A stretch of 61,652 nucleotides of DNA, counting the filler, from Sluysia triapertura (taxonomy: Eukaryota): the NCBI GenBank assembly GCA_046118255.1. It is 4 parts of 4 records of this genome, joined end to end, with 100 filler letters (N's around TTAATTAATTAA, not from the genome) between each part and the next. Parts side by side here need not be neighbours in the genome. Positions count along the whole stretch, not along the records: positions 1 to 14,898 come from JBJNIA010244986.1; 3 more parts are not named here. One strand, written 5' to 3'. The notes under the pieces are model-generated. The model saw nothing but the letters and a program-made list of their open reading frames with translations. It searched no databases and was not told where the DNA came from. The position numbers and the translations under genes are program-made. Shown here one piece after another: positions 1 to 61,652 of the stretch. Within the stretch, counting starts at the first letter, position 1; the number at the start of each line of letters is the position of its first letter.

Positions 1-68
<68 letters not shown>

Positions 69-86
69 TGTAATAATAGTAATAAT
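1..86. repeat. (AAT)n microsatellite
   Basis: Direct reading: tandem ATA/AAT units, degenerate after about position 67. Confidence 0.95.
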
Positions 87-172
87 ATACTGTATTGAAG
101 CTTTATGGAAAATACATTAAATTTTAGGAAAACTCAAAAAATCTTTAGAAATTTAATAGTAAAATTTCTAAC

Positions 173-1183
173 GCTTTTGAAATGGATTTAAGTGCAGCTT
201 TTCTCTCCCGATGAAGAAACCAATTCAGAATATTTCTACACAATTTCGGAGGGCATTTTGTTTCGACAGAATCTGAATTTGGACACGCCAGTCTGAAAAA
301 GCGGTAATAATCATTTACAGACCAGGCCTTGCGAAGTCGAACTGCGAAGTCTAAACATGAATCTTGATAAGGAGGTGGCGGTAAACTGGCTAGAGTAGTA
401 TTAATATTCAGGAAATCTCGGGTAAACATGTAATACAGGATTCTGTATGCAGTAAATTCAAGATGATCTTCACATTCGATTCCTTCTTCGTATAATAGCT
501 TGATCTGACTTTGACATTGATTAAATTCCTCGTGATCACCAGCTTCCAATGCAATCGTGGCATGCACCTTATACACACGCAATGTGAACTCATCTCGCAC
601 ACACTGCACGGTGAGATCCTGTCGAATACTCTTCATCTGTTCGCACACATGTCGATAATCTAGATGCTGATCATACCACAAACTCATACAATGAACTAAA
701 GCTTTCTGAAGAACCAATGGTGGTCGCACTTCACTGGGTTGAGGAGCTCGAGTAAGTCTAAGATATCTTTTTTCCAATTGTTGGCATGTTCCAACGATAG
801 GACCAGATTGAGTTTCGTCAGCAACGACAGTGTTGACTGTTCCTACCCGGTCTATGCTCCAAGTTTCATCAGTATATCCGATATCTCTTGCCGATTCCAC
901 GTTCGCGCTCACGTTGTCATTTGAATCTACAGGAGCCTCCACAAACTGTCCCGAAGAATTCAAGTGCTCTTTAAATCGAGACGCTCTGTGAGCTAATTTC
1001 TCTGAACTTACTAAACATTGCTCCAGTTGAAATTTCTTTTTCCCTTTTTGTTTCTTTTTACTTATATTTTTGTTGGTAACAGTTATTTGAATTCCAGTAT
1101 CTTGGTTATTGTTATTATTACTCTCATTGTGGTTTTGATTTTCCGTTTGCTTGAGCTTCATCAATCGGCCGCCTTTTCCGATT
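173..1183 (-). CDS. LENG8: LENG8 exon 7 (SAC3/GANP domain)
   Basis: Acceptor TTAG ending at 1184, donor GC|GTTAGA at 172; SAC3/GANP motifs in ORF 145..1224. Confidence 0.93.
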
Positions 1184-4100
1184 CTAAGATAATGACTCGT
1201 TTCAAATTCAAATTTAAAAAACATTAACTACTTCATAATAAGGATTTGAAAATACATTTGAATGTTATTTTATTGTAAATTTCAGTAAGAAAGTTTTATT
1301 TAAAATTATTTACTGAGAAATAATTTGATAGAGAAATTTTGTTAGAAAAATCATTTGGTCTTAATCGATTTTATTTTAATAAAGATTTTTCATAAAGAAC
1401 AATAGATGTCAGAAATGAATTGAATTGAATTATATTATCAGATATTGAAATAAATTTAGAAAATTTTAGAAAATCTGACTTACACAAAATCACTGCAACT
1501 GTAAATTATATCAAATTTGAAAATTGAAAACCGATTTTAAAAAGTATGGATTTTGTGAGCGGAAAATCACCAGATCAAGTACTAATTTAAAAGATTACTA
1601 TACATTTCGATAACGCTTTTGGGATGACTAATACTAATATTGTAAAGAACAAAAACCAACCTGTTATCAATCGAATAAGGATTTGAGTTTTGTTGATCTT
1701 GATCGGCAGAAATCAAACGAAACTTTTTATTCTTCGAATGAAACTGCCGCTTATTAAAGTTGGAAGTGGAAGATGGCGACGAGGAACCACGACTTCTCTT
1801 ACGAATATTCTCGTTTGAATCACGCTTAGACCGATAATTGTCATAATCCTCGGCAATTGCGATCACATCATCGCCCGAAGATTCAGAATTCGACTTGTAG
1901 CGAATCCAAGATGATTTTGATTTATGACTAGAAGAGCTACGACGATTTCGACAGTGTCGAGAAATTGATCGAGTAGATCTACGCGACCTAGATTTAGATG
2001 ATCGAGACGATCGAGACCTCGACGATCTCGGCGATGATCTTGATCGCGAATCAGAACCAGATCTGGATTTTGTTCTATTTCTTTTATTACTTCGGTTAAA
2101 TCCGGTACTATATCTGGCTCCTCTACCTCGTCCGCGTGTACCACGTGCTAAATTACCACGAGTTGAGTGTGTCATGACTGGGGATCGAGACTTGGAACTA
2201 ACTGATGACTTAGAACAACTGACACGAGCCTTACTACGAGTACTATTACTACTGAAATTAGATGCATTAACAAAATGGGAGGCTGTATTGGAAGTGTTGC
2301 CTCTTTGGGAATAGAAATGGGCATTAGAAATATTATAATTAGTGGTGACAGAATGGGTAGGTAAGTTGTTATGTCTGGAAATAGATGTGGCTGTGGCCGA
2401 CAGTGGTGTTCTTCCATAATTAGGCGGCAGGTAATTAGAGGCCACTTGCAACCTAACAAATATCCCTTGTTAATTATCTAATTTGAACACATATCGGTTA
2501 ATGATTCAGAATAATGTTTTATAGAAAAATAATAGATTTATTATAAATTTAATAAAATATAGTTCGAATATTATGAAAAATTTCGCACCATCAACACTGC
2601 ATCAAAGTTTCGCATCTTTGAAATAAGATTAAATTTTCTACTACACTAGAACTCCAAAAACTGGAACATCCTGAAACGGGAACAACTTTCTATAACTGGA
2701 ACACACTTGTAGCTTTTATTTTTACTATAATTTTAGAACAGATAATTGTGTTTTGTTTAAATATTATTAACCACCATATTTTATTCATTTTTGTGATTAT
2801 TTCTTTTACTTTACAGATTTTGTTTGACACAGTATTTTAGTATCTAACTTAATACTTTGCATACCCATATAATGGGGCATCGAAATCAAAACGAAATCAA
2901 ATCAATTTAACACTAAGCGATAAATTTTAGAAAAAGTAGATGACACTGACAATAATATATTAGATGAATACACAAAATTTCAGAACTACTCTTTTCAACT
3001 TAAGAAAACAGAAACATGAGATATGCAAGCCACATCATCATCGTCAAATAAAATGAAATGATGTGAAAGGAAAATTATTAGCAACTTGAAAGGAGCTCAA
3101 CTTGTATAAATGATTCGTGTCGAAGAGGGTCTAACTATATCAGGTCCAATACCAGCAAATCTTTTATTTTAACTAAAACTAACTTCTTCCTGAAACTTGA
3201 ACATTGAACATGTTCCAGTTTGGGGAGTTCTAGTGTAAACGATTTGGAAGTTCTTCGAGGTACGCGGTTTTTAATTGGAATCTTTTAAGGAAACAGACCT
3301 AAGATGATTAACACCTGAAATTGATGTAATATTCTTTTCGAGGAAATGAAACTATACATATGCTAAATTTGCTATTTAAGATAGTAATGCGAAAATGTTT
3401 GAAGAATATTCGACAGAACATTATTGGATTCGAAGACCATTATTTATGAAAAGTAAACTATTTTTGTTACCATTTATTTACTTATCTAAGTTCATATAGA
3501 CCTTAAAATAATATCACACAAAATAAAATTTTGATCTGGTGATATTCTCTTGAACCACTACACAAAATGCAATCTTAAAATATGTTTTGTTTAGTTACAT
3601 GATTATATACCTTCGGCTATTTCAAATATTGAGAAAATATAAGTTAAGACTTAGAGCTCAAATTACGTTTGTAATTATTTAGATATTTTAAATTAATTTA
3701 ATAAAAACATTTTGTTAAATAAAACACATGACTCGAATTACTTCAACCGTTATTATTTGAAAATTAACATTAAGCATCGTAGTTCGAAGGGTCCCATTTT
3801 ATATACATGAGGTTTCATTTGTTGTTTCACTTAGGCCTTATTTATTGCTATCGACATAATTGTTAATGCAAATTATCAAATTTATGCTAAAAATGATTTC
3901 ATTGCTGTTGCGGAAACTTTAAGTTACCGAGTGTACAGAGAAAAGTAGTACTTCTGATCATTTAAAAACTAGAAGTACAAATAGCCGGTGACTGAGTACT
4001 TTAGAAAATCGGACTAAACTCATCATTTACTCCAACCCAATAATTGTTATGCTGTGAGTAATAATGTAATGTTTGATAATAAATTTAATAACGAAAAAAC

Positions 4101-7100
4101 TAACCCAAATCTTGTGGGACCAGACTGTGATGTTGGACCTTCAACGAGAGAATCCGATGTCAAGTCAATAGTAGTAGTTGTAGAAGTGGTGGTAGTATTA
4201 GTGCTGTGGTCCGACATGATCGGTAGTGGCTCGTTATCCCAATCAATTTCATGTACTTTATCTTTACTATAAACTTGTTCTAATTTTGATTTTAACAACG
4301 TTTGCATTTGATCCTTATATTCATCCTTCACGCTATTAAAGGCCCTCTGTACATACTTTCTAAATTAAATCAATAAAAACAAATAGAAAATGGATATATC
4401 ATAATAAAACATCCGTGACACCTCCCTATGTGACTACAACTACTAGTTCATTTGTCCGAGCTCTGCAAAAAGTACAAATTTATCATCATTGAATAAAACT
4501 AAAATAGATGAATATAGGAACTCCAACAAAAAGCTTCAATAACCTCCCTAAATCTTTGTACTTTTTCGCGTTGGTGCCCTTAGAATTCCTGATTTGAATC
4601 GTGCTTGATTCGAAAACCCGCTACTCAAAGTAGAAACTTTGATTCCCAGGTCTAATATGATTATAATAACCATATCCGATCAGTTTATCATCCTATTCTC
4701 CTAATGCCAGCTTTGTGGAATACAGTTCACGATTGATGGATATTATTCAGAGTTTCCTCAATTCTGGATATCACTTTTTTGTCGAGCGTATGCTTCTCAA
4801 TAATTAATGTATTATATCCGTCGTACCTTATATGTTTCAGTATTACTTAATTGATCAAGCACATTTTACAATCCACATTTATAATTTGTATGATTGCTTA
4901 ACCCTTTTGAAATTTTGCGACCGCTGTGCGTATATATTTCAGTGGTTTCGAGTTTATTTGTGCTGAGCTCATAAATTTCCTTATGCAATATATGGCATAA
5001 ATAGTCGTGGTTGAGCAGGAAACCATTTTAAAATACTCGCTTGGAGCGTATGAGACATTAGTTTTACGAATATATAAGTGTATAGCAGCGAATGGGTTAA
5101 TTTTCACTGGCTCTGAACTCAAAATATTTCTATTTTTTAGCAACGGGTCGTGGAATTCAGCACATTAATATCGGGGTTTGTAAGGACTAGAACAAAAAAC
5201 AAGTACAAAATATAGACATGGTTTTTTTCGCTCTTTTATACTAAGATGCAGTTCTTATATCCATCTACTAACTAACGACTGTTTTGGTATTTTTGATATA
5301 TTATAGTAAATAAATTATAACTAAGAAAATGAAATATGCTTATTAAGAGTCTTGAGACCACCGAATTACCTAAACATTGAGTTTAACAGCAGAAAATGCC
5401 CAGTTTTGTGAAGCATTTGGATAAAAGACATAACTCAAATACAATATTGACCGAATATTTTACACATTCGTTGAAACAATTTTTAGTAACCAAAATAACT
5501 ATAACTACAAGCAAATCAAGCAGAAAATAAATGATTGCTATTAGAAATATACTAAATTATCTTTGAAATTAATGGATTCATTAAAACATTGTTAGACAAA
5601 AGTTTACATCGATGGTCTCAGATCGTATCCGAAGTAAGTTTTAGTGGAATTAAATTTTAACGAGTTCCATGAAAAATAGATAATTTAAATTCAAGCATAA
5701 TAAAAGTTCTAAATTGTAAGGCACATCAAAGTGATAATACTTGAGAGTTTCGGGCCATATTTCTGTGCTAGATTTGGATGACGATTGGGAGGATGATACT
5801 TGTGATGATTGTGACTGAGATGAAGCAGTCCCAGACCCAGTACCTTTGTAAGGTCCTATGTTTGATCCTGACACGGACTTGGATCCTGTAGTACTGGCAA
5901 CATTTGCTGGCTGAAATCTAGATTTGCGCGGAGGTTTCAGATTTTTGCTGGGTGATATGGCAGCGGGTACATTAGGTGTTACTGTGCTTGATGCGTTATT
6001 AACAGTAGCTGTGTTTGAGTAATTAGGTGCTGTTTGACGTGGTTCTGTAAAATTCATCAAAATTAAAAATTAATACTAGTTTTGCCACAGTAATGCTTAA
6101 AAGATATTTCTACTTTTCTCAAGTATCTTCCAATAAAAAATCAAAAAATTGCAAAATAAAGTTACCATATACATCTAATGTAGCAATAGAGGGTCTAGCT
6201 TTTCAGCTGGCATGTTAGCTTTTGCAAATCCATCTAGTTATTCTGATTACAAACAGATTCATCTGACCGGCGTTCATCATAGAAATATCAATGTTAGTTA
6301 ACTCGGAAATTCGTAACTGGGATGATATGAATATGCATATAAAGATTTTGGAAAGCTCGGGAATTATTGATTTAACTAAACTTATGTATATTTAGGAGTG
6401 ATAAGAGGTTGATGTTGGCTCCGTAAAATAAGAATTAATATAATGAAACAAGCAAAATCTTAATAGAATCATGTAAAAATGACAAATATTAATTTATATA
6501 AGCTTAGATTTTAATTTGTGCATTTGATGAGAAATTTAATGTGCATAGGAGAAAAGGTTTTATATTTTCACATTCTTACGCTATTTGTTCAAATGTAAAC
6601 CACAATAATCTTAATGTGAAAACCCAATAACTGGAAATAAAGTTGAATAACGATAATTATTGTCTATTTCAATGTTATATAACGTATATCATCTTGTTAT
6701 CTTATATCATATTTTAGCAATAAAATAGTAAACATGTCAAACTTTATGGCACACTATTCTAAACAGGAAGTAAAAACTCTATCATGTCTATTATCGTATG
6801 AGAAATACAAAAAACCTTTTAAAACTAGTAATAAAACTACAAAGAATAACTTGCTATGATCCTAAATACATTGACTTGTCATATTAAAGTTATTAACACA
6901 ACTTGTTAAATTTTGATAAATTCCAAAAATTGATTTCCAAGTTTTATATTTCTTGTAAGTTTTATATTTTACATAATATAAGATAAATTCCAAGTCTTAT
7001 ATTTCTTGTACAATTGATTATTCCGTTTGTTATTGCTCCTAAAAATCATGTGAATGTTTCAACAGGCCCTAAGCTTGCAGTGAATTTTAATCGAAAAATT

Positions 7101-10100
7101 ATTTCTAATCCCCAATAAATTAAATGTAATCCTAATTTTGACATCCAAATTCGTCATTGATGAAAAAGTTTCGAACTCTTCATTGTATTATTTAGAAATT
7201 GATATATTTCCTTAGTTGAAGTCTTTCAAATGGATATAAATTTTCATTCTTTAGATTTAAATTCATCTGACAGAGTGCATATATGTAGAAATAGTGCTGC
7301 TTAGAAAATCATAGGACTAGTCAGAGTCAAAATATCATTGAAAATGTAGAAAAATTGACAAACAAATCCTGAAAGTAATAAAATTTCAGAAAATGGCACA
7401 AGCATGGATATTAATGAAAAAGCTGATATCCAATATGAAAAACAATGTGTTAACATTATAATCCTAGCAGAATGGTTATTAGAAATCCCTGAAAATTTTA
7501 AGGAGCGACTATGCTTTAAAGTTATGCCCAATTGGATCTAACGATTTCGTTATATTTAAAAGAGATTGGATTTTAACTGTATATAATGCAGGAAATATAA
7601 ATATAAATACAAGTAATATTGAATGCTAAAGAAGAATTTCTAGATAAAATTTAACCCGATCTATAAATACAAATTCTTATGGCAAATGTGAAGATTATTA
7701 CCATTGTGGAATTTGTATAACAAATGATCGAATTTATGATTTCGTTCAATATTGTAAAAATAATCAAGAATATAAATTGTCCAATAATCCTAATGTAATG
7801 GAATATGATTTCAAACTTTTATTGCTGCACTTGTGGTTGCAACATCGACAATGCTGAAACTGAGTGGTTTATCTATGTTCGGATCCAAGTTCATTCAAAA
7901 GAATTTTAAAAGCCTCAATAAAGACTCAGTTCTATGTGATTTAATTACAGTTCCTACTACCATTCTGGAACCATAATTGAAGGTTTATTAATGAATCGAT
8001 TCAAATGAAATGTACATTTATTTTTATTATCCCTTATTGTTTCTCATTCCTATTCATTTGCTCTAGTGATATTTCTCACGGAATAAACACCAAATATTTA
8101 CCTTCGGATTCGTCAATCAAATTACTCAATCTATTTCCCATTGAATCATGTTTTATGTCTTCCCATTGTTATCAAGGTTATTTTAATTTTTAAATCATTT
8201 CAAAATGACTCATTCACTCGTGTACTTGATAATGCTATGTGTAGGGTAAATCATGAAAAGTTCTTTTAAGGTAAATTATTTTATGTTACAATTATTATTA
8301 GATTATCGTGATTATATTTTTATTTTTTCTTTAAGAGTACCATTTAGCGCATGGACTATAACAATTTCAAATATTAATAAACATTTAATGTGTCTCTGAA
8401 AAAGTTTTTATTAAATCCATGAGTTATTTTAATCTTTTTGCATGTAAATATATTAAAAAGAATTAATAAAATAATGAATTTAATTCAAAAATATAAAATG
8501 ATTTTGAGTAATGTCATGAATAATTTTAAACATGTTTAAAACTTCCAAAATTCGTTTTGTTAAAGACCTTAAGCCGAAATTAAATTGCCTAAAATTACAT
8601 AAGTTATTAAATTTCACGAAAAAATTATATAAAATTAATTATTCATTGAAAATAATTTTCAATTCGAATTACAAAAATCTAAAATTCATAAAACCCACGA
8701 CAAAATGAACCTTAAAGACGATAGAGGATTATCGCTTCCATTAGTGAACATAATGAATGAAAGGTTTAACGAAGACCCGTTAGCCGTCAATTTGGGTACA
8801 AATATCAAACAAATAGCATAAATGATTGAAACAAGTTAATAACAAACGCAATAGTATTAATACAAAATATTTATAGTATTAAATTTTTAATAGCCCGTTT
8901 AAACTTAAGGTTTTTTGTGTTTGAAAAGTTGAAAAAAGGTTTTCAGTCACATCACTAAACACTGCTCTAATCAGTCTGTTATTCAATTAAAACATCTCAA
9001 AATTTAACCACAAGCATTTGCACACAAATACATTTTAAACTTAAAAATAAAGTTTGTAAAACCTCATTTCGATAATATCGCAAGCATTCTCGACTAATAG
9101 ATATAGATATTCTTGAGTAATGTCCTGAAGGAAGTCAAAGCGTTAAAACTCAAAATACACTCCTAAAACTCGGAATATGGTTTTTAGAATTTCCACATTT
9201 GATAAAGAATGCACAGATGGCAGATCAGATCTTGGGAAATCAATTAAAAATGAAAACGTGTAAGTTATAAAAACAATTATTTATCACGATAAATAAACTA
9301 TGTTCGAAATAGTCAAATAAACGATGAATATTAATGAAAAGATTTATGCAAAAAATTTATATAAACGTAAAAGTACAATTTCCGAATTTTGAAGAGTTCA
9401 GCAAACTTGCTTCTAAAAACCCTGAACTATTTATCATGTTTATGTCACTTGTCATACTTTATGACATGCATAGTTACAAGAATTGGGTAATTTAATAATT
9501 CATAGAATTCTTTTCCTATTTGAAATCCATTTATTCGTGCATGTTTAATATATTTTTTAAATTTTTTTCCAGTTTAACACATGCTAGAGCCAGTTTTGAC
9601 TATCTAATTGTGTAAATCGGTAAAAGTGCATTCAATTTTTGGTTATTTAAATTTTTGCTCATTTGTAACTTAAAATTACATTCCATAGAATTATTTGAGT
9701 TTTTAAGAGTTAAACAACTTAACAAATAGTGCGTTTTTCACATTAATTTATTCATGCATAACTTTTCCAATAACTTAATAAGTAAAAGTGTCGTCTTTGT
9801 GCCAATTAAAGTTCGTACCGCACTTTTCTTGCTTTATAGAATCAATAAATCTGGAGTTAACTGTGCAGTTTTATAAAAGAATTTGACCAAAAGTTAAAAA
9901 CCATAAAAACTAACGCATTATGCTGGAAACATTAGAAATAGGCGCTGCAATATAATTTGGCGGGTAATACATGGTAGAATAATACATGGAAGCTGGAGGA
10001 GGTACATTTAATGGTGGTGGCGGATATTGTGGATACAAATATGGATTAGTAGCATATTGTGGTGGCAGTTCTTGCGAAGACTGTACTGGAGCAGAAGCTG

Positions 10101-10735
10101 CACAATTGGGATTTACTGTTAAATTATTATCACTGGAGTTATTTTTATTTTCCAAATTAGAAGTATCACTTGCTTCGTTAGTTTCTTTAATTTTATTCTC
10201 CATAGATTCATTTCCATTCGTAGTGTCTTTCTTATTAGAATCTTTTTCATCAGAATCGGGAGGAGCTATAAAATTGATATTTTAAAATCACAAGTCTACA
10301 AATTATTTTTATGTAGCAAATTAAGTTATAAACTAAGGACACTAACGAGGAATAGGAGCTGCAGGAGGCGGTGCCGGTACTGCCTGATTATAATACTGGT
10401 AATATTGATTATAATAATTATAATAATTTGCATAATAATTGTAATATTGTTCTTGTGTCATTGTAGCTGTAACAGCTTGAGTGTCACTTTTATTTAAAGT
10501 GTTATCACCTTCGGAGCCTTCTTTAGCATCCGACTGTGCTTGCGTGTGAGTAAAATTTGTTTCCTGCGTAGTTTGTGATGGATAAAACGAATTTTGGTAA
10601 TAATTAGACGCAGTTTGGCATTTATAATATCCCTAGAATATAAAAATAACTTAAATTTATAATTACCAATTGTGCGTAATAGTTATAATCAATATGCTGT
10701 GCATTTTGATTTGGCTTAATTTGTTTTTTTGACAT
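173..10735 (-). CDS. LENG8: LENG8/THP3-like SAC3/GANP-domain protein, multi-exon, 3' end outside the window
   Basis: Seven GT-AG exons with matching phases: 10735-10667, 10632-10347, 10265-9915, 6044-5741, 4359-4105, 2452-1661, 1183-173. The spliced product has a Tyr/Gln/Pro-rich N-terminus, the LENG8 motif WPETLKKYVQRAF...IDWDNEPLP (spanning the exon 4/5 junction), an RS-rich region, and a SAC3/GANP domain (IVGTCQQLEKRYLRLTRAP, CEQMKSIRQDLTVQ, GDHEEFNQCQ, EFTAYRILY). Confidence 0.92.
1661..2452 (-). CDS. LENG8: LENG8 exon 6 (Ser/Arg-rich, RGG-like)
   Basis: Acceptor TTAG|G, donor AG|GTTGGT; phase 2 at both ends matches the neighbouring exons. Confidence 0.85.
2644..3235 (+). mobile_element. 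Internally deleted pogo/Tigger-type DNA transposon (MITE-like) in LENG8 intron 5
   Basis: 25-bp TIRs CACTAGAACTCCAAAAACTGGAACA / TGTTCCAGTTTGGGGAGTTCTAGTG (2 mismatches) with TA on both sides. The interior has CENP-B-like remnants (SKRNQINLTLSDK, GLTISGPI). Confidence 0.85.
4105..4359 (-). CDS. LENG8: LENG8 exon 5
   Basis: KYVQRAFNSVKDEYKDQMQTLLKSKL...IDWDNEPLP; TTTAG acceptor, GG|GTTAGT donor. Confidence 0.9.
5741..6044 (-). CDS. LENG8: LENG8 exon 4
   Basis: TTACAG acceptor; ends EIWPETL(K) with AA|GTATTA donor. Confidence 0.85.
7400..8000 (+). pseudogene. SNUPN: Decayed snurportin-1-like copy, antisense within LENG8 intron 3
   Basis: IILAEWLLEIPENF, then after a frameshift DYALKLCPIG, resembling the snurportin-1 cap-binding domain LMLSEWL.DVP...W....CP.G. 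Weaker later matches (LHLWLQ, IEGLL). Several stops and frameshifts. Confidence 0.55.
9915..10735 (-). CDS. LENG8: LENG8 exons 1-3 (introns of 34 and 81 nt)
   Basis: ATG at 10735; MSKKQIKPNQNAQHIDYNYYAQL|GYYKCQ...YYNQYYQYY...PPPAAPIP|PPPDSDE; the frame stays open across both splices. Confidence 0.8.
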
Positions 10736-12009
10736 CGGTTATATAAGATCAATTTAATATCAAAATTCGCGATAAACAAAAAAATATTAAAACAAAACTA
10801 AATATAAAAAAATCAAAACTTTTATTAAAAATTAATTTAACATTTTAAATATGAAACAAAACTAAAAGAATTTAAATATAGAAATTAGCTTAAAAACAAG
10901 TTGTATAACTTTAATAATAATGTTGTAAAACTTGGTGTTAATGAGAAATTTTGATGTAATATTTAGGTTATTTTCCTACGAAGAACAAAACGATGCAAAT
11001 GAAGGAAATGGAGAAGCAAAAATCTATGAAAAAAGAAAGAATTTATAAAGTCGCGTAATATCTTATTCTAACTATTAGAAAGAAAAAAGTGAACTTTCAT
11101 AAATAAGTCGTTTAAAATCAAAAAAAAAAATTATAAATTATTTAGTTAACAAAATTAAAATCATTTAAAAAATGATAATTTATGTCAAATGATTTTTTAA
11201 ATTTTTTATATCGCAAATGGAAAATGTATAAAATAATTATTAAATTAATTATTAAATAATTAGTAAATTAATAATTATTAAATTAGAAATCCAAAAGAAG
11301 AATATTTAAATGAATTTCAATTTGTTGGGGTTGTTGGAACATAAGTGATTGAAATGGATCAATATTTTATAAAATTTTACAAAGAATTTATAAATATATT
11401 AATTAATTTAATTAGAATTGTTTGAAAATCATTTGTAATCGATTCCTTTTCTTATAACATTTGCATGGAGGTGGGTATTACGCATAATGAAACACAATCA
11501 TGAAATGTAACAATGTTATGAACACCAAGACGGTGTAAAACACGTCAACATAGATAGCGTAAAATCATTATTTTTAATTAATTTTCTTTATTATAAAGTT
11601 AAATTTCTACGTATTATAATGAACATACATAATAAAAATATATATCAAATTAATGATCATTCTAAATATGTTATTGATATTGACGTGAGACATACCGTTA
11701 ACATGTTTCGTATTACATCAAAAGTTATTATTGAAAATTAGTTTTATAATTGATTAGATTTTTATTCAATTAAAGTTGTATTGATAAGTATTATAACTAT
11801 GTCTTAAATTTTATTTTTATTATGTCCAAAAGATAAGAGTTTGTTTTCCACAAAACTTATCATCTTTGGATAATTGCTAGATAATATTAAGATGGAAATT
11901 CGATGAAAATTTATGTTCAAATTTGATTAATAAAATTGATTAATAAAGTAGTAAGCATGTCTTGTCGACATGCAAAGTAATTAAGTCGAATTCCTGACTT
12001 TCTAGAAAC

Positions 12010-14898
12010 TATCCAAACACTATATTGCTTTGATTTATCTAACACTTAACCTAGGGCAAAATATTTTTTAGCAGGGTTCGGTTACAGTAAGCGTCTTATA
12101 ACGTATCATTGGCACTCCTGTAACTAATAAGTTAAAGATCACTTAAAAATCAAATAAATTAACTTAGGAGGGTCTTAGAACTACTAAATAAATTAATTTT
12201 TCAAATTCAATAATTTAATAATTAATTAACACAAAAATCAAATTAGTTTATTGGAAAAATATACATAGAATGTTAATAAGCTTAAAGATAATAAGTTATA
12301 AAGATAAAACAAAATAAATATTATTAGAGATTAAAGCTCCGAGAGCGTTTAATCTAATTCTAATAAAAATTTAAGTGGAGTTTACCCCTCAATATATGGA
12401 GGACTTAGAAAACTTTATAAATTAATATATAATTTACGTATATTTTAAAATTTTAACTTCTAAAGTTAAAATCTAACCTAACAAATATATAAGTTACCAG
12501 ACTCCTCGATCGATTGCCAAATTCCAAAATTGTCACAATTTATCTCGAAGACATTAATATCCAACGAATAAAATATTGCAAATGGCGACTAATAAATATG
12601 GCGATTTTCATTGGTTGATGCTAGTTTATATACTAGTCGTCAACCAATGAAAATCGATGGAATGTTCTAAACTATTTTTAGAAGCTTATTTTCTATTTTA
12701 GAAATTTTATTTTCTTTTTTGGAAAATAATTGTTTTTTAAGTAATTTTAAAAATTAATAATTAATTTTATATGCTTTATACAATGCAACGTATAAAATTC
12801 TTAAACCTTAAAGTAACTATAAAAACATAACAACATGATGTTAGGAAGGAATCCATGAGATCTGAAAAGATGAAAATAATAATAATAATGATAATAATAA
12901 TAATATTAAAATTATAAGAAATAATAATTTCTAACCTGTTAATTCTCATGGAATACTTAAATGAATAATATAAATTAAAAGAAATGTTAGTTCACAAAAG
13001 AATAATGTAAGGTTGCTGCAATACAGAACATAGTGGGACTGAATAATAATAATAAAATAATAATAATAATAACCTCTGATTGTTCTAAATTAAAAATAAA
13101 TAAATACTAAACAATTAAATTTTCTTGCTGCAACCTGAAAAAATAATATTATTGTGTAAATAAAAATCACTTATTATCTTTCCGAGATGAGAATCAATAA
13201 AAATTAATTTAATTGTAAAATAAATACATGTAAATAAAAAACAACTAAAAATTACTCTCGAATTTTTATTTCAATTTAGTTGAATAAATAAATAATAAAG
13301 AATTATAAATAAAAATAAATTAGAAATTACTTTGTGTCTTTGAAATAAATTTGTGTTCGAGGATTATCCGTTGGAAAATTAATTTGGATCGAAGGAGTTT
13401 GACGTAACTTCTGATTGACCTGAGTACATTTAATTGGTTTTGTTTTACGAGTGATTCGTCGTACGAAATACTAAACTCAAATTTGAAAATTTTGGTAAAA
13501 CAGTTCCTGATTATCGGATCCATCTTACTTATTCAAGGCCTTAAGACTAAATTAACCTTCTATAATTTAAGAGAGTTTTACAACCATGTTGTAGATTTAA
13601 TGATGCTGAAGATGAAGAATCTTGAAGTATCTTAATTTTTGGTTCTTCATTTTATTTTAATATTTGTGTTTTGTTTTGTTGTTTTATTTTGTTTTTTTCA
13701 TTTTCATATAGTAGTTCATTTAACTAATTTAACTAATAAATTATTGATTGTTATAAAGTTAATAAAGATCGCGGGGAACTTTATTGTAATTTGATTGTTA
13801 AAATGTCAAATAATATAAAAGCTAGATTTTGTGATACTACAAATATCAATATACTAAATGTTAGAAGAGCAATTATTAAAACTTCCGATAAAAGTAAAAT
13901 TAAATAGATGCTAGGATTTTCTCTTATTTTCCTAATCTAACAATTATAATTTTAAACGCGTGTTCATCTGCGGTATACGGTTTATAACATAAAGTAGACG
14001 TATCCACAGAAAATAATTACGAAAGAAATTGCCTTACTCTTGCGAATGAAAATTACTTAATAACAATTACAATAATAATAAATTAGATAATAGAAAAAAC
14101 AATTTTCTGATTGTTAGATATGAGATTTTGGTCTAATACTTGTGTGAAATAAGTAGAATAAAGTAAGTCAAAGATGTGAGTCCACTAACGTATTGGACTT
14201 ACCTGCTAGGGCCAGCCGTTGGATTTTTGTAAGATAAATTTAAAGGAAAGTAAGTCTCTGGAGTACTTTTTTTATCTAGAGGTGAATAGTATTCAAAAGA
14301 TTGTAATTTGAATTACAAAATTAAATAAATCAAATTTAATTATATATTTTTCGCACGATTTCTCTATATGGAATCAAAAGTAGAATTTTACCTGCTAGAA
14401 TTAAATTCTAGTCTCTTGAAAACTAGATGTGAGATTTTAATTGATTTTGCAACTATGTAATTTATGGATTAAAAATTGTAAGAAAAGAAAATTCTTTTAT
14501 TATTTAAATACAAAATATGGTTGAAAAGAATAATGATAAAATTTACATTAACTAACTATCGTTAGTTAGTTATAGTCAGTTATAATATATCAAGTGATTT
14601 ATGAATATCACGTTAATACTGTGACCGAGTTTCATAAATCTGTAAGAAAAATGTGTAAAGTGTACAGAATAAAGATTAAGAAATGGTGAGTCCACCAACG
14701 TATTGGACTTACTGACTTAACGGCCAACCGTTGGATTTATCTGATAATGCAAAGAGGTCAATAATTGTATTTTTTGTCTTGCAAGAAGGTCAAAAAATTT
14801 TATTTAAATTTTTTAAATTAGACAATATTTTAATTCGATTCTATTTTAGAACCGTTAGTGATTTTAATGAGGTTCTTAAACCGAACCTTTAAATTTAT
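12010..14898 (+). mobile_element. Non-coding LTR/leader-like region of a dispersed element family
   Basis: 12030-12780 is collinear with 51470-52930 (ACTTAACC..GGCAAAA..GGTTAC; TCAATATAT.GG.GGA; CCAAT.AAAATCGA; TTTTGGAAAATAA). It holds two copies of hairpin motif A, a long palindrome and a duplicated pseudoknot-like motif. Termini not identified. Confidence 0.5.
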
Positions 14899-14998
14899 NN
14901 NNNNNNNNNNNNNNNNNNNNNNNNNNNNNNNNNNNNNNNNNNTTAATTAATTAANNNNNNNNNNNNNNNNNNNNNNNNNNNNNNNNNNNNNNNNNNNN
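14899..14998. other. Assembly spacer N44-TTAATTAATTAA-N44
   Basis: Identical 100-nt design at three sites; the linker has stops in all frames. Confidence 0.97.
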
Positions 14999-16490
14999 AT
15001 AAAATCATTTGATGTACATCGTTCACGTTAACTTTATGATTATCAGAGTTGCATGTATTTTGATTTAACATCGTTTGTAATTCCTCTTTATTTTTGGTTT
15101 CATCTAAATTATTTAACCTTGGCATCCTATTGGGATTTCTAGTAATATGGGATGATTCATTTATAAATAATTTATAAAACATTTCTTGACTAACAATTAT
15201 TATGTTGAAACTCGCATTAAGCTTTGTCAAATAAACTTTATAATCTAATTTTTTAGATACATCTATCAAAATTCAATCTAATTCTTTAACATCATTTATA
15301 TGCAAATCGTTAGTGTTATTATCTTCGAAGCTTCGAATTGGGTTTCCTACATTATCACTTGACAAAATGTGTTCTTCTAAATTGCGTACAATAAAACACT
15401 TGTTATTGTCTTTGTTATTCTTTAAATACTCATTACTAAAGACTAATAAACTAAATTTATCAAATACATTCTCTGAACATTTATAACTACTTTAATTTAA
15501 TTGATGACAATTTTTACTACCGGACGATTCATTAAATTCACCATTAACTTTAGAAGTAGATAGAATAATGTTTTCAAGCATGTTCGATTGATTCGCCAAA
15601 TCAGGATGTTTGATTATTCCATAATTTTCATATTCATCCCAGTCTCCTGTTTCATCTAAAAAAACTTTCTGGAACTTATTCTGTATGATTCTCTGATTGT
15701 CTGGATTCTTTTTAAACTGGTAATTGTCCCAATTTCGTTTTGAATGAAACTTCTGTTGAGAGTTGCAAACCGCTAATTGTGATTTTTAAAATTATTCAAC
15801 TGTCTGGAATTTTTAATCGAATCTAATTTTGTAAACCGTGATATGAAAAATTTTGCTGTCTGGAATTTTTAATTGTGTCTAATTTTTGTTTTTTATTTTT
15901 AAATCCACCCAATCAGGTTATTAATTAGTGAAATAAACAATGATGATTCTGATTGGGTGGTGTACTAGCAAAAATCAAAATAATTGAAATGCTGATGACT
16001 GATTACTGACCGTCATCAACGTTGACAGCATAATGAAAATGTAAATAGGCTGTCATCGTTGGTGATGGCAGCAACCAGTTTAGACGACAATCATTAATTT
16101 TTATTTATTTCATTTAATTTTTAGGTACCGATTCGATAAAAGTACAATGGAAGTAATAATAATAATAGTAAGGCTGATAAGATTATTATTATTATTCTCG
16201 TTTTTAAAATTTGAAAAAAACATAAATCTTTACAAAACCTTTAACACGAGCTTTCTGTCTATTCTTTTGCTTCTATACATATGAAATAAAAAGGAATAAG
16301 AAGAATGTTGTACTGTGAAGGAACAACAACAACTAAGTGTATAATGTATTATTTGTGGTTGTTGCTTCACAGTATAATAATGAAATCTTTAAAGCTATTC
16401 AAAATCTGGTTTGAAGAATGTAATGGTTTAGGTTGTAAGAAAGTAAGGGATGTTAAAATAATTGTTGAAACTTATTAAAAGGTTTATAGT

Positions 16491-17360
16491 TTGAAACAAG
16501 ATTTATGCATTAATTTTGGTGGCTTCAATATGGTAGCACCAATATTACCATTGAAGGATGGAGTGTTCGGAAAACCCATGGGAGAGGTGATGTATACTTA
16601 CAAATGTAAGAAAGTTACGGTAAAACTATATGATAGTATTGAATGTACAAATGAGTTACCTGTAGAATACAATAATGAAAAACGATATGTAGAACCGGTA
16701 ACTAGAATTATTGTTCCGAGAGAAAATAAGGTCAAAAAACTGGATTGTTCAGTATTAATGTCACTATTGTATAAAATGCATGAGAACTATTGGATTTCTT
16801 TACCATCAAGAATTAGAGTAGAATCTCCCCCAGCTTTAAGTTTAATAGAATTAAAAAAAGGAATTATCTTTCAAACGGAAAATGATATTTTAAAAAGTGG
16901 AATGTATCAAATATCAGATATTAAGAAAGCATGGAATGAGATATTGTTTCCAATTAAAAGAGCACGAATATTAACCGAAATAGTGGATGCTGCATTACCA
17001 AAAGGCTCTAAGGCACCTAATTATGAATTATTACTAACACAAGATCACTTTGAACAGGCAGCGAAACATACTTTACACAAAATTTGGGGAAAATTTGCAG
17101 TAATTGGACAATTCTTTTCAGGGTGCATCGGAATCTATATTGTTATCAAAGCTATTATTATTGTATGCACTCAAGTGTTGTCAACGTATAACATCTATCG
17201 ATTAACCGGCTGTACGTGGAGAATCATCACAGGATTGATTCCCTCCATAGGGCATCATGTGGTGAGTCATGAACATACTCAAGTGATACAAGAACTGTCT
17301 AGCCCAAAAGTACCTAAGAATTATAATAACCACGAGAAATCTGGTGAAAGAAAACGATGA
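16491..17360 (+). CDS. Chuvirus (Jingchuvirales)-like envelope glycoprotein, C-terminal half (endogenous viral element)
   Basis: Ordered motifs GEVMYTYKC, CTNELPV, EPVTRI, DCS, W..LP, GMY...DI...W..I.FP, then W.KF..IGQFFSG.IGIY TM segment and a second hydrophobic helix (GCTWRII..LIPSI). This is the pattern I recall for chuviral G and its retroelement-captured copies. The N-terminal half is absent. Confidence 0.8.
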   Translation: MKQDLCINFGGFNMVAPILPLKDGVFGKPMGEVMYTYKCKKVTVKLYDSIECTNELPVEYNNEKRYVEPVTRIIVPRENKVKKLDCSVLMSLLYKMHENYWISLPSRIRVESPPALSLIELKKGIIFQTENDILKSGMYQISDIKKAWNEILFPIKRARILTEIVDAALPKGSKAPNYELLLTQDHFEQAAKHTLHKIWGKFAVIGQFFSGCIGIYIVIKAIIIVCTQVLSTYNIYRLTGCTWRIITGLIPSIGHHVVSHEHTQVIQELSSPKVPKNYNNHEKSGERKR

Positions 17361-17478
17361 GTCCTTAAATCCGCTGAAAATTGTTGAAGAAATACGACAG
17401 GAAAATAATAAAGACGCCATCAATAGAAAAAACTGTTATTATCTAAAGAAACATTATAATGGTTATAATATCTATTAA

Positions 17479-17730
17479 ACAATATTAGTAAATAAGTACT
17501 CCGTAAAAGGATTAATAGATACTGGATCACAAGTTTCCGCAATGAAAGAAAAGGAAAAGATAATAAGTAATAATGATTGTCTAGAAGGGATAAACGGAGA
17601 ATTAATAAGTGTTAGAAGTCTTTTAGTCGATATGGAAATATTAAATCAAAAGGGAGAACAAGACTTTACGTTTTAGACGAATGCTCAGAAGAAATGGTGA
17701 TTGGTATGGATATACTACAACAATTGAAAG
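17479..17730 (+). pseudogene. Retropepsin (A2 aspartic protease) domain 1
   Basis: ILVNKYSVKGLIDTGSQVS (DTG at 17518-17526) ... one frameshift ... ECSEEMVIGMDILQQL. Confidence 0.85.
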
Positions 17731-17999
17731 ACGTAGTTATACATCCGATTCAAGGATTACTAACATTAGATGAGATGAAAGAAATCGCAACTGAGTTAAA
17801 TATAATTGCTATTAATTCAGACTCTATTGAAAGCTTAGATATGACTGAGAGCGAAATAGACAAAATATTCTCAATGGAAAGTGAAGATAGTTCTGAGACG
17901 GAAAATCTATTTAACACCGCAATTAATACAACACCATCCGATGACATGTTGAACGAGACACCAATAGATGACACAACAAGTAAAATTACATTGGAAGAT

Positions 18000-18318
18000 A
18001 CTACAAGAAGAAGTAATAATCCTAGAGCAAAGGAACGACGAAGAAATAATGAACGTTATCAATAATATAACAAAGAACATCTTTTCTAATTACCAAATCC
18101 AGAATAATGTTTTAAAGTATAAGATGGAAGATAAAGTCCTAACGGTGGTACCTCAGTCGAGGAAAGCGATAATATTAACGAACTACCACCACGGTCAATT
18201 GGGAGGCCACCTTTCAACCAGAAGAACTATTGAAAGAATAAAAAGGAAGTATTACTGGATCAATATGGAATACGAAATCACACAGTGGTGTAAAAATGGT
18301 AAAATGTGTAATTTTTAG
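18000..18318 (+). pseudogene. Ty3/Gypsy-type integrase N-terminal zinc-binding (H2C2) domain with no catalytic core
   Basis: VVPQSRKAIILTNYHHGQLGGHLSTRRTIERIKRKYYWINMEYEITQWCKNGKMC; one expected Cys is Gly. A protease follows directly, not a DDE core. Confidence 0.85.
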
Positions 18319-18429
18319 AATGAAGTAGTAAAGGAACAAGCCAAACAGGAAGGCATACAAGATGATGATACTATGATAATACTATGAAACAAAATTTTAT
18401 ATGGCAAGATATAGAGCCACCTCCTTACA

Positions 18430-18720
18430 GATTGTATCAGGATATCATAATTAATGGAAAGCTAATACAAGGACTAATCGATACAGGTTCAGACGTAAGC
18501 ATCAGACGATATGAAGATATACCAGAACAAGAAAAGATAATGTTATTGGAAGTATTTGAAAAATTTGATGGAGTCGATACATCAACCATGATATTTAACT
18601 GACAGAAAGTAGAAATTAGAATTGAACAGTATAACTTTCACATAGAAATAGCGATAGTACGTAACTGTCCAGAAGAAGTAATAATCGGAATGGACATATT
18701 AGAAAAGTTCCCAGATATAC
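18430..18720 (+). pseudogene. Retropepsin domain 2
   Basis: IIINGKLIQGLIDTGSDVS (DTG 18480-18488), in-frame TGA at 18600, then IVRNCPEEVIIGMDILEKF. Confidence 0.85.
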
Positions 18721-19089
18721 TTATAAAAAAGGATTGAACTAAAAAAGAGGTTAAAGAAACCGAATGTCATAGAAATCTTACCCAATAGAAATCAGCTTAT
18801 CTTTCAAAAAGGAAAAAAGTATAAATACATGTTTAAAGGAAGAGATCAGTACACAGAAATGGAAGATTTATTACAAAGACTAGAAAAGGCTATAAAAAAC
18901 CCGGAGGACATAAACGAATTAGAAAGTCATCAACACTATGATGAATTCACGTAATCCTCTACAATTATATCCAGACTTGAAACATAGACTAAACATAATA
19001 ATACAAAATTGGCCATTTCACCAAATAATTCATATGAATTATTTAGTAATATGGCTGATATGGAAAGAAATTGGTATGGAAAAGCTAAT

Positions 19090-19326
19090 ATGAAAGTCAT
19101 AATGAGAATAGATGGAACGGAACAATAAATAGAAAAGGAATTTCACGTTTGACTGACAGTATCATCTTTACTAGATTTCGTAAAAACGTATTTGAATATA
19201 ACTCAAAAAATAAATTTGAATTATAGAGGAAGAGTATTAGACAGAGATTATGGACTATATTTAATTGATTTTGCATTCCCAATAAACTATCTAATTGACG
19301 ATGACGAAATCACAATTACAATTGGA
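19090..19326 (+). pseudogene. Ubiquitin-like domain copy 1
   Basis: MKVIMRIDGTEQ*IEKEFHV*LTVSSLLDFVKTYLNITQKINLNYRGRVLDRDYGLYLIDFAF...EITITIG follows the beta-grasp pattern (TV..L helix, L.Y.G..L, L.D[FY]); two stops. Confidence 0.6.
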
Positions 19327-19830
19327 AATGATGAAAATAGTAACCCTAAATCTCCTAATGAAGCACAAACATCTTCGGAAAACTGTTGAAAATGGTTGAA
19401 GAAATACGACAAGAAAACAATAAAGACCCCATCAATAGAAAAATCGTAAATCGGGAATTATATCGTGAGGTGTTTAGAGAATTAGCAATAAGTAATCAAC
19501 AACGAGAAAGTTGTTACCTAGGCGAGTACAACCAACTTATCTATTAGACGAAGCATTGAATAACGAGAGAAGAATATTAATGCTTCCTAGAAGAGAACCA
19601 AGTCCACATAAACATGATCATTTATATGAAGAATTAGAAGACGCATTAAAAGAACCAGTAAATTCAATGAGACTAAAAGTAGTAATCGACATTGTTTTAG
19701 AATCAGGGGAATTGTTACATGAATACTCACATCTCAAACACCGACTAAATGAAATTGCACAGTTCTGGATACCTAGTCGAAGGGCAAAAATTTATCAATT
19801 ACTCCGTGATATAAATATGGAGGAAGATTA

Positions 19831-20061
19831 ATTAAGGTAAAAGTGAGAGTGGAAGGACAAAATATGATTCTAGAAAAGAATTTTCGTATTAATATAGATA
19901 TAGACTTGCTAAAATCATTTGTAGAAGCTCGAGCAGGTGTCTCCGGAGAAATAGATATGTATTACAGAGATCGAATTTTGCTGGAAGATACATACCTATT
20001 GGATTATGGATTTCCAATAGATTTTCTAACCGTTCAGGATGAAATTATTGCAATAGTGAAA
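19831..20061 (+). pseudogene. Ubiquitin-like domain copy 2
   Basis: IKVKVRVEGQNMILEKNFRINIDIDLLKSFVEARAGVSGEIDMYYRDRILLEDTYLLDYGF...EIIAIVK aligns with copy 1 and with ubiquitin (LK..V....G; L....L.DY). Confidence 0.65.
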
Positions 20062-20224
20062 AACAATGAAAATGACGGTCCTTATAAAATGAATTGTTTT
20101 AATCATCATTTCGAAATATGGAGAGAAAATGAAATACGAAATCAAAGAAGGGATAGATTTCTACCGCCACGAATAAATGAACATTCCTACATGGCTCAGG
20201 ATAAAGAGAACCATAAGCATACAT

Positions 20225-20480
20225 TTTTATCAACAATTGGATTTAATGGAAATAAATATCGACACAGGCGCGACTCATTCATTTATTAATGTAGAAATAT
20301 TAAATAAAGAAATGATACAAGATATAACTCCACATTTTGGTATCATAACGTCGGTAGTAGGTGAAAAAATAAATTTAATAGGAAAATTAAAATGCGAATA
20401 ACAGTTGCTGGAAGAATAATTACTTGTACTCCAAGAATTATAAAGGATTCTCAATATGACACAGAATTGCTACAGGAATA
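20225..20480 (+). pseudogene. Retropepsin domain 3 (truncated)
   Basis: INIDTGATHSFIN (DTG 20261-20269)...ITSVVGEKINLIGKLKC, frameshift, ITVAGRII. Confidence 0.8.
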
Positions 20481-20559
20481 GAATATACTAGAATGTGACG
20501 ATCTGATAATCCCATGCTTCACTCCTGATTACTAAAACGGTGTATTAGGTTGTGGTAAT

Positions 20560-20830
20560 AAGACTATTCTGCTTATGTTTTCCTAATAATCAGCCACATG
20601 AGTATTTGCAACAAAAGTGTTCGATATCACATAATGCAAATAGTTCAACAAAAGAAAATAGCTTGTTTTATAACAAAGCTTTCAAGTTGTTTGTACAAAG
20701 GTCGTTTAATGATCCCGTGAAATGATTCCACCATCCCATTTGTTTGTGGATAATTCGTGTTATCCAAGTTTTCATCGAATGCTATATTTCGAAATAATCC
20801 ACCATTACAAGTAACTATTATTCAAAATTA
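20560..20830 (-). mobile_element. Retroelement integrase catalytic-core relic, opposite strand
   Basis: Minus strand IIVTCNGGLF...TNYPQTNGMVESFHGIIKR matches the IVTDNG..F / YHPQ.NG.VER.H..IK motifs. Confidence 0.7.
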
Positions 20831-21793
20831 TAGGGGAAATTTTGAATCATACATATTTTACTTGGTTAAATTTATTGTTAAGTACCATAATCATAAAAGG
20901 CCACTATCTGGAATATTATTTAAAAATTTATCTTTAAAAATTGTGTAAATTCATCTCTAATAATAAATAGAGTATTTATAGTTCTTTCATTTTTAAACTG
21001 ATTTTACATTTTATATTATGATTCATGTAATGGTTTAATGATTCTATCTATAGTTTTTCTTAAGTTCAATAACTTTTTTAAAATTGTTTTTTTAATTTAT
21101 GCCCGGCTTAAGGCCATATGAACATAAAAGCATTAGTAATGATTCAATAAAAATAACTAGTTAACTTTATAACAAATAACATTTGTAGCACTGATCAGTT
21201 TGACCAGCATTAACACCGACACACATTAACATTTTCTAAACATGTTTCAACACAAAAAAACATGATCATAACGCGGTATCGGAAAAAAGCTATACAATCA
21301 TAACAATCACCCAAGGTACTAAAATTTTTGCAATTGGTCAAATTTATCAAAACGACTAAATAAATCATTTAATAATGTTATAACTTGTGGAGCAGATGTA
21401 CGTCATTCATTTGAATGTGATTATATTCAAATAATGTTGCCACTTGCGAAGCAGCTTTGTGCACTTCAAAATTACATTTAAATAAAATAAAATCACTTAT
21501 TAAACTAATTAACCATAATGTCCTTTGACCAAAACAAATCGTTCAAGGCTTATTTCAATAACAGCATAATGATGTGAACAAACTTTATTACTTTCTATTT
21601 CTAAATAAGCCAAGAACGTTGCTAAAAACACAACTAGAAACTTGAAGATTTAACAATATAGAACTAAATATTAAATAAATGAATCATAATGTTGATGTGA
21701 AATAAAATGTTATTTGATATAAATTATGGAGGGTGGGTTTCATAATATTTTATTAAATTATTTGTATTAGTTGTTATTGAAATATTAACTTTA

Positions 21794-22230
21794 TCAATTA
21801 ATAAGGCTCTTTAAAACAATAAAAAATTCAGTAAACGATGAACTAAATAAATAAAACATTTTTATATTAACAACAAAATGTTTATCTAATAACAAGTTAA
21901 ATGTTACTATACAAGCTAAAAGAATAAGAATAAAAATTAACCAATTGAATTTTTTTGTTTTAAACAAAGATTGACGATCCACACCTTTATTACTTAGACG
22001 TGGATGACAATGATTTTCATCATATTCCTTATCCTCGAAACAGAATGGATATTCATCGCAGCGTTGTTCACGAGTAAAACAAAAATCGCAGGATTTCTCA
22101 TTACAATTTAGAGTAGCTTCACTAAAAATCATATAAACATTTGTAGGCACATTGTAATTAATGGGTTTTTCTTCATACACAATAAATGTTGTGCTTGTAA
22201 AGGAAGAAGCATACTTGCCGTAGATTTACT
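21794..22230 (-). CDS. LDL-receptor class A repeat plus transmembrane segment (exon or pseudogene fragment)
   Basis: CNEKSCDFCFTREQRCDEYPFCFEDKEYDENHC followed by hydrophobic WLIFILILLACIVTFNLLL. Upstream exons could not be reconstructed. Confidence 0.55.
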
Positions 22231-25200
22231 AAAAACAATGGCACACAAATTATCAATACCTTAAAATGCCTAAAATGTCAAATAGGAAAAAAAATCTCTG
22301 AAGTATGAAACATTCTTATGCGATATCTTTCAAAGCATTCTGGATGAGTTATTTGAAGTTTTCAATTCTGTCGATTGTATCCTGAAAATTAGGAAATTAA
22401 GATAGTATAGAATTACATTAATAACATTCTTGAAAGATATTGTGATGGAATTCAATATTTAATTAACCCGGTATGTCAGAAGCCTCAAGTATTTAAAACT
22501 GAAGCAGCAAAGAGACAAGGCATTTTAAATATTTTGAATTTTAAAGTATTTTGATTATATACGAAAATGATAAGCAACTAAATTCAGAATCAGTTACTAT
22601 TAACACTCAATCTTTGATGCCGAGTGGCACTGCGTTTCCTGAGCTTGTTATTCCTCCTAACAATATTGGTTACGCAGATTTCTTCACGATGATCTATGAG
22701 ATTTCCAACGCATTAAGTAAAATTCAAATTTTAAATTTCGAAAAAAAGTGTCAATTTTAGTTTAAAGATTATAGATTTAGAGAGAAAATAATTAGTGAAA
22801 AAAAATCAAGCCACCGAATATGATTATATGAGGAAACATGTCATCAAATGATATTATACAAGAACTTAATGACGTAGATGACGTTCTTCCGAAATTTATT
22901 ATCAAAGATTCGCACTCAAAATTATTTGTTAATAATTATAAATTTAACCGAAACGATGAGTTACTATTGAAGCTTTTAATTCCTGATAATGACTTGTTAT
23001 TTAAAATCATTTGTCAACGTTTGATAATAAGACAAAACACTTATAGATTCTAAGTTCGATCTCAGTAGACTTACTTGTCGATAGGAATATTCAAAATGCT
23101 TTGAGAATTAGAAAGTCTTTATTCACTCTGAACAGTTGTTAGAACCTACTATGGAATAATTTATTAAAGGATCCTTTCCAAATTTATATCTCTGATGTAC
23201 ACAAAAGTTCTCGCTAGTAATCAAAGCTTTACTACTATAATTCCCTATCAATTATATCAATTTGTTTATTGTCCTCAGTATTCGGATGTTTCCCAATATC
23301 TATATCACCCTCCCGAAGGTATATTCGCAAATGGAAGCTTCTCTTGTTATGATGGAAATGAAACGACGATGAGAAAGGCTGATTAATCAGATCTAAAGTA
23401 CGAGGATGCAGTTATGGTCCAAATAAATTGCAGTTTAGGATATTATAGTTTAGCTAATAAACATTCTTGGCGTCATTTTTCTCATTTTTGTCACTGTGAA
23501 ATAAATAATGAGGCAGGACACATTAAAATTTTCTTTTTATTTTATTTTATTGTAATTTTATAAAGTTTTTTTATTATCGTAATTTTATAATTTCATGCAT
23601 ATTTTTTAATTCTTTTTGGTTTTTTATTCGTAAAAGTGATATATAAATGAATTTGAGCTATCTGAACTAGTTAAACCCAATGATAATAATAATAATAATA
23701 TATCAAGTCTTATTAATTTATTCCTTTCTGATAATGTTAAACTTGAAGACTGCCAAATTCTATTCCTTCATATAAAACTTTCAACTTGTGCTTAAGATTA
23801 AAACTAATAACTTTATTTATAATATTTCAATCGTTTACTTTATAATTAAGAATTACTTCTAAGTTTATCCTCTATAATTTTTTACTGACTGAGCTTTAAA
23901 ATCTTAATTAAAAACAAAGTAAGTTTAATCAGTCTCTTCCTTAACTAAAATTAAATTCTCTTTGTAACTTTAGCTTAAATGTGCTACTTTTCGTTTAATT
24001 TACTTAATCTCCTTAATGTAGTTTGAAGAATGAGTTCAATATTCGTTTCTAATTTAAAATTCTATAACTATTCTAAATCTTAAAAGTTTCACTTTTCAAA
24101 CCTTTACCAGTAGAGTATAAAATTTAAACAATATTTGTATATTTATAGAGTATGAATTTGTAATATATTTTTATTTCTAATTTGTAAAAATATAATTTTA
24201 GCAAATAATAAAAATGTTCAAATATTTTTAAAATAAATCTAATCATTAATTATAAATGTACAATTATTTTATTTATGTGGATGCGAATTAACAATAAATA
24301 ATAAATTCTTATCTCTGACATTTTTATATTTCTGCCAAATTATTATAATCAACTTTTAACATTTTGATTATTTGTTTACCTAATAAAACAATTTTTATCT
24401 TTAAAATATATTTTGATAATTTTTATTTTGACAATTCGTTTAATAAAATTATTTTATCATAAACATAAAAATAAACATAAAATAATAATAATAATAATAA
24501 TTCTGTGATATAAAAAGAAAGGTTTGTTCCAAAATCACACACATTTACGGAGATTTTCAAAATCTTAACTTCTATAGTTGTATCGGCTGATTAATTTGTT
24601 ATATTCTTTTGGGAATTTCGGTTTGATCGATTAAAACATTGATTTGTGGTCTACTCCGACAGTTCGACATCCACGGACATTTGTATCAAATTGCCGATTT
24701 ATTGTAAATTTTTACGTAAGTTTTTTTTGTACCTAAGTGTTCATATCTATTATGTTAGATTTAAAATCCACTTAAAATATCTTATAATTTGTGATGCTCA
24801 AGAATTAATCCTGAGTTAAAATAATTTATTAAAATTACAATTTAAATTTGAACATCTTAATTGTTGTTTGTATATCTATGTATGTTAAAAGTTTGTATTT
24901 TATTTATTACTCAATTTGTATTTAACAAAACTTATTTAATTTGAATTAATTGAATAAATTATATAACGTAAGAAGAAAAGTTAAATGTTGCAAGTTCTTC
25001 AATAATATTGAATTAATCGTCAAGTTTTTAAGAATAGTAACGTAAGTCATAATTAAATTAATAACATTAGCTAAGAAATAAATTCGATTAAGATAAGTTT
25101 TGCAATTGAAACTTTGTACATATCTTTGTAAGTAGAATATTTTACGCATAGTATCTTAATATTTAAGAAATCTTGGAGTAACGTCTTCTACGAATTTAAC

Positions 25201-27299
25201 TCCAAGCGAACCCGTTGATTAAAATCTATATTTGCTTTGGTATTTTTTAAATAGATATAAAATACCAGCATACCAATAAACTAAAAGAATTTATACTATG
25301 TCGAATTGTTGTACGTTGAGTTCTTTTAGTTGTATGTGCACTAATTATTTAATATTTAATATTAATTATTTAATATTAATTCCAATAATGTTTATCTTTA
25401 ATGTCGTGAGTCTTATACTCGTCTAAGCTGTTCGAGATGGAAATGCATAATAGACAATGTTCATTTATTGCTTAAAAATTTCACTTGGGTTAAATTTTAT
25501 TCTATTGGAATTATATTTAATTATATTGGAACTATCTCAAAATTTGATAAAACTTTGCTTTGATTTACAAAAAACTTCGGTTTATTTTCAACACTGCATC
25601 TCGTTTCATAAAGACTATTTTATTTCTCAAGGAACTTTGTCTTTAGGTTATTTCACAACGTGACAATCTGATAACTTTATTTTACTTTAAAACTATTTTC
25701 AATAATATAAATTCTACGTAATTTTCAACTCTAATTTCAAGCCCTTTTAACTTGCAAGAAAACAAATAGAATTAAACCAACAGTAATTTTATTTATTTAT
25801 TTATGGAACAAAATTAAAGATGAAATTTAAAAATGTAATTAAACTTTTATTCAATAGTTTGGGAATTTTTTATTCGGACTAAAAATCAACAATTTGTGCT
25901 GCAATAAATATTTAAGACTGTCTCAAACAGTTGCAATTACATATGATAAATTCGTCGACAAAATTTATTCAGTAATGAGTTCGATAAAATAACTTCGCCT
26001 AACAAAATTAATTTATTCAGTAGGATAGATTCGTTCAATAAAATACCTCGCTCAATATTACTTCGATCAATAATCGTGTGTCAGATTGTTAATCAACAAT
26101 GATATTTATATAGTTCAACTAAATTTTTGTCAATAATTTAAGGCATTAAATTACGGCACACATAATAAATCACAACATAATAATAATTTCTAATATATTT
26201 GTAAAAATTCAAAGGTTTGTGTTTAAACAAAATATTACTTTCTATTAGTTGTTTCGTTAAAACTTATAACTTATTTTCTATAGCTAGAAAATAATGTATG
26301 ATTTGAAGTTATCAAGATTCAAAAGGTTAAATTAATTTTGATGTAAACTTCTTCGATAATATCTATACTCTGTATCAATATATTAATTCTAATTTATCTG
26401 AAAGTCTAATCTATTAATGTAAACTTATATACTCTGATTTATTTTACAAGTAATACCCATACTCTCTATATTAAATCTACCTTATCCGGAGATACGAATT
26501 CTGATACTCGTCCGGTTATTCGAGATGGAATTGCTAAATAATCGATTAATTATTGAATTAAACTCTTGTCATTCGACTATGTCTCGATCTATTTCATATG
26601 ATTATACTTCAAGATACTTTATTTTACTCTAAACTTTGTTTTGAGTTGTAATAATTCTATTAAGAGGAAATTTTTATTTTATGTTCTTATAGTCCTATTA
26701 TCAATCACGCACAGAAGAAAACGAAATAAAACGAGAATTATTTTATTTGGATTCAGATAAAATAACGAATGCAGTATAATTTAATTATAACACAAAATAA
26801 TTTAATCATAAATATGTGATTAAAATAATTATCTTTACTTTATTTTGGATGAAAGTTTTATATAAAACAGTTCTTACTTATATCATCAAATTAGTCAGCC
26901 TCTATTTAGAATTCGATTCAGTAGTTCGTAACGTTTATCAAAGTTCGATATCACCACAAGAGTAATTTTCGACCAAAAATAAAATAAAATATATAATTCC
27001 AAAATTGAAATTGAATGTATTACAAATTAATATGCGATGTATTATTTAACAAATTAATATACGGTGTATTTAATTTACGATATAATTCCAAAATTATTTA
27101 TAAATACAAATGATGCTAATTATTTATGTACAAATGTATAATGTATTAAAATTATTTTCAGTTACAATATAAATTATTATTGTATAATAACTTTGATTAA
27201 TTTTAATTTTATGGAATTTTAACTTTATTCTATTTGATTAATGTAAGAATTTTTATTAATTTTAACAATAATATATTAATTTATATTGCGCTCATATCT

Positions 27300-27480
27300 A
27301 CTGCGAAAGCACTCACCATAATATTTCTGAAACAAAAGGAACTTTGCTTTTTCTTAAATATTTCTTAATCTTCCAGCAATTTGATATTCTCTGGTAACTG
27401 GTTGTATATTTTTGAGACATAAACAGTATACAACCTATCACCTAACTTGTTATCTAAAAATCCATTTTTATGTACTTATA
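27300..27480 (-). mobile_element. Non-LTR retrotransposon 3'-end relic
   Basis: Minus strand YNQLPENIKLLE..FKKK...QKYY resembles the N.LP..IK....FK..LK tail of LINE ORF2. Confidence 0.4.
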
Positions 27481-28129
27481 CTAAAGGAAAAAAAACTCTT
27501 TGTTACATTTAAAACGACTTTAAATATATAAATATAACTATGGGAACCAAAACCTAGAAAAATCTTTTTAAACATTTTTAACTTAGTTGTTTAAATTCTA
27601 ACGTATTTTATAATATAAAGTTTTCAAAAACCAAACAGCTTATTTATTAAATTTCGATAAATTTCTATTTTTATCTTTGTGACGAATTTTTAAAAAGAAT
27701 AAATATAAACATACTGATATAATATTCAGAGGAAGAAAAAGTTATTCACTAATAATGAGAGAATTTCTTGATGAAACTTTTCCTCAAGGATAATTGGGTA
27801 AATAAGCACAATATACAATCCATTAATTCAAAGATGTTACAATGGAAAAAGCAAGAAAAAACAAATTGTAAAACATAAATATTAATGGTCATTCAATTTT
27901 AAAATATAAACTTTTTGAAGACATTCTATTACTGAGTTCATTTAAAGAAGAATGTAGAAAATATTGTAAAACAATAATGTATCAAAAAATCTGTACCAAA
28001 TGGACAAATTTAATTAAAAAAAACATATTAAATGAGGTCAGAAATTTAGGCATACCGGCAAGAAATAAATTAGCTAACATAACAAAAAAACATACAAATA
28101 AATTAAATTAATTTATTAATTAATCATTA

Positions 28130-28687
28130 TGGTAAGGTTGCTCAAGTGGTACCCCTTAAGAAAAGAACTGTATAAAACTTAGGATTTATCAAATAAATAG
28201 AAATTAAATGTGTTACTCAACACATTGTTAATATTGGTTTTATGTATTATAACTAAATTAGAAAAATCTATATGCTTTCATGTAATGAAACTAATTCTTA
28301 AAAACTTACTTCGGTACAACTAAGTCAATTTGTTTCTTATGTCGTACCACCTATTTCAAATTAAAATTTCAAACTAAACATCACTTAATATTGAATAAAA
28401 GTAATAGGATTTCGTTTCGACCAAATGATTAGGTAATTTCTACTGAACTTATGTTTAATATGAAACATAATTTTATCAATAATTTACTTGCAAGATTAAC
28501 TACCATACATAGCTAGAAAATTATAAGAAAATTCAAATAAACTTACTCAATGGGAAAATTTACAACGTAGCTTGCTTACGTTAAATAGTAATATGTCACA
28601 CAACTTAGCTCACTCAGATGTATATTTAATTGCCCACGTATATGCTGTTGTCAAAATGCATGTGGTACGACTTGAGCAACCTTACCC
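28130..28687. mobile_element. MITE with ~24-bp TIRs and TA flanks
   Basis: TGGTAAGGTTGCTCAAGTGGTACC at the left end; GGTACGACTTGAGCAACCTTACCC at the right end (2 mismatches); TA on both sides; non-coding. Confidence 0.85.
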
Positions 28688-30289
28688 TAAATGTCATCAT
28701 GATTACAATGTATGTTATTTGGAAGTATGTATGTTTATTTGAAATATTGAAATAAAACAATAACCGATTGTGAATTTATGAAATATGATGAAATTTATTT
28801 ATATGAATTTCAAGAAAAGGGCATTCTGAATACATTATATAGTTACGATTTGTTACTTCTATTTTTTTGAATTCATAATTGTTGACTTATTTTATTGTTA
28901 AATCAATATGCTCACTAAATTATACATATATAGATTTTTCAGGCTTTATTTAGTTTATTTAGGCTTTTATTTAGTTTAGAACAATTAAATTAAAAATAAA
29001 ATTAACAATAAAATTAAAATAAGAATTAACAATAAAATCTAATACAGTTATCTTGAAAATCGAAACAAATTTCAGTAAGCTGAAACCCATGAAATTTAAA
29101 AATCAATAGGTTTTCAAAAGTCAAATTTATAAGCATTTCTCAAATCTTTAATAATCAATAATGATATTTAAATTACAAATTACAAAAATAATATTAAACA
29201 ACAATATTCAAAACTAAGATGTGAAGAATAAGTTTTAAGCCGATTAAATGTTGGGTCTTATACTGAAATGTCAAAAAAATATTCTTAATAATAATAACAC
29301 TAATGATAGAAATCCCAAAAATATTTATTACAATGATAAGTCTTTTTCTAATAGTATAGGTCAATAATAAAGTCGAAAGCAACACTTTATATAATTTAAA
29401 CAATCTACAAAATAACAATTTTCTGAAAAATGAAATTATTAATAATTACCAAACACAAATTAAAATCTATAATAATCATAAATATCAATCCTAATCTAAT
29501 TATAACACAGGAATAAACTCTCTAAAAATATCAATTTAACTTGATACAAACCTACTTCATAAGGGGTATCACTTATCCAAATTAAATAAACAGAAATCCC
29601 CTAAAACAACAAAATTGTCTACAAAATATGAGAGAGTGAATCCCCCAAATATATTGAAAAATATTGAAGAAAAAAGAAAATGTTAGGACAAAATTTACCT
29701 TATTAAAATTAATATTTATTTACAAATAAAATTTTATTTTAAGTAGCTCAATAATAAAATTTAAGTCACTATGACAAAATATTCCTTAACAATATCTATT
29801 TAAAATGAAAATTTACTTTAATCGGATCAACAATTACAAAATATTCCTTATTAAATCAATAATTAAAATTTATTTTAAATAGGTCAATTAAATATTCTTA
29901 ATTAAAATCAATATTTATTTATTTAAAAAAATATTAAAATAAAATGTTACCAAAAGCATGGGCCTTCTTTTCGAGATCAGATGTGAATGATGTTTCCTTT
30001 TTACGCGTGTGAGTAAAAATGCCTAGTGATCTAATTTATACTTTTATGTCATCTAATCATTTCTACATTCGCAATCAGGTATTACTGTTATACAAATCAT
30101 CAAAACCTCTTAAAAATTAAGCCGACTAAAACGAATTTGACCTGTCAAGCAAAACAAAATAATTCGATTAACAATCAACTCTCATTTTTTTCTTCTACTC
30201 TACTTGATCTACTTTTTCATGAATCACTTCTTACATTAAAATAACAATTATTATTATTATTGACATACTTAAAACTAATGAATTTAACT

Positions 30290-30389
30290 NNNNNNNNNNN
30301 NNNNNNNNNNNNNNNNNNNNNNNNNNNNNNNNNTTAATTAATTAANNNNNNNNNNNNNNNNNNNNNNNNNNNNNNNNNNNNNNNNNNNN
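30290..30389. other. Assembly spacer
   Basis: N44-TTAATTAATTAA-N44. Confidence 0.97.
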
Positions 30390-31729
30390 AGAGAGCATAA
30401 TAAAATTAAATTCAGTATACTAACTATTGAAACTAGTAAGATTTTAACTAAATAAGACTTTAATAGCGAATTTGATATTTGATAAGCTTTAAAGACGCAA
30501 CATTATTGAAGGAAAAATAATAAAGATGAAAACATCTGTAATCATTTTAGACATTAAATATTACCTCAGAGATTCAAAAAGCTTTTGTAGTATTTTGAGA
30601 TTCATGAAGAAACTTTCTTATTGTAAAATAGTTTTAAATATTAAATAACCACTGAACTTGTAAACCTTAAGACCATTTAAATTCTTGTAAACTTTTAAGC
30701 AATTAAGAATCGCTGTAGTTTTGATAATAAGTTTTAAATAATATTGTAAAATATTTGTGCAATAAAATTATTCTTACATTATATTGGTTTACTCGCGAGT
30801 GAGTAGCTTTTCTATTCTGATGGATCGAGTGTTATCTGTAGGTTAGAGTGATTATTATATTAAATTTGGGTTTGGTGTTAATTAACTGGAAAATGATTTT
30901 TAGTTTTTGATTTATACGAGGTCTGCTGTATTTACACATGCATGGAGCTTAATTACTGGATGAGATTGAGTATTAATTTGTATTTGGTGTTAATAAATTG
31001 GATATAGATTTTTAAGAAGGCCAATAATATTATTTCTAAACCACATAAACACCCCATAATTCACAAAATATATAAGAAATTCTCTCATCTTAATCAATTC
31101 ATCAAATTCACATTTTAATTACATGTTCCTAAATCGTTAAGTATTTCTTTCTACACTCTGTGTAGAAAACCTTGCACAATTTATATATGTAAGCACATCG
31201 CTTTTAAAACATTCTAATATAAAGTTTATATTATGCATATAATCATAATCATAATAAAGTTGCTAAATTAACGACCTAATCCAGGCCTTAATATAATTAT
31301 CAATATTGTTACCATTGAAAAATTAATATAATAAAACCTAGGCTGCCAATTCATATTTCATTGGAACAAACACTGTATCTACTATATCTAGTTGATTATT
31401 GTTATTTTATTTGATGTTTTCATATTGTCGGCATATTGATTAAATATTAATATAAAATGTAGGTTAATGATTTCAAGTTAAAATCATTTTCAAAATGTTT
31501 TTGCTATTGAGTATATAAAATTGTTTCATATTGAAAGTTTATGCAGTCCCATTCTAATAACGGTGACACAGTTAATGAATTAGAGTTTTATAATACAAAT
31601 GTTCTAGATGAAAACATAAAATTTACAACAACTTAATTGGAAAGTTTTAACAATTGAGTTAAATAAATTTAATAATTTTAGAAAAGAAATAAAAATTACT
31701 GGTAAAATTTATTTATCTTACTTGGTCGA

Positions 31730-33230
31730 GTGAGATAAAATACGAAATCGAAGCATCTGAGAGTTTGCTTAAGAAGAAGTAGTGAAATATTTTTAATAGT
31801 CGATAATTTCTTTTCTGAGTCTTAAGATATCAAATGATAATATGCGACCAATATTAGATCAAACAAATATTCATATGTAATAAATGACATTTCATTTTCT
31901 CCAGGAAAGATATGCGGAACATATATGAATTCGCCTAGTGACGGATTCATTGTTCATTGACGCAGTAGTGTGTAATAATGAGTCAAAGAATGAAAAAGAT
32001 CAACACAGGAATTTCTTAAAGAAGTAAAATCCGACTTAGTGAATGAGGGGAAGAAAAAACTTCTTTAGCATATGATTCTTAGAATAATCACAAAAGTTGT
32101 GAACAAAATTTTGTGTCATCATTGTTTATTTCAGATATTAGTCTCCTTAGAAATTTAATAAAATTTAATAAATCCACTTATTAATAGCAGTTTTAGTTTT
32201 AATTTTAATTTTATATATTTTATTATTTGCGCTGATAAAATTCGAAATAGGTTGTATTTTATTAATTATATTATCGAAATTCAAAATGGCTTTATACAGT
32301 TTATTAATTATGTCGTTACAATTAAAAATATCATATACATGAAATTTAACTTTATAAAAATAACAAAAAGAATTTTTATTAAGTATAAACAATTGAAATG
32401 AAAGCAAAATACAACCTTGTTCACATGTCACTTTTGGAGGACAACCTCCTTTTAATAAACGTGGTTCAAGTGAACATATAGCATCAATAACTTTTTGAAT
32501 TAATTCAGTGTTACTGTTATGCCAACTAAAAATTTTTATTAAACTCGCATTTTTCTTATTTTCCCAAACTTCTTTTTGAACACTGTCAGACATGGCTAAT
32601 TTCGAAGCGTCCTCTATTCTAATTCTTTTTTAACTCTGAACACGGTAAATTTGCAATCATTTTAATATTTATTGTACAAACATGAAATTATTTTCTATGA
32701 ATTTCTATATAATTGATCAACAGTTACAGGACGCTCGGAGTTAATTTTTTAACACAATTCACCTTCTTTCATTTTATGGTATCTTTTATTTAAGCTAGCT
32801 TTTATTTCTTCAGCCATCTATTTCTAGGACCATCAATTATTTTATCGTTTTAAGTAATAGCATCTATATATTTTTGATCTCCTTTGAACCTCTTTATCAA
32901 AATCATAAAATCGAAATATATATCTCGCCCGCAACTTTCCACTTTGGCTATCATGCGAACTTTCGACACCCACACGAGCTACACAAATTGAAAACTGTTG
33001 ATACGATAACCACGAATCATCGGGATCACGTAAGAAACATTTAAGATATTGTTCACCATTATCATCGATTTTCTGTAGATTTTTCATAAATCTATGAAAC
33101 TCTGAATAAGCCATCTTACAAGATGGATACGAATATTCCATAAACACTTCATAAGTATTTTTTATAATTTTTTCTAAGTTAACTTCACCAAATACGCAAT
33201 TAATCAATTGCGAAGATATTAACTTCTAAA
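31730..33230 (-). pseudogene. EF-hand protein pseudogene, probably from an EF-hand/PPP Ser/Thr phosphatase family
   Basis: YEVFMEYSYPSCKM...EFHRFM, LSYQQF, H....GKLRARYIFRFYDFDK (EF-hand entry), later ICSLEPRLL (resembles the segment preceding PPP GDxHG). No catalytic motifs seen; many stops. Confidence 0.5.
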
Positions 33231-35450
33231 AACTTATAATGATTTTTATTGTGTTATGGGTTTGGAGGTATATACTATTTGCGGTAATTCCATAAAATAA
33301 TTTTAAATTATCACCGTCTTTGTACTAGTGATACTTGTACAATAGAACGAAATAAAACAATAATAAACAATAGAACAAACTGCACGAAGTAAATTTTGAT
33401 ATTAATTAATATTAATAAAGTGCTAAAATAATTAAAAATAATAATAGCACAATATGTCCAGATTAAAAACGCAATAAGGATATACATATTATAATGGCAC
33501 AAATGTAGGAGGATACAAATATTTGAATAAAATAAGTGTAGATAAAGTTATCGTACAATAGATATAGGAAATCATAAATGGTTTACAAAGACAAAAGTTA
33601 TAAAAATAAATCAACAAGTTTGTATGCTAACAGTTTAATTCTATATAATCCATTAACACAATTAACATCTAGAAATCCATTTTCGTATATTAATATATTT
33701 TTAAGACTATCATCATAAATACTTGAAAGTAATGAGTACATTGTAGATATTGATGAAGTAATTAAAACAGAAACTAACTTAGGTTCATTAAGCTCAAATC
33801 TATCATCACCATTAGTAACAAATTATTTTTAAAATACAAAACCTGTAGCACGTAAATCTAACATACAGCACTTAAGACAATTACATAAATAACACAAGAA
33901 CAATGTTATAAGCGAAATCAAGAAGACAAGAAAAATATAGATTAACAAAAGCAGGGCTTGCACTTGACAAACACAAAGACGTATATGATTTAAGTCAAAT
34001 ACTATAATGTATGCTTTTATTTAAGTATAACTAATTATTTTTAAATGTTTCACTAAACTAAGGAAAATGTCTTTAACCACAATGATGACTATGTACTTTT
34101 TCAACATTATGTAAAGTTCAAACGTTTCGGATGAAAATTTATTATTGCATGTATTAGTTGTATCAATTTGGAAAATATGTCAAAGACATTTTTTAATTAG
34201 TGATAAAAATGAAAATGTTATGCATTAAATAGAAACTAGAGTACCATATTAACATCATGTTTATAACGTGAAGCCACATTAGCATAAATAGAGAAAAGAT
34301 TTTATTAATTTTTATTTAATCATGCAAAGGGTATCTCTATGCACTGCTTTTGAATTAATCTTGGAGTGCAAGCATTTGGAATGTCGGGAAATAAGAAGAA
34401 AGTTGTCAAAAAATAGTTTTGTTTGAAGATTAAAAACTGCTTAGTACTTACTAGCTTAGACGCAAAATTCTTTTAACTTAATGAAATCTGGAGGTATTAA
34501 AATTGCTATATGGTTATAATGAGATTTTGCGGAAATCCTATGAAAAGGATTTAAATCATTTAATTCTACGAGATCACAATGAAATTCTGATAAAACTTTA
34601 ATGCACGGGCGATTTTATGATTTTGAAACTATAGAAGTTGATTAATATAAAAAATAAAACTTCTTTTTTAAATAATTATGTATCAATTTAATAAATATTA
34701 ATTAAAGCAATTCCATAATTATAAAGAGACCTTAACTTTATTCGAGTTAATTTTTTGTAACAGGGAAGTTTAAATACATTTTCAGTAAAAACCGTTAAAA
34801 TGTTTCCAATATCTTTTAAGTATATTTTAAGTATATTTAAGTATATTTTTCGTAGGATACTTATTAGTATCGAAGTCTTATAAAATAAATTAACGTATTT
34901 TAAATTATTCAAAACAGAAAAATCCTTTCTATGGATAGCCTCTTGGAAGAAGGTAATAGATTTTGATCGGTAAAATGCGTCCTTGCACTTGATACAAATA
35001 TTTATAAAAACTCTATTTCAAATATTGTCGTAGTTAATTTTGTGAATGAGTAAATTTTTTGTATACATTTATATATTTTTACATTGGCCTTGGCCTTAAT
35101 CCATTAAAACAAAATAACAAAATGATGTTTTATTACAGAATGATATTTTATACTATTAATATTTTATTACAGATATTTATATTATTTAATATAAAGTAAT
35201 ATTTTATAAATTAATAATTACTTACGTTAGTTTATTAAAATATTATATTTAATCCAAATATTTAAATTAAATCCAATAAATGATTAAGTAACAATTATTA
35301 ATAAATCAATATATATGTTCATCACAAATTGTGTGTATCTAAAAATCAATCATAATTAATCAATTGTTTACATTCTTCATAATCAATCTTATAATCATCA
35401 ATTTTATATTTACATTCTACTCTTCTGATCAATAGAATTGGTCTCCAATT

Positions 35451-36793
35451 TTAAAAGGTTAAATCGATGACGTCGGAACAATCAAAAAATTCGTCATCAT
35501 CCAGTATTGAGGCAGGGTGTCCAAAGTCCTCATCCAGATCAATATCCACAGCCTCAACGTCGCTGATGTCATCTAGGTCGACGTTTAGATATGTTGATAG
35601 TTTCTTTTGAATCAATATCGGTGACGTCGCTCTTCTTTTTCGGATATTGTTATTTATGTTTTGATCTGTATGTTTTGGGTTAAAGTGTAATGCAGTTCAG
35701 GTTTATCAAATTTAAAAATATTACATTTATTATTTATGCAGCATGTGGATTTTTTAAGTTCATGTAAAGAAGAAGAAGAAAAATAAAAATGAATAAGTTT
35801 TTTATTATTATCAGACATGATTTTATCAGCATTAATTATGACCTTCTGTGGTAAAAATGACTCGTCTCCTTTGCATAAAATGTCAAAAATAGTTAGTGAA
35901 TCTTTAGCATGTTTATTACAGGTGAAATACGTAGGAGGAAAAGAATTTAATAATTGTAATACTCTCCTAGCTTTATTGATAGGATTCAGTGACAGATGAG
36001 AAATAAGATTGGTGCAGGTCAAGTTGATCACACCTCGCAGTCAACCATACGGAATCCTAAAAGTCTTAATAATTAAGTCTGGATAGAAAGACACCAGAAC
36101 TTTATTATACAAGGAAGCAAGACAAAAATTTCTTATATCATCAATATCTTATATCAATTTCTTATATCATCGATAGTTGGAAAGTTTTTAATCCTAATTC
36201 TTGGTCTAATTGCTTCAGTTGAATGGAAAGATTGATGGTAATGCATCAAGCAGATTCTTAAATTCCTTAAAGTCCAAAATAAATTGTGCTGCTATAAAGG
36301 TTAAATTAGATTTTTCCCATTTATACAAAGAACCTACATCAGAAATATATAGAAGTGGACGTTTCTTTATGTCCAAGTGACTTTCTTCTTGTGCAAAAAG
36401 AACAGCAAAAGTCGAGTATCAATATAAACTCTACTTTTACTCGAAGCGTTTGTTATATAGATCGAAGAAAAGCTTTGTAAACGTATTTGCAATGGATTGA
36501 AATCTATATACATAGTGATTCTGATATTCTGATATTAATAGTCACTGCTATTAATATTGATCTATTGTCAGTGGGGTATCCATGGAGAGTGTTTATCACC
36601 AGTGGTGCTTCTAAAGTTCTTACAAGAAAAAGATGAGTGATGAAAGACTCATCGATCTCACACTTTAGAATATTTGGCGTTAAAATTGGCGTTAAAATTA
36701 TCAAAATACTGTGTGACTTTGGCCACAGTATCGGTCTATACCGTTATAAAATGCTGTTATGTTGTTAATGAGTTTTGCGTGCGGTTGCGTCAT
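35451..36793 (-). pseudogene. ORF-X copy 1: ~450-codon intronless unknown gene with acidic C-terminus, decayed
   Basis: ATG at 36793 to TAA at 35451 through several frameshifts and stops; protein-level homology to 53100-54135. Confidence 0.6.
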
Positions 36794-36959
36794 ATTATGA
36801 ATAAAATAGTACATTTTAAAAAGAATAAAAGAGTACATAAAAATATACAAAATAATTTAATCGTTAGTTTATTTTTGTACTATTTTTAATATATTTAATT
36901 ATAATAACCTATGTGTTTTTGGAATAAAAACTTTTATATGACTTTTCCAAGAAAAGGAT

Positions 36960-37377
36960 TTGTTATTTTGTTCTTTTTATACAGTCCTGCCTTTTATAGA
37001 GACGTCTTATTTGTCTGCGACGTCTACTATTCTTCTGTGATTTTGACAACCAAGGAGGATAATTAGGAGGTGGAATGTTTATCGAATGTCTGCTTTTTTC
37101 CTTAATGTATTATGGTTGTGTAATTACCACCTCTTGGATTTCAATGCGTTGATTAGGAAGATATGGTGGAATCTTTTCCAAAGCATATGAATGTTGCAAT
37201 TTGCCCTTATTAAAAATATAAATTTCTTCTGCACAATGGGCAGTTCATATATTCTGTAATAGTAAAGTGAAAAAGATTAATTATGCATTTAAAATGGAAT
37301 TTATATGAGCAAGTATGTGTTTTTATATAATGTTTATGTATGGAACGTTGACAGGTGGAGCACCGATTGAAATACAT
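36960..37377 (-). pseudogene. RING-H2 finger gene copy 1 (55-aa ORF 37210-37377, frameshifted basic tail)
   Basis: MYFNRCSTCQ...TCSYKFHFKCI...NCPLCRR; one His ligand replaced by Tyr; the tail in another frame is Pro- then Arg-rich. Not in the supplied ORF track. Confidence 0.75.
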
Positions 37378-38625
37378 TTACTGAAATTTTAAAAGAAAAA
37401 TAAAAATACTGTGGTTTTTATATCTTAACCTTACTCAAGCAGCAAAATGGAATAAAAAAGGTTCGTCTACAATACGCGACTTACGAATGGCGTGGCTGTA
37501 GATACGTGAAATAATAAAGTGAAAATTCTCAGATAAAATTCGTTGAAAATACGTTGATTGTTACTTAGTGAGTGCAATAAAATTATTCTATCGGTATGTT
37601 TGAAATCTTTAGAAATCTAATGCTTTATTATACACTTCTCTTATGTTAAACCTTAATTTATCAAAAAACAATTATCAAACTAAATAATCGTTTACTTGAA
37701 TTCTTTATTTAATTATTCAATAATTCAAAGGATCAAATAAGAAATATTCTAATATTTATTAATTACACTAAAAAAATATTAAATTAACAATAATATTAAT
37801 GCAAAAGCAAATATTTAATTAATAACAAAATGTCTAAAATCCAATTAGTCTAATAATATAACTAAAAATAATAATAACAATAATAAAGTATTTTTCTTTT
37901 AGAAATACCTAGTCTGCTAGAGGCTGGGCCAGAAGTTTTAATTAGTTTTAAATGATCTTGTCATTGGCCTTAAGGACCAACGGAAATAGGATATTTTACG
38001 TGAGATTTTATGATTCCAATCGAGTACAATTTATAAAAATTAGACTTACTACTTGAAATTTTTAAACGTAAACTGTTGGCCAAAATCAATAGAATACTGT
38101 TGCTGCATTAGCTTGTTGAAATTGTCGTTGAATGTTGCGTTAATCTAATGTAAATACTTGTGGTAGATTTTTGTCGACTTTTTCTCTTTGTCGAATACTT
38201 TATTTGTCTGTTGAATAAGATGTTAACTTTATTTTGCATTGTTGTGCGTCCTTTGTGAATAATATTTGTTTTGAATACTAATTTTTTTGTCATAATGACA
38301 TTAAAATTTTTAAATGATAAAAACAAATACTTTCCAGATTATTCTTTTTCTTAAATTTAATTTTTTAATTATAATTTTTGATATTATTGTTTAATGTTTA
38401 ATTATTATCATACAGATGTATTATGAACAGTATGTATGCTTCAGATATGAAAAAAATTTCCTTTGTTCACTCAAAACACCTGTATATTAGTGAAATCATT
38501 ACTATAATTATTATTAAATTTGGAATTATTATTTTATTAATATTACAAATAAACGAAATATCCTTTTTCTTTTATCTAAATGAGTCATTTGAAATTCAAT
38601 GATTACGTAATAATAAATATAATAG

Positions 38626-38743
38626 GTTTGCCTATATTTAATGATCATCATCATCATCACCACCACCACAATAAAATATACCATAATCATCAGTTATTTA
38701 TACAGCATTTAAAATATAATAATAATAATAATAATAATCATAG
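38626..38743 (+). CDS. Possible His/Asn-rich exon
   Basis: AG/GT-bounded open segment LPIFNDHHHHHHHHNKIYHNHQLFIQHLKYNNNNNNNH; could be microsatellite noise. Confidence 0.3.
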
Positions 38744-40369
38744 GTGATTCTCATTAATATTTCATTATTTACATATAAATAGCCATTTTATGTAATCACT
38801 TAAATTATGCGCACACACTAATTTTATTTAAATTTACTATAAATAAACTATGACATTAACAAATTTCTAATTCATGATTTTTTTCTTAATACATTTTAAT
38901 AATTTATTTTTATTGATTTTTATTTGTAATTCTATAAACAAAGCATAAATTAGTTTTGATTGAATTTAAAAATAATACTAATAATAATAATAAAATTTTT
39001 TAAAGATGTGTAATATACATAATAATTTCTAATATCATAAATGATTATTGCATTATTATTTAAATTTTTGCAGTCATTCGAATCACCATAGTAATTGAAC
39101 AATTGATTAATATTTTTATGGTTCACTTTAATGATAAAAACCAATTGTTTATAAGTAGTGTAGCTAAGTAAAAATTAGATTAACAATTAAATATCTAAGT
39201 AAAATTATAGCTGTTCTTTCAGTAAAATAGGATTGGTTTATTTTAGCTACTAAATTGCAGTTATAGTTCAAAAATAAGAAATAAAATTATTACAATTAGA
39301 AATAATAAAAATTTTTATCAAAATATTGATTCTATATTTAGCATTCTACTGTAAAAGTGCGCCTTCTTTTGTACATAATTCAAATTAACTAAATTATCAA
39401 TATTTTTCTTTGGCATTTACAAATATAGATAAATTTTTTAAATTTGCCAAAATTTTCGGGACTTTTTATAAATTATAATTACAACAAAAACAATTACAAA
39501 ATTAATTTTTATTAATTTTCTTTAAGAAATCGATTATTTTTAGTTTTTTTTTCTTGCTTTTAACAGATCTAAATATTCTTAATCTCTTCAATAGCAATAA
39601 TCGCCTTTTTAAAATTTTCAAAAGAAAAATTGTGTTCAATTTTTGATTGTTAAATTTTCTTAGAATTTTGAATGAATAAAAGTCAATGTACGAATTTATT
39701 TTTATAAATACAATAGAAAAGCTGTGATAAGACTTTTAAAAAGCATCATAATCTGAAAGCATTAATGTTTACTTTATCAAATAATGCAAATCTAAATTGT
39801 CAGATAAAAAATCCATAATTTCAATCCATAGTTTTTTAAAAATAAAACAAATTATACACAAAATGAAATAAAACATTCAACGAAATTGACTTTTGGTGGT
39901 AACATCACTGTCACATTTTATGGTATCATGAGTTTCTTCTATATTTGTATCTAATTTCATTTACCATTTCAAGGCTTTTGTATGTCATTTGTAAGATGAT
40001 CTTTAAAATCAGTTTTTTATTGGTCAACTTATCGTTTTACATACATAACATTGTATTTATGTTCTTGGATTTTTTAAAATAATTTTATCAAAGAATTTCT
40101 TATGGTCTATGTCAGATTTGTTAATAAATAATTATAAATTTATGGACTTTAAGATAAGAATTTGTTTAATTTTAATAAGTGTTCAATATAATTTAATCAT
40201 TTTCCACACAATTTAAGCATTTTGTCATATAACTTAATCTATTTAGAAATTAATTAGAAATTATAATTATAATGGTAATATATATTATTCAGTAAAATAA
40301 AAAACTCCAAAATAAGCGAACATTCATACTTTTTAATAAATTTAATAAAAATATATTTATTTAAAATGG

Positions 40370-40640
40370 TTCACTGTCAATTGCTCTGATTAAACATTCT
40401 CGCATATACCTAAAATATGGATTAGAATCTTTTCTAAAATGCAGATTTTATGATATTTTTCAATTTCGAAAATACTTTTTCAGTTGGATTAAGTTGTTGA
40501 GAATACGGTGGACTAAATTTTATTTCATGACCCATATAAGATACAAGATGTGATTTATGTATGGGTACATTATCCATAATGATTATCATATTTGACAAAA
40601 GCATTAAATTATCTGAAAAACCTTGTAAATTAGACAAAAT
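40370..40640 (-). mobile_element. Tc1/IS630-type DDE transposase fragment
   Basis: IIIMDNVPIHK...PPYSQQLNPTEKVFSKLK matches the DN...H / PPYSPxLNPIE motifs. Confidence 0.85.
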
Positions 40641-41669
40641 GTATAATAAAATATAAATATATTTAAATATAAATAAATAAATATATAAATAAATATAAAT
40701 ATATAAAAATAAAATATAAAATAAATTATATAATAAAAGTATTTGTTTATTAGAATTATAGATATGAAAAAATAAAATGGAATATTAGCTATTTTTGTTA
40801 CCTTTTTTTGAAACAGTATAGCACATTTGGTTAAGCATGAAATTTGATTCATGATAATTCAAGACTGACGAACTCGTTAATCAAAATCATCGAATAAAAA
40901 TTTAGTTTCATTTATTACTAAAAATAATATTCATCACATTTTATTTTGAAATATAGTTTTACATTTTTATATGAAAAAAAAGCTTTCCAAATTCCATTTT
41001 ATATTTAATTATATTTTATATTTTATATTTTATTTTATGTTTAATTTATTTAAATATTTTATTTATTTTAATATTTTAAAATTTATTTTAATATTTTATT
41101 AATAAATTAAAAGTTTATCATTGTTTTTGTAAATATAGTTTGTTTATATTTAAATAAATTATTATTATTTTTGTTTCTATAAACTATTCATAAAGTTTAT
41201 TATTGTTTAATTTAAATTTCAAAGATTTTATATTTTATAATCACATTTTAATTGTACAAATTAATTTTCTATTTTTTGAAAATAGACATGATTATGTAAA
41301 ATTTAAATTTTTTATAAATATTATTAAATTGTACAAATATTTTTGGAGCTATTTTACAATAAATATTTTTATTAAATATATTTCAAATTCTAAATTTTAA
41401 TGCCACTGTAAAATACAAATCATTAAATATTTGATGCATTAAGTATGTGAAAAGTTTTTTCTACAAAAAGTTTTTAGTTTAAAAGATGTAGAATTTGATT
41501 AATACTTATTTCGGTTTGATTTAGTTGGCTTAATGTGAAGTTATATATTAACAAAGACAATGTTAATATAAATAAAATACTTAACTAATTAAAATAAAGA
41601 GAAAATGAAATAAATAATAATAATAATAATGCCTAATTATAACTATAAACTAACATATATAAAATTTAG

Positions 41670-41897
41670 AAAATCGAAGAAGCATCATCTTCCGCATCAT
41701 CATTATCATCGTCATCATCGTCATCATCATCCACACAGTCACTAAAATTATCTTTGTGCAGTTTAATAGAAGATGTACAAAATCATAAATGCACTTTATT
41801 ATCATCATATTGTCCCCCGGAAATGCAAGATCCACAGATTATTCTAGAAAAACATTGTCGAAATGTGTGGCCAGAAGATGACATTTTTATAAATAAA
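41670..41897 (+). CDS. Exon with Axin-type beta-catenin-binding motif
   Basis: TTTAG acceptor, GTAAGA donor; Ser run then QDPQIILEKHCRNVW, matching the Axin DP..IL..H...V motif. Confidence 0.6.
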
Positions 41898-41975
41898 GTA
41901 AGAAATATTTTGCTTTGTCTTTGTATACTTAATTTTCAATTCACATCAAAATAGTTTATTAAGTTATTATTAATA

Positions 41976-42008
<33 letters not shown>

Positions 42009-43136
42009 ATTTAGACGAGAGAATTTAAAATTAAATCTGAATTCTAGTATTCGAAATTAGCATATATTCGAATGAAAGTGCAGCTAAACTAATTTTTTTC
42101 ATTGATAACTAATAATGTAGATTTTAATAATTGTTCCACAAAGAAAAGTGCAAAAGTTCCAATTATTATTGAACCAATAAGAAAGACTAATTTTCCAAGT
42201 AGGAAAACGACTTATATAACACTTTATCTTATGAAAACAAGAATATAATTCAAAATCATGATTATATGTACATTTTGAATATCTCTTGGAAATAATAAAA
42301 ATTCATAAACCAAAATGAATGTGTATTTAAGGTATTTAATTTATACAGAATTTGCAGTGATAAAAACCTAGTTGATAGAGTTATATTTATGTGTACAGAT
42401 AGTGTGCGTATTATAAATAAAACGTGTGTATTATATTATTTATCTATCAATTGATTATTTTACATTGATGTGTAATGCGTGCATATTATATTATTTATTG
42501 ATCATTTTTTGTGAATTATTTAACTTATTGTTTTAAACCATCAAAGATTTTTATTTTATTTAAAAAAGTATGTTTTATTTTGAATATTATTTTTAAATTT
42601 TTATAAATATTTTAAATATTAATTTAGCTTAAATATTGATTTTAAACATTAAATATAAAAATTGTATTTTTAAATCAAAATTCTGGTTAAGGTCAAGGAA
42701 AAATTTATATAAATAGTCAATAAATTTTACTACAATTTCACAACAGATCTATAATTTCAATCAATAGATTAACATCGCAATTTTCAATCAACATATGTTT
42801 CAGAAATATATATCCAGCTACCTTGGAATATTAAATTTTTATGACATATTTAAGAAAATTCTTTTTGTTTCAGAAATTCTGATTTATTTTAAGTAATTTC
42901 GAGTACTTATTTTAAAGTAGATATTAGCACAATAAAATCATTATTATTTGTTGGAAAATTATGCAAATATAATTAATATTTTAGAAATGTAAATTATATT
43001 TATATTGTAAGGAAAAAAGAAGAAAATATAAAAATAACTGTGTTTTCGGTTTTTGAATAGAAATAATTTAATTTTTTATATAAAATCAATCAAAATGTCA
43101 ATTAAAAATATTTAAATTTATTTATTTTATCCATAG

Positions 43137-43313
43137 AAACAGTCTATTGCAAAAGAAACTATATATTCACATGATCAACATCAACATAATTATCTTCATC
43201 ATCAAACTCAACCAAATCATCCTACTTGCCATTCAGATATTTGTTGGTATAATGATGAAACAATTGATTCTGCTTTTGAAAGTAGCATATGTCGAAGTAT
43301 TACAGTTGTCTGA
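43137..43313 (+). CDS. Following His/Gln-rich exon of the Axin-like gene, ending in TGA
   Basis: CATAG acceptor, phase 0 matches the 41897 donor; KQSIAKE...HQHNYLHHQ...DSAFESSICRSITVV*. Confidence 0.45.
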   Translation, partial: KQSIAKETIYSHDQHQHNYLHHQTQPNHPTCHSDICWYNDETIDSAFESSICRSITVV

Positions 43314-46300
43314 GACTAAACAATAACAATTATTAAATTGTTAACTTTTATTGTTTCTTTTTTATTTTGGAAATACAATTTACTAAAAATACTTTGTCAA
43401 AATTATTTATCACATAACTGCTAAAACGTAATTGCTAAAAAAGTCTCTAAATAAAAATCATTAAAATTATTAAATTAAAATGTAAATTCAAAAACGAATA
43501 CGAATAATATGCAAAATGAAAATCCTTTCAAATATCAGAAAATTTATTACTAAAGCATTTATTGATATCTAATATAATTTAAACGGTTTTTTCTCATCTT
43601 TAAGATAAAAAAGTTATCTGAAATATACATTAATAACAATGTAAATTATAGATTTTACAAGCAGCTATCCGAATAGATTGATTTCTTGTAGGATTTTAAT
43701 TTTCAGCAAATAAAAAATATCCTGGAATACTCTATTATATAAGTATATATAAGCAAAGATAATATTTTGCAAAACGTTTTACTTTCATCATGAATTCCAT
43801 CGACATTTTCCTCATTTTTAGCATTCCAGTTCATCTGAATATAATCCTTGGAAACATATGAAATTATTGATTTATTTTCAATATTCAACTATAACTAAGC
43901 ATCAATAAGTATATATCTTAACGATCATGATCGTTTCATAAAGAAAACTTAGTATACAGTTGGAGTAACTTGTCAAAATCAGCGATGGTCATTTGATTTC
44001 ACTTTCAGATATATCTTTGAAGAAGATATATCTAAATTATGAAGAGCATTGCACTAAAATTTATTAATATTAAACCATTATAAAATCCACAAATCAGGTC
44101 ATTCACACACCTGCAAGATAACATTGTAGCTAGGAAAATATTACCTAGTTTCTGATCTCAAATAAAAATATCTACATAATGTAGAAAATTTGCTTAACTT
44201 TATTAAGTACTTATCGGGAATCAATGTATTAATAATAATATTTTAAAGTAACAAAGAATTTTAATATTTATTAATAATAATACTAAAATTTTTTACATAA
44301 AAATATAGAAATATATTTATTTTTAAATGCTTACATTTTTGGTGATTTAATTTTATTTATCTAAATATAATTTAATTTTGACGAAGTATTTTTCGAAATC
44401 ATAATTATCAAACAACATGAACATAACGAAAATATGTGTCATATCGAGGTACAATTTCTATGACAACTTTATGTTTTTTATTTGTTGGTTTGTATTAAAG
44501 CGTTAATTTTTCTAATTCATATAAATGTTTAAAAAATAATTAAATTAATCATATTATAAATTAAAAATTAACAATGTTATTAAGTTTTGAATTTATGAAT
44601 GATTATAAAATTTTGGTGATTAAATATTTACCTTTAAATTCTAATAATAATAATAATAGTAATAAGAAAAATATTAATAATAATATAATATAATAATTAT
44701 AGTGCTTAAATAAATATTATTTTATAAATACGGTTCACTTAAACAATATATTATTTTCATTTTTGAAATATACTCGAAAATCAGTGCAATTATTTTTAAA
44801 CCAAGACAAAACAAATTTCGGTTGACGCACACAGAATTATTCGAAGTACCGTTTTAGTTTAAACTTCTATTAATAGAAACACTTGAAAACAAAATTAGAA
44901 ATTTTCAGTTCGATTAACATTTGATTTAAATTCATTTAAGTATAATTGTAATTATTAATACTATGTTCAAAATCGATCTACTTGTTCATAATGTTATTTA
45001 TTGTATATCTACAAGTTAGAACTGATTAAATTTAAAATTAAATTTTTATTCCATCAAAAAACTTATTTGTATGAGTTTTAATCAAGTTCAAAACTTAAAT
45101 GATTGAATATTTATTTATTATGAATTTGAGAAAAAGGTTTCATTTATTCGAAATTTACTTTCAAAGCTGTTGAATTATTTTTATTAATTTATCTACTAAA
45201 AATTAACGCTTACAAGTTTCGTTTTTATTTTTTAACAGCCAATGCTAATTTTTTATTCCGATTTTGTTTTTATATGATTAAAAAGTATAATGTGACAATA
45301 AAAAAGATTATATGTTGTATTTTAATTGGAATAATTGCAGTACTACAAAAAAAACAGATTCAAATTGATGTTTCACGTTTAAATGATTCATTTATGTTAT
45401 CTTTCTGAATAGTCAAATTAATTTTGCTGGGTGTTTTTCTTAATCTAAAACCTAACCTACAGCAAAATAGTTAATTATTATGAGTCCGTTTACAGTATAC
45501 GACTTACCAATGGCGTACCTGTAAAAATTACGTGAAAGCAATTACCAAAATTAACTCGTACAAGAATAATCTTCGCCTTAACCTAACAATAATGGATAAA
45601 ATCGTCAACAATTAACAACTAATAACTTAAAAAACTAATTAACTAATTAAGACCAACGTTAACTTAACAGGTATTTGAATTAAAATTAAGTAAATAACTA
45701 TGATATAGGAATGTGCTCTTATCTCCAAGTTCTATTACTATGACCGTTAAAATTTTTATGAAATTAATATCAAATTGAACGTAATTCTTATTTCTTAATA
45801 ATAACAAACAAAATAAAATATATATTAATTAGGAGTTACTCCGTAGTTAACAATAATTATAAACTCAACTTAAACTTCTTATTTATAAGACAAAAAACTC
45901 AAAACTCCTCTAATGTTTTTTATTATTGCACAAAATTAAAAACAAATATTAAATGATAATAAATAACACACAAAAAACAAAATTAAGAAACATAATTCTT
46001 GATTCTTTGGATTCAGAACATGTATAATAATTTGAAATTCTTAAAAATAATTCACCAATATTTTATATACTTTTTAATTGAAAATTATATTAATTCTAAA
46101 TTTAATTCATTAATATATTATTGATTATTTTATAGATTATCACAATCATTGATGATAATCCTTATAAATATATGCAATTACACACCATAAGTAATGTAAT
46201 ATACTGAGCAGTATATAAAGTTGATATTATTTTATCAATTACCGATCAGATTCATTCGATCTTGTGTTGTTAATTTATGTTTTATTGAGCGCTAATTTAG

Positions 46301-47087
46301 TATGGAAGTGCTTATTATTTTGTAAAACATATCCATGATTTTATTGCTTAAAAAACGAAACCTTTTGTTATTGAGCTGAAAACATTTACTATGTAATTTC
46401 TGTGTAAATATTTTTAATGTAATAATGTATTAAATAAACCTAAATTCAATTTGAATCATAAAATATTACTTTTTGAAAGGATTTCTATTTAAAAACTTAT
46501 TTGAAATTATTCAGAATAAATAAAATAAATCTTTTACTTCATCATAATAACCAATTCATATTTTAATATTATATTTGTTATTATTCAGTCGAAAAATTTT
46601 AAACGATATTATAAATCAATATTAAAAATATATTATAAATAGACATTATTATTATTATTATTAAATAAACTGAACGCTTCATTATGTACAAAAAAATAGT
46701 TGCAATATTAACTATATAGTATGAAATAATAAATATTTAAAATAAATAATGAGTTAGTTGTACAAAATTGAAGAATTGATGCGATTATGCAATGATATAT
46801 CTATATACATATGTTTTGAAATAATTATTTAAGGATTAAGTGAGAAATGAGGCTTCAGTTAAAGTAGAAAAGGATAGATGGGGGATGACGAATATTTGAA
46901 TGATATTTGGGGAAATAAAAGTAATAAAAGGGAGTACTACCAGACATTTCTTTCAATAACTCTATTAATAAGGCATTGTATACGTAGCTGAAACATAAAA
47001 AGGATACTATTAATATTAAATATGCATTCAACTGACATTTATAATTAGTAAATATGTCTATTTTTATTAATAGTGACAAGCTCATAA

Positions 47088-47152
<65 letters not shown>

Positions 47153-48689
47153 TTAAATGGTCTGAATCCAGGATTTCTAGCTACTTAGTCAGACTTTCTT
47201 CTAAGATATTAATGTCATTTAATAATAATTTGTTATATTAAATTGTCCAATCATTACTGTTAGCCAATTAATAGTTACAATAACTGGAATAACTTTATAA
47301 ATACAATGCATGGTTTTAGGTAAATATAATACAAAAACAAATATAAAAAGATAAACGAATTTTAATATCTCCAAAGAATCAGAAAAAACAATGCAAAACG
47401 TTCACAGATTATCACTTATATACTTCTTTTTATATTTATTTCAAATTCATGAAAAAATAATAAAACTATACATATTTTTGTGATAAAACATTAAAAATTT
47501 TTCTTAAACAATGATTACGCTATAATAAAAGAGTTAAATATGACAGATTTAAATATTTAAATTGCAAAAATATTGAAAAATAAGTCAAAACAAAGATCTA
47601 TATAATATTACTTGCATTATTTATTTACTTATTTATTTTAATAATCAATTTTGTAAATTTATTTATTTACGACTGCAATTAATTAAGTAGTTAATTAATT
47701 AATTGGTTAATTATTTTTAAACAAATCATTAATTATATTGACAGAGTTATATTTTGAAATGTTATTACTACCTATTCATTTATGTACTTTAGACTTTTAA
47801 AAGTACATTTTAGAAGCAATCGCAAAAAGCGTAGAAACGTCCAAGTTTTGGAATTACATAAAAGAAATGAAGGTTAATAAAAATCAGAAAATATGCATCT
47901 TGATTTGTAATGATTTATCAATGATATATTTATTTAATTTGTATTTATATTTATTTGTACTACAGATGTTAAAAAATATATCAATATGCTTTTAAAATGA
48001 TATTTTGAATCTTGAAGTATATTATATTAAATAATTTTTTATATACGATAATTCGATAATGACTAGCATCAAATATAAAAAAATAATCATAATCATAATC
48101 ATAATAATAGTAATGATAATAATAATAATAATGAACATGGTAACGAAAAAGTTACTATCTCAAGTTTGATAACGCAAAACGATAAGAAAATAAGCATTAA
48201 GGATAGTGAAAACAAGCCACACTAAAATAAAAATGATCACTACAACGTGCATGGTTAAAATGGCTGTAGTAACACTAGCTATAGATACTGCGTAAATCAA
48301 ATAGTGAGAAAGAAAAGTCATTAGTACATTCGATTCAAATTTGATAATGTTATTGTGTTGATAATTAAGTCTCAAATAATTTAAATAGATGTTTATTTAT
48401 TTTTATAAACGAAGACCAAATATTAACACAGTGAAGACGATGTGTGATGATGAATTCCCACATATTTTGTTGACATTATATAAATTAAAAGTGATAATTT
48501 CGAAAAAACAGTGTAACATTCATTAAGTATAATACATTATTAAAATTTATGAGCATATCAATTTACGTGGTCTGTCCTCAGTGGATTAAGTAAACTTTCT
48601 ATGTGTATTAGGTTTTATATTTTATAATTTACAAGATAGATATAAAATAACTCTTTGACATAAGAAATTTTCTACTAAAGAAATTATTG

Positions 48690-48787
48690 ACTTATTATTA
48701 TTATCATTATTATTATGATTATCATTATTATTATGATTATCATTATTATTATGATTATCATTATTATGATTATCATTATTATTATTA

Positions 48788-48828
<41 letters not shown>

Positions 48829-48830
48829 TA
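48690..48830. repeat. Compound (ATT/ATC/ATG) microsatellite
   Basis: Direct reading; similar tracts at 41975-42006, 47088-47148, 49015-49091 and 55261-55330. Confidence 0.9.
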
Positions 48831-48832
48831 AG

Positions 48833-48985
48833 GTGTCATTCTTTCTTCAAATGATAACGTAACTCGAAAAATATTGACAGCAGCAATTCAAATGGCGAAT
48901 GTCGAATTAGAAAGAATTAATTATCGCTTATTGCCAGTAACAGAAACAATAAATAATAACAAAAGTTTCGATATAATAAGAAAAG
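48833..48985 (+). CDS. Exon resembling an ionotropic glutamate receptor amino-terminal (LIVBP-like) domain
   Basis: 153-nt phase 1-1 exon VILSSNDNVTRKILTAAIQMANVELERINYRLLPVTETINNNKSFDIIRK, matching the G.I....A...AN....L.....[DN]SF...K pattern; the gene is cut by the spacer. Confidence 0.5.
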
Positions 48986-49010
48986 GTAGGTAAATGTATA
49001 CAAATATTGA

Positions 49011-49091
<81 letters not shown>

Positions 49092-49191
49092 NNNNNNNNN
49101 NNNNNNNNNNNNNNNNNNNNNNNNNNNNNNNNNNNTTAATTAATTAANNNNNNNNNNNNNNNNNNNNNNNNNNNNNNNNNNNNNNNNNNNN
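49092..49191. other. Assembly spacer
   Basis: N44-TTAATTAATTAA-N44. Confidence 0.97.
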
Positions 49192-50211
49192 AGTTTGGTA
49201 TAAAACGTATATACTAAGCGAACTGACCCTACAGATAATTTGTTAAGATTAAGGAAAAATCTAACAATCATAAATTAATAATTTCACTGATTATATTTTT
49301 AATTATTTTATTTCTTTACGATTCAATTTCTCAAATGTGTTACAGATTTCAATACTTGATTAAATTACTGAAAGGCCTCAAATGAATATTAAGGTTCAAA
49401 TGCTTATTAAGGGTCAACACGGTCTTAAATGATTTAAATGTTTACCAGTCAATTTGCAAACCGAACTCAAGCCTCCATAAGGCCTCAACACCTTATAAAA
49501 GTCTTTGAAAATCCAAGGCATTCCGTATTTTTAAAATGATCACAGGTGCTCTCACCCTCGTCATTTTTACTCAAATAATGTTATATCTGCTCATTACTTT
49601 AGACCAACTCTTCCTGTACTTTTCATCACCACGTTTTCTTAAGACATTTTTTTATATAATTTATATTAAGTTTTACTTTAATTTATTGTTTGAATTTAAA
49701 AGTTAATGAGTTTTAAATTAATTTGATAAACCTACCGATTAAAGAATTCACAGTTGCCACCAAATAAAACTTGCTACATTTAACTTAAATTAGAAATATT
49801 ATTCATAAAACCTCTTACGGATGCACACTATTAAGTCGTACAAGAAGACTTTAGTGACAAAAGTGCTGCATATTCATCAAATACTATCGTAGTTGATAAT
49901 AAATTTTGTTGTGGAAATCTTACCTCGTTAGTTTAAATCAGAAATCATATTATTATGGGCTATTAAATACCCATGTACAAGTTGTGCACTAAAATTTAAT
50001 TATTTGTTTTGGGATGATGTAATAGGAGTTCAAAAATTCTTATATATATTTGTACCATTGTTAAAATACGCTAATATAAAAATAAAAACTATATATTTAA
50101 AATTTAACGAGAATGCACTGGGTTTATTTATGTACTGTAGAGGGTGGCAATAATATTTATTAAATATTTTTAATTTAATTTTTTTAATTATATTTTTTAA
50201 TTTAACATTAA

Positions 50212-53200
50212 ATGAATGTTATTAAATTATTTCTTTATATAATGCCACTATACAAATTACATGGTATTAATGGAATCGAAGATTTTTCTGATAGGTTTCA
50301 ATTTAGATTTATTCCATTCGTGCTGGTAGTGTGTGGAATAACAGTTTTTTTATGCGGCTTTTTGCGATGGCCAATTACATGTATATTTGCAAATAATCCG
50401 TATGGTATGAATTTTCATGAATATTCGGAATATTTATGTTTTACTGAAGGCACTAGTGTAATTCAATATCACATTTCTTCACATTCAAATGATATAGATA
50501 AATATTCTTTACGCTACTATTCATGGTTACCGTTTTTATTTCTTTGTCAAATAATTATGTTTTCTATACCAGAAATTATATGGAAAAAGGTGCATAAAGA
50601 GTGTGTAGGATGTTCATTAAAGCCGATTATTGTGATAGGGTTAAATATAAATAATAGTGATATGGATGATAAAGAAAGAAATTCAAAATTAAGTGACTTA
50701 ACTGAAGCAGTTAGAAAAATAAACAACTTCGTTAGATTTTTATTTTTTAAAAACAATTTTGTCAAATTATATATGCATTTTCCTCAATAAACATACGAAA
50801 ACTTATTTTATATTCACCTTAATATATTCTAAAATAAATTTTTGGTCAAAACTTGATATTCATTTTATTTGAAGTTAAACTATAATAAAATCTAACGTTT
50901 GTAATCTTAATAAATTAGAATTTTTCTATTTAATACTAGGCAGAAAATTTATTCTTAAAAAGGTTGAATTCTACTGTTAGGACCATTTTTATGCGACTAA
51001 CAGACTCTGCCGGCAATTTTTCTATTATTGCTACTTTGATTACGATGATAGACCTAAATGATAGGTTTACGCAGAATCCAAAGGCATTTATAAATGGATA
51101 ATTAATGTCCATTGTTCTAAAACGTAAGTTATTTATTGAGATAAATAGAATAAGCTTCTCTGTGTTATGCCGTTCAGATGGAGACTGTATTTTTTGTAAT
51201 GGTAATGAAATGTTAAGAGACATTAAGAATAAAGTTAAACTTGAAGTGGAATATTATGAAATGTTCTGCTTAGTTCCATTGGAGAAGAGTGATGATATTA
51301 AACATTGCATAAATTTCAGTCATATAAATACTGCAACAAGATATTAGCATTTCAAATGCTATCCTTTCAATAATTAGCACAATAATTGGTAGTCCTAATG
51401 TATTTTCACTGCTTGGTGCAAGGAAATATCAAATGTTAGTACACTAGGTTGAGAGAAATACTATATTTTCATGCGGTTTTCCTAGCACTTAACCATGGCA
51501 AAAAAAAATTGAGCAGGTTCCGGTTACGGTAAATAACTTATAAGGTAGGATGGGCGTTACTGCAACTGTAAATTAACAATTCTTATCTTAAACTATATCT
51601 TTAAATGAATGTTTTTCCTTTTAATTATGCAATTTAACTTCCTTTTATTCCTTTAATAATTATTCTTAGAGGTTCTTGTACTACCTTGCTTTTTAAATTA
51701 CAAATCAAAAATGCACTTTACATAATAAATAAAACAATGAAAATTTAACAATTTATTCGAAACAATACAAATTTATAATAGACATTTATAAAAAAATCAG
51801 GTGCAACAATAAAAATAAATTTAAAATAAAAACCTATTAAGTATTTAATTTATAATAGTAACGAATTTTAAAATGAAGTTTAACCGTCAATATATCGGGG
51901 AAATCAAGTGTATAAATAAAAATTTGGTAGATTTTATGATATTAATTTCTGTTCAGATTTAACTAAAACTTAACTGGACAATTATAAAATATATTAAACG
52001 GGTCCACCTATAATCTAAGTTTTATATCTCACGGAAGACTTAGTTATAGGATTGTAATATGTCAACGCTACGAAAGAGTCCTTACTATCAATTATGTATA
52101 TCTATTGACTACTGATTAATGTTACTTAATTGTATCTTTTTATAGCAGACTCAACAACTTTACGAATCAAATACAAAAATTAAAATAACAAAGTTTAATA
52201 CTCTAAATATTCTACGAATTTTTATTTTTCACAAAGAAAATATTTAATAATACAAGTGCGAATAAGTGAATATTTAATAATATAAGTGCAAATAATAACA
52301 ATAATAGTAAATATATCAATTTAAGGATTTCTCCTAAATTAAATTATTGAATAAGATTTTAGTATGATTTTAACCCAGGTGAATACTTGAGTGTGGAAAA
52401 TGAATATGATTTTGAGTATATTTTAATACAGCAAAACTATTTTATTTTTATGTACTTTTATAAGTTATTATTGATTTAATTAATTAAAAAGTTAAACAAA
52501 ACAATTTTATAATTTTAATATCTACATAATCTACATAATATCTACATTTCAAAAAATAACTTACGAAGTTCATGGAATTGGGAAATAAAATAAACAAAAT
52601 GAAATAAGATAGACAAAATTGAGTGTTGCAGAATAATATTATTAGCCTTCTCCAGATGCAATTGATGTTGATAAACTGAAGGCCTTCAGATTAATTATAA
52701 TGTTTTTGTTAAAATTGCGAATAAAACCAAAATTTCTGCTGAAATTGTGAAAAATAAAATTATAACAATGTGACTATTTGTATAGGCTAACAGCCAATCA
52801 AAATCGAATAGATTTCTAGAATGTTCTAGAAACTTCGTTGTATTTTATAAGCAAATTTGTTTTGGAAAATAAGTTTCTTTTTTTATAAAATTGGTCTTTT
52901 AAATAATTTTAGACAATTGTAATGACAACCTAACGTAACTTACTCATTTAAAAAAATTTGACCTCAAAATTTGACACATTTTACAATGAAATTAGGGATT
53001 AAGTGATAAAATATAGAACGATATACATATGTAATCAAAAAGTTTATTACTGTAATTATTCCATCAATAACCTTCATTGTGATCAAATATGTTCAGATCA
53101 TTGTTGTCATTTAACCCATGTCAATCTCTATCCCAGCCATAAAGGTCATCCCGGGGAGAATGGGAGGCGTCGTCAAACTGTCCAGGAGAAAGCAAGTCGA

Positions 53201-55258
53201 TACAGCGACAGGAGAGTAGAGGAGAATTAAACGTAAAAATCTTCTTAATCGCCAATTATTGTGGGATTGGTTGCTACTGGAGAAAGAAAAGAATGAGGAA
53301 ACGAATGTGGTAAAAATGACAGATCCTTTAGCCAAATATGATCAAATAAAAGAATGGCATATTTAATAATCAAGGCAAGACAATTTTCGAGGAAAAAGGT
53401 GAGGTCATTTTATCACCTGTTTTGCTTTTATGAAAGGATCGTCTGAAGAGAATGACACTAAATTGGTGTTGGTGAGGAAACAATACCCGTCAACCAAACC
53501 TAAGGAATGTTCTATGGATTATAAGTAATTCGGGGTATAATGATACTAAAAACTTGTCGAAAAGCTGCGAATTTCTTCAATATCCTTAGCTGTAGGTTAA
53601 ATGTTCTTCATTGAGTCCATGAATTTCTTTATAAAAATTTTTTAACTCGTACTCTAAGTCGCAGGATTTCCAGTGTATGATACTTTTTCTGATAAGGTAT
53701 ACAACACAATTGCTTATCGTTCACGTTAAAAACATGATAGAATGATGTGTCTCATCAAAGACGGATAAGAACGGTACGTGAGTATAAGTACGACACTCCT
53801 GTCACAACAAAATGTTGAACATAAGTGTCGTACAAATGTGATGAACATGTTTTGTTTTCGAAGGAAAGCATGAAAGAGTATGGTTAAGGTGGAAGGATAT
53901 TTTCCAGCTTCTGTTCTATTCCATTTTAAGAAACGAATAGTCCAACAAAATAGGATATTATTAACCAGAAAGATTATTAATCGTGATTGAAGGAAAGTTG
54001 GCGGAATACGTGTGTTACAAGGTTAGTATTTCGGGTTAAAAGAATTGGTGGTACATTTCGGAGGTGGAAAAGAAACACAGTCAGACCCGCAAATACTTTG
54101 TCCGTTGGCTAAGTAGATGTGATCTAAAACGACATAAATTATATAAAAAAGGAAAAAATCGTCATATACAAACAAAGCAAAAAAATTTTGTAAATTATTC
54201 TTTTAGTATTTACATATTGTAAAAAAATTATTTTAAAGAATTGCAAAGAGGTAATTTGTTTAAGGAAAGGGTTCGGTCTAATGTTAAGGTGTTTATTGTA
54301 GAGGCCATTGGCCTTGTAAAATCTTTTCAATTCATGCACCCGCCTACTACGTTTTTGCGTTTATAGTAAGGCTCGTGTATGGTGACTACAGCATTGAAGT
54401 TAATTTGAGCACTAGATAAATAAGTGCAAATAGTGTCTGTATCTGGCTATGTAGAAAATTTGATAAGCTGTTAAAGTTGGACGACAAAAATGACAAATGG
54501 GATAAGCAGTGGGATAATTGTAGAGAAAAAAGATATACCTAAAGTGAAATCGATGATATCGAGGCATAGAAGAAGCTTGGTGTTTTCTGAGTGTTTTTAA
54601 ACAAATTGAGCAGATGGAAAAACCTATATCTAAAAAAATTAAATTTAACAAAAGATGTATAATAAATTTATAGAAAACCTAAGTAATCTTTTTCTTAATT
54701 ACAAATGAAATTATGCTGCGAGAAAGATACATATAGCTACATCCTTAATTCGCCGCAACCAGGTGTATAGAAAAAACCACAACGACGGTCGGTTCTCAAA
54801 TTGAAGGATATACTATTTCCTAAGCACAAACTGGATACTTATGTCGACGAGTTAAAAGCAGATTATATTTAATAGCTTCAAGCAACACGATTGATGTTAA
54901 ATAAAAATGTACAGCATTTAAACAAAAATAACTTATTAAACATGACTCATTAAAGAAATTTAAATATTTATTTAAAAATTCAGTTAAACAAAAAGAGGAA
55001 ATTTCAGTCCGTACATTTAGTTTTGTTTTATATTGCTATCAAAATCCTTTATTTATGCAACGTGATATTTCAATTATGGTTTGTGGAGCACATATTTCGA
55101 ATTGATAAATCATCTCAAAATACGTTCGGTTTTTCTATTTTAAGACGCATTATTGATCATACAGATCAAACTTTCAATGTAACTCAGACTATTTTCCCCA
55201 GATATGCATTTTGCCATGTTGAATTCAAATTATTAGCTGGTGTAAATAAATATGTTTG

Positions 55259-55319
<61 letters not shown>

Positions 55320-57921
55320 ATTATTATTATTTGCAGTTTTTCTAAGATATTAATTAACTATTAAAGTTTTATCTCGAACATCAAACTAAGATGAAATAAA
55401 TGAATAAGGGAGAAGAAACCCATCTAATTGTTTACCATGTTTCAGTATCTGAATAATAGACTAATTATTAAAGATTCAAACCAGTTATTTCAATAAGAAA
55501 TATTTAATTTAACCTACTATTACCTGCAGCGAACTTAATTAACCAATATATAATTTATTAAACTCGCAGTTACGATGACATTTAAGTAAACAAGTCCACA
55601 CATAACTTTTCTACATGCTAGAATTATACTATAAACAAAATTATCGTTTTAAAATAAGGTAAGTAACAGATCTTATTGATGAATTATGTAAAAATGTCAC
55701 TTTTGAATTACTGCCATTCATGAGTTAATTTGCTTTAGTGTAATAATAGAAAATAAAAACAGTGATCAATATACTATGGATAATAATAAAACAATTTTAT
55801 GTATAATAACAAAAATTATCAATGCATTTTTCCAGTTAATCACTTAAAGCTCTTTTGAAGAAACAATTGAGCCACAAATTCAATGTGTTAATTTTGAATC
55901 AATATTCGATAAAAATGAACAATTTCTTTTCTGTGCCTGTAAATTTTCAATCAATTCGGATTCTAAAAATCTGGAGTCTATTTTTGAGCACAAGTTTTTA
56001 TATCACGATATTTACGATTTCATGAATGGTGTCTATATTAACATTGACTCGAAATCAATTTCCGTTATTTTTTTATTAATGATACAAATTATATTAATAT
56101 AAAATGATGCGGTGGGATTGATTAATTCTATCACTAGCCGATTTAATATTTTCCTTATGAGCAAAGTCGATTAATGGGTTGCCATTCTTTGGTTTTGTGT
56201 AATTGTTGATTCTGGAATTTTTAAAAAACTTTTGAAACTAGAAACTTTCGCCGTTTTTATCTTCATCCTTTATTAAAACCATTCTGTAGCTTTTATTAGG
56301 ACTATTTGTTTTTTGATTAATTTTGTTTAATTTTTTATTTACAATTGATTTTTGATATGTAATTTTGATTTTTTTTTCGTCCTTTTCATCATTAGTATTT
56401 TTAATTTTAGAGAATTCTTCAGCCGGTATTTCTAATTTTTTATTCGCACAAATGACTTTTCCATTTATAGAAACATCTTCTGTTACTAAATTTTGAATTT
56501 ATATATTTAATCTGAATTTAAATTAGTTTTATGCGAAAACATTATTATCTGAATAATATTAAATTAAAATGAGCATATATTTATGGAGATTATAATAGAG
56601 CATTTATGCAGATTTTATGAAGATTATATTACAATAGTAATTTACATGTATTTGGTCTTTTGTAATAGTTAAATGTTTGTTAGTATTCATCTTTTGCGCT
56701 GCTTTTCGTATTTTATTAGATTTAATTTGTGAATGTCTGAACTTTAATTATCCGAATACAATACACACCATTAACAATTAACTAAATGTAAGAAAATATC
56801 AGTATAACGCATATATTCCAAGTTACGCAAAATCCACTGCAGAAATTAGTTTGAAGGCTTTGGTTTTAATCAAGGAGTTGTATCCAAATTCAATATTTAA
56901 ATTGTCGGCGAGCTGGTGTCAGCTTTTCGTGAAGAGGAATGATAATTTGTAAGAATAAGAGATAATTCAATAATGTAGAAAATTGGTTGTTAATCAGAAA
57001 TATACAATAATTTAAGGAAGAGGTATGAATATCGAAGAATTCAAGAAATTTTGTATGACTAATGTCATGGACGGAACGAGTAAGATGATATTTATGGTGT
57101 GAAAATGAATTAATGTTCGGAGAATATGATAAGCCAATTGAAATTGAAAATTTGACAGAGAGAAGATGAAAATAATTGTCTCCGTAATGAAGAAACTTTA
57201 TTTGAATGAAAATAAACATTTTTGCAACAATTTATTCTTATCTGGATTCCTAATTTTCTAAACAGGATAAAAATTATTTACTGATCACGATCATCATTCA
57301 AAAAATAAGACTAAAAGCGTGATATGTAATGGATATTTACTGTAATTTCTTACTATTATCTTGTTTAAAGATGTTTCTAAATGTCTTCAAAATACTTTTG
57401 AAAGTTTATTCTACCGTTTTTGTACATTCTCACATACATTAAAATTATTTCGTAAATATTCAGATTCACTCTAGATATTTAAATTTATTTAGATTTTTAA
57501 TAATTTTATTTTTATTATTTAGGTTGCTCAATGTGTTTTACCATTAAACATATTACTGGAGAAATTATTCGTTATACTTTGTTTGCTCTTTTTAGTATCA
57601 GGAGCTTTTACATTAATGTCTATATTTTATTGGTTAATAAAACTATTTACACGTCAACGCGTAAGGTATTTTGAAAGACTTCTTAAATACCACAGTGACT
57701 ATCGTCGACAATTTGATGATTCTAATAATAATTTGGATAAAGTAATTACTTTTGAAGAATTGACAAAAGAATTAAATGTTAATAATAGTTTTCTATTAAT
57801 GATGATTGGTTATAATTGTGGTGAAATATTATTAGCTGAAATTCTGTTGAAAATAGAAAATAATCAGCTTAGTGCTAATATGAATGGTAAAAATGCTGAC
57901 AATCAAAAGCAGTTCTTTTGA
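50212..57921 (+). CDS. inx: Innexin (gap-junction protein), 3 exons, 395 aa
   Basis: Exons 50212-50730, 54984-55253, 57523-57921, all phase 0. Motifs EDFSDR, PITC, EYLC, YYSWLP, KILYLCN, FPRYAFC, QCVLPLN..EK; four hydrophobic segments. Confidence 0.93.
52794..52850 (+). promoter_or_regulatory. CCAAT box, five-unit heat-shock element, TATA-like box
   Basis: GCCAATCA at 52794; tTTCt-aGAAt-gTTCt-aGAAa-cTTCg at 52813-52837; TTTTATAA at 52843. Confidence 0.55.
53100..54135 (-). pseudogene. ORF-X copy 2, decayed
   Basis: LFDKFLVSLYPELLI, IP*VWLTGIV/LTNTNLVS...DPFIKAKQVI, KDLSFLP align in order with copy 1. Confidence 0.6.
54412..54651 (-). pseudogene. RING-H2 finger gene copy 2
   Basis: CSICLKTLRKH...HRFHFRYI...ICHFCR; two Cys ligands lost; aligns with copy 1 with at most a one-residue gap. 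Confidence 0.7.
56780..57110 (+). mobile_element. pogo-family transposase relic in innexin intron 2
   Basis: FKLSASWCQLFVKRN (CENP-B-type HTH) and FKKFCMTNVMDGT (pogo C-terminal FKK..I.N.LDG motif); the middle is deleted. Confidence 0.6.
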
Positions 57922-60900
57922 TACCGAAGATGATGAATGATGTAAATTTTTTATTTATATTTTTTTTAAAATTCCAGGTTATTTTTAGCTTTTTATTTTT
58001 GTAAAAAAATCAACAAACTATGATAACTGTATGAATTTTATAACTCAAATTATCCAAAATGTATATAATTCGTGGATATTTGTTTTTAAATTCGAATGTA
58101 ATAAGTATTTTTTATTTTTTTATCATTAAATGATTGTTACAAAATGTTTAATCATTAATTCTGTTAAAAATCAAAAATTACCTCTCATGTTAAACTCATG
58201 AAGGTGTAAATTGGATAAGCTTGAGAATCATAAGATTCACACTGTCTATCATATTAAGTTATTTATTTAGCTAAATAAGATAAGTTCGATTCTATCGGAG
58301 AATATGCGTACAAGATATGTCGTTTATAAATAATGGAGATAATAATTAAACATTGTTGAAGATACTGACAAAGTGATAAATGTAATTAAGTCATTCGTGT
58401 TTTAATCTTAATAGTAAGTGATGTGACTTGGGCTTGCATAATTTTAAAAAAGCAATAAAATCACGAATTTTCTTATTTTAACAGTGATATTTATTCAACC
58501 CAATTCAATTCAAATTAATAGCAATAACTCAATAATTTAATAATTACAAATTAAATCATTAACAATAATACTATTTGGATTGTCCAAATGTGGATTAAGC
58601 AATAGAACTATAAAATAAAGGAAGAACCGATACAAATTGATTGATTGAACATTATAAACATTGTCGGAATAAGAATCATGAAAGTAAAAGAACCTGTAAT
58701 AATGTTGACAGCTAAAGAATATCTTCGAGTTAAAAGACCTACAAAAGGTCTTTGTGGAAGCTTGAAATGGACTTGGAAAAACGTTGAGGGCATTAAAGTA
58801 CCTTAGAGCTTGTAAACCTTTAGATTATTTAAGACCTTAGTAACCCTTAAGTATTCTTAAAACATCGATAGCATTTGAGATCCTTTAGTAATTTTATAAA
58901 GTATTTAAAATCTTTAAAATATTTGAGAAATAAATCATTGTTATTGGTATTAATGATAAATCTACTACGTTAATAATTAACATGAAGAAGTAGAAAAGGA
59001 ATCAGAGAGGTGAAGTGAAAATATCTAGAGCCTCCTGAATACCTTATAAACTACTAAATAAAACCCTTAAACATAAATAAGATTAAAATTAAATAAGATT
59101 AAGTCTAAAAATAGATTAATTAATTAAAATCTTAATTAATTTAATTAAGAAAAATACGTTTTTGTGAGTAACTTTTGAATGCTGAATGCTATGTTAAATT
59201 TTGAAATGTGTATGTATTTATTTTGAAAAGACCTTTCGATCGGGTTCATACCGAGTTCAAGGAAAGTCAAAGTTTAATTAATTTTTAATTATGGAATGTT
59301 GAATTTTTTATTCTTAGAATGATGCAAATATAATGAATTGAATATGAGATATAATGATATTAATAATACTGGTGATTTTAATTTATTGTGAGAAGTAATT
59401 TAAGTAAAAATAGATTAAGTATAGTAAAAGAACATAATGGTTGATAATAAATCAAATTTTTGTACCTAATGAAGTTTGAAAGAACGTACTATGCAAAAGT
59501 TGTTATTGTCAGTCTAATTCTCAAAGAGGTTTTGGTGATTTGAGTGAGAGTGTTTGAGTGGATGATGAGAAAGTATAAAATAAAAAAAACTTAAAATATT
59601 TTACAACACAACTGCACAATCAAGTTATATTCATTAAAAGATCCGTGCTTTTGGTAAGCCTTGAATATTTTATTTTTGGTGAAAATCCTTAATTTTTTTT
59701 AACATAGTGGGAGACAATTTGCCAATTTATTTTTAAAATATTATTTGATTTTTAGATATTTTTAAGTTAACATTGTGGGATACACTTCCAAATTTATTTT
59801 TAAAAAATTTAATTTTGATTTTGTTTTGCATTATTTGGAAAGAATATAAATATCATTATTTGTCAAATCTTAATTTTCGTTGCGTTACCTTTTTGTATGG
59901 GTTATTGTGTACTTAACATTGTTATAAAATTTATTATTAATTTTCTTTTAATTGTTATCGATTCCGGTTAACTCATTTATATTATTGTCAAGGCGGAGAC
60001 TTACTGTAGTAATTTGTATTTATTTTTTGTAATTATTATATCATTGAGTTTTGTTATTAATTTGAATAAAAGAATATAAGTTTGTTGGGGTTGAACAGTT
60101 ACTAGTCTAATAGAATTTGAAATAACTTAAATTTACTTTGATAAGCATTGAAAAAGTTGGGATTCCGCTTAAGTAAATTAAACTGTTATTGACTTATTGT
60201 AATCGGTTAATTCAAAGGAACAACAATACGAATAATTTAAATAAAACTAAATCTCAAAATTAACAATATTTATAGTAATATTAAGGACACAATAATATAT
60301 CGAAAGTTTACAGAGTATTTTACGAAGATCCTATGAAAAGGATCTATAGAAATTATTTTACGTAATTAGAGTTAAATTCTAATCGTTGAAATCGTTACTG
60401 TACTAAAGATTTTATGGTTGAAACTATTCAATAAGGAATAAATTCTTGCAAACTTTTTAGTACAATTACTAATTTATACATTATTATAAATAAAAAAATA
60501 AAATAAACATATTACGAGGAATTAGTTTTAATTCCTAAACTAATGAAATTTTAATAAAGATTTTACGTAAGATCTATTAAAGATCGTTTTAGAAATAATT
60601 TACACAAATGATTTTTTGTGGATTTTACGTAGATACAGTGTTAGTATCGAGCCTTAAAATAAAATAAACCAACGTTACAGAATAAATTATATTATTTGAA
60701 AATGAAGATCGATTAGAGTCGATTTGAAACAATGTATGACGACGTGCCATTGTATTAAGATCTGTACAAATTCTGTAAATTTTAAAAAAAACTTGTGTGA
60801 CAATGAGTAAATAATTAACTATTTATATTTATTTCAGATCGACCTTGGCTTTTTAAAATTTTTAAATTCAAATATTAAATTTAAACAAATAAAAATATTA

Positions 60901-61652
60901 AATTAAATTTATATATAATATTAAAATTTAAAAACGGATATTAAATTTTAAAAATATTAAATATTACCTATATTTAAAATTTGAATTATTTCCAGAAAAT
61001 CAATAATAATAATTGTAATAATTCCAAAATTAACAATTGTGAATTAAAAAAATTATTGTTAATAATAAAATAACAATTGTAGATTCAAACAATAAAAATC
61101 AATAATTATAATATACTTATAATATACACTTCGCATAAAATTCGGAATGAAAAAAATCAATAATTTATTTACAAATAGTTAGTGTGCACTGTTATGTTAT
61201 TTACAACAAAATAATGTTTGCAAAGTGAATCAAATACCTTCAAATAATAATTTCAAATTGAATGAAACCCATCTATTTATACTTGCTTCTTTCCATAATA
61301 ATGACAATTTCAATTTTTGTAATGCAGTAATATATAGTGTAATTACTTTTTTAATATTATTTCATTATTTATTTTTTAATATTATTTTTAATATGATCTC
61401 ATATACACTATAGTTTCTTATTATTCTATAGCATATAAGTTATTATTTTTCTCTATTAATTTTAATTATTATTATTTTATTCACTTATTGTTTATTAATA
61501 TGATATTACTTTTAACTTAATTTTTAATTTGTATAATATTTTTCTATAATATAATTTTAATAATAATTTTATACAGATTTTAATAGATAATTTTATGACT
61601 AAATTTTAATATTAACAAACAATAAACTTTAATATTACTAAATAATCATTAC

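What the first reader, a model, noticed from the sequence alone, without database searches (positions are those of the whole stretch)
12020..12125. Dispersed two-hairpin motif A with compensatory changes in six copies
Seen at ~12020-12125(+), 13905-14025(+), 25170-25275(-), 37405-37510(+), 45420-45540(+) and 51460-51570(+). Layout: hairpin P0 typically ending ...ACC-N-GCAAA, a spacer, GTTCG-like, then hairpin P1 with [TA]G[GA]CGT-like in its 3' arm. P1 outer stems differ in sequence but still pair: GTTACAG/CTGTAAC, TCTGCGG/CCACAGA, CTTGGAGT/ACTCCAAG, TCTACA/TGTAGA, TTTACAG/CTGTAAA, GTTACGGT/ACTGCAAC. P0 does too (ATTTTGCTG/CAGCAAAAT; GGTATTT/AAATACC). Inference: a selected cis-acting RNA structure (packaging, translation or catalytic) of a mobile family; it lacks the hammerhead core.
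Basis: partly seen in the sequence, partly recalled or inferred. Interest (0 to 1): 0.72.

Follow-up and report, generated by a model that had tools for sequence, protein, structure and literature searches.

The report
Conserved two-hairpin end of LTR-like repeats
The two-hairpin motif is real and its main hairpin is kept by compensatory changes, but it is the conserved ~110-base end of thousands of ~1-kb mobile repeats that start TG, end CA and duplicate 4 bases on insertion (most likely LTRs of retrotransposons), so it is a cis-acting transposon signal, not a free-standing RNA gene or ribozyme.

Summary
Both copies in this piece exist, at 12026-12124 and 13909-14010. Each is the first ~110 nt of a high-copy repeat in a 619 Mb AT-rich animal genome. 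Family F1 gave at least 1980 candidate matches and F2 at least 397. A core pattern matches 2154 times against about 97 for its control.

A covariance model found more divergent heads in fetched loci, with at least nine different outer stems. On 43 heads, 87% of hairpin P1 cells pair, against 69% when shuffled and 15-45% when slid. Ten of 11 pairs show changes on both sides. P0 is a real hairpin in most families, but it could not be tested formally.

No Rfam family or tRNA matches, even when the heads are searched alone.

The flanks decide the class. The elements begin TG and end CA, and they carry a 4-bp target-site duplication in one register only (permutation p<5e-5). That rules out SINE/LINE-type and Helentron (DINE-1-like) insertion. 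It points to integrase, most likely solo LTRs.

The function is inferred: an LTR-end structure used in replication, possibly U5 read on the minus strand with a stretch complementary to the tRNA T arm. The folded strand, RNA versus DNA, and LTR status all remain unproven.

The parts
12026..12770 (+). Copy of repeat family F1 (LTR-like, about 0.95 kb when complete). This copy starts TGCT and has lost or diverged in its last ~180 nt.
   Evidence: Thirty other copies align from 12021-12026 onward, and full copies align to ~12769. Full copies in other loci run on to ...CCTAACA.
12026..12057 (+). P0: terminal hairpin. Family form is GCTGTGG(TT)...(AA)CCTACGGC; this copy is mutated in both arms.
   Evidence: Alignment of 30 copies; folds of many families; majority letters from contigs of a public run (12054 G>C).
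12074..12080 (+). Conserved heptamer GGGTTCG directly 5' of P1. Across families it reads R-G-T-Y-C-R. On the minus strand it reads CGAACCC.
   Evidence: Invariant or nearly invariant columns in A2; variants seen in A3.
12081..12124 (+). P1 hairpin of copy 1. Outer stem 12081-87 with 12118-24. Inner stem 12090-93 with 12113-16 (one C.A). Loop of 19 nt.
13909..14135 (+). Copy of repeat family F2 (LTR-like, about 1.2 kb when complete), 5' part. It has an internal deletion and is then interrupted by another repeat.
13909..13941 (+). P0 region of copy 2 (GCTAGG... with ...CCTAA/TCTAAC).
13960..13966 (+). Heptamer. This copy reads GTGTTCA; the family form is GGGTTCG.
13967..14010 (+). P1 hairpin of copy 2. 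Outer stem 13967-73 with 14004-10 (one C.A). Inner stem TACG/CGTA at 13976-79 with 13999-14002.
14592..14640 (+). Short piece of the same F2 copy, resuming after the inserted repeat.
   Evidence: 79% identity to the F2 copy in L053.

Best explanation
Motif A is the conserved terminal module, about 110 nt long, of a group of related ~1-kb non-coding interspersed repeats.

Shown:
- There are many families and thousands of copies.
- The elements begin TG and end CA and are flanked by a 4-bp target-site duplication.
- The module holds a terminal hairpin P0, a conserved heptamer, and a two-step hairpin P1 (7 bp plus 4 bp) whose pairing is kept by changes on both sides between families.

Inferred:
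- The elements are LTRs, mostly solo LTRs, of Gypsy-type LTR retrotransposons inserted by an integrase.
- The module is the part of the LTR that must work in cis during replication. Most likely it is the R-U5 end read on the window's minus strand.
- In that reading P1 and P0 are leader hairpins just upstream of the primer-binding site. The minus-strand heptamer CGAACC(C) would pair with the T-arm GGTTCG of the primer tRNA and help start reverse transcription. U5 or nearby RNA is reported to do this in avian retroviruses, HIV-1 and yeast Ty elements.
For: Repeat status and sharp start.

TG...CA with a 4-bp duplication:
- In 14 full F1 copies, 5' flank positions -5 to -2 match 3' flank positions +1 to +4 in 40 of 56 cells, against about 45% in mismatched pairs.
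- Only this register gives a signal. The permutation test on the flush 5-nt comparison gave 0 of 20000; the four positions -5 to -2 carry all the excess and position -1 adds none.
- The base before GCT is T in 14 of 14 copies.
- Of seven full F2 copies, six end in CA (...TACA; L053 is mutated at this end). Perfect 4-bp repeats occur in L032, L037 and L040 and in L053.

LTR-type reverse transcriptases are abundant in the genome (3354 candidates, most top hits of the compact 477-nt kind).

P1 covariation on 43 heads:
- 87.1% of cells pair, against 69.4% shuffled (0 of 500 shuffles reach it) and 15-45% when slid.
- 10 of 11 pairs change on both sides.
- The inner stem was not part of the search model and still covaries: UA 17 with AU 15, and AU 22 with GC 8.

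The F1 and F2 heads align without a gap from CCTA to AAATAA although their sequences differ.

Strand hints:
- The three non-Watson-Crick pairs fixed in P1 lineages are all C.A on the + strand, which is G.U on the minus strand. Overall there are 21 A.C cells against 6 G.U cells.
- All heptamer variants are transitions that would keep pairing with GGUUCG from the minus strand.

The module and the far end are better conserved than the middle: 88% and 80% identity at the head against 53-70% in the middle.

Precedent for tRNA-related sequence in LTRs, and for 4-bp duplications in animal elements, comes from PMC10886601. Papers on Ty1, Ty3 and HIV-1 initiation appeared in the search by title and abstract only; the retroviral details rest on my own knowledge.
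Against: - No full-length element was seen. None of 81 heads has a recurrent internal flank or a TGG-type primer-binding site next to it.
- No gag or pol reading frame lies in about 230 kb of fetched loci.
- LTR status therefore rests on the termini, the duplication and the size only.
- In F1 and F5, P0 has G.U pairs on the + strand, which would be A.C on the minus strand. The folded strand is not settled.
- The tRNA pairing idea is post hoc and rests on a 6-7 nt motif.
- No RNA data exist for this organism in the run index.
- Folding energies of single copies are not exceptional.
Confidence: 0.45

Rival explanations
1. The elements are the same LTR-like repeats, but the module is the U3 start on the + strand, or acts as double- or single-stranded DNA. 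P0 would hold the integrase attachment site plus an inverted copy of it, and P1 would be a protein-binding or plus-strand-priming structure next to the polypurine tract.
For: P0 includes the terminal TG and has G.U pairs on the + strand in F1 and F5. The far end of F1 and F2 also carries a terminal hairpin and a short CTAACA repeat, which suggests symmetric end signals. The strand evidence is mixed.
Against: U3 is usually the fastest-evolving LTR part (my own knowledge). The fixed C.A pairs in P1 fit the other strand better. Nested covarying stems 30 nt apart fit a folded single strand better than a duplex binding site.
Confidence: 0.22
2. The ~1-kb units are complete non-autonomous elements of a DDE-transposase or integrase-type DNA transposon, or of a still undescribed class, and are not LTRs. 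The terminal hairpins would be the recognition signal. Their layout resembles the 5' subTIR-IR hairpin, core, central repeats and 3' stem-loop of DINE-1/HINE elements.
For: All 81 sampled copies stand alone with unique flanks. Both ends are conserved and the middle is variable, with tandem repeats and microsatellites. The layout matches published DINE-1/HINE anatomy.
Against: Helentrons make no target duplication and insert at TT, whereas a clean 4-bp duplication of varied sequence is seen here. Helitron Rep is almost absent from the genome: 2 weak fragments. There are no terminal inverted repeats beyond TGYT...ARCA, unlike known cut-and-paste families with 4-bp duplications.
Confidence: 0.15
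3. The module is a decayed tRNA-derived Pol III promoter (A and B boxes). This would be as in SINEs, or as in Helenus-type TRIMs, which have tRNA-like LTRs and 4-bp duplications in animals.
For: GGTTC lies about 48 nt from the element start, which is tRNA-like spacing. The start TGCTGTGG faintly recalls TRGCY..YGG. Helenus elements in animals make 4-bp duplications (PMC10886601).
Against: ARAGORN and the Rfam tRNA model find nothing, even on the head alone. Runs of T5 and T6 lie inside the head on that strand and would stop Pol III. T-to-C changes at the invariant T-loop position occur in several families. Only one head is present per element, so there is no two-LTR TRIM structure. A promoter does not explain the covarying stems.
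Confidence: 0.06
4. The module is a self-cleaving ribozyme of a new class that trims the element RNA at its end.
For: The position is terminal, the element boundary is sharp, the structure is conserved, and a few nucleotides are invariant.
Against: No match to any ribozyme family in Rfam. The fold is two separate hairpins with no pseudoknot or multi-helix junction. In LTR-type elements the ends are set by integrase and reverse transcription, not by RNA cleavage. The boundary is explained by TG...CA plus the target duplication.
Confidence: 0.04
5. The elements are LINE-mobilised retroposons (SINE-like) with a structured 5' head.
For: This was my first reading: a non-coding repeat with a sharp 5' end, A/T-rich sequence after the 3' end, and abundant LINE reverse transcriptases.
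Against: Long variable duplications are not supported (p=0.18). The only signal is an exact 4-bp register. The 3' end is precise and has no tail.
Confidence: 0.03

Closest known systems
Cis-acting R-U5 leader structures of retroviruses and LTR retrotransposons (U5-IR stem and U5/T-psi-C loop pairing in avian retroviruses; primer activation signal of HIV-1; Ty1 and Ty3 contacts with the T and D arms of the primer tRNA)
   Same: Position at an LTR end. Hairpins kept by compensatory change. A short stretch that, on the minus strand, is complementary to the tRNA T arm about 45 nt from the LTR end.
   Different: Here no primer-binding site, no full-length element and no RNA have been seen. The sequence is unrelated. 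The assignment to U5 is an inference. The comparison rests on my own knowledge plus the titles and abstracts listed.
Helenus / TRIMp3 non-autonomous LTR retrotransposons (PMC10886601)
   Same: Non-coding LTR-type elements of animals with 4-bp target duplications and a GGTTC motif in the LTR. Many co-existing families.
   Different: Helenus LTRs are 100-320 bp, occur in pairs around a primer-binding site and polypurine tract, and contain a recognisable tRNA-like sequence. Here the units are single, about 1 kb long, not recognised as tRNA, and carry T-runs on the tRNA-sense strand.
DINE-1 / HINE non-autonomous Helentrons (PMC4067079, PMC2374699, PMC7492417)
   Same: A 5' terminal hairpin (subTIR plus nearby inverted repeat), a conserved core of about 90 bp with a second small hairpin, central tandem repeats or microsatellite, and a 3' stem-loop that changes by compensatory mutation.
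   Different: HINEs insert at TT without a target duplication and depend on a Rep/helicase. Here there is a 4-bp duplication of varied sequence with TG...CA ends, and Helitron Rep is nearly absent from the genome.
tRNA-derived SINE heads
   Same: A B-box-like GGTTCG at tRNA-like distance from the start, high copy number, and a shared head on different bodies.
   Different: No tRNA fold or A box, internal Pol III terminators, and an integrase-type rather than a LINE-type insertion signature.

Membership tests
Any Rfam 15 family (ribozymes, tRNA, snRNA and others) | Covariance-model match at or near the gathering score | tested here: not met
   Nothing was found in the heads apart from chance-level miRNA/sRNA hits (E 0.4-8, far below gathering scores), even when only 131-151 nt were searched.
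LTR of an LTR retrotransposon (solo LTR) | Termini 5'-TG...CA-3' with short inverted ends | tested here: met
   F1 runs TGCTG...TAACA, with T at the first base in 14 of 14 copies. F2 runs TGCTAGA...TTACA.
LTR of an LTR retrotransposon (solo LTR) | Target-site duplication of fixed length, 4-6 bp | tested here: met
   The duplication is 4 bp. In F1, 40 of 56 cells match against about 45% in controls, in one register only. In F2, 4 of 7 copies match perfectly and 2 match at 3 of 4 positions.
LTR of an LTR retrotransposon (solo LTR) | The same unit occurs in direct pairs around an internal region with primer-binding site, polypurine tract and gag-pol | tested here: inconclusive
   None was found next to 81 heads or in about 230 kb of loci. 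However, loci are at most 3 kb, the assembly is very fragmented, and no more genome sequence could be fetched.
LTR of an LTR retrotransposon (solo LTR) | LTR-type reverse transcriptase or integrase present in the genome | tested here: met
   One search found many intact compact RVT_1 matches. Integrase was not searched.
Helentron non-autonomous element (HINE/DINE-1) | 5' subTIR with nearby inverted repeat, central repeats, 3' stem-loop | tested here: met
   compared.
Helentron non-autonomous element (HINE/DINE-1) | Insertion at TT without target-site duplication; Rep/helicase partner | tested here: not met
   A 4-bp duplication of varied sequence is present. Helitron_like_N gave 2 weak fragments in 619 Mb.
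tRNA-derived SINE / Helenus TRIMp3 | Recognisable tRNA-like sequence with A and B boxes and no internal Pol III terminator | tested here: not met
   Searches found no tRNA. T5 and T6 runs lie in the head.
tRNA-derived SINE | LINE-type insertion (variable 7-20 bp duplication, 3' tail) | tested here: not met
HDV-like, hammerhead or twister self-cleaving ribozymes | Family-specific core and nested or pseudoknotted helices | tested here: not met
   No Rfam match. The covarying structure is two independent hairpins. Cleavage itself cannot be tested with these tools.

The most novel reading that the evidence does not exclude
The ~1-kb TG...CA units are not solo LTRs. They are a self-contained, so far undescribed class of non-autonomous elements moved by an integrase-type enzyme. 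Their two-hairpin terminal module, antisense to the tRNA T arm, would be the signal that recruits the replication or integration machinery. That would be a new structured cis element defining a new kind of parasite of LTR retrotransposons.
Probability: 0.12. Interest if true: 0.7.

Novelty: new member of a known kind. Interest (0 to 1): 0.35.

Why it matters
This is a clean natural example of a transposon-end structure held by compensatory change across many co-existing families. It offers a ready-made comparative data set for the cis signals of metazoan LTR elements, which are far less studied than those of retroviruses and yeast Ty elements.

For annotation it matters in practice. Thousands of copies of a covarying hairpin could be mistaken for a structured RNA gene, a SINE head or a ribozyme. 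The flank test used here, one fixed 4-bp register with TG...CA ends, sorts such cases quickly.

If the units turn out not to be LTRs, the module would mark a new class of integrase-dependent non-autonomous elements.

Tried and rejected
1. SINE or LINE-dependent retroposon was my first reading. Long duplications are not significant, there is no 3' tail, and the duplication is exactly 4 bp. Rejected.

2. HDV-like ribozyme at a retroposon 5' end. I checked the sequence by eye against the nested double-pseudoknot plan. The loop between the P0 arms is too short and A/U-rich, P0 is not in a common register across families, and Rfam gives no hit. Rejected.

3. Sm-site or U5-snRNA-like layout. The U-rich spacer is not conserved between families and is deleted in one family. 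Rejected.

4. Helentron/HINE. The architecture fits, but the duplication and the near-absence of Rep do not.

5. Covariance-model search of the whole genome failed twice on the server. I used a degenerate pattern search and model searches of fetched loci instead.

Only three LINE-type contigs were obtained. They carry no module.

7. Expression: no RNA run is on record. The one DNA run, held as contigs, only confirmed extreme repeat depth and showed no empty-site joint.

The flank test was redone from stored files by reference.

9. A look-up of a window ORF in other assemblies found nothing.

10. The ORF beside a head in L081 has no family match and looks unrelated.

Full report
**The sequence**

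The window piece is contig C244986 of a 619 Mb assembly in 263,945 contigs. Its G+C content is 21-39%. It carries a SAC3/GANP-family reading frame. A rhodopsin-type receptor gene lies in a related locus, so the organism is an AT-rich animal. Its name is withheld.

The other four copies lie outside this piece.

**Both copies are repeat ends**

A BLAST search of the genome with copy 1 gave at least 1980 candidates. The best 40 are 91-95% identical. Copy 2 gave at least 397 candidates at 85-90% identity.

Laying fetched copies on the window shows that similarity starts abruptly at 12021-12026 and at 13909-13916 and runs on to the right. The motif is therefore the first ~110 nt of longer elements:
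- F1 is about 0.95 kb in complete copies.
- F2 is about 1.2 kb in complete copies.

The window's F1 copy (12026 to about 12770) lacks its far end. The F2 copy (13909-14135) has an internal deletion and is interrupted by another high-copy repeat. A fragment of it resumes at 14592-14640.

A degenerate pattern for the core of the motif matches 2154 times in the genome, against 97 for its reversed control. Contigs of the one public run that holds the stretch pile up to enormous summed depth on the heads.

**Structure and covariation**

The F1 and F2 heads align without a gap from CCTA to AAATAA although they differ in sequence. In the 7-bp outer stem of P1, four pairs differ on both sides.

A covariance model built from 12 F1 and 12 F2 heads (R1) found only the two copies in the window. 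It also found many divergent heads that happened to lie in the flanks of fetched loci. Their outer stems are:
- ATTACAG/CTGTAAT
- GCTACAG/CTGTAGC
- TTTACAG/CTGTAAA
- CCTATAA/TTATAGG
- CCTACGA/TCGTAGG
- CCTAAT/ATTAGG
- GTTATAG/CTATAAC

It reads TACG/CGTA, AACG/CGTT or TAAG/CTTA, and AGCG/CACT in F1.

Counted on the 43-row alignment:
- 87.1% of cells pair, against 69.4% in shuffles (0 of 500 shuffles reach it) and 15-45% when partners are slid.
- 10 of 11 pairs have changes on both sides.
- The count of extra pair types is reached by 1 of 500 shuffles.

The alignment was fitted to the outer stem only, so the inner stem is an independent confirmation. Many rows are related copies, which inflates cell counts. 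The number of distinct stem types is the sounder measure.

P0 is a hairpin in most families, with shifted registers and different sequences. It could not be put on one structure line, and one within-family test was not significant.

Single-copy folding energies are unremarkable.

No Rfam family and no tRNA match, even when only the heads are searched.

**What kind of element**

I first read these as SINE-like retroposons. That reading failed:
- Long duplications are not significant.
- The far end is precise and has no tail.
- The head carries T5 and T6 runs that would stop Pol III.

The anatomy then recalled DINE-1/HINE Helentron derivatives: a terminal hairpin, a conserved core, central tandem repeats or microsatellite, and a 3' stem-loop.

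A position-by-position comparison of flanks, done on stored sequences, settled the matter. In 14 complete F1 copies:
- The four bases before the element match the four bases after it: 10, 12, 11 and 7 of 14, against controls of 0.30-0.56.
- No other register gives a signal.
- The preceding base is T in all 14 copies.

F1 is therefore TG...CA with a 4-bp duplication.

F2 ends ...TACA. It shows perfect 4-bp repeats (TTTC, GATA, ATAT, CTAC) in four of seven copies and 3 of 4 matches in two more.

This excludes Helentron-type and LINE-type insertion. Helitron Rep is almost absent from the genome, while compact LTR-type reverse transcriptases are plentiful.

The simplest reading is that F1, F2 and their relatives are LTRs, seen here as solo LTRs. 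This reading is not proven:
- None of 81 heads has a shared internal flank or a TGG-type primer site beside it.
- No gag-pol frame lies in the fetched loci.
- The loci are short and the assembly is fragmented.
- Further genome sequence could not be fetched.

**How it may work**

Within F1, both ends are better conserved than the middle. Between families, only the head is recognisably shared.

Three observations hint that the selected fold is on the window's minus strand:
- The non-Watson-Crick pairs that are fixed in P1 lineages are all C.A on the + strand, which is G.U on the other. These are the F2 outer stem, the F1 inner stem, and the CTATAAC subfamily.
- Overall, A.C cells outnumber G.U cells 21 to 6.
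- All variants of the heptamer (R-G-T-Y-C-R) are transitions. Read on the minus strand as CGAACC, they would keep pairing with the universal tRNA T-arm GGUUCG.

Against this, P0 of F1 and F5 has G.U pairs on the + strand.

On the minus-strand reading, the module is the 3' end of the LTR, that is R-U5. It would consist of two leader hairpins and a T-arm-complementary stretch about 45 nt before the LTR end. This resembles the U5 and primer-tRNA contacts known from avian retroviruses, HIV-1, Ty1 and Ty3. That comparison rests on my own knowledge; related papers were only listed.

This mechanism is inference only. The alternative is that the module is the U3 start or a DNA-level end signal, and it remains open.

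**Limits**

Only short head alignments made before that reading were inspected.
- No RNA data were available.

**Verdict**

The element is a conserved terminal cis module of LTR-like mobile repeats: a new member of a known kind, of moderate interest.

Noticed in passing
window 14154-14260 and 14686-14740: A third, unrelated high-copy repeat with at least 1837 candidates. It begins with a hairpin GTGAGTCCA-CTAACGTAT-TGGACTTAC, followed by a second small hairpin (CCAGCCGTTGG / CCAACCGTTGG). One copy is inserted into the F2 copy. It may be a 'motif B' of the same scan.
   Followed up: partly
window 12602-12656: A near-perfect 20-bp palindrome inside the F1 body. It gives a chance-level mir-1179 hit at E 3.8. 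This bin has the highest summed contig depth of the whole stretch, so the segment may be shared by more families than the head.
   Followed up: no
loci L101, L040, L054, L026, L083, L055, L056, L034, L011, L036, L109, L022: A second, divergent head lies within 2-3 kb of the first in at least 16 of about 100 loci, often back to back only 46-90 nt apart. That is far more than genome-wide density predicts. The elements cluster or nest.
   Followed up: partly
F1 and F2 copies, both ends (for example L026 1503-1535 and 2436-2447; L053 about 2620-2635): A short direct repeat (T)TTTCTAACA / CCTAACA occurs near both ends of the elements. The far end also carries its own terminal hairpin: GGTTGT..ACAACC in F1 and AATATT..AATATT in F2.
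   Followed up: partly
window 145-1224 (-): An intronless 359-aa reading frame of the SAC3/GANP family. The left 6 kb of the window looks genic, while the right 4 kb is a nest of repeats.
   Followed up: no
L112 48-2915 (+); L113 483-3032 (+): Apparently intact LINE reading frames. L112 combines an AP endonuclease, reverse transcriptase and DUF6451. L113 is clearly richer in G+C than the window. Neither carries the module.
   Followed up: partly
many contigs (for example C242366, C62119, C228911, C192163): Contigs often end 0-25 nt after the head. The assembler seems to break where the shared head gives way to family-specific bodies.
   Followed up: no
window 1-90, 12870-12925, 13042-13072: (ATA)n microsatellites. 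The same repeat sits inside F2 bodies in other loci.
   Followed up: no

Follow-up and report, generated by a model that had tools for sequence, protein, structure and literature searches.

A 4-kb stretch of the Sluysia triapertura genome is best explained as a dead internal remnant of a giant, Burro-like flatworm Ty3/gypsy LTR retrotransposon, from which reverse transcriptase (RT) and RNase H, along with the integrase core, were likely lost by two internal deletions. We put the probability of this reading at about one half. The family identity by itself is much safer, and we hold it to be very probable; two of the alternatives considered below share it and differ only in the origin of the domain order. 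The window, meaning the whole stretch of DNA analysed, is 61,652 nucleotides long. Within it the domains follow one another on the + strand as fusion-glycoprotein C-half, retropepsin, integrase H2C2, retropepsin, ubiquitin-like domain (UBL), UBL and retropepsin. These identities and this order had been claimed in a sequence-only reading and both were borne out. The features are:

16491–17360, + strand: C-terminal half of a class III (Monjiviricetes/gB-type) fusion glycoprotein with a TM-like segment; PF24664
17367–17431, + strand: direct repeat copy 1, 65 nt; 89% identical to 19379–19443
17470–17747, + strand: retropepsin 1; family protease profile; DTG motif retained; split over two frames
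17750–18000, + strand: acidic linker, read from sequence; no homolog found, no Pfam match
18004–18342, + strand: integrase N-terminal extension and H2C2 zinc finger; PF17921; no RNase H tail or integrase core
18432–18728, + strand: retropepsin 2; PF00077; DTG motif retained; one internal stop
18826–19080, + strand: putative helical segment 1, read from sequence; two stops; 44-nt palindrome at 19012–19055
19081–19332, + strand: ubiquitin-like domain 1, by similarity to UBL2; two stops; no di-glycine end
19379–19443, + strand: direct repeat copy 2, 65 nt; partner of 17367–17431
19595–19816, + strand: putative helical segment 2; no Pfam match; Atlas best 0.76, uninformative
19819–20073, + strand: ubiquitin-like (beta-grasp) domain 2, by model and fold searches; no di-glycine end
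20216–20502, + strand: retropepsin 3; family profile; DTG motif retained; split over two frames; homology weakens towards the 3' end

The stretch carries 9 stops and 10 frame changes, hence 19 breaks. RT, RNase H, integrase core, gag and an LTR pair are all missing from the window. Briefly, searches of the window for RT/RNase H, integrase core, gag, the env N-half, Bcl-2-like and exonuclease sequences gave two short chance-level matches only. No LTR-sized direct repeats were found in the window, as expected for an internal fragment. The present copy has no function as an element. The possible infectivity proposed earlier is ruled out for this copy, given the 19 breaks and a window with no pol core.

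The ORF at 16479–17360 matches PF24664 (Monjiviricetes_fusion, E 6.8e-43) over profile positions 367–619 of 653, so the glycoprotein C-half was correctly recognised. A hydrophobic, TM-like stretch lies near 17112. The N-terminal half was not found in the window; weak similarity may reach 5' to about 16350. Selection on the unbroken env frame was considered and not accepted: with 19 breaks placed at random, a gap of that length has P 0.19, which falls to 0.009 only if the position is fixed in advance. On the same strand, about 57 codons separate env from protease 1, and the frames differ in this decayed copy.

Window env is 40–45% identical to the env of intact Ty3/gypsy polyproteins, its closest relatives, but only 21–31% identical to stand-alone glycoproteins of about 650 aa and 25% to a BEL/Pao-type match (P0132; DUF5641 and env). 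A retropepsin lies 3' of env in the same ORF in 14 of the 20 best env matches, compared with 4 of 133 others. Consistent with this, window env nests among polyprotein-embedded copies in the env tree (support 85–93, none starred). BEL/Pao capture of chuviral glycoproteins, which had been offered as a parallel, is hence not the closest one. Env was found in 0 of 560 candidates among proteins of 161–513 aa, and searches of viral contigs and prokaryote genomes with env patterns gave no relatives.

These data bear on whether the pieces met by chance, with an endogenous chuvirus or BEL/Pao glycoprotein fragment landing beside host UBL pseudogenes and the debris of ordinary Gypsy elements. Neither LTRs nor a target-site duplication was found to tie the window pieces together, and the UBLs are linked to those of relatives at fold level only, as chance nesting would have it. 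Against this stand the env identities, the common strand and base bias, and the sister proteases described below. Intact ORFs that unite env with several proteases largely refute chance nesting, and we regard it as very improbable.

The closest env relatives belong to intact Ty3/gypsy polyproteins that are encoded by a single ORF and have env upstream of pol. They reach 3,426–4,844 aa, and one ORF encodes gag, cargo, env, one to seven proteases, RT, RNase H and integrase. Env lies upstream of RT within one ORF in eight relatives; the env-to-pol distance in eight relatives is 43–1381 codons. Pol runs protease, RT, RNase H, integrase in all seven relatives having both RT and integrase, of which the window retains just protease(s) and H2C2. 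The window itself has no RT, and the relatives' RT is closest to Ty3 RT among solved structures (E 1e-90). The proposal of a large Gypsy-related remnant hence stands. Its premise that env lies downstream of pol was overstated: env is upstream in these eight relatives and, in two published accounts, in Burro and GAG-ENV-POL errantiviruses (PMC6431247, PMC13524379). No LTRs were found inside the L001 and L002 contigs, which may be incomplete.

Proteases are multiplied in some of these relatives. Of 18 long relatives examined, 8 have at least two and 5 at least three, to a maximum of seven. P0152 has seven DTG motifs, two of them behind integrase; a further profile match (1917–1997) overlaps an ankyrin region, derives from its own seed and was left out of the count. 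P0004 has one protease behind integrase. Sister proteases are often adjacent in the env–pol zone (P0013, P0007, P0152), and proteases are absent upstream of env in all relatives. The cargo is also distinctive. Ubi/SUMO-like or BCL2-like cargo precedes env in L002, L001, P0007, P0012, P0002 and P0003, with a Bcl-2-like domain before env in P0002, L001 and P0003. UBLs occur in 5 of 16 relatives, upstream of env in all five and behind pol in none. L002 reads gag, two helix+UBL modules, env, two proteases, RT, RNase H, integrase; in one relative, two such modules are followed by a Bcl-2-like domain and then env. The L002 module was modelled as four helices and a SUMO/ubiquitin fold (pLDDT 89.5, Z 11.7), in fold searches that filled with UBLs and barely probed the four-helix part.

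In the window, protease 2 matches RVP (PF00077, E 2.5e-9), while Pfam picks up proteases 1 and 3 only weakly (best E 0.02 and 0.01). A protease profile built from the relatives finds exactly three proteases in six frames of the window, as claimed, the next best match being 0.2. Its scores (iE 1.7e-16 for protease 2, 3.6e-8 for protease 3, 2.8e-5 and 9.9e-5 for the halves of protease 1) are not independent, as the seeds came from relatives later counted; Pfam multi-copy counts agree. Proteases 1 and 2 are sisters in the protease tree (support 100/95), a pairing that long-branch or composition attraction could also produce. Protease 3 sits on a long branch with no firm placement. Its nearest row is the RT-adjacent protease of L002, to which tblastn gives a weak match. 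Protease 2 is best matched among relatives by the two post-integrase proteases. A classifier separating RT-adjacent from extra proteases was right in 25 of 26 held-out cases; its margins on the window proteases are small, with proteases 1 and 3 leaning RT-adjacent (+8 and +4 bits) and protease 2 leaning extra (-5).

The H2C2 zinc finger, likewise correctly called, matches PF17921 (E 1e-13) and is closest in the PDB to Ty3-G. It covers only profile positions 71–183 of 223 and one expected cysteine ligand is missing. A Gypsy-type integrase H2C2 together with a retropepsin fits a Ty3/gypsy origin for the stretch. No relative examined has an H2C2 without the integrase core, and none of 18 has a second H2C2. 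The distances are also abnormal. From protease 1 to H2C2 there are 134 codons in the window versus 638–696 in 7 of 7 intact relatives, and from H2C2 to protease 2 there are 41 versus 330–334 in both relatives with a post-integrase protease. It is hence doubtful that only point stops and frameshifts separate the domains, as had been stated.

Two deletions could account for these gaps. In that case the enzyme next to RT would be protease 1, and the cargo behind integrase would comprise protease 2, both UBLs and protease 3. This is favoured because protease 1 leans RT-adjacent and protease 2 extra, because the best relatives of protease 2 are post-integrase copies, and because a second H2C2 is absent from the 18 relatives. 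It is weakened by the small classifier margins, the similar leaning of protease 3, the consistent placement of relatives' UBLs upstream of env and never behind pol, and a link between window and relatives' UBLs only modestly above null. Furthermore, both deletions must end near the edges of the integrase N-terminal domain.

The last point can be turned around. H2C2 homology ends near the domain's own edges, as expected if the stretch were an undeleted part of the env–pol cargo zone of the same kind of element, running from env through protease, stand-alone H2C2 copy, protease and two helix+UBL modules, with protease 3 as the true pol protease and pol lost by 3' truncation. About 970 codons lie between env and protease 3, within the relatives' range; protease 3 is nearest to the L002 RT-adjacent protease, and side-by-side sister proteases are common in the relatives' env–pol zone. 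Conversely, a second H2C2 and a UBL behind env are both absent from the relatives examined, and protease 3 has no tree placement. In relatives the pol protease is also followed by a further region (dUTPase-like by position, though not confirmed by Pfam); no sign of it was seen after protease 3, and it is absent from the window. We consider an undeleted zone possible, if distinctly less likely than the two deletions.

The tandem UBLs were upheld. UBL1 and UBL2 share 27 of 82 residues (33%; z 22 against shuffles). A single-sequence model of UBL2 (pLDDT 59) is a beta-grasp with top Foldseek matches to SUMO-like/ubiquitin domains (E 4e-4), and its Atlas features point to ubiquitin clusters at 0.90–0.92. 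UBL2 has no match in Pfam, by sequence in the PDB, or in viral contigs. A profile built from relatives alone missed the window UBLs; profile–profile comparison gave 22.7 against a null of 10.3 +/- 1.9, a modest excess (probability 23%). The repeated helical domains did not hold up: segments 1 and 2 have no detectable likeness (z 0.9), and neither was assigned by Pfam, Atlas or comparison with relatives' helical domains (not above null).

Relatives' UBLs stand before env. Hence, the stretch might be a mosaic of rearranged pieces from one or two copies of the same family, its UBL pair moved from upstream of env by template switching or post-insertion rearrangement. The 65-nt repeat has one copy at the env end and the other between the UBL modules. 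Similarity stops at 65 nt and, at 89% identity, the repeat is far younger than the 28–33% identical domain pairs. One imperfect palindrome lies at the env 5' break and another within helical segment 1. These observations suit a mosaic, but every piece is collinear on one strand, and near the UBLs no gag, zinc knuckle or Bcl-2-like remnant was found. Proteases also flank the UBL pair, although in relatives the region before env is free of them. We think a mosaic unlikely.

Ddi1-type proteins have a UBL, a helical domain and a retropepsin. A captured host gene of this type could in principle supply the UBL–helix–protease part: protease 2 passes PF09668 and its best PDB matches are Ddi1-type proteases (E 0.005–0.1). 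However, relatives' proteases, which also match PF09668, match protease 2 far better (46 bits, E 1e-8). No Ddi1 match was obtained with protease 3, which follows the UBLs, and the domains actually run protease, helix, UBL, helix, UBL, protease. Capture of Ddi1 is scarcely credible.

We return to the Burro-like remnant. Its identity is favoured by env matches embedded in protease-bearing ORFs, the env tree position, the multi-protease relatives, the L002 helix+UBL modules, the Bcl-2-like domain before env, the sister proteases 1 and 2, a flatworm host, and an A-rich + strand, uniform over 16491–20500 as in L001/L002. One host gene, LENG8, places the genome among flatworms, outside flukes and tapeworms, to which it is sister (SH-aLRT 99). 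A triclad host is not established, since no named planarian is among the 120 matches listed for that tree. The parent order is unobserved because no intact copy of the window's own family was found; deletion, cargo variation or rearrangement could each explain the downstream UBLs and lone H2C2. A fusion protein ahead of multiplied proteases thus finds support in relatives, while UBL cargo behind the proteases occurs in no intact relative.

The parent element would have been translated as a single long polyprotein. A hydrophobic leader before env would direct the glycoprotein into the ER membrane, and cleavage by the retropepsins would yield capsid, enzymes and cargo. The additional proteases may be dimer partners in cis, or may serve separate cytosolic stretches flanking membrane segments. 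Lacking a di-glycine end, the UBLs may engage the host ubiquitin system as integral binding modules or as decoys, alongside the Bcl-2-like domain that relatives carry. The locus is of value as a pointer to its family: enveloped Ty3/gypsy giants can hold up to seven retropepsins and tandem UBL modules in one membrane-spanning polyprotein. This raises the question of why a retroelement would retain multiple copies of a protease that is an obligate dimer, and strengthens the argument that these elements manipulate host ubiquitin and apoptosis pathways. A more speculative and rather improbable reading is that enveloped GAG-ENV-POL giants share protease multiplication across the family, as a trait so far undescribed, with between two and seven retropepsins in each polyprotein, placed before as well as after pol and duplicated anew per lineage. 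This flatworm lineage might then add a new layout, in which env is followed by an integrase zinc finger that stands alone and by tandem helix+UBL modules; it might belong to a mobile, helper-dependent element that has no pol and supplies envelope and proteases. Literature searches outside the original Burro description found nothing relevant on multiplied proteases in such elements.

The architecture is not as unfamiliar as first reported; comparable layouts are described in PMC6431247 and PMC13524379. Burro/GYPSM1 are giant Gypsy-like LTR retrotransposons of dugesiid planarians, in which an in-frame mononegavirus-like env lies between gag and pol, and between a BCL2-like domain and protease, and Ubi/SUMO-like and BCL2-like domains are carried as cargo; decaying fragments interrupted by stops and frameshifts are reported in Dugesia japonica (PMC6431247). 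Its huge polyprotein layout recurs, whole or in part, in L002, L001, P0002 and P0003, and the window shares env directly upstream of a protease, in one ORF in the 14 relatives noted above. Conversely, Burro exceeds 30 kb with an ORF of about 5,000 aa, whereas the remnant is 4 kb. In PMC6431247 Burro is given a single protease, with a single UBL lying before env, against three proteases and two UBLs downstream of env here. The region before env is missing from the window, which, likened to Burro by description, also lacks gag, BCL2, RT, RNase H, integrase core and LTRs. GAG-ENV-POL Ty3/gypsy errantiviruses with HSV/gB-type ENV occur in Platyhelminthes, Nematoda and Bryozoa, and 9 flatworm elements are catalogued, 6 from Schmidtea mediterranea (Chary and Hayashi; PMC13524379). 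They share env upstream of pol and a class III glycoprotein resembling the Chuviridae envelope; in the window, PF24664 likewise precedes protease and H2C2, but intact GAG, ENV and POL ORFs are wanting. The S. mediterranea env rows share a motif pattern with L001/L002 env by eye, and cover the env half missing from the window, which makes the link to it an indirect one. The main text makes no mention of Burro, ubiquitin, polyprotein or extra proteases. Anakin, a group of mosquito BEL/Pao elements with a chuvirus glycoprotein (PMC7642597), has the same Pfam glycoprotein family within an LTR retroelement. It differs in superfamily and host: instead of BEL/Pao pol domains and a separate env, we find a Gypsy-type H2C2, Ty3/gypsy-type RT in relatives, and nearest env copies fused to Ty3-like pol. 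Since env-before-pol with UBL cargo is already published for Burro and the flatworm GAG-ENV-POL errantiviruses, the gain is incremental; it would be larger if the order proves live or marks a helper-dependent lineage. We conclude that the stretch is likely a dead remnant that departs from the known flatworm giants in its UBLs downstream of env and its lone H2C2.

The window is AT-rich animal DNA containing N gaps. The sequence-only reading had claimed, on one strand, a glycoprotein half, protease, linker, zinc finger, second protease, two ubiquitin-like domains (UBLs) and a third protease. This order is present on the plus strand at 16491-20502. Here, a Monjiviricetes-type fusion glycoprotein (env), present as its C-terminal half, is followed by a retropepsin, an acidic linker and an integrase H2C2 domain. 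Further 3' are a second retropepsin, two UBLs, each after its own uncharacterised segment, and a third retropepsin. The best-scoring parts are as follows.

From 16491, plus strand: fusion glycoprotein, C-terminal half (PF24664, E 6.8e-43)
Between proteases 1 and 2, plus strand: integrase H2C2 domain (E 1e-13)
After the H2C2 domain, plus strand: retropepsin 2 (PF00077, E 2.5e-9)

In six frames of the window, proteases 1-3 are the sole significant matches to the protease profile of related elements. A single-sequence model of UBL2, of modest quality, is a beta-grasp with ubiquitin- and SUMO-like folds as top matches. By sequence, UBL1 is a paralog of UBL2 (27 of 82 residues identical). The helical domain said to be repeated before the UBLs did not survive: the two putative helical segments are unlike each other and no match to either was found.

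The remnant is decayed, with 9 stops and 10 frame changes along its homology path. No RT, RNase H, integrase core, gag, env N-terminal half or LTR pair was found in the window. The env half (16479-17360) runs for 293 codons without a break and all 19 breaks lie elsewhere, but this open frame is not significant as the largest gap among breaks (P 0.19). As an element, this copy is inactive. Imperfect palindromes occur at two sites, the env 5' break (16308-16377) and the interior of the first putative helical segment (19012-19055); they are possible template-switch scars.

A full phmmer scan for relatives, with the env half as query, gave 583 matches. The best are long proteins of 42-45% identity, and two metagenome contigs, L001 and L002, bear intact ORFs of 3,426 and 3,703 aa. 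A protease lies behind env in the same ORF in 14 of the 20 best env matches, compared with 4 of 133 others, a set that includes many stand-alone glycoproteins of ~650 aa. In eight relatives env is upstream of RT, and seven of these have the order protease, RT, RNase H, integrase. The L002 RT best matches Ty3. Among 18 long relatives, eight have at least two proteases and five at least three. One protein, P0152 (4,844 aa), has seven, two of them behind the integrase; another, P0004, has one there. Of 16 relatives scanned, five have UBLs upstream of env. L002 has two, and a high-confidence model of its module has four helices and a SUMO/ubiquitin fold. A Bcl-2-like domain precedes env in L001, P0003 and P0002 (Pfam E 1e-3 in P0002, below cut-off). 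Hence, each kind of part in the remnant is found again in intact single-ORF elements. The remnant UBLs, however, are only weakly linked to those of the relatives.

The P0152 ORF also holds a C2H2 finger, ankyrin repeats, RT, RNase H and several hydrophobic segments beside env and its DTG retropepsins; no gag was found at its start, and the ORF is perhaps cut by the contig. By eye, the polyproteins of L001, L002, P0004 and P0006 continue after the integrase with a hydrophobic leader, an uncharacterised domain a few hundred residues long and a TM-like stretch, so that each may include a second surface protein. The NCBI record of P0006, an animal-type retroelement polyprotein, assigns it to a Flavobacteriaceae MAG; this is likely bin contamination. 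Separate ORFs after the polyprotein (L001:10617-12107 and L002:12085-13473) encode an RNase T-type exonuclease domain (PF00929). The same glycoprotein family occurs in other fusions: with three Ig domains (P0077), with RNase H (P0085) and with a BEL/Pao-type DUF5641 (P0132).

How did the remnant order arise? Compared with intact relatives, the stretch from protease 1 to H2C2 is short by ~530 codons and that from H2C2 to protease 2 by ~290. Protease 1 leans towards the RT-adjacent type. Protease 2 leans towards the extra type, and its best matches are extra-type proteases that follow the integrase. Hence, we favour two internal deletions in pol, at about even odds (roughly 0.5). The margins between protease types are small, however, and protease 3 also leans RT-adjacent. 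The H2C2 homology ends close to the domain's own edges, as would fit a contiguous slice of cargo bearing a stand-alone zinc finger, which we consider less likely. Local rearrangement, to which the two palindromes and a 65-nt repeat of young age point, is more doubtful still. Proteases 1 and 2 are sisters (tree support 100/95) and base bias is uniform along the remnant, which argues against chance nesting of unrelated insertions.

Host sequence and other features of the window are as follows.

148-1227, minus strand: LENG8 (SAC3/GANP) host exon; flukes are the best named matches (52-55%)
40437-40784, minus strand: DDE_3 (Tc1-type) transposase fragment
50212-50787 and 57523-57918, plus strand: two innexin exons

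In a tree of 33 rows, picked from 120 matches listed, the LENG8 exon is sister to flukes and one tapeworm (SH-aLRT 99); no named planarian is among the matches listed. Hence, the host is likely a flatworm outside both groups. Minus-strand frames at 15492-15785 and 21797-22225 flank the remnant. One is cysteine-rich with a TM-like end, and neither has a convincing Pfam match. The remnant may sit antisense within a host intron.

Ty3/gypsy elements encode a polyprotein, process it by dimeric retropepsin, reverse transcribe inside particles and integrate. Relatives have, by eye, a hydrophobic leader before env. Led in this way, the in-frame env of the parent element would enter the membrane. Its extra proteases could supply partners in cis, or could cut the polyprotein in separate cytosolic stretches. 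The remnant UBLs have no di-glycine; those of the parent, likewise without it, might serve as binding modules or decoys.

PMC6431247 describes planarian Burro elements with a polyprotein of ~5,000 aa and Ubi2/SUMO-like and BCL2-like domains. Their env has mononegavirus glycoprotein matches and is encoded in frame, with gag before it and pol after it. Decaying fragments are known from Dugesia japonica. Burro elements are abundant, expressed giants according to PMC8532177 and PMC11410931. PMC13524379 reports, from flatworms, nematodes and bryozoans, GAG-ENV-POL Ty3/gypsy elements whose env is of gB type, and also counts ENV-POL matches for D. japonica and Girardia tigrina; its S. mediterranea env rows, as printed, resemble by eye the env of L001 and L002. 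Multiplied proteases in Burro-like or GAG-ENV-POL elements were not found in the literature searched, but may be shown in the primary Burro paper or in its supplements. We conclude that the remnant is a real, but dead, copy of a known kind of element that works like Burro; membership of Burro proper is unproven. BEL/Pao elements with such a glycoprotein (PMC7642597) are a more distant parallel. The multi-protease trait and the UBL pair downstream of env are variant features that merit a family survey.

Follow-up and report, generated by a model that had tools for sequence, protein, structure and literature searches.

A C-terminal gB-type env fragment in Sluysia triapertura, probably a decayed piece of an inherited Ty3/gypsy-type element

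The 61,652-nt stretch of DNA analyzed here (the window; 4 joined parts of the Sluysia triapertura assembly) contains an open frame related to chuvirus glycoproteins, located just upstream of retroelement pieces that are repeatedly broken. The initial annotation regarded this frame as either a younger capture or a selectively retained env fragment in a probable flatworm, and read it as a sign that Jingchuvirales-like glycoproteins circulate in the lineage. The locus raises the questions of where the glycoprotein came from, and whether its unbroken frame reflects retention by the host.

The host was assessed using a LENG8 exon present in the window. Parasitic flatworms provided its best named matches, and in the LENG8 tree the exon was sister to 11 trematode and cestode rows (100/99). 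These results bear out the flatworm assignment and place the host outside trematodes and cestodes; it would be either a monogenean or a free-living flatworm, the LENG8 set holding no named reference for either group. Features of the window lying outside the retroelement pieces were as follows:

148-1227 (-): host LENG8/SAC3 exon
15905-15960, 16010-16068 and 16308-16377 (+): pre-miRNA-sized hairpins (z -4.8, -6.0 and -7.0, respectively)
40437-40784 (-): DDE_3 transposase piece
50212-57918 (+): innexin exons

Extent and content of the env frame

The open frame noted initially (16491-17360) was contained within a slightly longer stop-free frame of 293 codons (16479-17360, + strand). Shuffling these 882 nt 2,000 times never yielded a frame longer than 165 codons, indicating that the frame is coding-derived. 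Its parts are the end of a central helix, a gB domain IV-like beta domain, a stem and a single transmembrane helix. Residues 27-279 matched positions 367-619 of the 653-position Pfam model PF24664 (E 7e-43), a span that corresponds to the C-terminal 40% of a chuvirus-like, gB-type fusion glycoprotein, and Atlas agreed with this assignment (0.96). When a 651-position env profile representing the full env regions of 11 relatives was compared with the whole window, it matched at positions 364-635 only; positions 1-363 were absent from the whole window, with no other match above -1.6 bits. Thus the N-terminal half of env is missing, as had been proposed. Similarity to relatives spanned about 16491/16527-17306 and was weak before about 16527. 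A tblastn hint that env extended upstream through the stop at 16476 was rejected, since the profile search gave no support there. The first ATG lies at 16530, and translation from it would give a product of 276 residues.

Two membrane segments had been proposed for the fragment. In a Kyte-Doolittle scan with a 19-residue window, residues 212-230 were the only ones to score at least 1.2 (2.39), arguing for one segment instead; the predicted helix that follows it is weakly hydrophobic. The fragment has no signal peptide, no N-terminal hydrophobic segment and no N-glycosylation sequon, and it keeps cysteines 43, 56 and 90. By their position in gB, the fusion loops would fall in the missing half. 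The available text of Chary and Hayashi (eLife 2026, PMC13524379) likewise places them in the N-terminal half. Features of a functional class III fusogen that are present comprise the gB domain IV-like fold and the C-terminal transmembrane anchor, with structural matches that are consistent and weak.

The predicted model of the fragment had a mean pLDDT of 80, and residues 20-120 were confident. The best Foldseek match was domain IV of pseudorabies gB (E 0.022, probability 0.99), and 41 of the 42 rows listed were herpesvirus glycoprotein chains. Residues 532-672 of HSV-1 gB aligned with model residues 1-125 over 120 residues (Z 6.5, rmsd 3.5); the other VIA rows were coiled coils with Z equal to that of HSV-1 gB. 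No structural match reached E 0.001 or Z 8, and a PDB sequence search with the fragment returned nothing meaningful. The predicted model therefore resembles herpesvirus gB consistently but weakly, the likeness being to domain IV, with the N-terminal half missing from the relic. Taken together, the fragment is a chuvirus-type (class III, gB-like) glycoprotein lacking its N-terminal half, consistent with the original assignment.

The surrounding relic and its polyprotein-borne relatives

The env fragment is the first piece of a roughly 4-kb relic (~16490-20480) that holds half an env, 3 broken proteases, an integrase zinc finger and 2 duplicated accessory blocks:

16479-17360 (+): env open frame, encoding the C-terminal half of a gB-type env
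17112-17168 (+): the single clear transmembrane segment (env residues 212-230)
17287-17478 (+): linker frame overlapping the env end, with a stop at 17476
17464-17741 (+): aspartic protease 1, broken by the stop at 17476 and a frame change near 17660
18016-18315 (+): pol segment ending in an integrase H2C2 zinc-binding domain (PF17921, E 1e-13)
18426-18725 (+): aspartic protease 2, interrupted by a stop at 18600
18926-19359 (+): accessory block copy 1, broken 3 times; possible ubiquitin-like domain (lead only)
19682-20094 (+): accessory block copy 2; possible ubiquitin-like domain (lead only)
20228-20481 (+): aspartic protease 3, broken

The pol segment lacks both the RT and RNase H that precede it in relatives and the integrase core that follows it. 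An RT-RNase H profile gave nothing above 1.7 bits in the window, an integrase-core profile gave nothing in the orientation of the relic, and tblastn with gag-bearing relatives as queries found no gag in the window. With gag, RT, RNase H and a full integrase missing, the locus is a relic as opposed to an intact GAG-ENV-POL member. We found no LTR pair and no LTR-sized direct repeat around it; 2 assembly gaps lie 1.5 kb upstream. Other viral genes (L, N) were absent from the 13 and 17 selected frames scanned with Pfam. A weak trace of a gypsy integrase core (5 bits) was observed on the opposite strand at 20621-20758 (-), where the same region of several relatives also matches; it is possibly the remnant of another element.

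An exhaustive phmmer search with the env fragment identified 583 proteins, while a word-indexed protein search found 1 longer relative and none near the length of the fragment. The 12 best phmmer matches were 33-45% identical to the fragment, and in 10 of them the protein continues downstream of env into an aspartic protease (a weak match in one case). Three of the 12 also have RT, RNase H and integrase, as do the longer cluster members P0151 (4,844 aa, with ankyrin), P0154 and P0279. The nearest relatives are giant gypsy polyproteins, in which env precedes, in the same frame, several proteases along with RT, RNase H and integrase. By comparison, the 3 matches named as chuvirus glycoproteins were 28-31% identical to the fragment. 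A metagenome search confirmed 3 of 224 candidates; two contigs, L001 and L002, each hold an uninterrupted frame (3,426 and 3,703 codons, respectively) in the order env, proteases, RT, RNase H, integrase, with gag zinc knuckles present also in L002. None of 27 candidates was confirmed in a search of prokaryote genomes. Among the matches listed in a search of sequencing runs, 2 runs contained 0.29 and 0.06 of the words, and no RNA run was among them.

Several features of these relatives were recorded in passing. Many aspartic-protease motifs per polyprotein, up to about 8, were seen in P0151, P0006 and P0003; P0151 has 8 D[TS]G motifs after env, some of them beyond integrase, and no mention of multiple proteases occurred among the papers listed in a literature search. 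A separate RNase T-type exonuclease frame follows pol in both metagenome contigs (L001:10617-12107 and L002:12085-13473). In P0076, immunoglobulin domains are joined with a complete PF24664 glycoprotein. P0005 is filed as a protein of a Flavobacteriaceae MAG, yet it is a gypsy env-pol polyprotein, and its bacterial filing is probably contamination.

The order of the relic (env, protease, H2C2, post-integrase protease) follows that of P0003 and P0151, whose post-integrase proteases were the best tblastn matches to protease 2 in those proteins. The accessory blocks had no match in 21 proteins of related elements. Copy 1 and the C-terminal part of copy 2 share 34% identity over 82 aa. Their Atlas rows were ubiquitin and SUMO-like (0.84-0.86), a lead only; Pfam gave no ubiquitin match in the blocks, and a single-sequence model of the domain (pLDDT 44) displayed a strand-strand-helix-strand order.

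The frame said to lead from 17287 toward protease 1 does overlap the end of env, by 74 nt, but it stops at 17476, 14 codons before the catalytic motif at 17518. Between the WGxF motif and the first protease motif the relic measures 144.3 codons, compared to 131-214 codons in 11 of the 13 relatives in which the motif was found (18 examined). Env and protease 1 are out of frame and stopped in the relic, whereas they are in frame in its nearest relatives. The spacing matches that of intact relatives and the frame does not, so we read the overlap as most likely the product of a lesion that broke a once-continuous env-protease frame. A 65-nt direct repeat (17367-17431 and 19379-19443; 89% identity, with the same peptide encoded at both) may mark a template-switch junction and serve as a rough internal clock; because one copy lies at the env-protease boundary, a recombination junction there is possible. 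AT skew was 0.13 in env, 0.23-0.27 in the downstream pieces and about 0 in the flanks; the relic is alike in this respect to L001 (0.15 in env, 0.31 downstream) and L002 (0.10 and 0.24).

The phylogeny with retroelement-borne copies suggested initially was addressed with 2 trees. The first comprised 61 rows, including 15 fused proteins and the 45 best others, taken from 137 with enough coverage (77 omitted). The env fragment fell inside a 19-row clade containing all 15 fused proteins (100/99), and a 27-row mixture-model tree agreed in placing it in the fused clade. AU tests rejected forcing the fragment into either group with named chuvirus G (p 2e-11 and 3e-67). Its placement as sister to all standalone G proteins was not rejected (p 0.063); the tree set held no named G of a flatworm jingchuvirus. 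These sequence comparisons place the fragment in a polyprotein-borne clade that appears separate from the G proteins of Chuviridae and Natareviridae.

Preservation of env relative to its neighbors

Breaks downstream of env were counted by hand. There were 17, of which 10 fell within 1,976 nt where homology fixes the frame, and their spacing (median 180 nt, range 24-435) agreed with the frequent interruptions described at the outset. Compared with these 10 breaks, env had none in 771 nt, corresponding to P 0.037 if env is named in advance, or P 0.025 when every one of the 17 inferred breaks is counted. Choosing the longest gap afterwards instead, as was done initially, gives P of about 0.4 for a break-free stretch of 810 nt. 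The unbroken frame is thus weak evidence of host retention.

We likewise measured decay at conserved sites. Relative to 15 relatives, 3 of 33 conserved env columns were changed, compared to a mean of 9.8% for intact relatives; with a nine-relative set 0 of 26 were changed, and for H2C2 1 of 10. At 105 constrained columns the env fragment had 9.1 residues unlike those of any relative, just above the 4.7-8.6 of 8 intact relatives at similar distance and the highest of these values. For each 0.05 substitutions per site, 6.5 more such residues are expected. The excess in env was about 2, versus roughly 7 expected at the ~5% decay per copy that is suggested by the 89%-identical 65-nt repeat, and the H2C2 block had no excess. 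These comparisons point to light decay of both env and H2C2.

Origin and present state of the env fragment

We consider it probable that the env fragment is a decayed piece of an inherited retroelement env, belonging to a deletion relic of a Burro-like GAG-ENV-POL Ty3/gypsy element. Such an element would have encoded its gB-type env as an in-frame section of a single giant polyprotein with several proteases. One copy would have inserted in the flatworm genome, and would since have lost gag and the N-terminal half of env, along with RT-RNase H and the integrase core, while the remainder gathered stops and frame changes. As judged from their layout, the adjoining proteases of intact relatives probably cut env from the polyprotein, and env is probably the fusogen of the particle, as the known class III fusogens also suggest. 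The piece that survives could not act as a fusogen, since the signal peptide and fusion loops belong to the missing half, and the likeliest reason for its open frame is that lesions have so far fallen elsewhere. We infer that all pieces of the relic come from one element, and that the env fragment is without function. Counted against a single-element relic are the absence of an LTR pair to prove one insertion, and accessory blocks that are unmatched in the 21 proteins of related elements. Counted against a retroelement origin of env is the basal placement that the AU test permits (p 0.063). Counted against decay without function are the a priori break test (P 0.025-0.037), the 0 of 26 changed columns, and the low excess of unusual residues, with no excess in H2C2 either.

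With respect to known systems, the available text of Arkhipova and Yushenova (2019, PMC6431247) describes planarian Burro/GYPSM1 as giant gypsy elements with one polyprotein of about 4,900-5,100 aa; env lies in frame between gag and protease and is homologous to mononegavirus-like fusion glycoproteins, BCL2-like, ankyrin and Ubi/SUMO-like accessory domains are present, and decaying fragments are reported in Dugesia japonica. Among the relatives identified here, P0001 (a weak Bcl-2 match ahead of env, as in Burro) and P0151 (ankyrin) share accessory domains with it. In contrast to Burro as described there, the relic spans 4 kb without gag, RT, RNase H or LTRs, and its possible ubiquitin-like blocks follow the integrase segment instead of preceding env; several proteases occur per polyprotein in its relatives, and such multiplicity is not mentioned for Burro in that text. 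The relic thus looks like Burro in architecture, the basis of the link, as distinct from direct sequence comparison.

HSV/gB-type GAG-ENV-POL errantiviruses with env upstream of pol are described from Platyhelminthes in the available text of PMC13524379, which lists 9 intact flatworm members from Macrostomum, Prostheceraeus and Schmidtea. Compared by described gene order, the relic is similar in having a gB-type env directly upstream of a protease; it differs in failing their intactness criteria, which require full RT and integrase. Its lineage may already be sampled there. According to a table of that paper, only 3 of 50 parasitic-flatworm assemblies show one ENV-POL env, and a monogenean host would for this reason extend the known range. 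The same text cites Sacco et al. 2022 for nematode gag-env-pol elements. Troyka elements, as described in the available text of PMC12440569, were rejected as a match because they carry no env.

A family mosaic would instead require that the env half of a younger, intact family member, perhaps together with its H2C2, was template-switched onto an older, decayed, non-autonomous copy. We regard this as unlikely. In its favor, a switch junction would be expected to leave a repeat such as the 65-nt segment, which occurs both just after env and within the 3' accessory region, and env and H2C2 are little decayed at conserved sites, with proteases and accessory blocks heavily broken; but the env-to-protease spacing matches intact relatives, and a post hoc test finds the distribution of breaks consistent with decay at a uniform rate (P about 0.4).

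Retention by the host is a quite improbable account of the fragment. It holds that selection has maintained a truncated, membrane-anchored env (a gB domain IV-like domain plus transmembrane segment, starting at the ATG at 16530), perhaps as a dominant-negative subunit disrupting the fusogen trimers of related elements, or as a source of small RNA. In its favor are the open frame (P 0.025-0.037 if named in advance), the unchanged 26 columns, the retained cysteines 43, 56 and 90, an in-frame ATG near the start of homology, and the confident model for residues 20-120. Set against these are the missing signal peptide, N-glycosylation sequon and fusion-loop half, the post hoc P of about 0.4, an unusual-residue count that is the highest among comparably distant sequences, and the position of env among plainly decayed pieces. 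A more elaborate version, in which the protein is transcribed behind the hairpins at 15905-16377 and provides dominant-negative or small-RNA defense against enveloped retroelements or jingchuviruses, seems to us correspondingly doubtful. Retention, if true, would make this locus a rare example of env co-option in an invertebrate; among the 12 of 54 results listed in a literature search, none concerned co-option of a class III env fragment in a flatworm.

Direct capture, meaning recent integration of G mRNA from an exogenous jingchuvirus beside an unrelated gypsy relic, is highly improbable and largely refuted by the trees: the PF24664 match, 31% identity to Tacheng tick virus 4 G over 236 aa and the AU p of 0.063 for a basal position speak for it, but the closest relatives of the fragment are polyprotein-borne, grouping with the named chuvirus G groups was rejected, a protease follows env at its native spacing, and 0 of 65 candidates were confirmed among 2.9 million viral contigs searched with 2 motifs of the close clade, motifs that are biased to polyproteins. 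Also in its favor, jingchuviruses infecting parasitic flatworms are already reported from cestodes and trematodes in the available text of PMC7305300 and PMC9241645, and no G of these viruses is among the named references used here; the reported tapeworm virus genome encodes only L. Jingchuvirales glycoprotein EVEs and Anakin BEL/Pao elements, integrated in arthropods and some nematodes, share the PF24664 family with the relic and often adjoin LTR-element fragments (available text of PMC10084718 and PMC7642597). Theirs are related to G of Chuviridae or Natareviridae, whereas the relic env falls in the polyprotein-borne clade. The proposed younger capture from Jingchuvirales is accordingly disfavored by the nesting of env among retroelement polyproteins, and the locus is uninformative as to whether jingchuviruses circulate in this lineage.

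As a probable relic of an inherited element, the locus is a further decayed example of an enveloped retroelement type already known from flatworms. It also illustrates that a PF24664 match can be mistaken for a record of chuvirus infection when the nearest relatives are gypsy polyproteins. Of modest value are the numerous protease-like motifs per polyprotein in its relatives, and the range extension if the host is a monogenean.

The hairpin cluster upstream of env is the more curious by-product. Lying just upstream of the env piece, the 3 hairpins account for 3 of the 11 stable + strand windows in 61.6 kb. Rfam gave no match at gathering score across 15000-21500 (7 weak matches), and the trio is possibly an unannotated miRNA cluster; the hairpin at 15905-15960 may instead be what we take to be an inverted pair of CCAAT boxes. 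Further very stable folds were observed at 12601-12690, 53781-53870 and 60561-60650 (z -10.3, -6.2 and -6.4, respectively).

Follow-up and report, generated by a model that had tools for sequence, protein, structure and literature searches.

The front end of pol in a multi-copy, Burro-like gag-env-pol Gypsy element of Sluysia triapertura is a tandem array of retropepsins and helical+ubiquitin-like (UBL) modules. LTR retroelements are generally thought to have one protease; a lineage with four DTG retropepsins, a fifth one with DTA and three helical+UBL modules under selection raises the question of the role of the extra domains. Taken as a whole, the account that we judge moderately probable is that of an array element in which a module derived from the gag side would provide a ubiquitin-proteasome handle on the pieces of a cleaved polyprotein.

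The element copy in the window

Within the window, by which we mean the whole stretch of 61,652 nucleotides that was analysed, the element is represented by a decayed, LTR-less internal piece of 3.9 kb (16528-20459, plus strand); the matches of other copies begin at 16528 and end at 20459. When the own genome (619 Mb, 263,945 contigs) was searched with DNA, at least 70 matches came back, with 40 scored of 132 candidates, and a search with protein gave at least 151, with 150 scored of 278 candidates, both counts being lower bounds. The piece is composed of the following units:

16528..17360, plus strand: C-terminal part of env, a gB-type/Monjiviricetes-like fusion glycoprotein (PF24664, E 6.8e-43)
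17488..17720, plus strand: retropepsin PR1, broken, end approximate (DTGS at 17512-17538)
18088..18315, plus strand: extra integrase H2C2 zinc-binding domain without integrase core (PF17921, E 1e-13)
18462..18722, plus strand: retropepsin PR2 with one stop (PF00077, E 2.5e-5; DTGS at 18474-18500)
18850..19062, plus strand: helical domain 1 (HEL1), frameshifted, four helices, generic alpha-solenoid-like (quoted motifs at 18868-19012)
19078..19329, plus strand: UBL1, predicted beta-grasp, without di-Gly, two stops (quoted motifs at 19075-19332)
19379..19443, plus strand: an inserted stretch of some 60 bases that has 89% identity to 17367-17431 and is missing from the close copies L002 and L022
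19440..19612, plus strand: linker 2, containing the in-frame junction left by loss of the middle protease, PRmid
19613..19813, plus strand: helical domain 2 (HEL2; quoted motifs at 19622-19768)
19810..20064, plus strand: UBL2, a paralogue of UBL1, without di-Gly (quoted motifs at 19816-20070; hhalign UBL1/UBL2 probability 99.5%)
20065..20214, plus strand: linker 3, a paralogue of linker 2 (hhalign probability 99.5%)
20215..20459, plus strand: retropepsin PR3, frameshifted and truncated, which precedes RT in other copies (DTGA motif at 20252-20284)

The first-pass annotation had described two diverged helical+UBL units ahead of a retropepsin, and all eight motifs that it quoted were located in the window. 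Beyond that description come two further proteases upstream in the window, a protease (PRmid) between the units in most copies, and env upstream.

The window copy is dead. Its units are spread over different frames, with frameshifts near 18926, 19023, 19511, 19814, 20258 and 20399, and the stops within UBL1 lie at 19126 and 19150. A natural copy elsewhere in the genome (L002) is open over the whole stretch in one frame of 610 codons, which starts at the end of one protease, takes in both units and reaches into the next protease; given this stop-free copy, no sequence repair was therefore needed. The contigs of run X1 covered all 30 bins of 17300-20600, yet no contig spans the full stretch; no RNA source was listed for it. 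A deep back-joint from 19987 to 19739 (window 19739-19987) in these contigs might come from copies in which part of unit 2 is duplicated once more. Elsewhere the window holds a host SAC3/GANP-family gene (145-6069, minus strand; E 1.6e-15) and innexin exons (50212-57921, plus strand; E 4.6e-20 and 1.4e-13). The innexin exons mark the host as an invertebrate, and a planarian would fit the element layout and the A+T content.

Architecture of the element

Mapped on other copies, the order of domains is env-PR1-acidic-H2C2-PR2-HEL1-UBL1-(PRmid)-HEL2-UBL2-PR3-beta domain-RT-RNase H-IN, and thus contains the PR-RT-RNase H-IN order of Burro-like Gypsy elements. Upstream of env stand a retrotransposon Gag, a CCHC knuckle, another helical+UBL module and a weakly scoring Bcl-2-like domain (E 0.01-0.03, below the cut-off). 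Gag was recognised as Retrotrans_gag (PF03732) with E 1.9e-6 in one locus (L227) and E 0.04 in another (L029), and it lies on the same contigs as the array in L029 and L033. The zf-CCHC knuckle is weak in L185 (E 0.19) and reaches E 2e-5 in a sister element, and the gag-side UBL was found by profile, with weak PF00240 matches (E 0.01-0.13). In L033 a single contig extends from the gag-side UBL to RT and includes env, PR1, PR2, PRmid, PR3 and both modules; in each of L126 and L148, one open frame takes in the tail of env and PR1. A conserved domain of 110 residues lies between PR and RT, for which Pfam and PDB sequence searches name no match; MATH, BIR and ankyrin accessory domains were absent from the frames covered by the Pfam scans. 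No intact or full-length copy was seen in the assembly of 263,945 contigs, and we infer a single long polyprotein from overlapping natural open frames in different copies. The idea that the module belongs to a host gene was rejected because every longer locus places it among element proteases, and that of an assembly artefact because many contigs carry the same architecture.

The closest published layout is that of the giant planarian Gypsy elements Burro/GYPSM1, which the relevant part of the source gives as Gag, a Ubi/SUMO-like domain, BCL2, an in-frame mononegavirus-like env, PR, a dUTPase-like domain and RT (PMC6431247). The likeness extends to a Gag with CCHC knuckle, a Ubi/SUMO-like domain before the BCL2-like one, a fusion glycoprotein of mononegavirus type that sits in frame after gag and before pol, and then PR, beta domain, RT, RNase H and IN (the same part of PMC6431247). 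That description names one gag-side UBL and one PR, whereas the focal element has two extra pol-side helical+UBL modules among four proteases, along with an additional H2C2 domain and, downstream of the integrase, a fifth protease-like domain. Burro-like Gypsy elements have a total length above 30 kb and long LTRs. In terms of novelty, the gag-side UBL in Burro is already published, according to the same portion of PMC6431247, and the pol-side protease-UBL array is the part that may be new. The paper searches yielded no report of a multi-protease, UBL-interleaved pol, although Grohme 2018, its supplements or Repbase GYPSM1 may depict it for Burro-2 to -4; the portions of PMC7072860 and PMC11410931 covered hold nothing on a UBL-interleaved pol region. 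Platyhelminthes GAG-ENV-POL errantiviruses resemble the focal element in their gB-type env and gene order and differ in that extra proteases go unmentioned in the text portions examined (PMC13524379); the word "ubiquitin" is absent from the main text and seven text supplements of that paper.

Additional domains were noted at both ends of the element. The retropepsin-like domain that follows the integrase carries DTGA in sister families (L133:6365-6660, L140, L146, L151) and DTA in place of DTG in the focal family (L022, L025, L030, L105), and the two groups join at 95/86 in the protease tree. Past the integrase (L022:1459-2481, minus strand; in L133 after the post-integrase protease) the frame continues with hydrophobic stretches and PPPY motifs, which might resemble a late domain or a membrane accessory protein. 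On the gag side, an open frame of 894 codons (L222:269-2950) has an unrelated N-terminal half in front of the region with the gag-side helical+UBL module and the Bcl-2-like domain; a variant element or a domesticated chimera might account for it.

Fold and sequence of the helical+UBL module

Units 1 and 2 are 35% identical (E 6.9e-26), and their profiles align with a probability of 100% over 162 columns. An AlphaFold model of unit 1, built with an alignment of 24 natural stretches, reached a pLDDT of 72 and consists of a four-helix part followed by a beta-beta-alpha-beta-beta-beta part. Ubiquitin-like folds lead its structural matches (best Z 11.3 at an rmsd of 1.7 Å across 76 residues, a score on which many matches tie), and all 50 matches listed span residues 79-164, the UBL part. 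Foldseek agrees weakly, with UBLs on top (best E 1.4e-3 in the PDB and 5e-4 in the viral library). UBL1 is thus predicted to have a beta-grasp fold, on which the first-pass annotation had staked its reading, and the same fold is predicted for UBL2 by its homology to UBL1 and not by a separate fold model.

The UBLs are not conjugatable ubiquitin-like modifiers: neither ends in di-Gly, as had been noted at the outset, and none of 19 UBL1 copies and none of 15 UBL2 copies has GG within its final 15 residues. A ubiquitin-fusion cleavage signal for host deubiquitinases was rejected as a candidate function, given UBLs without di-Gly. Placed by eye against host ubiquitin, the Ile44-like site is hydrophobic (Y, F, I, M) in almost every motif listed for the four UBL classes, but the Ala46 and Lys48 sites carry residues unlike those of ubiquitin. 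Both this surface motif and an L(I/L)D(Y/F)G(Y/F)P motif are common to families whose UBLs are only about 25% identical.

Folded alone, the helical part gave a pLDDT of 75. Its best structural match reached Z 7.8, to assorted helical-repeat proteins, with none at 8 or above among 48,161 chains, and the best Foldseek match had E 1.8; the model looks like a generic helical-repeat piece, and the HDD of Ddi1 is not among its listed fold matches. Pfam has no family name for the pol-side UBL or the helical part, and PDB sequence searches with the 610-residue frame and alignments A1, A2 and A3 returned no significant match. Leads in the Atlas all stayed below 0.9, some of them to clusters with PF11976/PF00240 members, and the helical part found no match there. 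Beyond the own genome, the profile of alignment A1 had 0 matches among 1.84 billion representatives, and two word-index searches for relatives, which are weak evidence, found none.

Variable number of units

The pol-side module occurs in 61 of the 212 groups of fetched loci. Among loci that span the region between the first UBL and the next helical domain, PRmid is present in 17/27 and absent in 10/27, the window included; three rearranged loci (L038, L040, L119) were excluded from this count. The junction without PRmid lies within an open frame in all 12 copies examined and occurs as at least two different junction sequences, and the lineage of the window lost PRmid in frame. One locus (L073) represents a one-unit variant, and PR2 stands directly ahead of PRmid in two others (L072, L148). 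A search blind to the module fetched 30 loci by their dUTPase-like region, of which 7 were left out for too little upstream DNA; in the 23 top loci with at least 700 bases upstream, a UBL lies right before PR3 in 15, both modules are internally deleted in 2 and 6 are truncated. The repeat unit would thus be helical-UBL-linker-protease, which probably expands and contracts by recombination.

In-frame deletions in L072 and L148 of the focal family and in L144 and L145 of the sister elements leave a gap of about 40 residues between two retropepsin domains of the same chain. Such close spacing could allow a single-chain, pepsin-like pair.

Selection on the array

The modules were under purifying selection, with dN/dS of about 0.3. 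Among diverged pairs, values ranged from 0.25 to 0.36 for HEL and UBL, from 0.22 to 0.34 for the four proteases and from 0.13 to 0.18 for RT, and stood at about 0.24 for the extra H2C2; the pairs are non-independent, their sets may mix paralogues, and the counting method gives values that are too low where transitions are in excess. The comparison left out copies of short cover and those with more than one stop. The closest pairs gave 0.4-0.8, as would be expected once post-insertion decay is added. Third codon positions differ most in five of five orthologous pairs. An early duplication of pol may have left behind the H2C2 between PR1 and PR2, which would then have retained a role.

Proposed function of the module

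A possible course of events is as follows. Gag, Env and Pol would be made as one long polyprotein, which its proteases would cut by autoproteolysis, and this would free pieces with an integral UBL. On the pieces so released, the UBL would act as a built-in ubiquitin-proteasome handle and control how fast the protease and Pol pieces joined to it are turned over, or where they are located. Such control would be needed because a single-frame gag-env-pol yields Gag, Env and Pol at 1:1:1, and a single-frame element would be unable to tune the levels of its pieces by frameshifting. We propose tentatively, as the most probable of the readings considered, that the UBL engages the proteasome or ubiquitin receptors and thereby sets the turnover or location of protease and Pol pieces. 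The hydrophobic Ile44-like site speaks for such a handle; against it stand the unlike residues at the Ala46 and Lys48 sites and the fact that some copies, such as the two internally deleted loci mentioned above, lack the modules. A comparable arrangement is known from coronavirus nsp3 Ubl2-PLpro, where an integral UBL lies just N-terminal of a protease in a self-processing polyprotein, but there the protease is a cysteine protease of an RNA virus and the likeness is an analogy only (PMC5228125, in part). The isolated protease and UBL domains are small and easily assayed.

The module might also be a structural accessory or spacer, which folds independently and spaces or stabilises the proteases with no ubiquitin-proteasome role. 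The variable number of units and the absence of the module from some copies would suit such a role, and dN/dS of about 0.3 is compatible with selection for the fold only; the coronavirus precedent also agrees, as the part of the source on the adjacent UBL finds it dispensable for catalysis in vitro (PMC5228125). We find this reading rather doubtful, since such diverged families share both the surface motif at the Ile44-like site and L(I/L)D(Y/F)G(Y/F)P, and since a two-domain module of 160 residues is large for it. Were the modules only spacers, they would be a curiosity of planarian-type giant elements.

A further reading takes a freed UBL-linker-protease piece to be a convergent Ddi1-like enzyme, which would use its UBL to find ubiquitinated or proteasome-bound host proteins and cleave them, with the extra proteases no longer tied to polyprotein processing. 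Seen as UBL-linker-PR, each element has two stretches ordered like Ddi1; the four upstream proteases retain DTG under the constraint reported above, though processing needs one; and the Bcl-2-like domain in the same polyprotein is likely a host-manipulation module. In yeast, the Ddi1 UBL increases ubiquitin-chain affinity, according to the part of the source on this domain, but Ddi1 activity needs the HDD (PMC7149228), and the linker before the element proteases has no similarity to the pre-protease helices of host Ddi1 (probability 0.1-0.2%). Ten of the 27 spanning loci have lost PRmid with both UBLs kept, and the same module lies far from any protease on the gag side. In view of these points the convergent enzyme is unlikely, and it is quite unlikely that the retrotransposon independently built Ddi1-like enzymes from its own parts, as duplicated UBL-linker-retropepsin units released from a five-protease polyprotein, for UBL-guided cleavage of host proteins that are ubiquitinated or bound to the proteasome.

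That the array is neutral debris from template switching and unequal recombination, retained only since the frame must stay open, is very unlikely: the many deletion variants (one unit, tandem PR2-PRmid, no unit) and the dead window copy would be expected of debris, but dN/dS stays near 0.3 for HEL and UBL across subfamilies close to silent-site saturation, and fold and motifs are retained.

Origin of the module and relation to Ddi1

In contrast to its proposed role as a ubiquitin-proteasome handle, the descent of the module can be stated with some assurance: it was very probably duplicated from the gag-side helical+UBL of related elements, and not captured from Ddi1. The pol-side UBL profile gives a median of 16.5 bits on sister gag-side UBLs (n=39) and 8.2 bits on those of the own family (n=20), against at most 5.5 (195 shuffles) and 8.5 bits for shuffles. 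On 20 host UBLs its best score is 9.5 bits, and the Ddi1 UBL ranks 19th of 20 at -1.3 bits. The whole module matches the sister gag-side module with a probability of 95.6% (E 1.3e-8, 136 collinear columns), with a weak match for the helical part alone (probability 8.7%; median 1.4 bits). This sister module is abundant, with 150 scored of 1,919 candidates. The pol-side UBL is nearer to the sister gag-side UBL (probability 92-94%) than to that of its own family (11-15%), so the donor and the order of events are not fixed. A quick UBL tree separates all 28 element UBLs from the 20 host UBLs at a weak support of 78, and the Ddi1 UBL falls on the host side. Sister post-integrase and post-env linkers were tried as sources of the pre-protease linker and rejected, as they gave no match.

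The first-pass annotation had placed a Ddi1-like domain set within a mobile element, by capture of the Ddi1 design or convergence on it. Integral, non-conjugatable UBLs beside retropepsins are borne out, and so is the general likeness to Ddi1/DDI2, in which UBL, helical and retropepsin domains occur in one chain without di-Gly (PMC5028754, PMC7149228, each in part). Capture, on the other hand, was not supported. Ddi1 runs UBL-HDD-RVP and its activity needs the HDD, in the corresponding parts of PMC5028754 and PMC7149228, whereas the element has helical-UBL-linker-PR, in repeated units within a retroelement polyprotein, and its UBL, linker and protease are without a Ddi1-specific sequence signal.

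The proteases were compared with a host Ddi1 gene found in the genome (L121), and these Ddi1 comparisons have limited power because they rest on this one Ddi1 sequence. Ddi1 proteins are the best PDB sequence matches of PRmid (E 9e-5), and a protease tree of 44 rows, which the first-pass annotation had proposed with Ddi1 included, places host Ddi1 beside PRmid+PR3 (92/39). The branch in question is long (2.31), and a topology that puts Ddi1 outside PRmid+PR3 is not rejected (AU p 0.33); the protease tree therefore decides nothing on this point. PR1 groups with PR2 in it at 100/97. The profiles speak against capture: PF09668 scores host Ddi1 at 128.7 bits, the focal proteases at 30-37 and ordinary sister proteases at up to 39, and the PRmid and PR3 profiles give 57-58 bits on sister Gypsy proteases against 24 on host Ddi1, on which even a plain sister protease profile reaches 29.5. 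The element proteases thus do not appear to belong to the Ddi1 RVP subfamily, nor does the element UBL, set against this single Ddi1 sequence, appear to belong to the Ddi1 lineage. With the low score of the Ddi1 UBL and a helical domain that precedes the UBL, it is extremely unlikely that the element captured a host Ddi1/DDI2 gene. A Ddi1-like domain set can evidently be assembled from retroelement parts, which bears on the possible origin of Ddi1 itself.

Two observations concern the host genes. No UBA was seen in the frame examined of the host Ddi1 gene, which ends soon after the protease domain and has a very short intron in that domain. Several further loci (L240, L241, L242, L245, L248, L249) are expanded, diverged ubiquitin-like host genes that end in GG and group together in the UBL tree at a support of 97.

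Follow-up and report, generated by a model that had tools for sequence, protein, structure and literature searches.

What kind of element could have combined a gene for a small RING-H2 finger protein with a gene for a protein of no recognisable family (ORF-X) is the question raised by a locus of Sluysia triapertura. It lies in a stretch of 61,652 nucleotides, referred to here as the window, which is made up of four AT-rich contigs joined by N-spacers. Its gene content, including an innexin gene, a SAC3/GANP gene, an LTR element with a Monjiviricetes-type fusion gene and a DDE_3 remnant, is that of an invertebrate animal.

Layout of the RING/ORF-X pair and its second copy

The original prediction described the two genes as a head-to-tail pair on the minus strand and placed a second pair, in the same order, on another contig. 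Six-frame reading bore out the coordinates and the gene order of copy 1 (37377–35451, minus strand), and copy 2 was found at 54627–53064, also on the minus strand, past the N-spacer (49092–49191) lying between the two different contigs. The RING-H2 gene of copy 1 (36934–37377) comprises about 147 codons from the ATG at 37377 to the stop at 36934, and its parts are an N-terminal RING in an unbroken ORF (37377–37213), a Pro-rich linker and a basic tail, with frameshifts and stops downstream of the RING. The following AT-rich spacer of about 120 nt (36815–36933, minus strand), which contains a T/GT-rich tract in addition to AATAAA (position 36873), was read as the end of one gene and the start of the next. 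ORF-X (35451–36814, minus strand) has an in-frame ATG at 36814 or 36793 and a stop at 35451, giving about 448–455 codons, and is interrupted by several stops and frameshifts, its longest unbroken piece being 128 aa (36040–35657). In copy 2, the remnant of the RING gene (54213–54627, minus strand) has kept the basic tail and a GLY/NPFL block common to copy 1, and the ORF-X remnant (53064–54135, minus strand) consists of about 357 codons with an acidic tail and many stops and frameshifts. Several stops and frameshifts occur in each copy, and seven frameshifts fall within the ORF-X alignment.

The pair had been described as intronless. This fits copy 1, where the spacer includes a stop and AATAAA and no acceptor AG precedes ORF-X, but the spacer of copy 2 can also be read as a 90-nt phase-0 GT..AG intron (54213–54124) fusing both ORFs in frame, which makes the intronless two-gene reading uncertain. 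The in-frame ATG before ORF-X stands at a matching position in both copies, and together with the features of the copy 1 spacer this supports two genes. Judged from the sequence, an intronless two-gene organisation is therefore likely, and a fused RING-X product would be a minority reading.

Homology of the two copies and signs of coding constraint

Comparison of copy 1 with copy 2 by tblastx gave three collinear HSPs for ORF-X (sum E 1.6e-9) and one HSP for the RING gene (E 0.001). With a codon aligner that tolerates frameshifts, and with dinucleotide shuffles as the null, ORF-X scored 120 (shuffle mean 42.7, maximum 68), a value reached by none of 300 shuffles, and the RING gene scored 92 (shuffle mean 38.7, maximum 63; 0/500). 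The pairwise alignment, chosen beforehand as one of the points on which the prediction could be refuted, was thus significant against shuffled controls. The same was seen with real sequence as a control, where the two tiles overlapping copy 2 scored 120 and 105 among 192 window tiles and the best other tile reached 61. All four protein blocks quoted in the original prediction were found in the reads of both copies, and the similarity extends past them into the basic RING tail, the first codons of ORF-X and its middle part. The statement that stops in one copy face Trp or Tyr in the other proved correct for two of the five stops in the aligned blocks, the other three facing Ser, Gln and Leu.

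Coding constraint was measured in 14 hand-anchored blocks of 214 codons in total. Identity was 112/214 (52%), 127/214 (59%) and 62/214 (29%) at the three codon positions, compared with 27%, 28% and 28% in the shuffled null; as the blocks were hand-picked by amino-acid similarity, the values of positions 1 and 2 are inflated, and the chance level of the third position is the sturdier part of this result. Different codons encode 52 of the 75 identical residues. When neutral evolution was simulated at an equal DNA identity (47%), amino-acid identity came to 17% (maximum 26% in 500 runs) versus the observed 35%, and about 16 stops were expected versus five observed over both copies. Identity above the null at positions 1 and 2, combined with a third position at chance, indicates that selection on the protein was acting while the lineages diverged, as had been predicted, and that the decay of both came afterwards. 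By this codon pattern, the copies are separate subfamilies, which diverged while functional and decayed later, each on its own.

Features of the RING finger and ORF-X

Of the C-C-C-H-H-C-C-C ligand pattern with RING spacing, the finger has seven of the eight positions in copy 1 and six in copy 2, and every position is kept in at least one copy. The Pfam family zf-RING_2 matched copy 1 with E 1.9e-5 and 25.3 bits, under the cut-off of 27.3; copy 2 had no Pfam match, and no PDB sequence matched the RING at E 0.01. The finger, degenerate in both copies, is by its motif and this sub-threshold Pfam match probably of the RING-H2 type, and the E3 ligase activity is putative, being deduced from the motif. 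AG acceptor-like sites are located 2–3 nt ahead of the RING start in both copies.

The C-terminal tail of ORF-X in copy 1 (35451–35642, minus strand) contains a basic RKRR cluster and, after it, an acidic segment that includes VDIDL and VIDLT, which we take to be NLS-like and SIM-like motifs, respectively. Both kinds of motif are confined to copy 1, the tail of copy 2 being acidic without VIDLT. Searches for homologues agreed with the claim that ORF-X cannot be assigned to any family. The unbroken 128-aa C-terminal piece had no match among 1.84 billion representatives at E 0.001, and word-index searches returned 51 candidates for this piece, 911 for one frame of copy 2 and 13 for the best-conserved block aligned as two rows, none of which passed. 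ORF-X pieces matched no Pfam family and had no significant match in PHROGs or among PDB sequences. No relatives of ORF-X or the cassette were present in the viral contigs scanned, where eight pattern loci were chance matches not extending past the motif, or in the metagenome contigs scanned, where five loci were matches inside stop-ridden frames. The single-sequence AlphaFold model of the 128-aa piece had a pLDDT of 41.8, an unusable fold, and gave no BFVD match at E 0.001. The queries were all short or decayed, consisting of unbroken pieces of 45–128 residues or, in one case, of a read partly out of frame, so the blanks are weak evidence.

The motif scan of the cassette detected neither a Walker A or YxDD motif nor a recombinase box. 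A DDE or HUH motif shared by the two copies at equivalent positions was likewise not seen; HUH-like triplets do occur, at non-homologous places in copy 1 and copy 2. The H-x-x-R box-II motif was absent from all minus frames, and no R-H-R-Y-type motif was seen. A Merlin-like EIDES motif was rejected, as it is missing from copy 2. Altogether, the two copies have in common neither a transposase or recombinase motif nor an HUH or RT motif.

The cassette belongs to a dispersed repeat family

Contigs of one public run, possibly the source of the window itself, were mapped on the locus, and their summed depth is not equal to copy number. On the 8-kb region of copy 1 (33000–41000), 4,192 contigs mapped with 80–100% identity: 353 at 99% or above, 717 at 95–99%, 1,445 at 90–95% and 1,677 below 90%, so that 3,122 of the 4,192 had less than 95% identity. 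The summed depth was 208–2,943 over the cassette versus 27–126 at 38607–40208, and 13–19 for the near-exact contigs of the locus. Peaks were found at 36499 (4,075 from 14 contigs) and at 37017 (15,903 from 22 contigs). Such depths in the thousands would point to collapsed near-identical copies or to an episome. The description of the cassette as old fits the two decayed copies, but the depths suggest that younger subfamilies of nearly identical members, or an episomal form, exist. The mapped region also includes a Tc1/mariner-type DDE_3 remnant (40434–40784, minus strand; E 2.3e-10), lying inside a high-depth repeat at 40209–40742.

Copy 2 has few close relatives, with a depth of 40–75 over most of ORF-X versus 26–35 in the flanking intron. 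Two conserved hot spots were seen (53588–53739 and 54196–54347), and by hand translation two loose ends at these places extend the R-P-R-V-R-V motif with synonymous codon changes. The surrounding sequence (50731–55007, plus strand, 4,277 nt) is presumably intron 1 of a host innexin gene, in which copy 2 lies antisense. The exons of this divergent gene (~50212–50730, 55008–55253 and 57523–57921, plus strand) tile the Pfam Innexin profile (positions 2–168, 155–233 and 236–329), and their GT/AG splice sites are in phase. Other repeats fill about 51450–52950, leaving at most ~2 kb of the intron for the copy 2 cassette. Several very high-copy short repeats are also present in this intron, with a summed depth of 25,428 at 51916–52067. 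The cassette thus occurs at unrelated sites, on two contigs with unrelated flanks, once within an intron, and has thousands of diverged contig relatives. The predicted mobile family is supported by the intronic insertion and by these contigs, and we concluded that the pair represents a dispersed repeat family rather than a host gene pair.

Ends, flanks and other features of the window

Candidate TIR and LTR pairs were rejected, as no inverted or direct terminal repeat rose above the shuffles (observed scores were reached by 5 to 75 of 200), no TSD was identified, and neither an LTR-like direct repeat nor a poly-A tail was seen. The flanks of copy 1 and copy 2 did not align with each other (73/200 and 189/200 shuffles were as good). 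None of the 15 reads searched, which were twelve six-frame reads of the flanks and three minus-strand frames of ORF-X, matched a Pfam family, and Pfam revealed no viral hallmark gene, either within 33.3–38.6 kb or in the 4.3-kb innexin intron that surrounds copy 2. The inspection of the flanks proposed in the original prediction therefore came out empty for gag-pol, recombinase, DDE, PolB, LTR and TIR beside either copy.

Directly upstream of the copy 1 RING gene, a short high-copy repeat is situated (37397–37511, minus strand), whose relatives at 45415–45537, 12015–12135 and 51456–51576 have no RING behind them. This family has a GGTTAG/CGCCATT-type core and a summed depth of 1,400–2,900 at the two places mapped, and it is possibly the 5′-end or promoter of the element or an independent insertion. 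Downstream of copy 1 lies a ~600-bp non-coding repeat (34520–35100, minus strand; second copy at ~60300–60850), which ends in a hairpin with a 7-bp stem. The hairpin (34534–34553) shows a compensatory stem change between the two repeat copies; its fold was equalled by 9 of 200 shuffles, and no counterpart of the hairpin was found behind copy 2. Helitron-type ends have a 3′ hairpin close to CTRR. The hairpin here is ~80 nt from a CTAG at 34450 and ~900 nt from the ORF-X stop, and this CTAG, as a candidate end, has no adjacent hairpin (z +1.5). One contig joins 34663 to 37409, which weakly hints that the upstream and downstream repeats mark both ends of a single ~3-kb element. A 109-aa ORF over the downstream repeat (34688–35017) was rejected as a third gene, as its homologue at ~60.3–60.85 kb is conserved as DNA and stop-ridden and the protein Atlas gave no match; it is probably a chance ORF. 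Since the whole 33.0–38.6 kb region is repetitive, the cassette may be only part of a larger unit.

Further features were recorded along the window. Upstream of copy 1, a GC-richer, multi-copy stretch at ~37850–38350 (minus strand) has broken ORF-like frames, without a Pfam match or a second copy in the window. A decayed EF-hand gene (~31800–33290, minus strand; Atlas EF-hand clusters 0.90–0.93) is multi-copy at 33097, and the stretches after it resemble PPP phosphatase by eye only. An LTR-retroelement remnant at ~15500–19500 (plus strand) contains a Monjiviricetes-type fusion glycoprotein ORF (16479–17360, E 6.8e-43), an integrase zinc-binding domain (17968–18318) and a 65-bp direct repeat (17367–17431/19379–19443). 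An interspersed repeat family occupies three contig positions (30499–30776, 49275–49726 and 58510–58980) with ~63% identity among them, and a host SAC3/GANP-family gene with several exons is located at 145–6069 (minus strand; E 1.6e-15 for 145–1227). Rfam found nothing in the window.

Comparison with known systems

Polinton/Maverick elements and endogenous dsDNA viral regions resemble the cassette in their compact co-oriented genes, deep between-family divergence under selection and orphan ORFs. They differ in that the cassette has no nearby match to PolB, integrase, ATPase, protease or capsid, no long TIR and, in copy 2, room for no more than ~2 kb; PolB, integrase, packaging ATPase and capsid genes were not found in 33.3–38.6 kb or in the surroundings of copy 2, and both copies may be fragments. 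RING and SIM ligases such as RNF4 and herpesvirus ICP0 likewise bring together a RING, nuclear localisation and acidic SIM-like motifs, which is a functional analogy only, as the motifs of the cassette are split over two genes, the SIM-like motif is present in copy 1 only and no sequence homology exists. Features of LTR or non-LTR retroelements (YxDD motif, Pfam match, LTR-like direct repeat) were not seen, nor were those of Helitrons, Helentrons or Replitrons (HUH Rep at a homologous place, Walker A, Pfam match).

According to the accessible text of Kapitonov and Koonin, RING and Chapa domains are known in transposons only from Chapaev/RAG1-like elements (PMC4411706). Like the cassette, these members of the Transib superfamily are invertebrate mobile elements with a RING finger (accessible parts of PMC4411706 and PMC1131882), but there a Chapa zinc finger precedes the RING, which is fused to a DDE core of ~600 aa, whereas the RING of the cassette is N-terminal, H2-type and probably encoded by a separate gene, and ORF-X has no similarity to RAG1/Transib. 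With the motifs given in the accessible part of PMC1131882, neither a RAG1-core-like DDE (Pfam and PDB in any frame, with a sensitivity lowered by decay) nor a Chapa finger (six-frame reads) nor TIRs (against shuffles) could be detected. Animal Cryptons, as far as the accessible part of their description goes, have no terminal repeats and abundant non-autonomous derivatives (PMC3212892). The cassette shares this lack of terminal repeats, but it has neither an R-H-R-Y-type motif nor a Pfam match to DUF3504 or integrase, and the word RING is absent from the text of that paper. The same source names only four types of enzyme for DNA integration of eukaryotic transposons. No matching architecture appeared in the accessible parts of papers on Replitrons (PMC10288648) and Mutator (PMC6446971), and no description of such a RING and ORF-X cassette was found in the literature searched, the scope of which did not include Repbase Reports, subscription journals and supplements.

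Possible origin and function

The decayed pair likely belongs to an unclassified DNA mobile element or to a virus-derived element. As the best reading, which we hold tentatively, it comes from an unclassified DNA mobile element that would encode a RING-H2 E3 ligase and, in ORF-X, an orphan protein of the nucleus; the observed basis of this reading is the gene order, the protein-level constraint, the diverged relatives, the insertion into an intron and the decay. Origin from an endogenised or episomal DNA virus or a Polinton/Maverick-like element, of which a fragment with a RING E3 and a structural or regulatory orphan was amplified in the genome, appears somewhat unlikely. Large DNA viruses commonly carry RING E3 genes, and the compact, co-oriented arrangement of the genes, separated by ~120 nt that include a poly-A signal, as well as the saturation of synonymous sites between lineages, would suit such a source; a high-titre episome could also give the depth of 4,000–16,000 from 14–22 contigs at some positions. 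Endogenous dsDNA-viral regions are described, in the accessible part of a recent report, as widespread and poorly classifiable in invertebrates, with Orthopolintovirales insertions in flatworms (10.1101/2025.04.19.649669), and RING fingers are otherwise reported in transposons only for the Chapaev/RAG1-like group, at least in the accessible text (PMC4411706). Against a viral source, the same two genes are kept together in both copies, whose flanks are unrelated, no viral hallmark gene accompanies them in 33.3–38.6 kb or in the 4.3-kb intron of copy 2, and no relatives were found in PHROGs or in the viral and metagenome contigs scanned.

That the genes are host-derived cargo or a host gene-family pair without a role in mobility, as with genes transported by a Helitron-like element or scattered pseudogenes of a lineage-specific expansion, is improbable. 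The decayed multi-copy EF-hand gene nearby on the same strand, the hairpin-ended repeat downstream with the contig connecting it to the 5′ motif, and the AG acceptor-like sites before the RING in both copies would be in keeping with it. However, the gene order has stayed linked despite ~35% amino-acid identity and saturated third positions, ORF-X pieces have no host homologue among the 1.84 billion representatives or in the word-index searches, and the CTAG at 34450 lacks an adjacent hairpin (z +1.5). Quite improbable, too, is a single spliced gene for a RING-capped transposase of the Chapaev/RAG1-like Transib build that has diverged past detection. The intron reading of the copy 2 spacer would join the ORFs in frame as such a gene needs, but copy 1 lacks an AG before ORF-X and contains a stop as well as AATAAA, and the ATGs match in both copies. 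The RING of RAG1 is of the C3HC4 type and the finger of the cassette is H2-type, no TIR was found, six-frame reading revealed no Chapa motif upstream of the RING, and neither Pfam nor PDB gave a RAG1/Transib match, with a sensitivity lowered by decay. In favour of this gene structure, Chapaev transposases are, in the accessible text, the published RING-bearing transposons (PMC4411706).

If the cassette does derive from an unclassified DNA mobile element, the element would spread as DNA, given that neither an RT nor an LTR nor a poly-A tail was observed. ORF-X, predicted to be nuclear with entry through its basic cluster, would likely serve as the element's own DNA-handling or anti-silencing factor and may bind SUMO via its acidic VIDLT-type tail. 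The RING protein, as a ubiquitin ligase, could then ubiquitylate SUMO-marked silencing or defence factors, so that the pair would work by analogy as RNF4 or herpesvirus ICP0 divided over two proteins. Mobilisation might be carried out by ORF-X itself, or in trans by a partner gene missing from both copies. A bolder version, which we consider distinctly unlikely, is that small mobile DNAs of this kind (~2–3 kb, without TIR or LTR) form a new eukaryotic superfamily, in which ORF-X would be a mobilising enzyme or capsid outside the known DDE, YR, HUH and RT classes, the RING ligase would use the SUMO-binding tail of ORF-X to destroy host silencing factors, and young near-identical copies or an episome would persist in this animal.

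As younger copies appear to be present in the same genome, the nature of the cassette is directly testable. Should ORF-X prove to be a Polinton gene or a known transposase in diverged form, the finding would be a routine addition to the repeat library. A high-copy element in which a RING-H2 gene stands alone beside the gene of an orphan nuclear protein would mean a new class of elements, a new lineage of invertebrate DNA viruses, or a transposon-borne, ubiquitin-based anti-silencing device.
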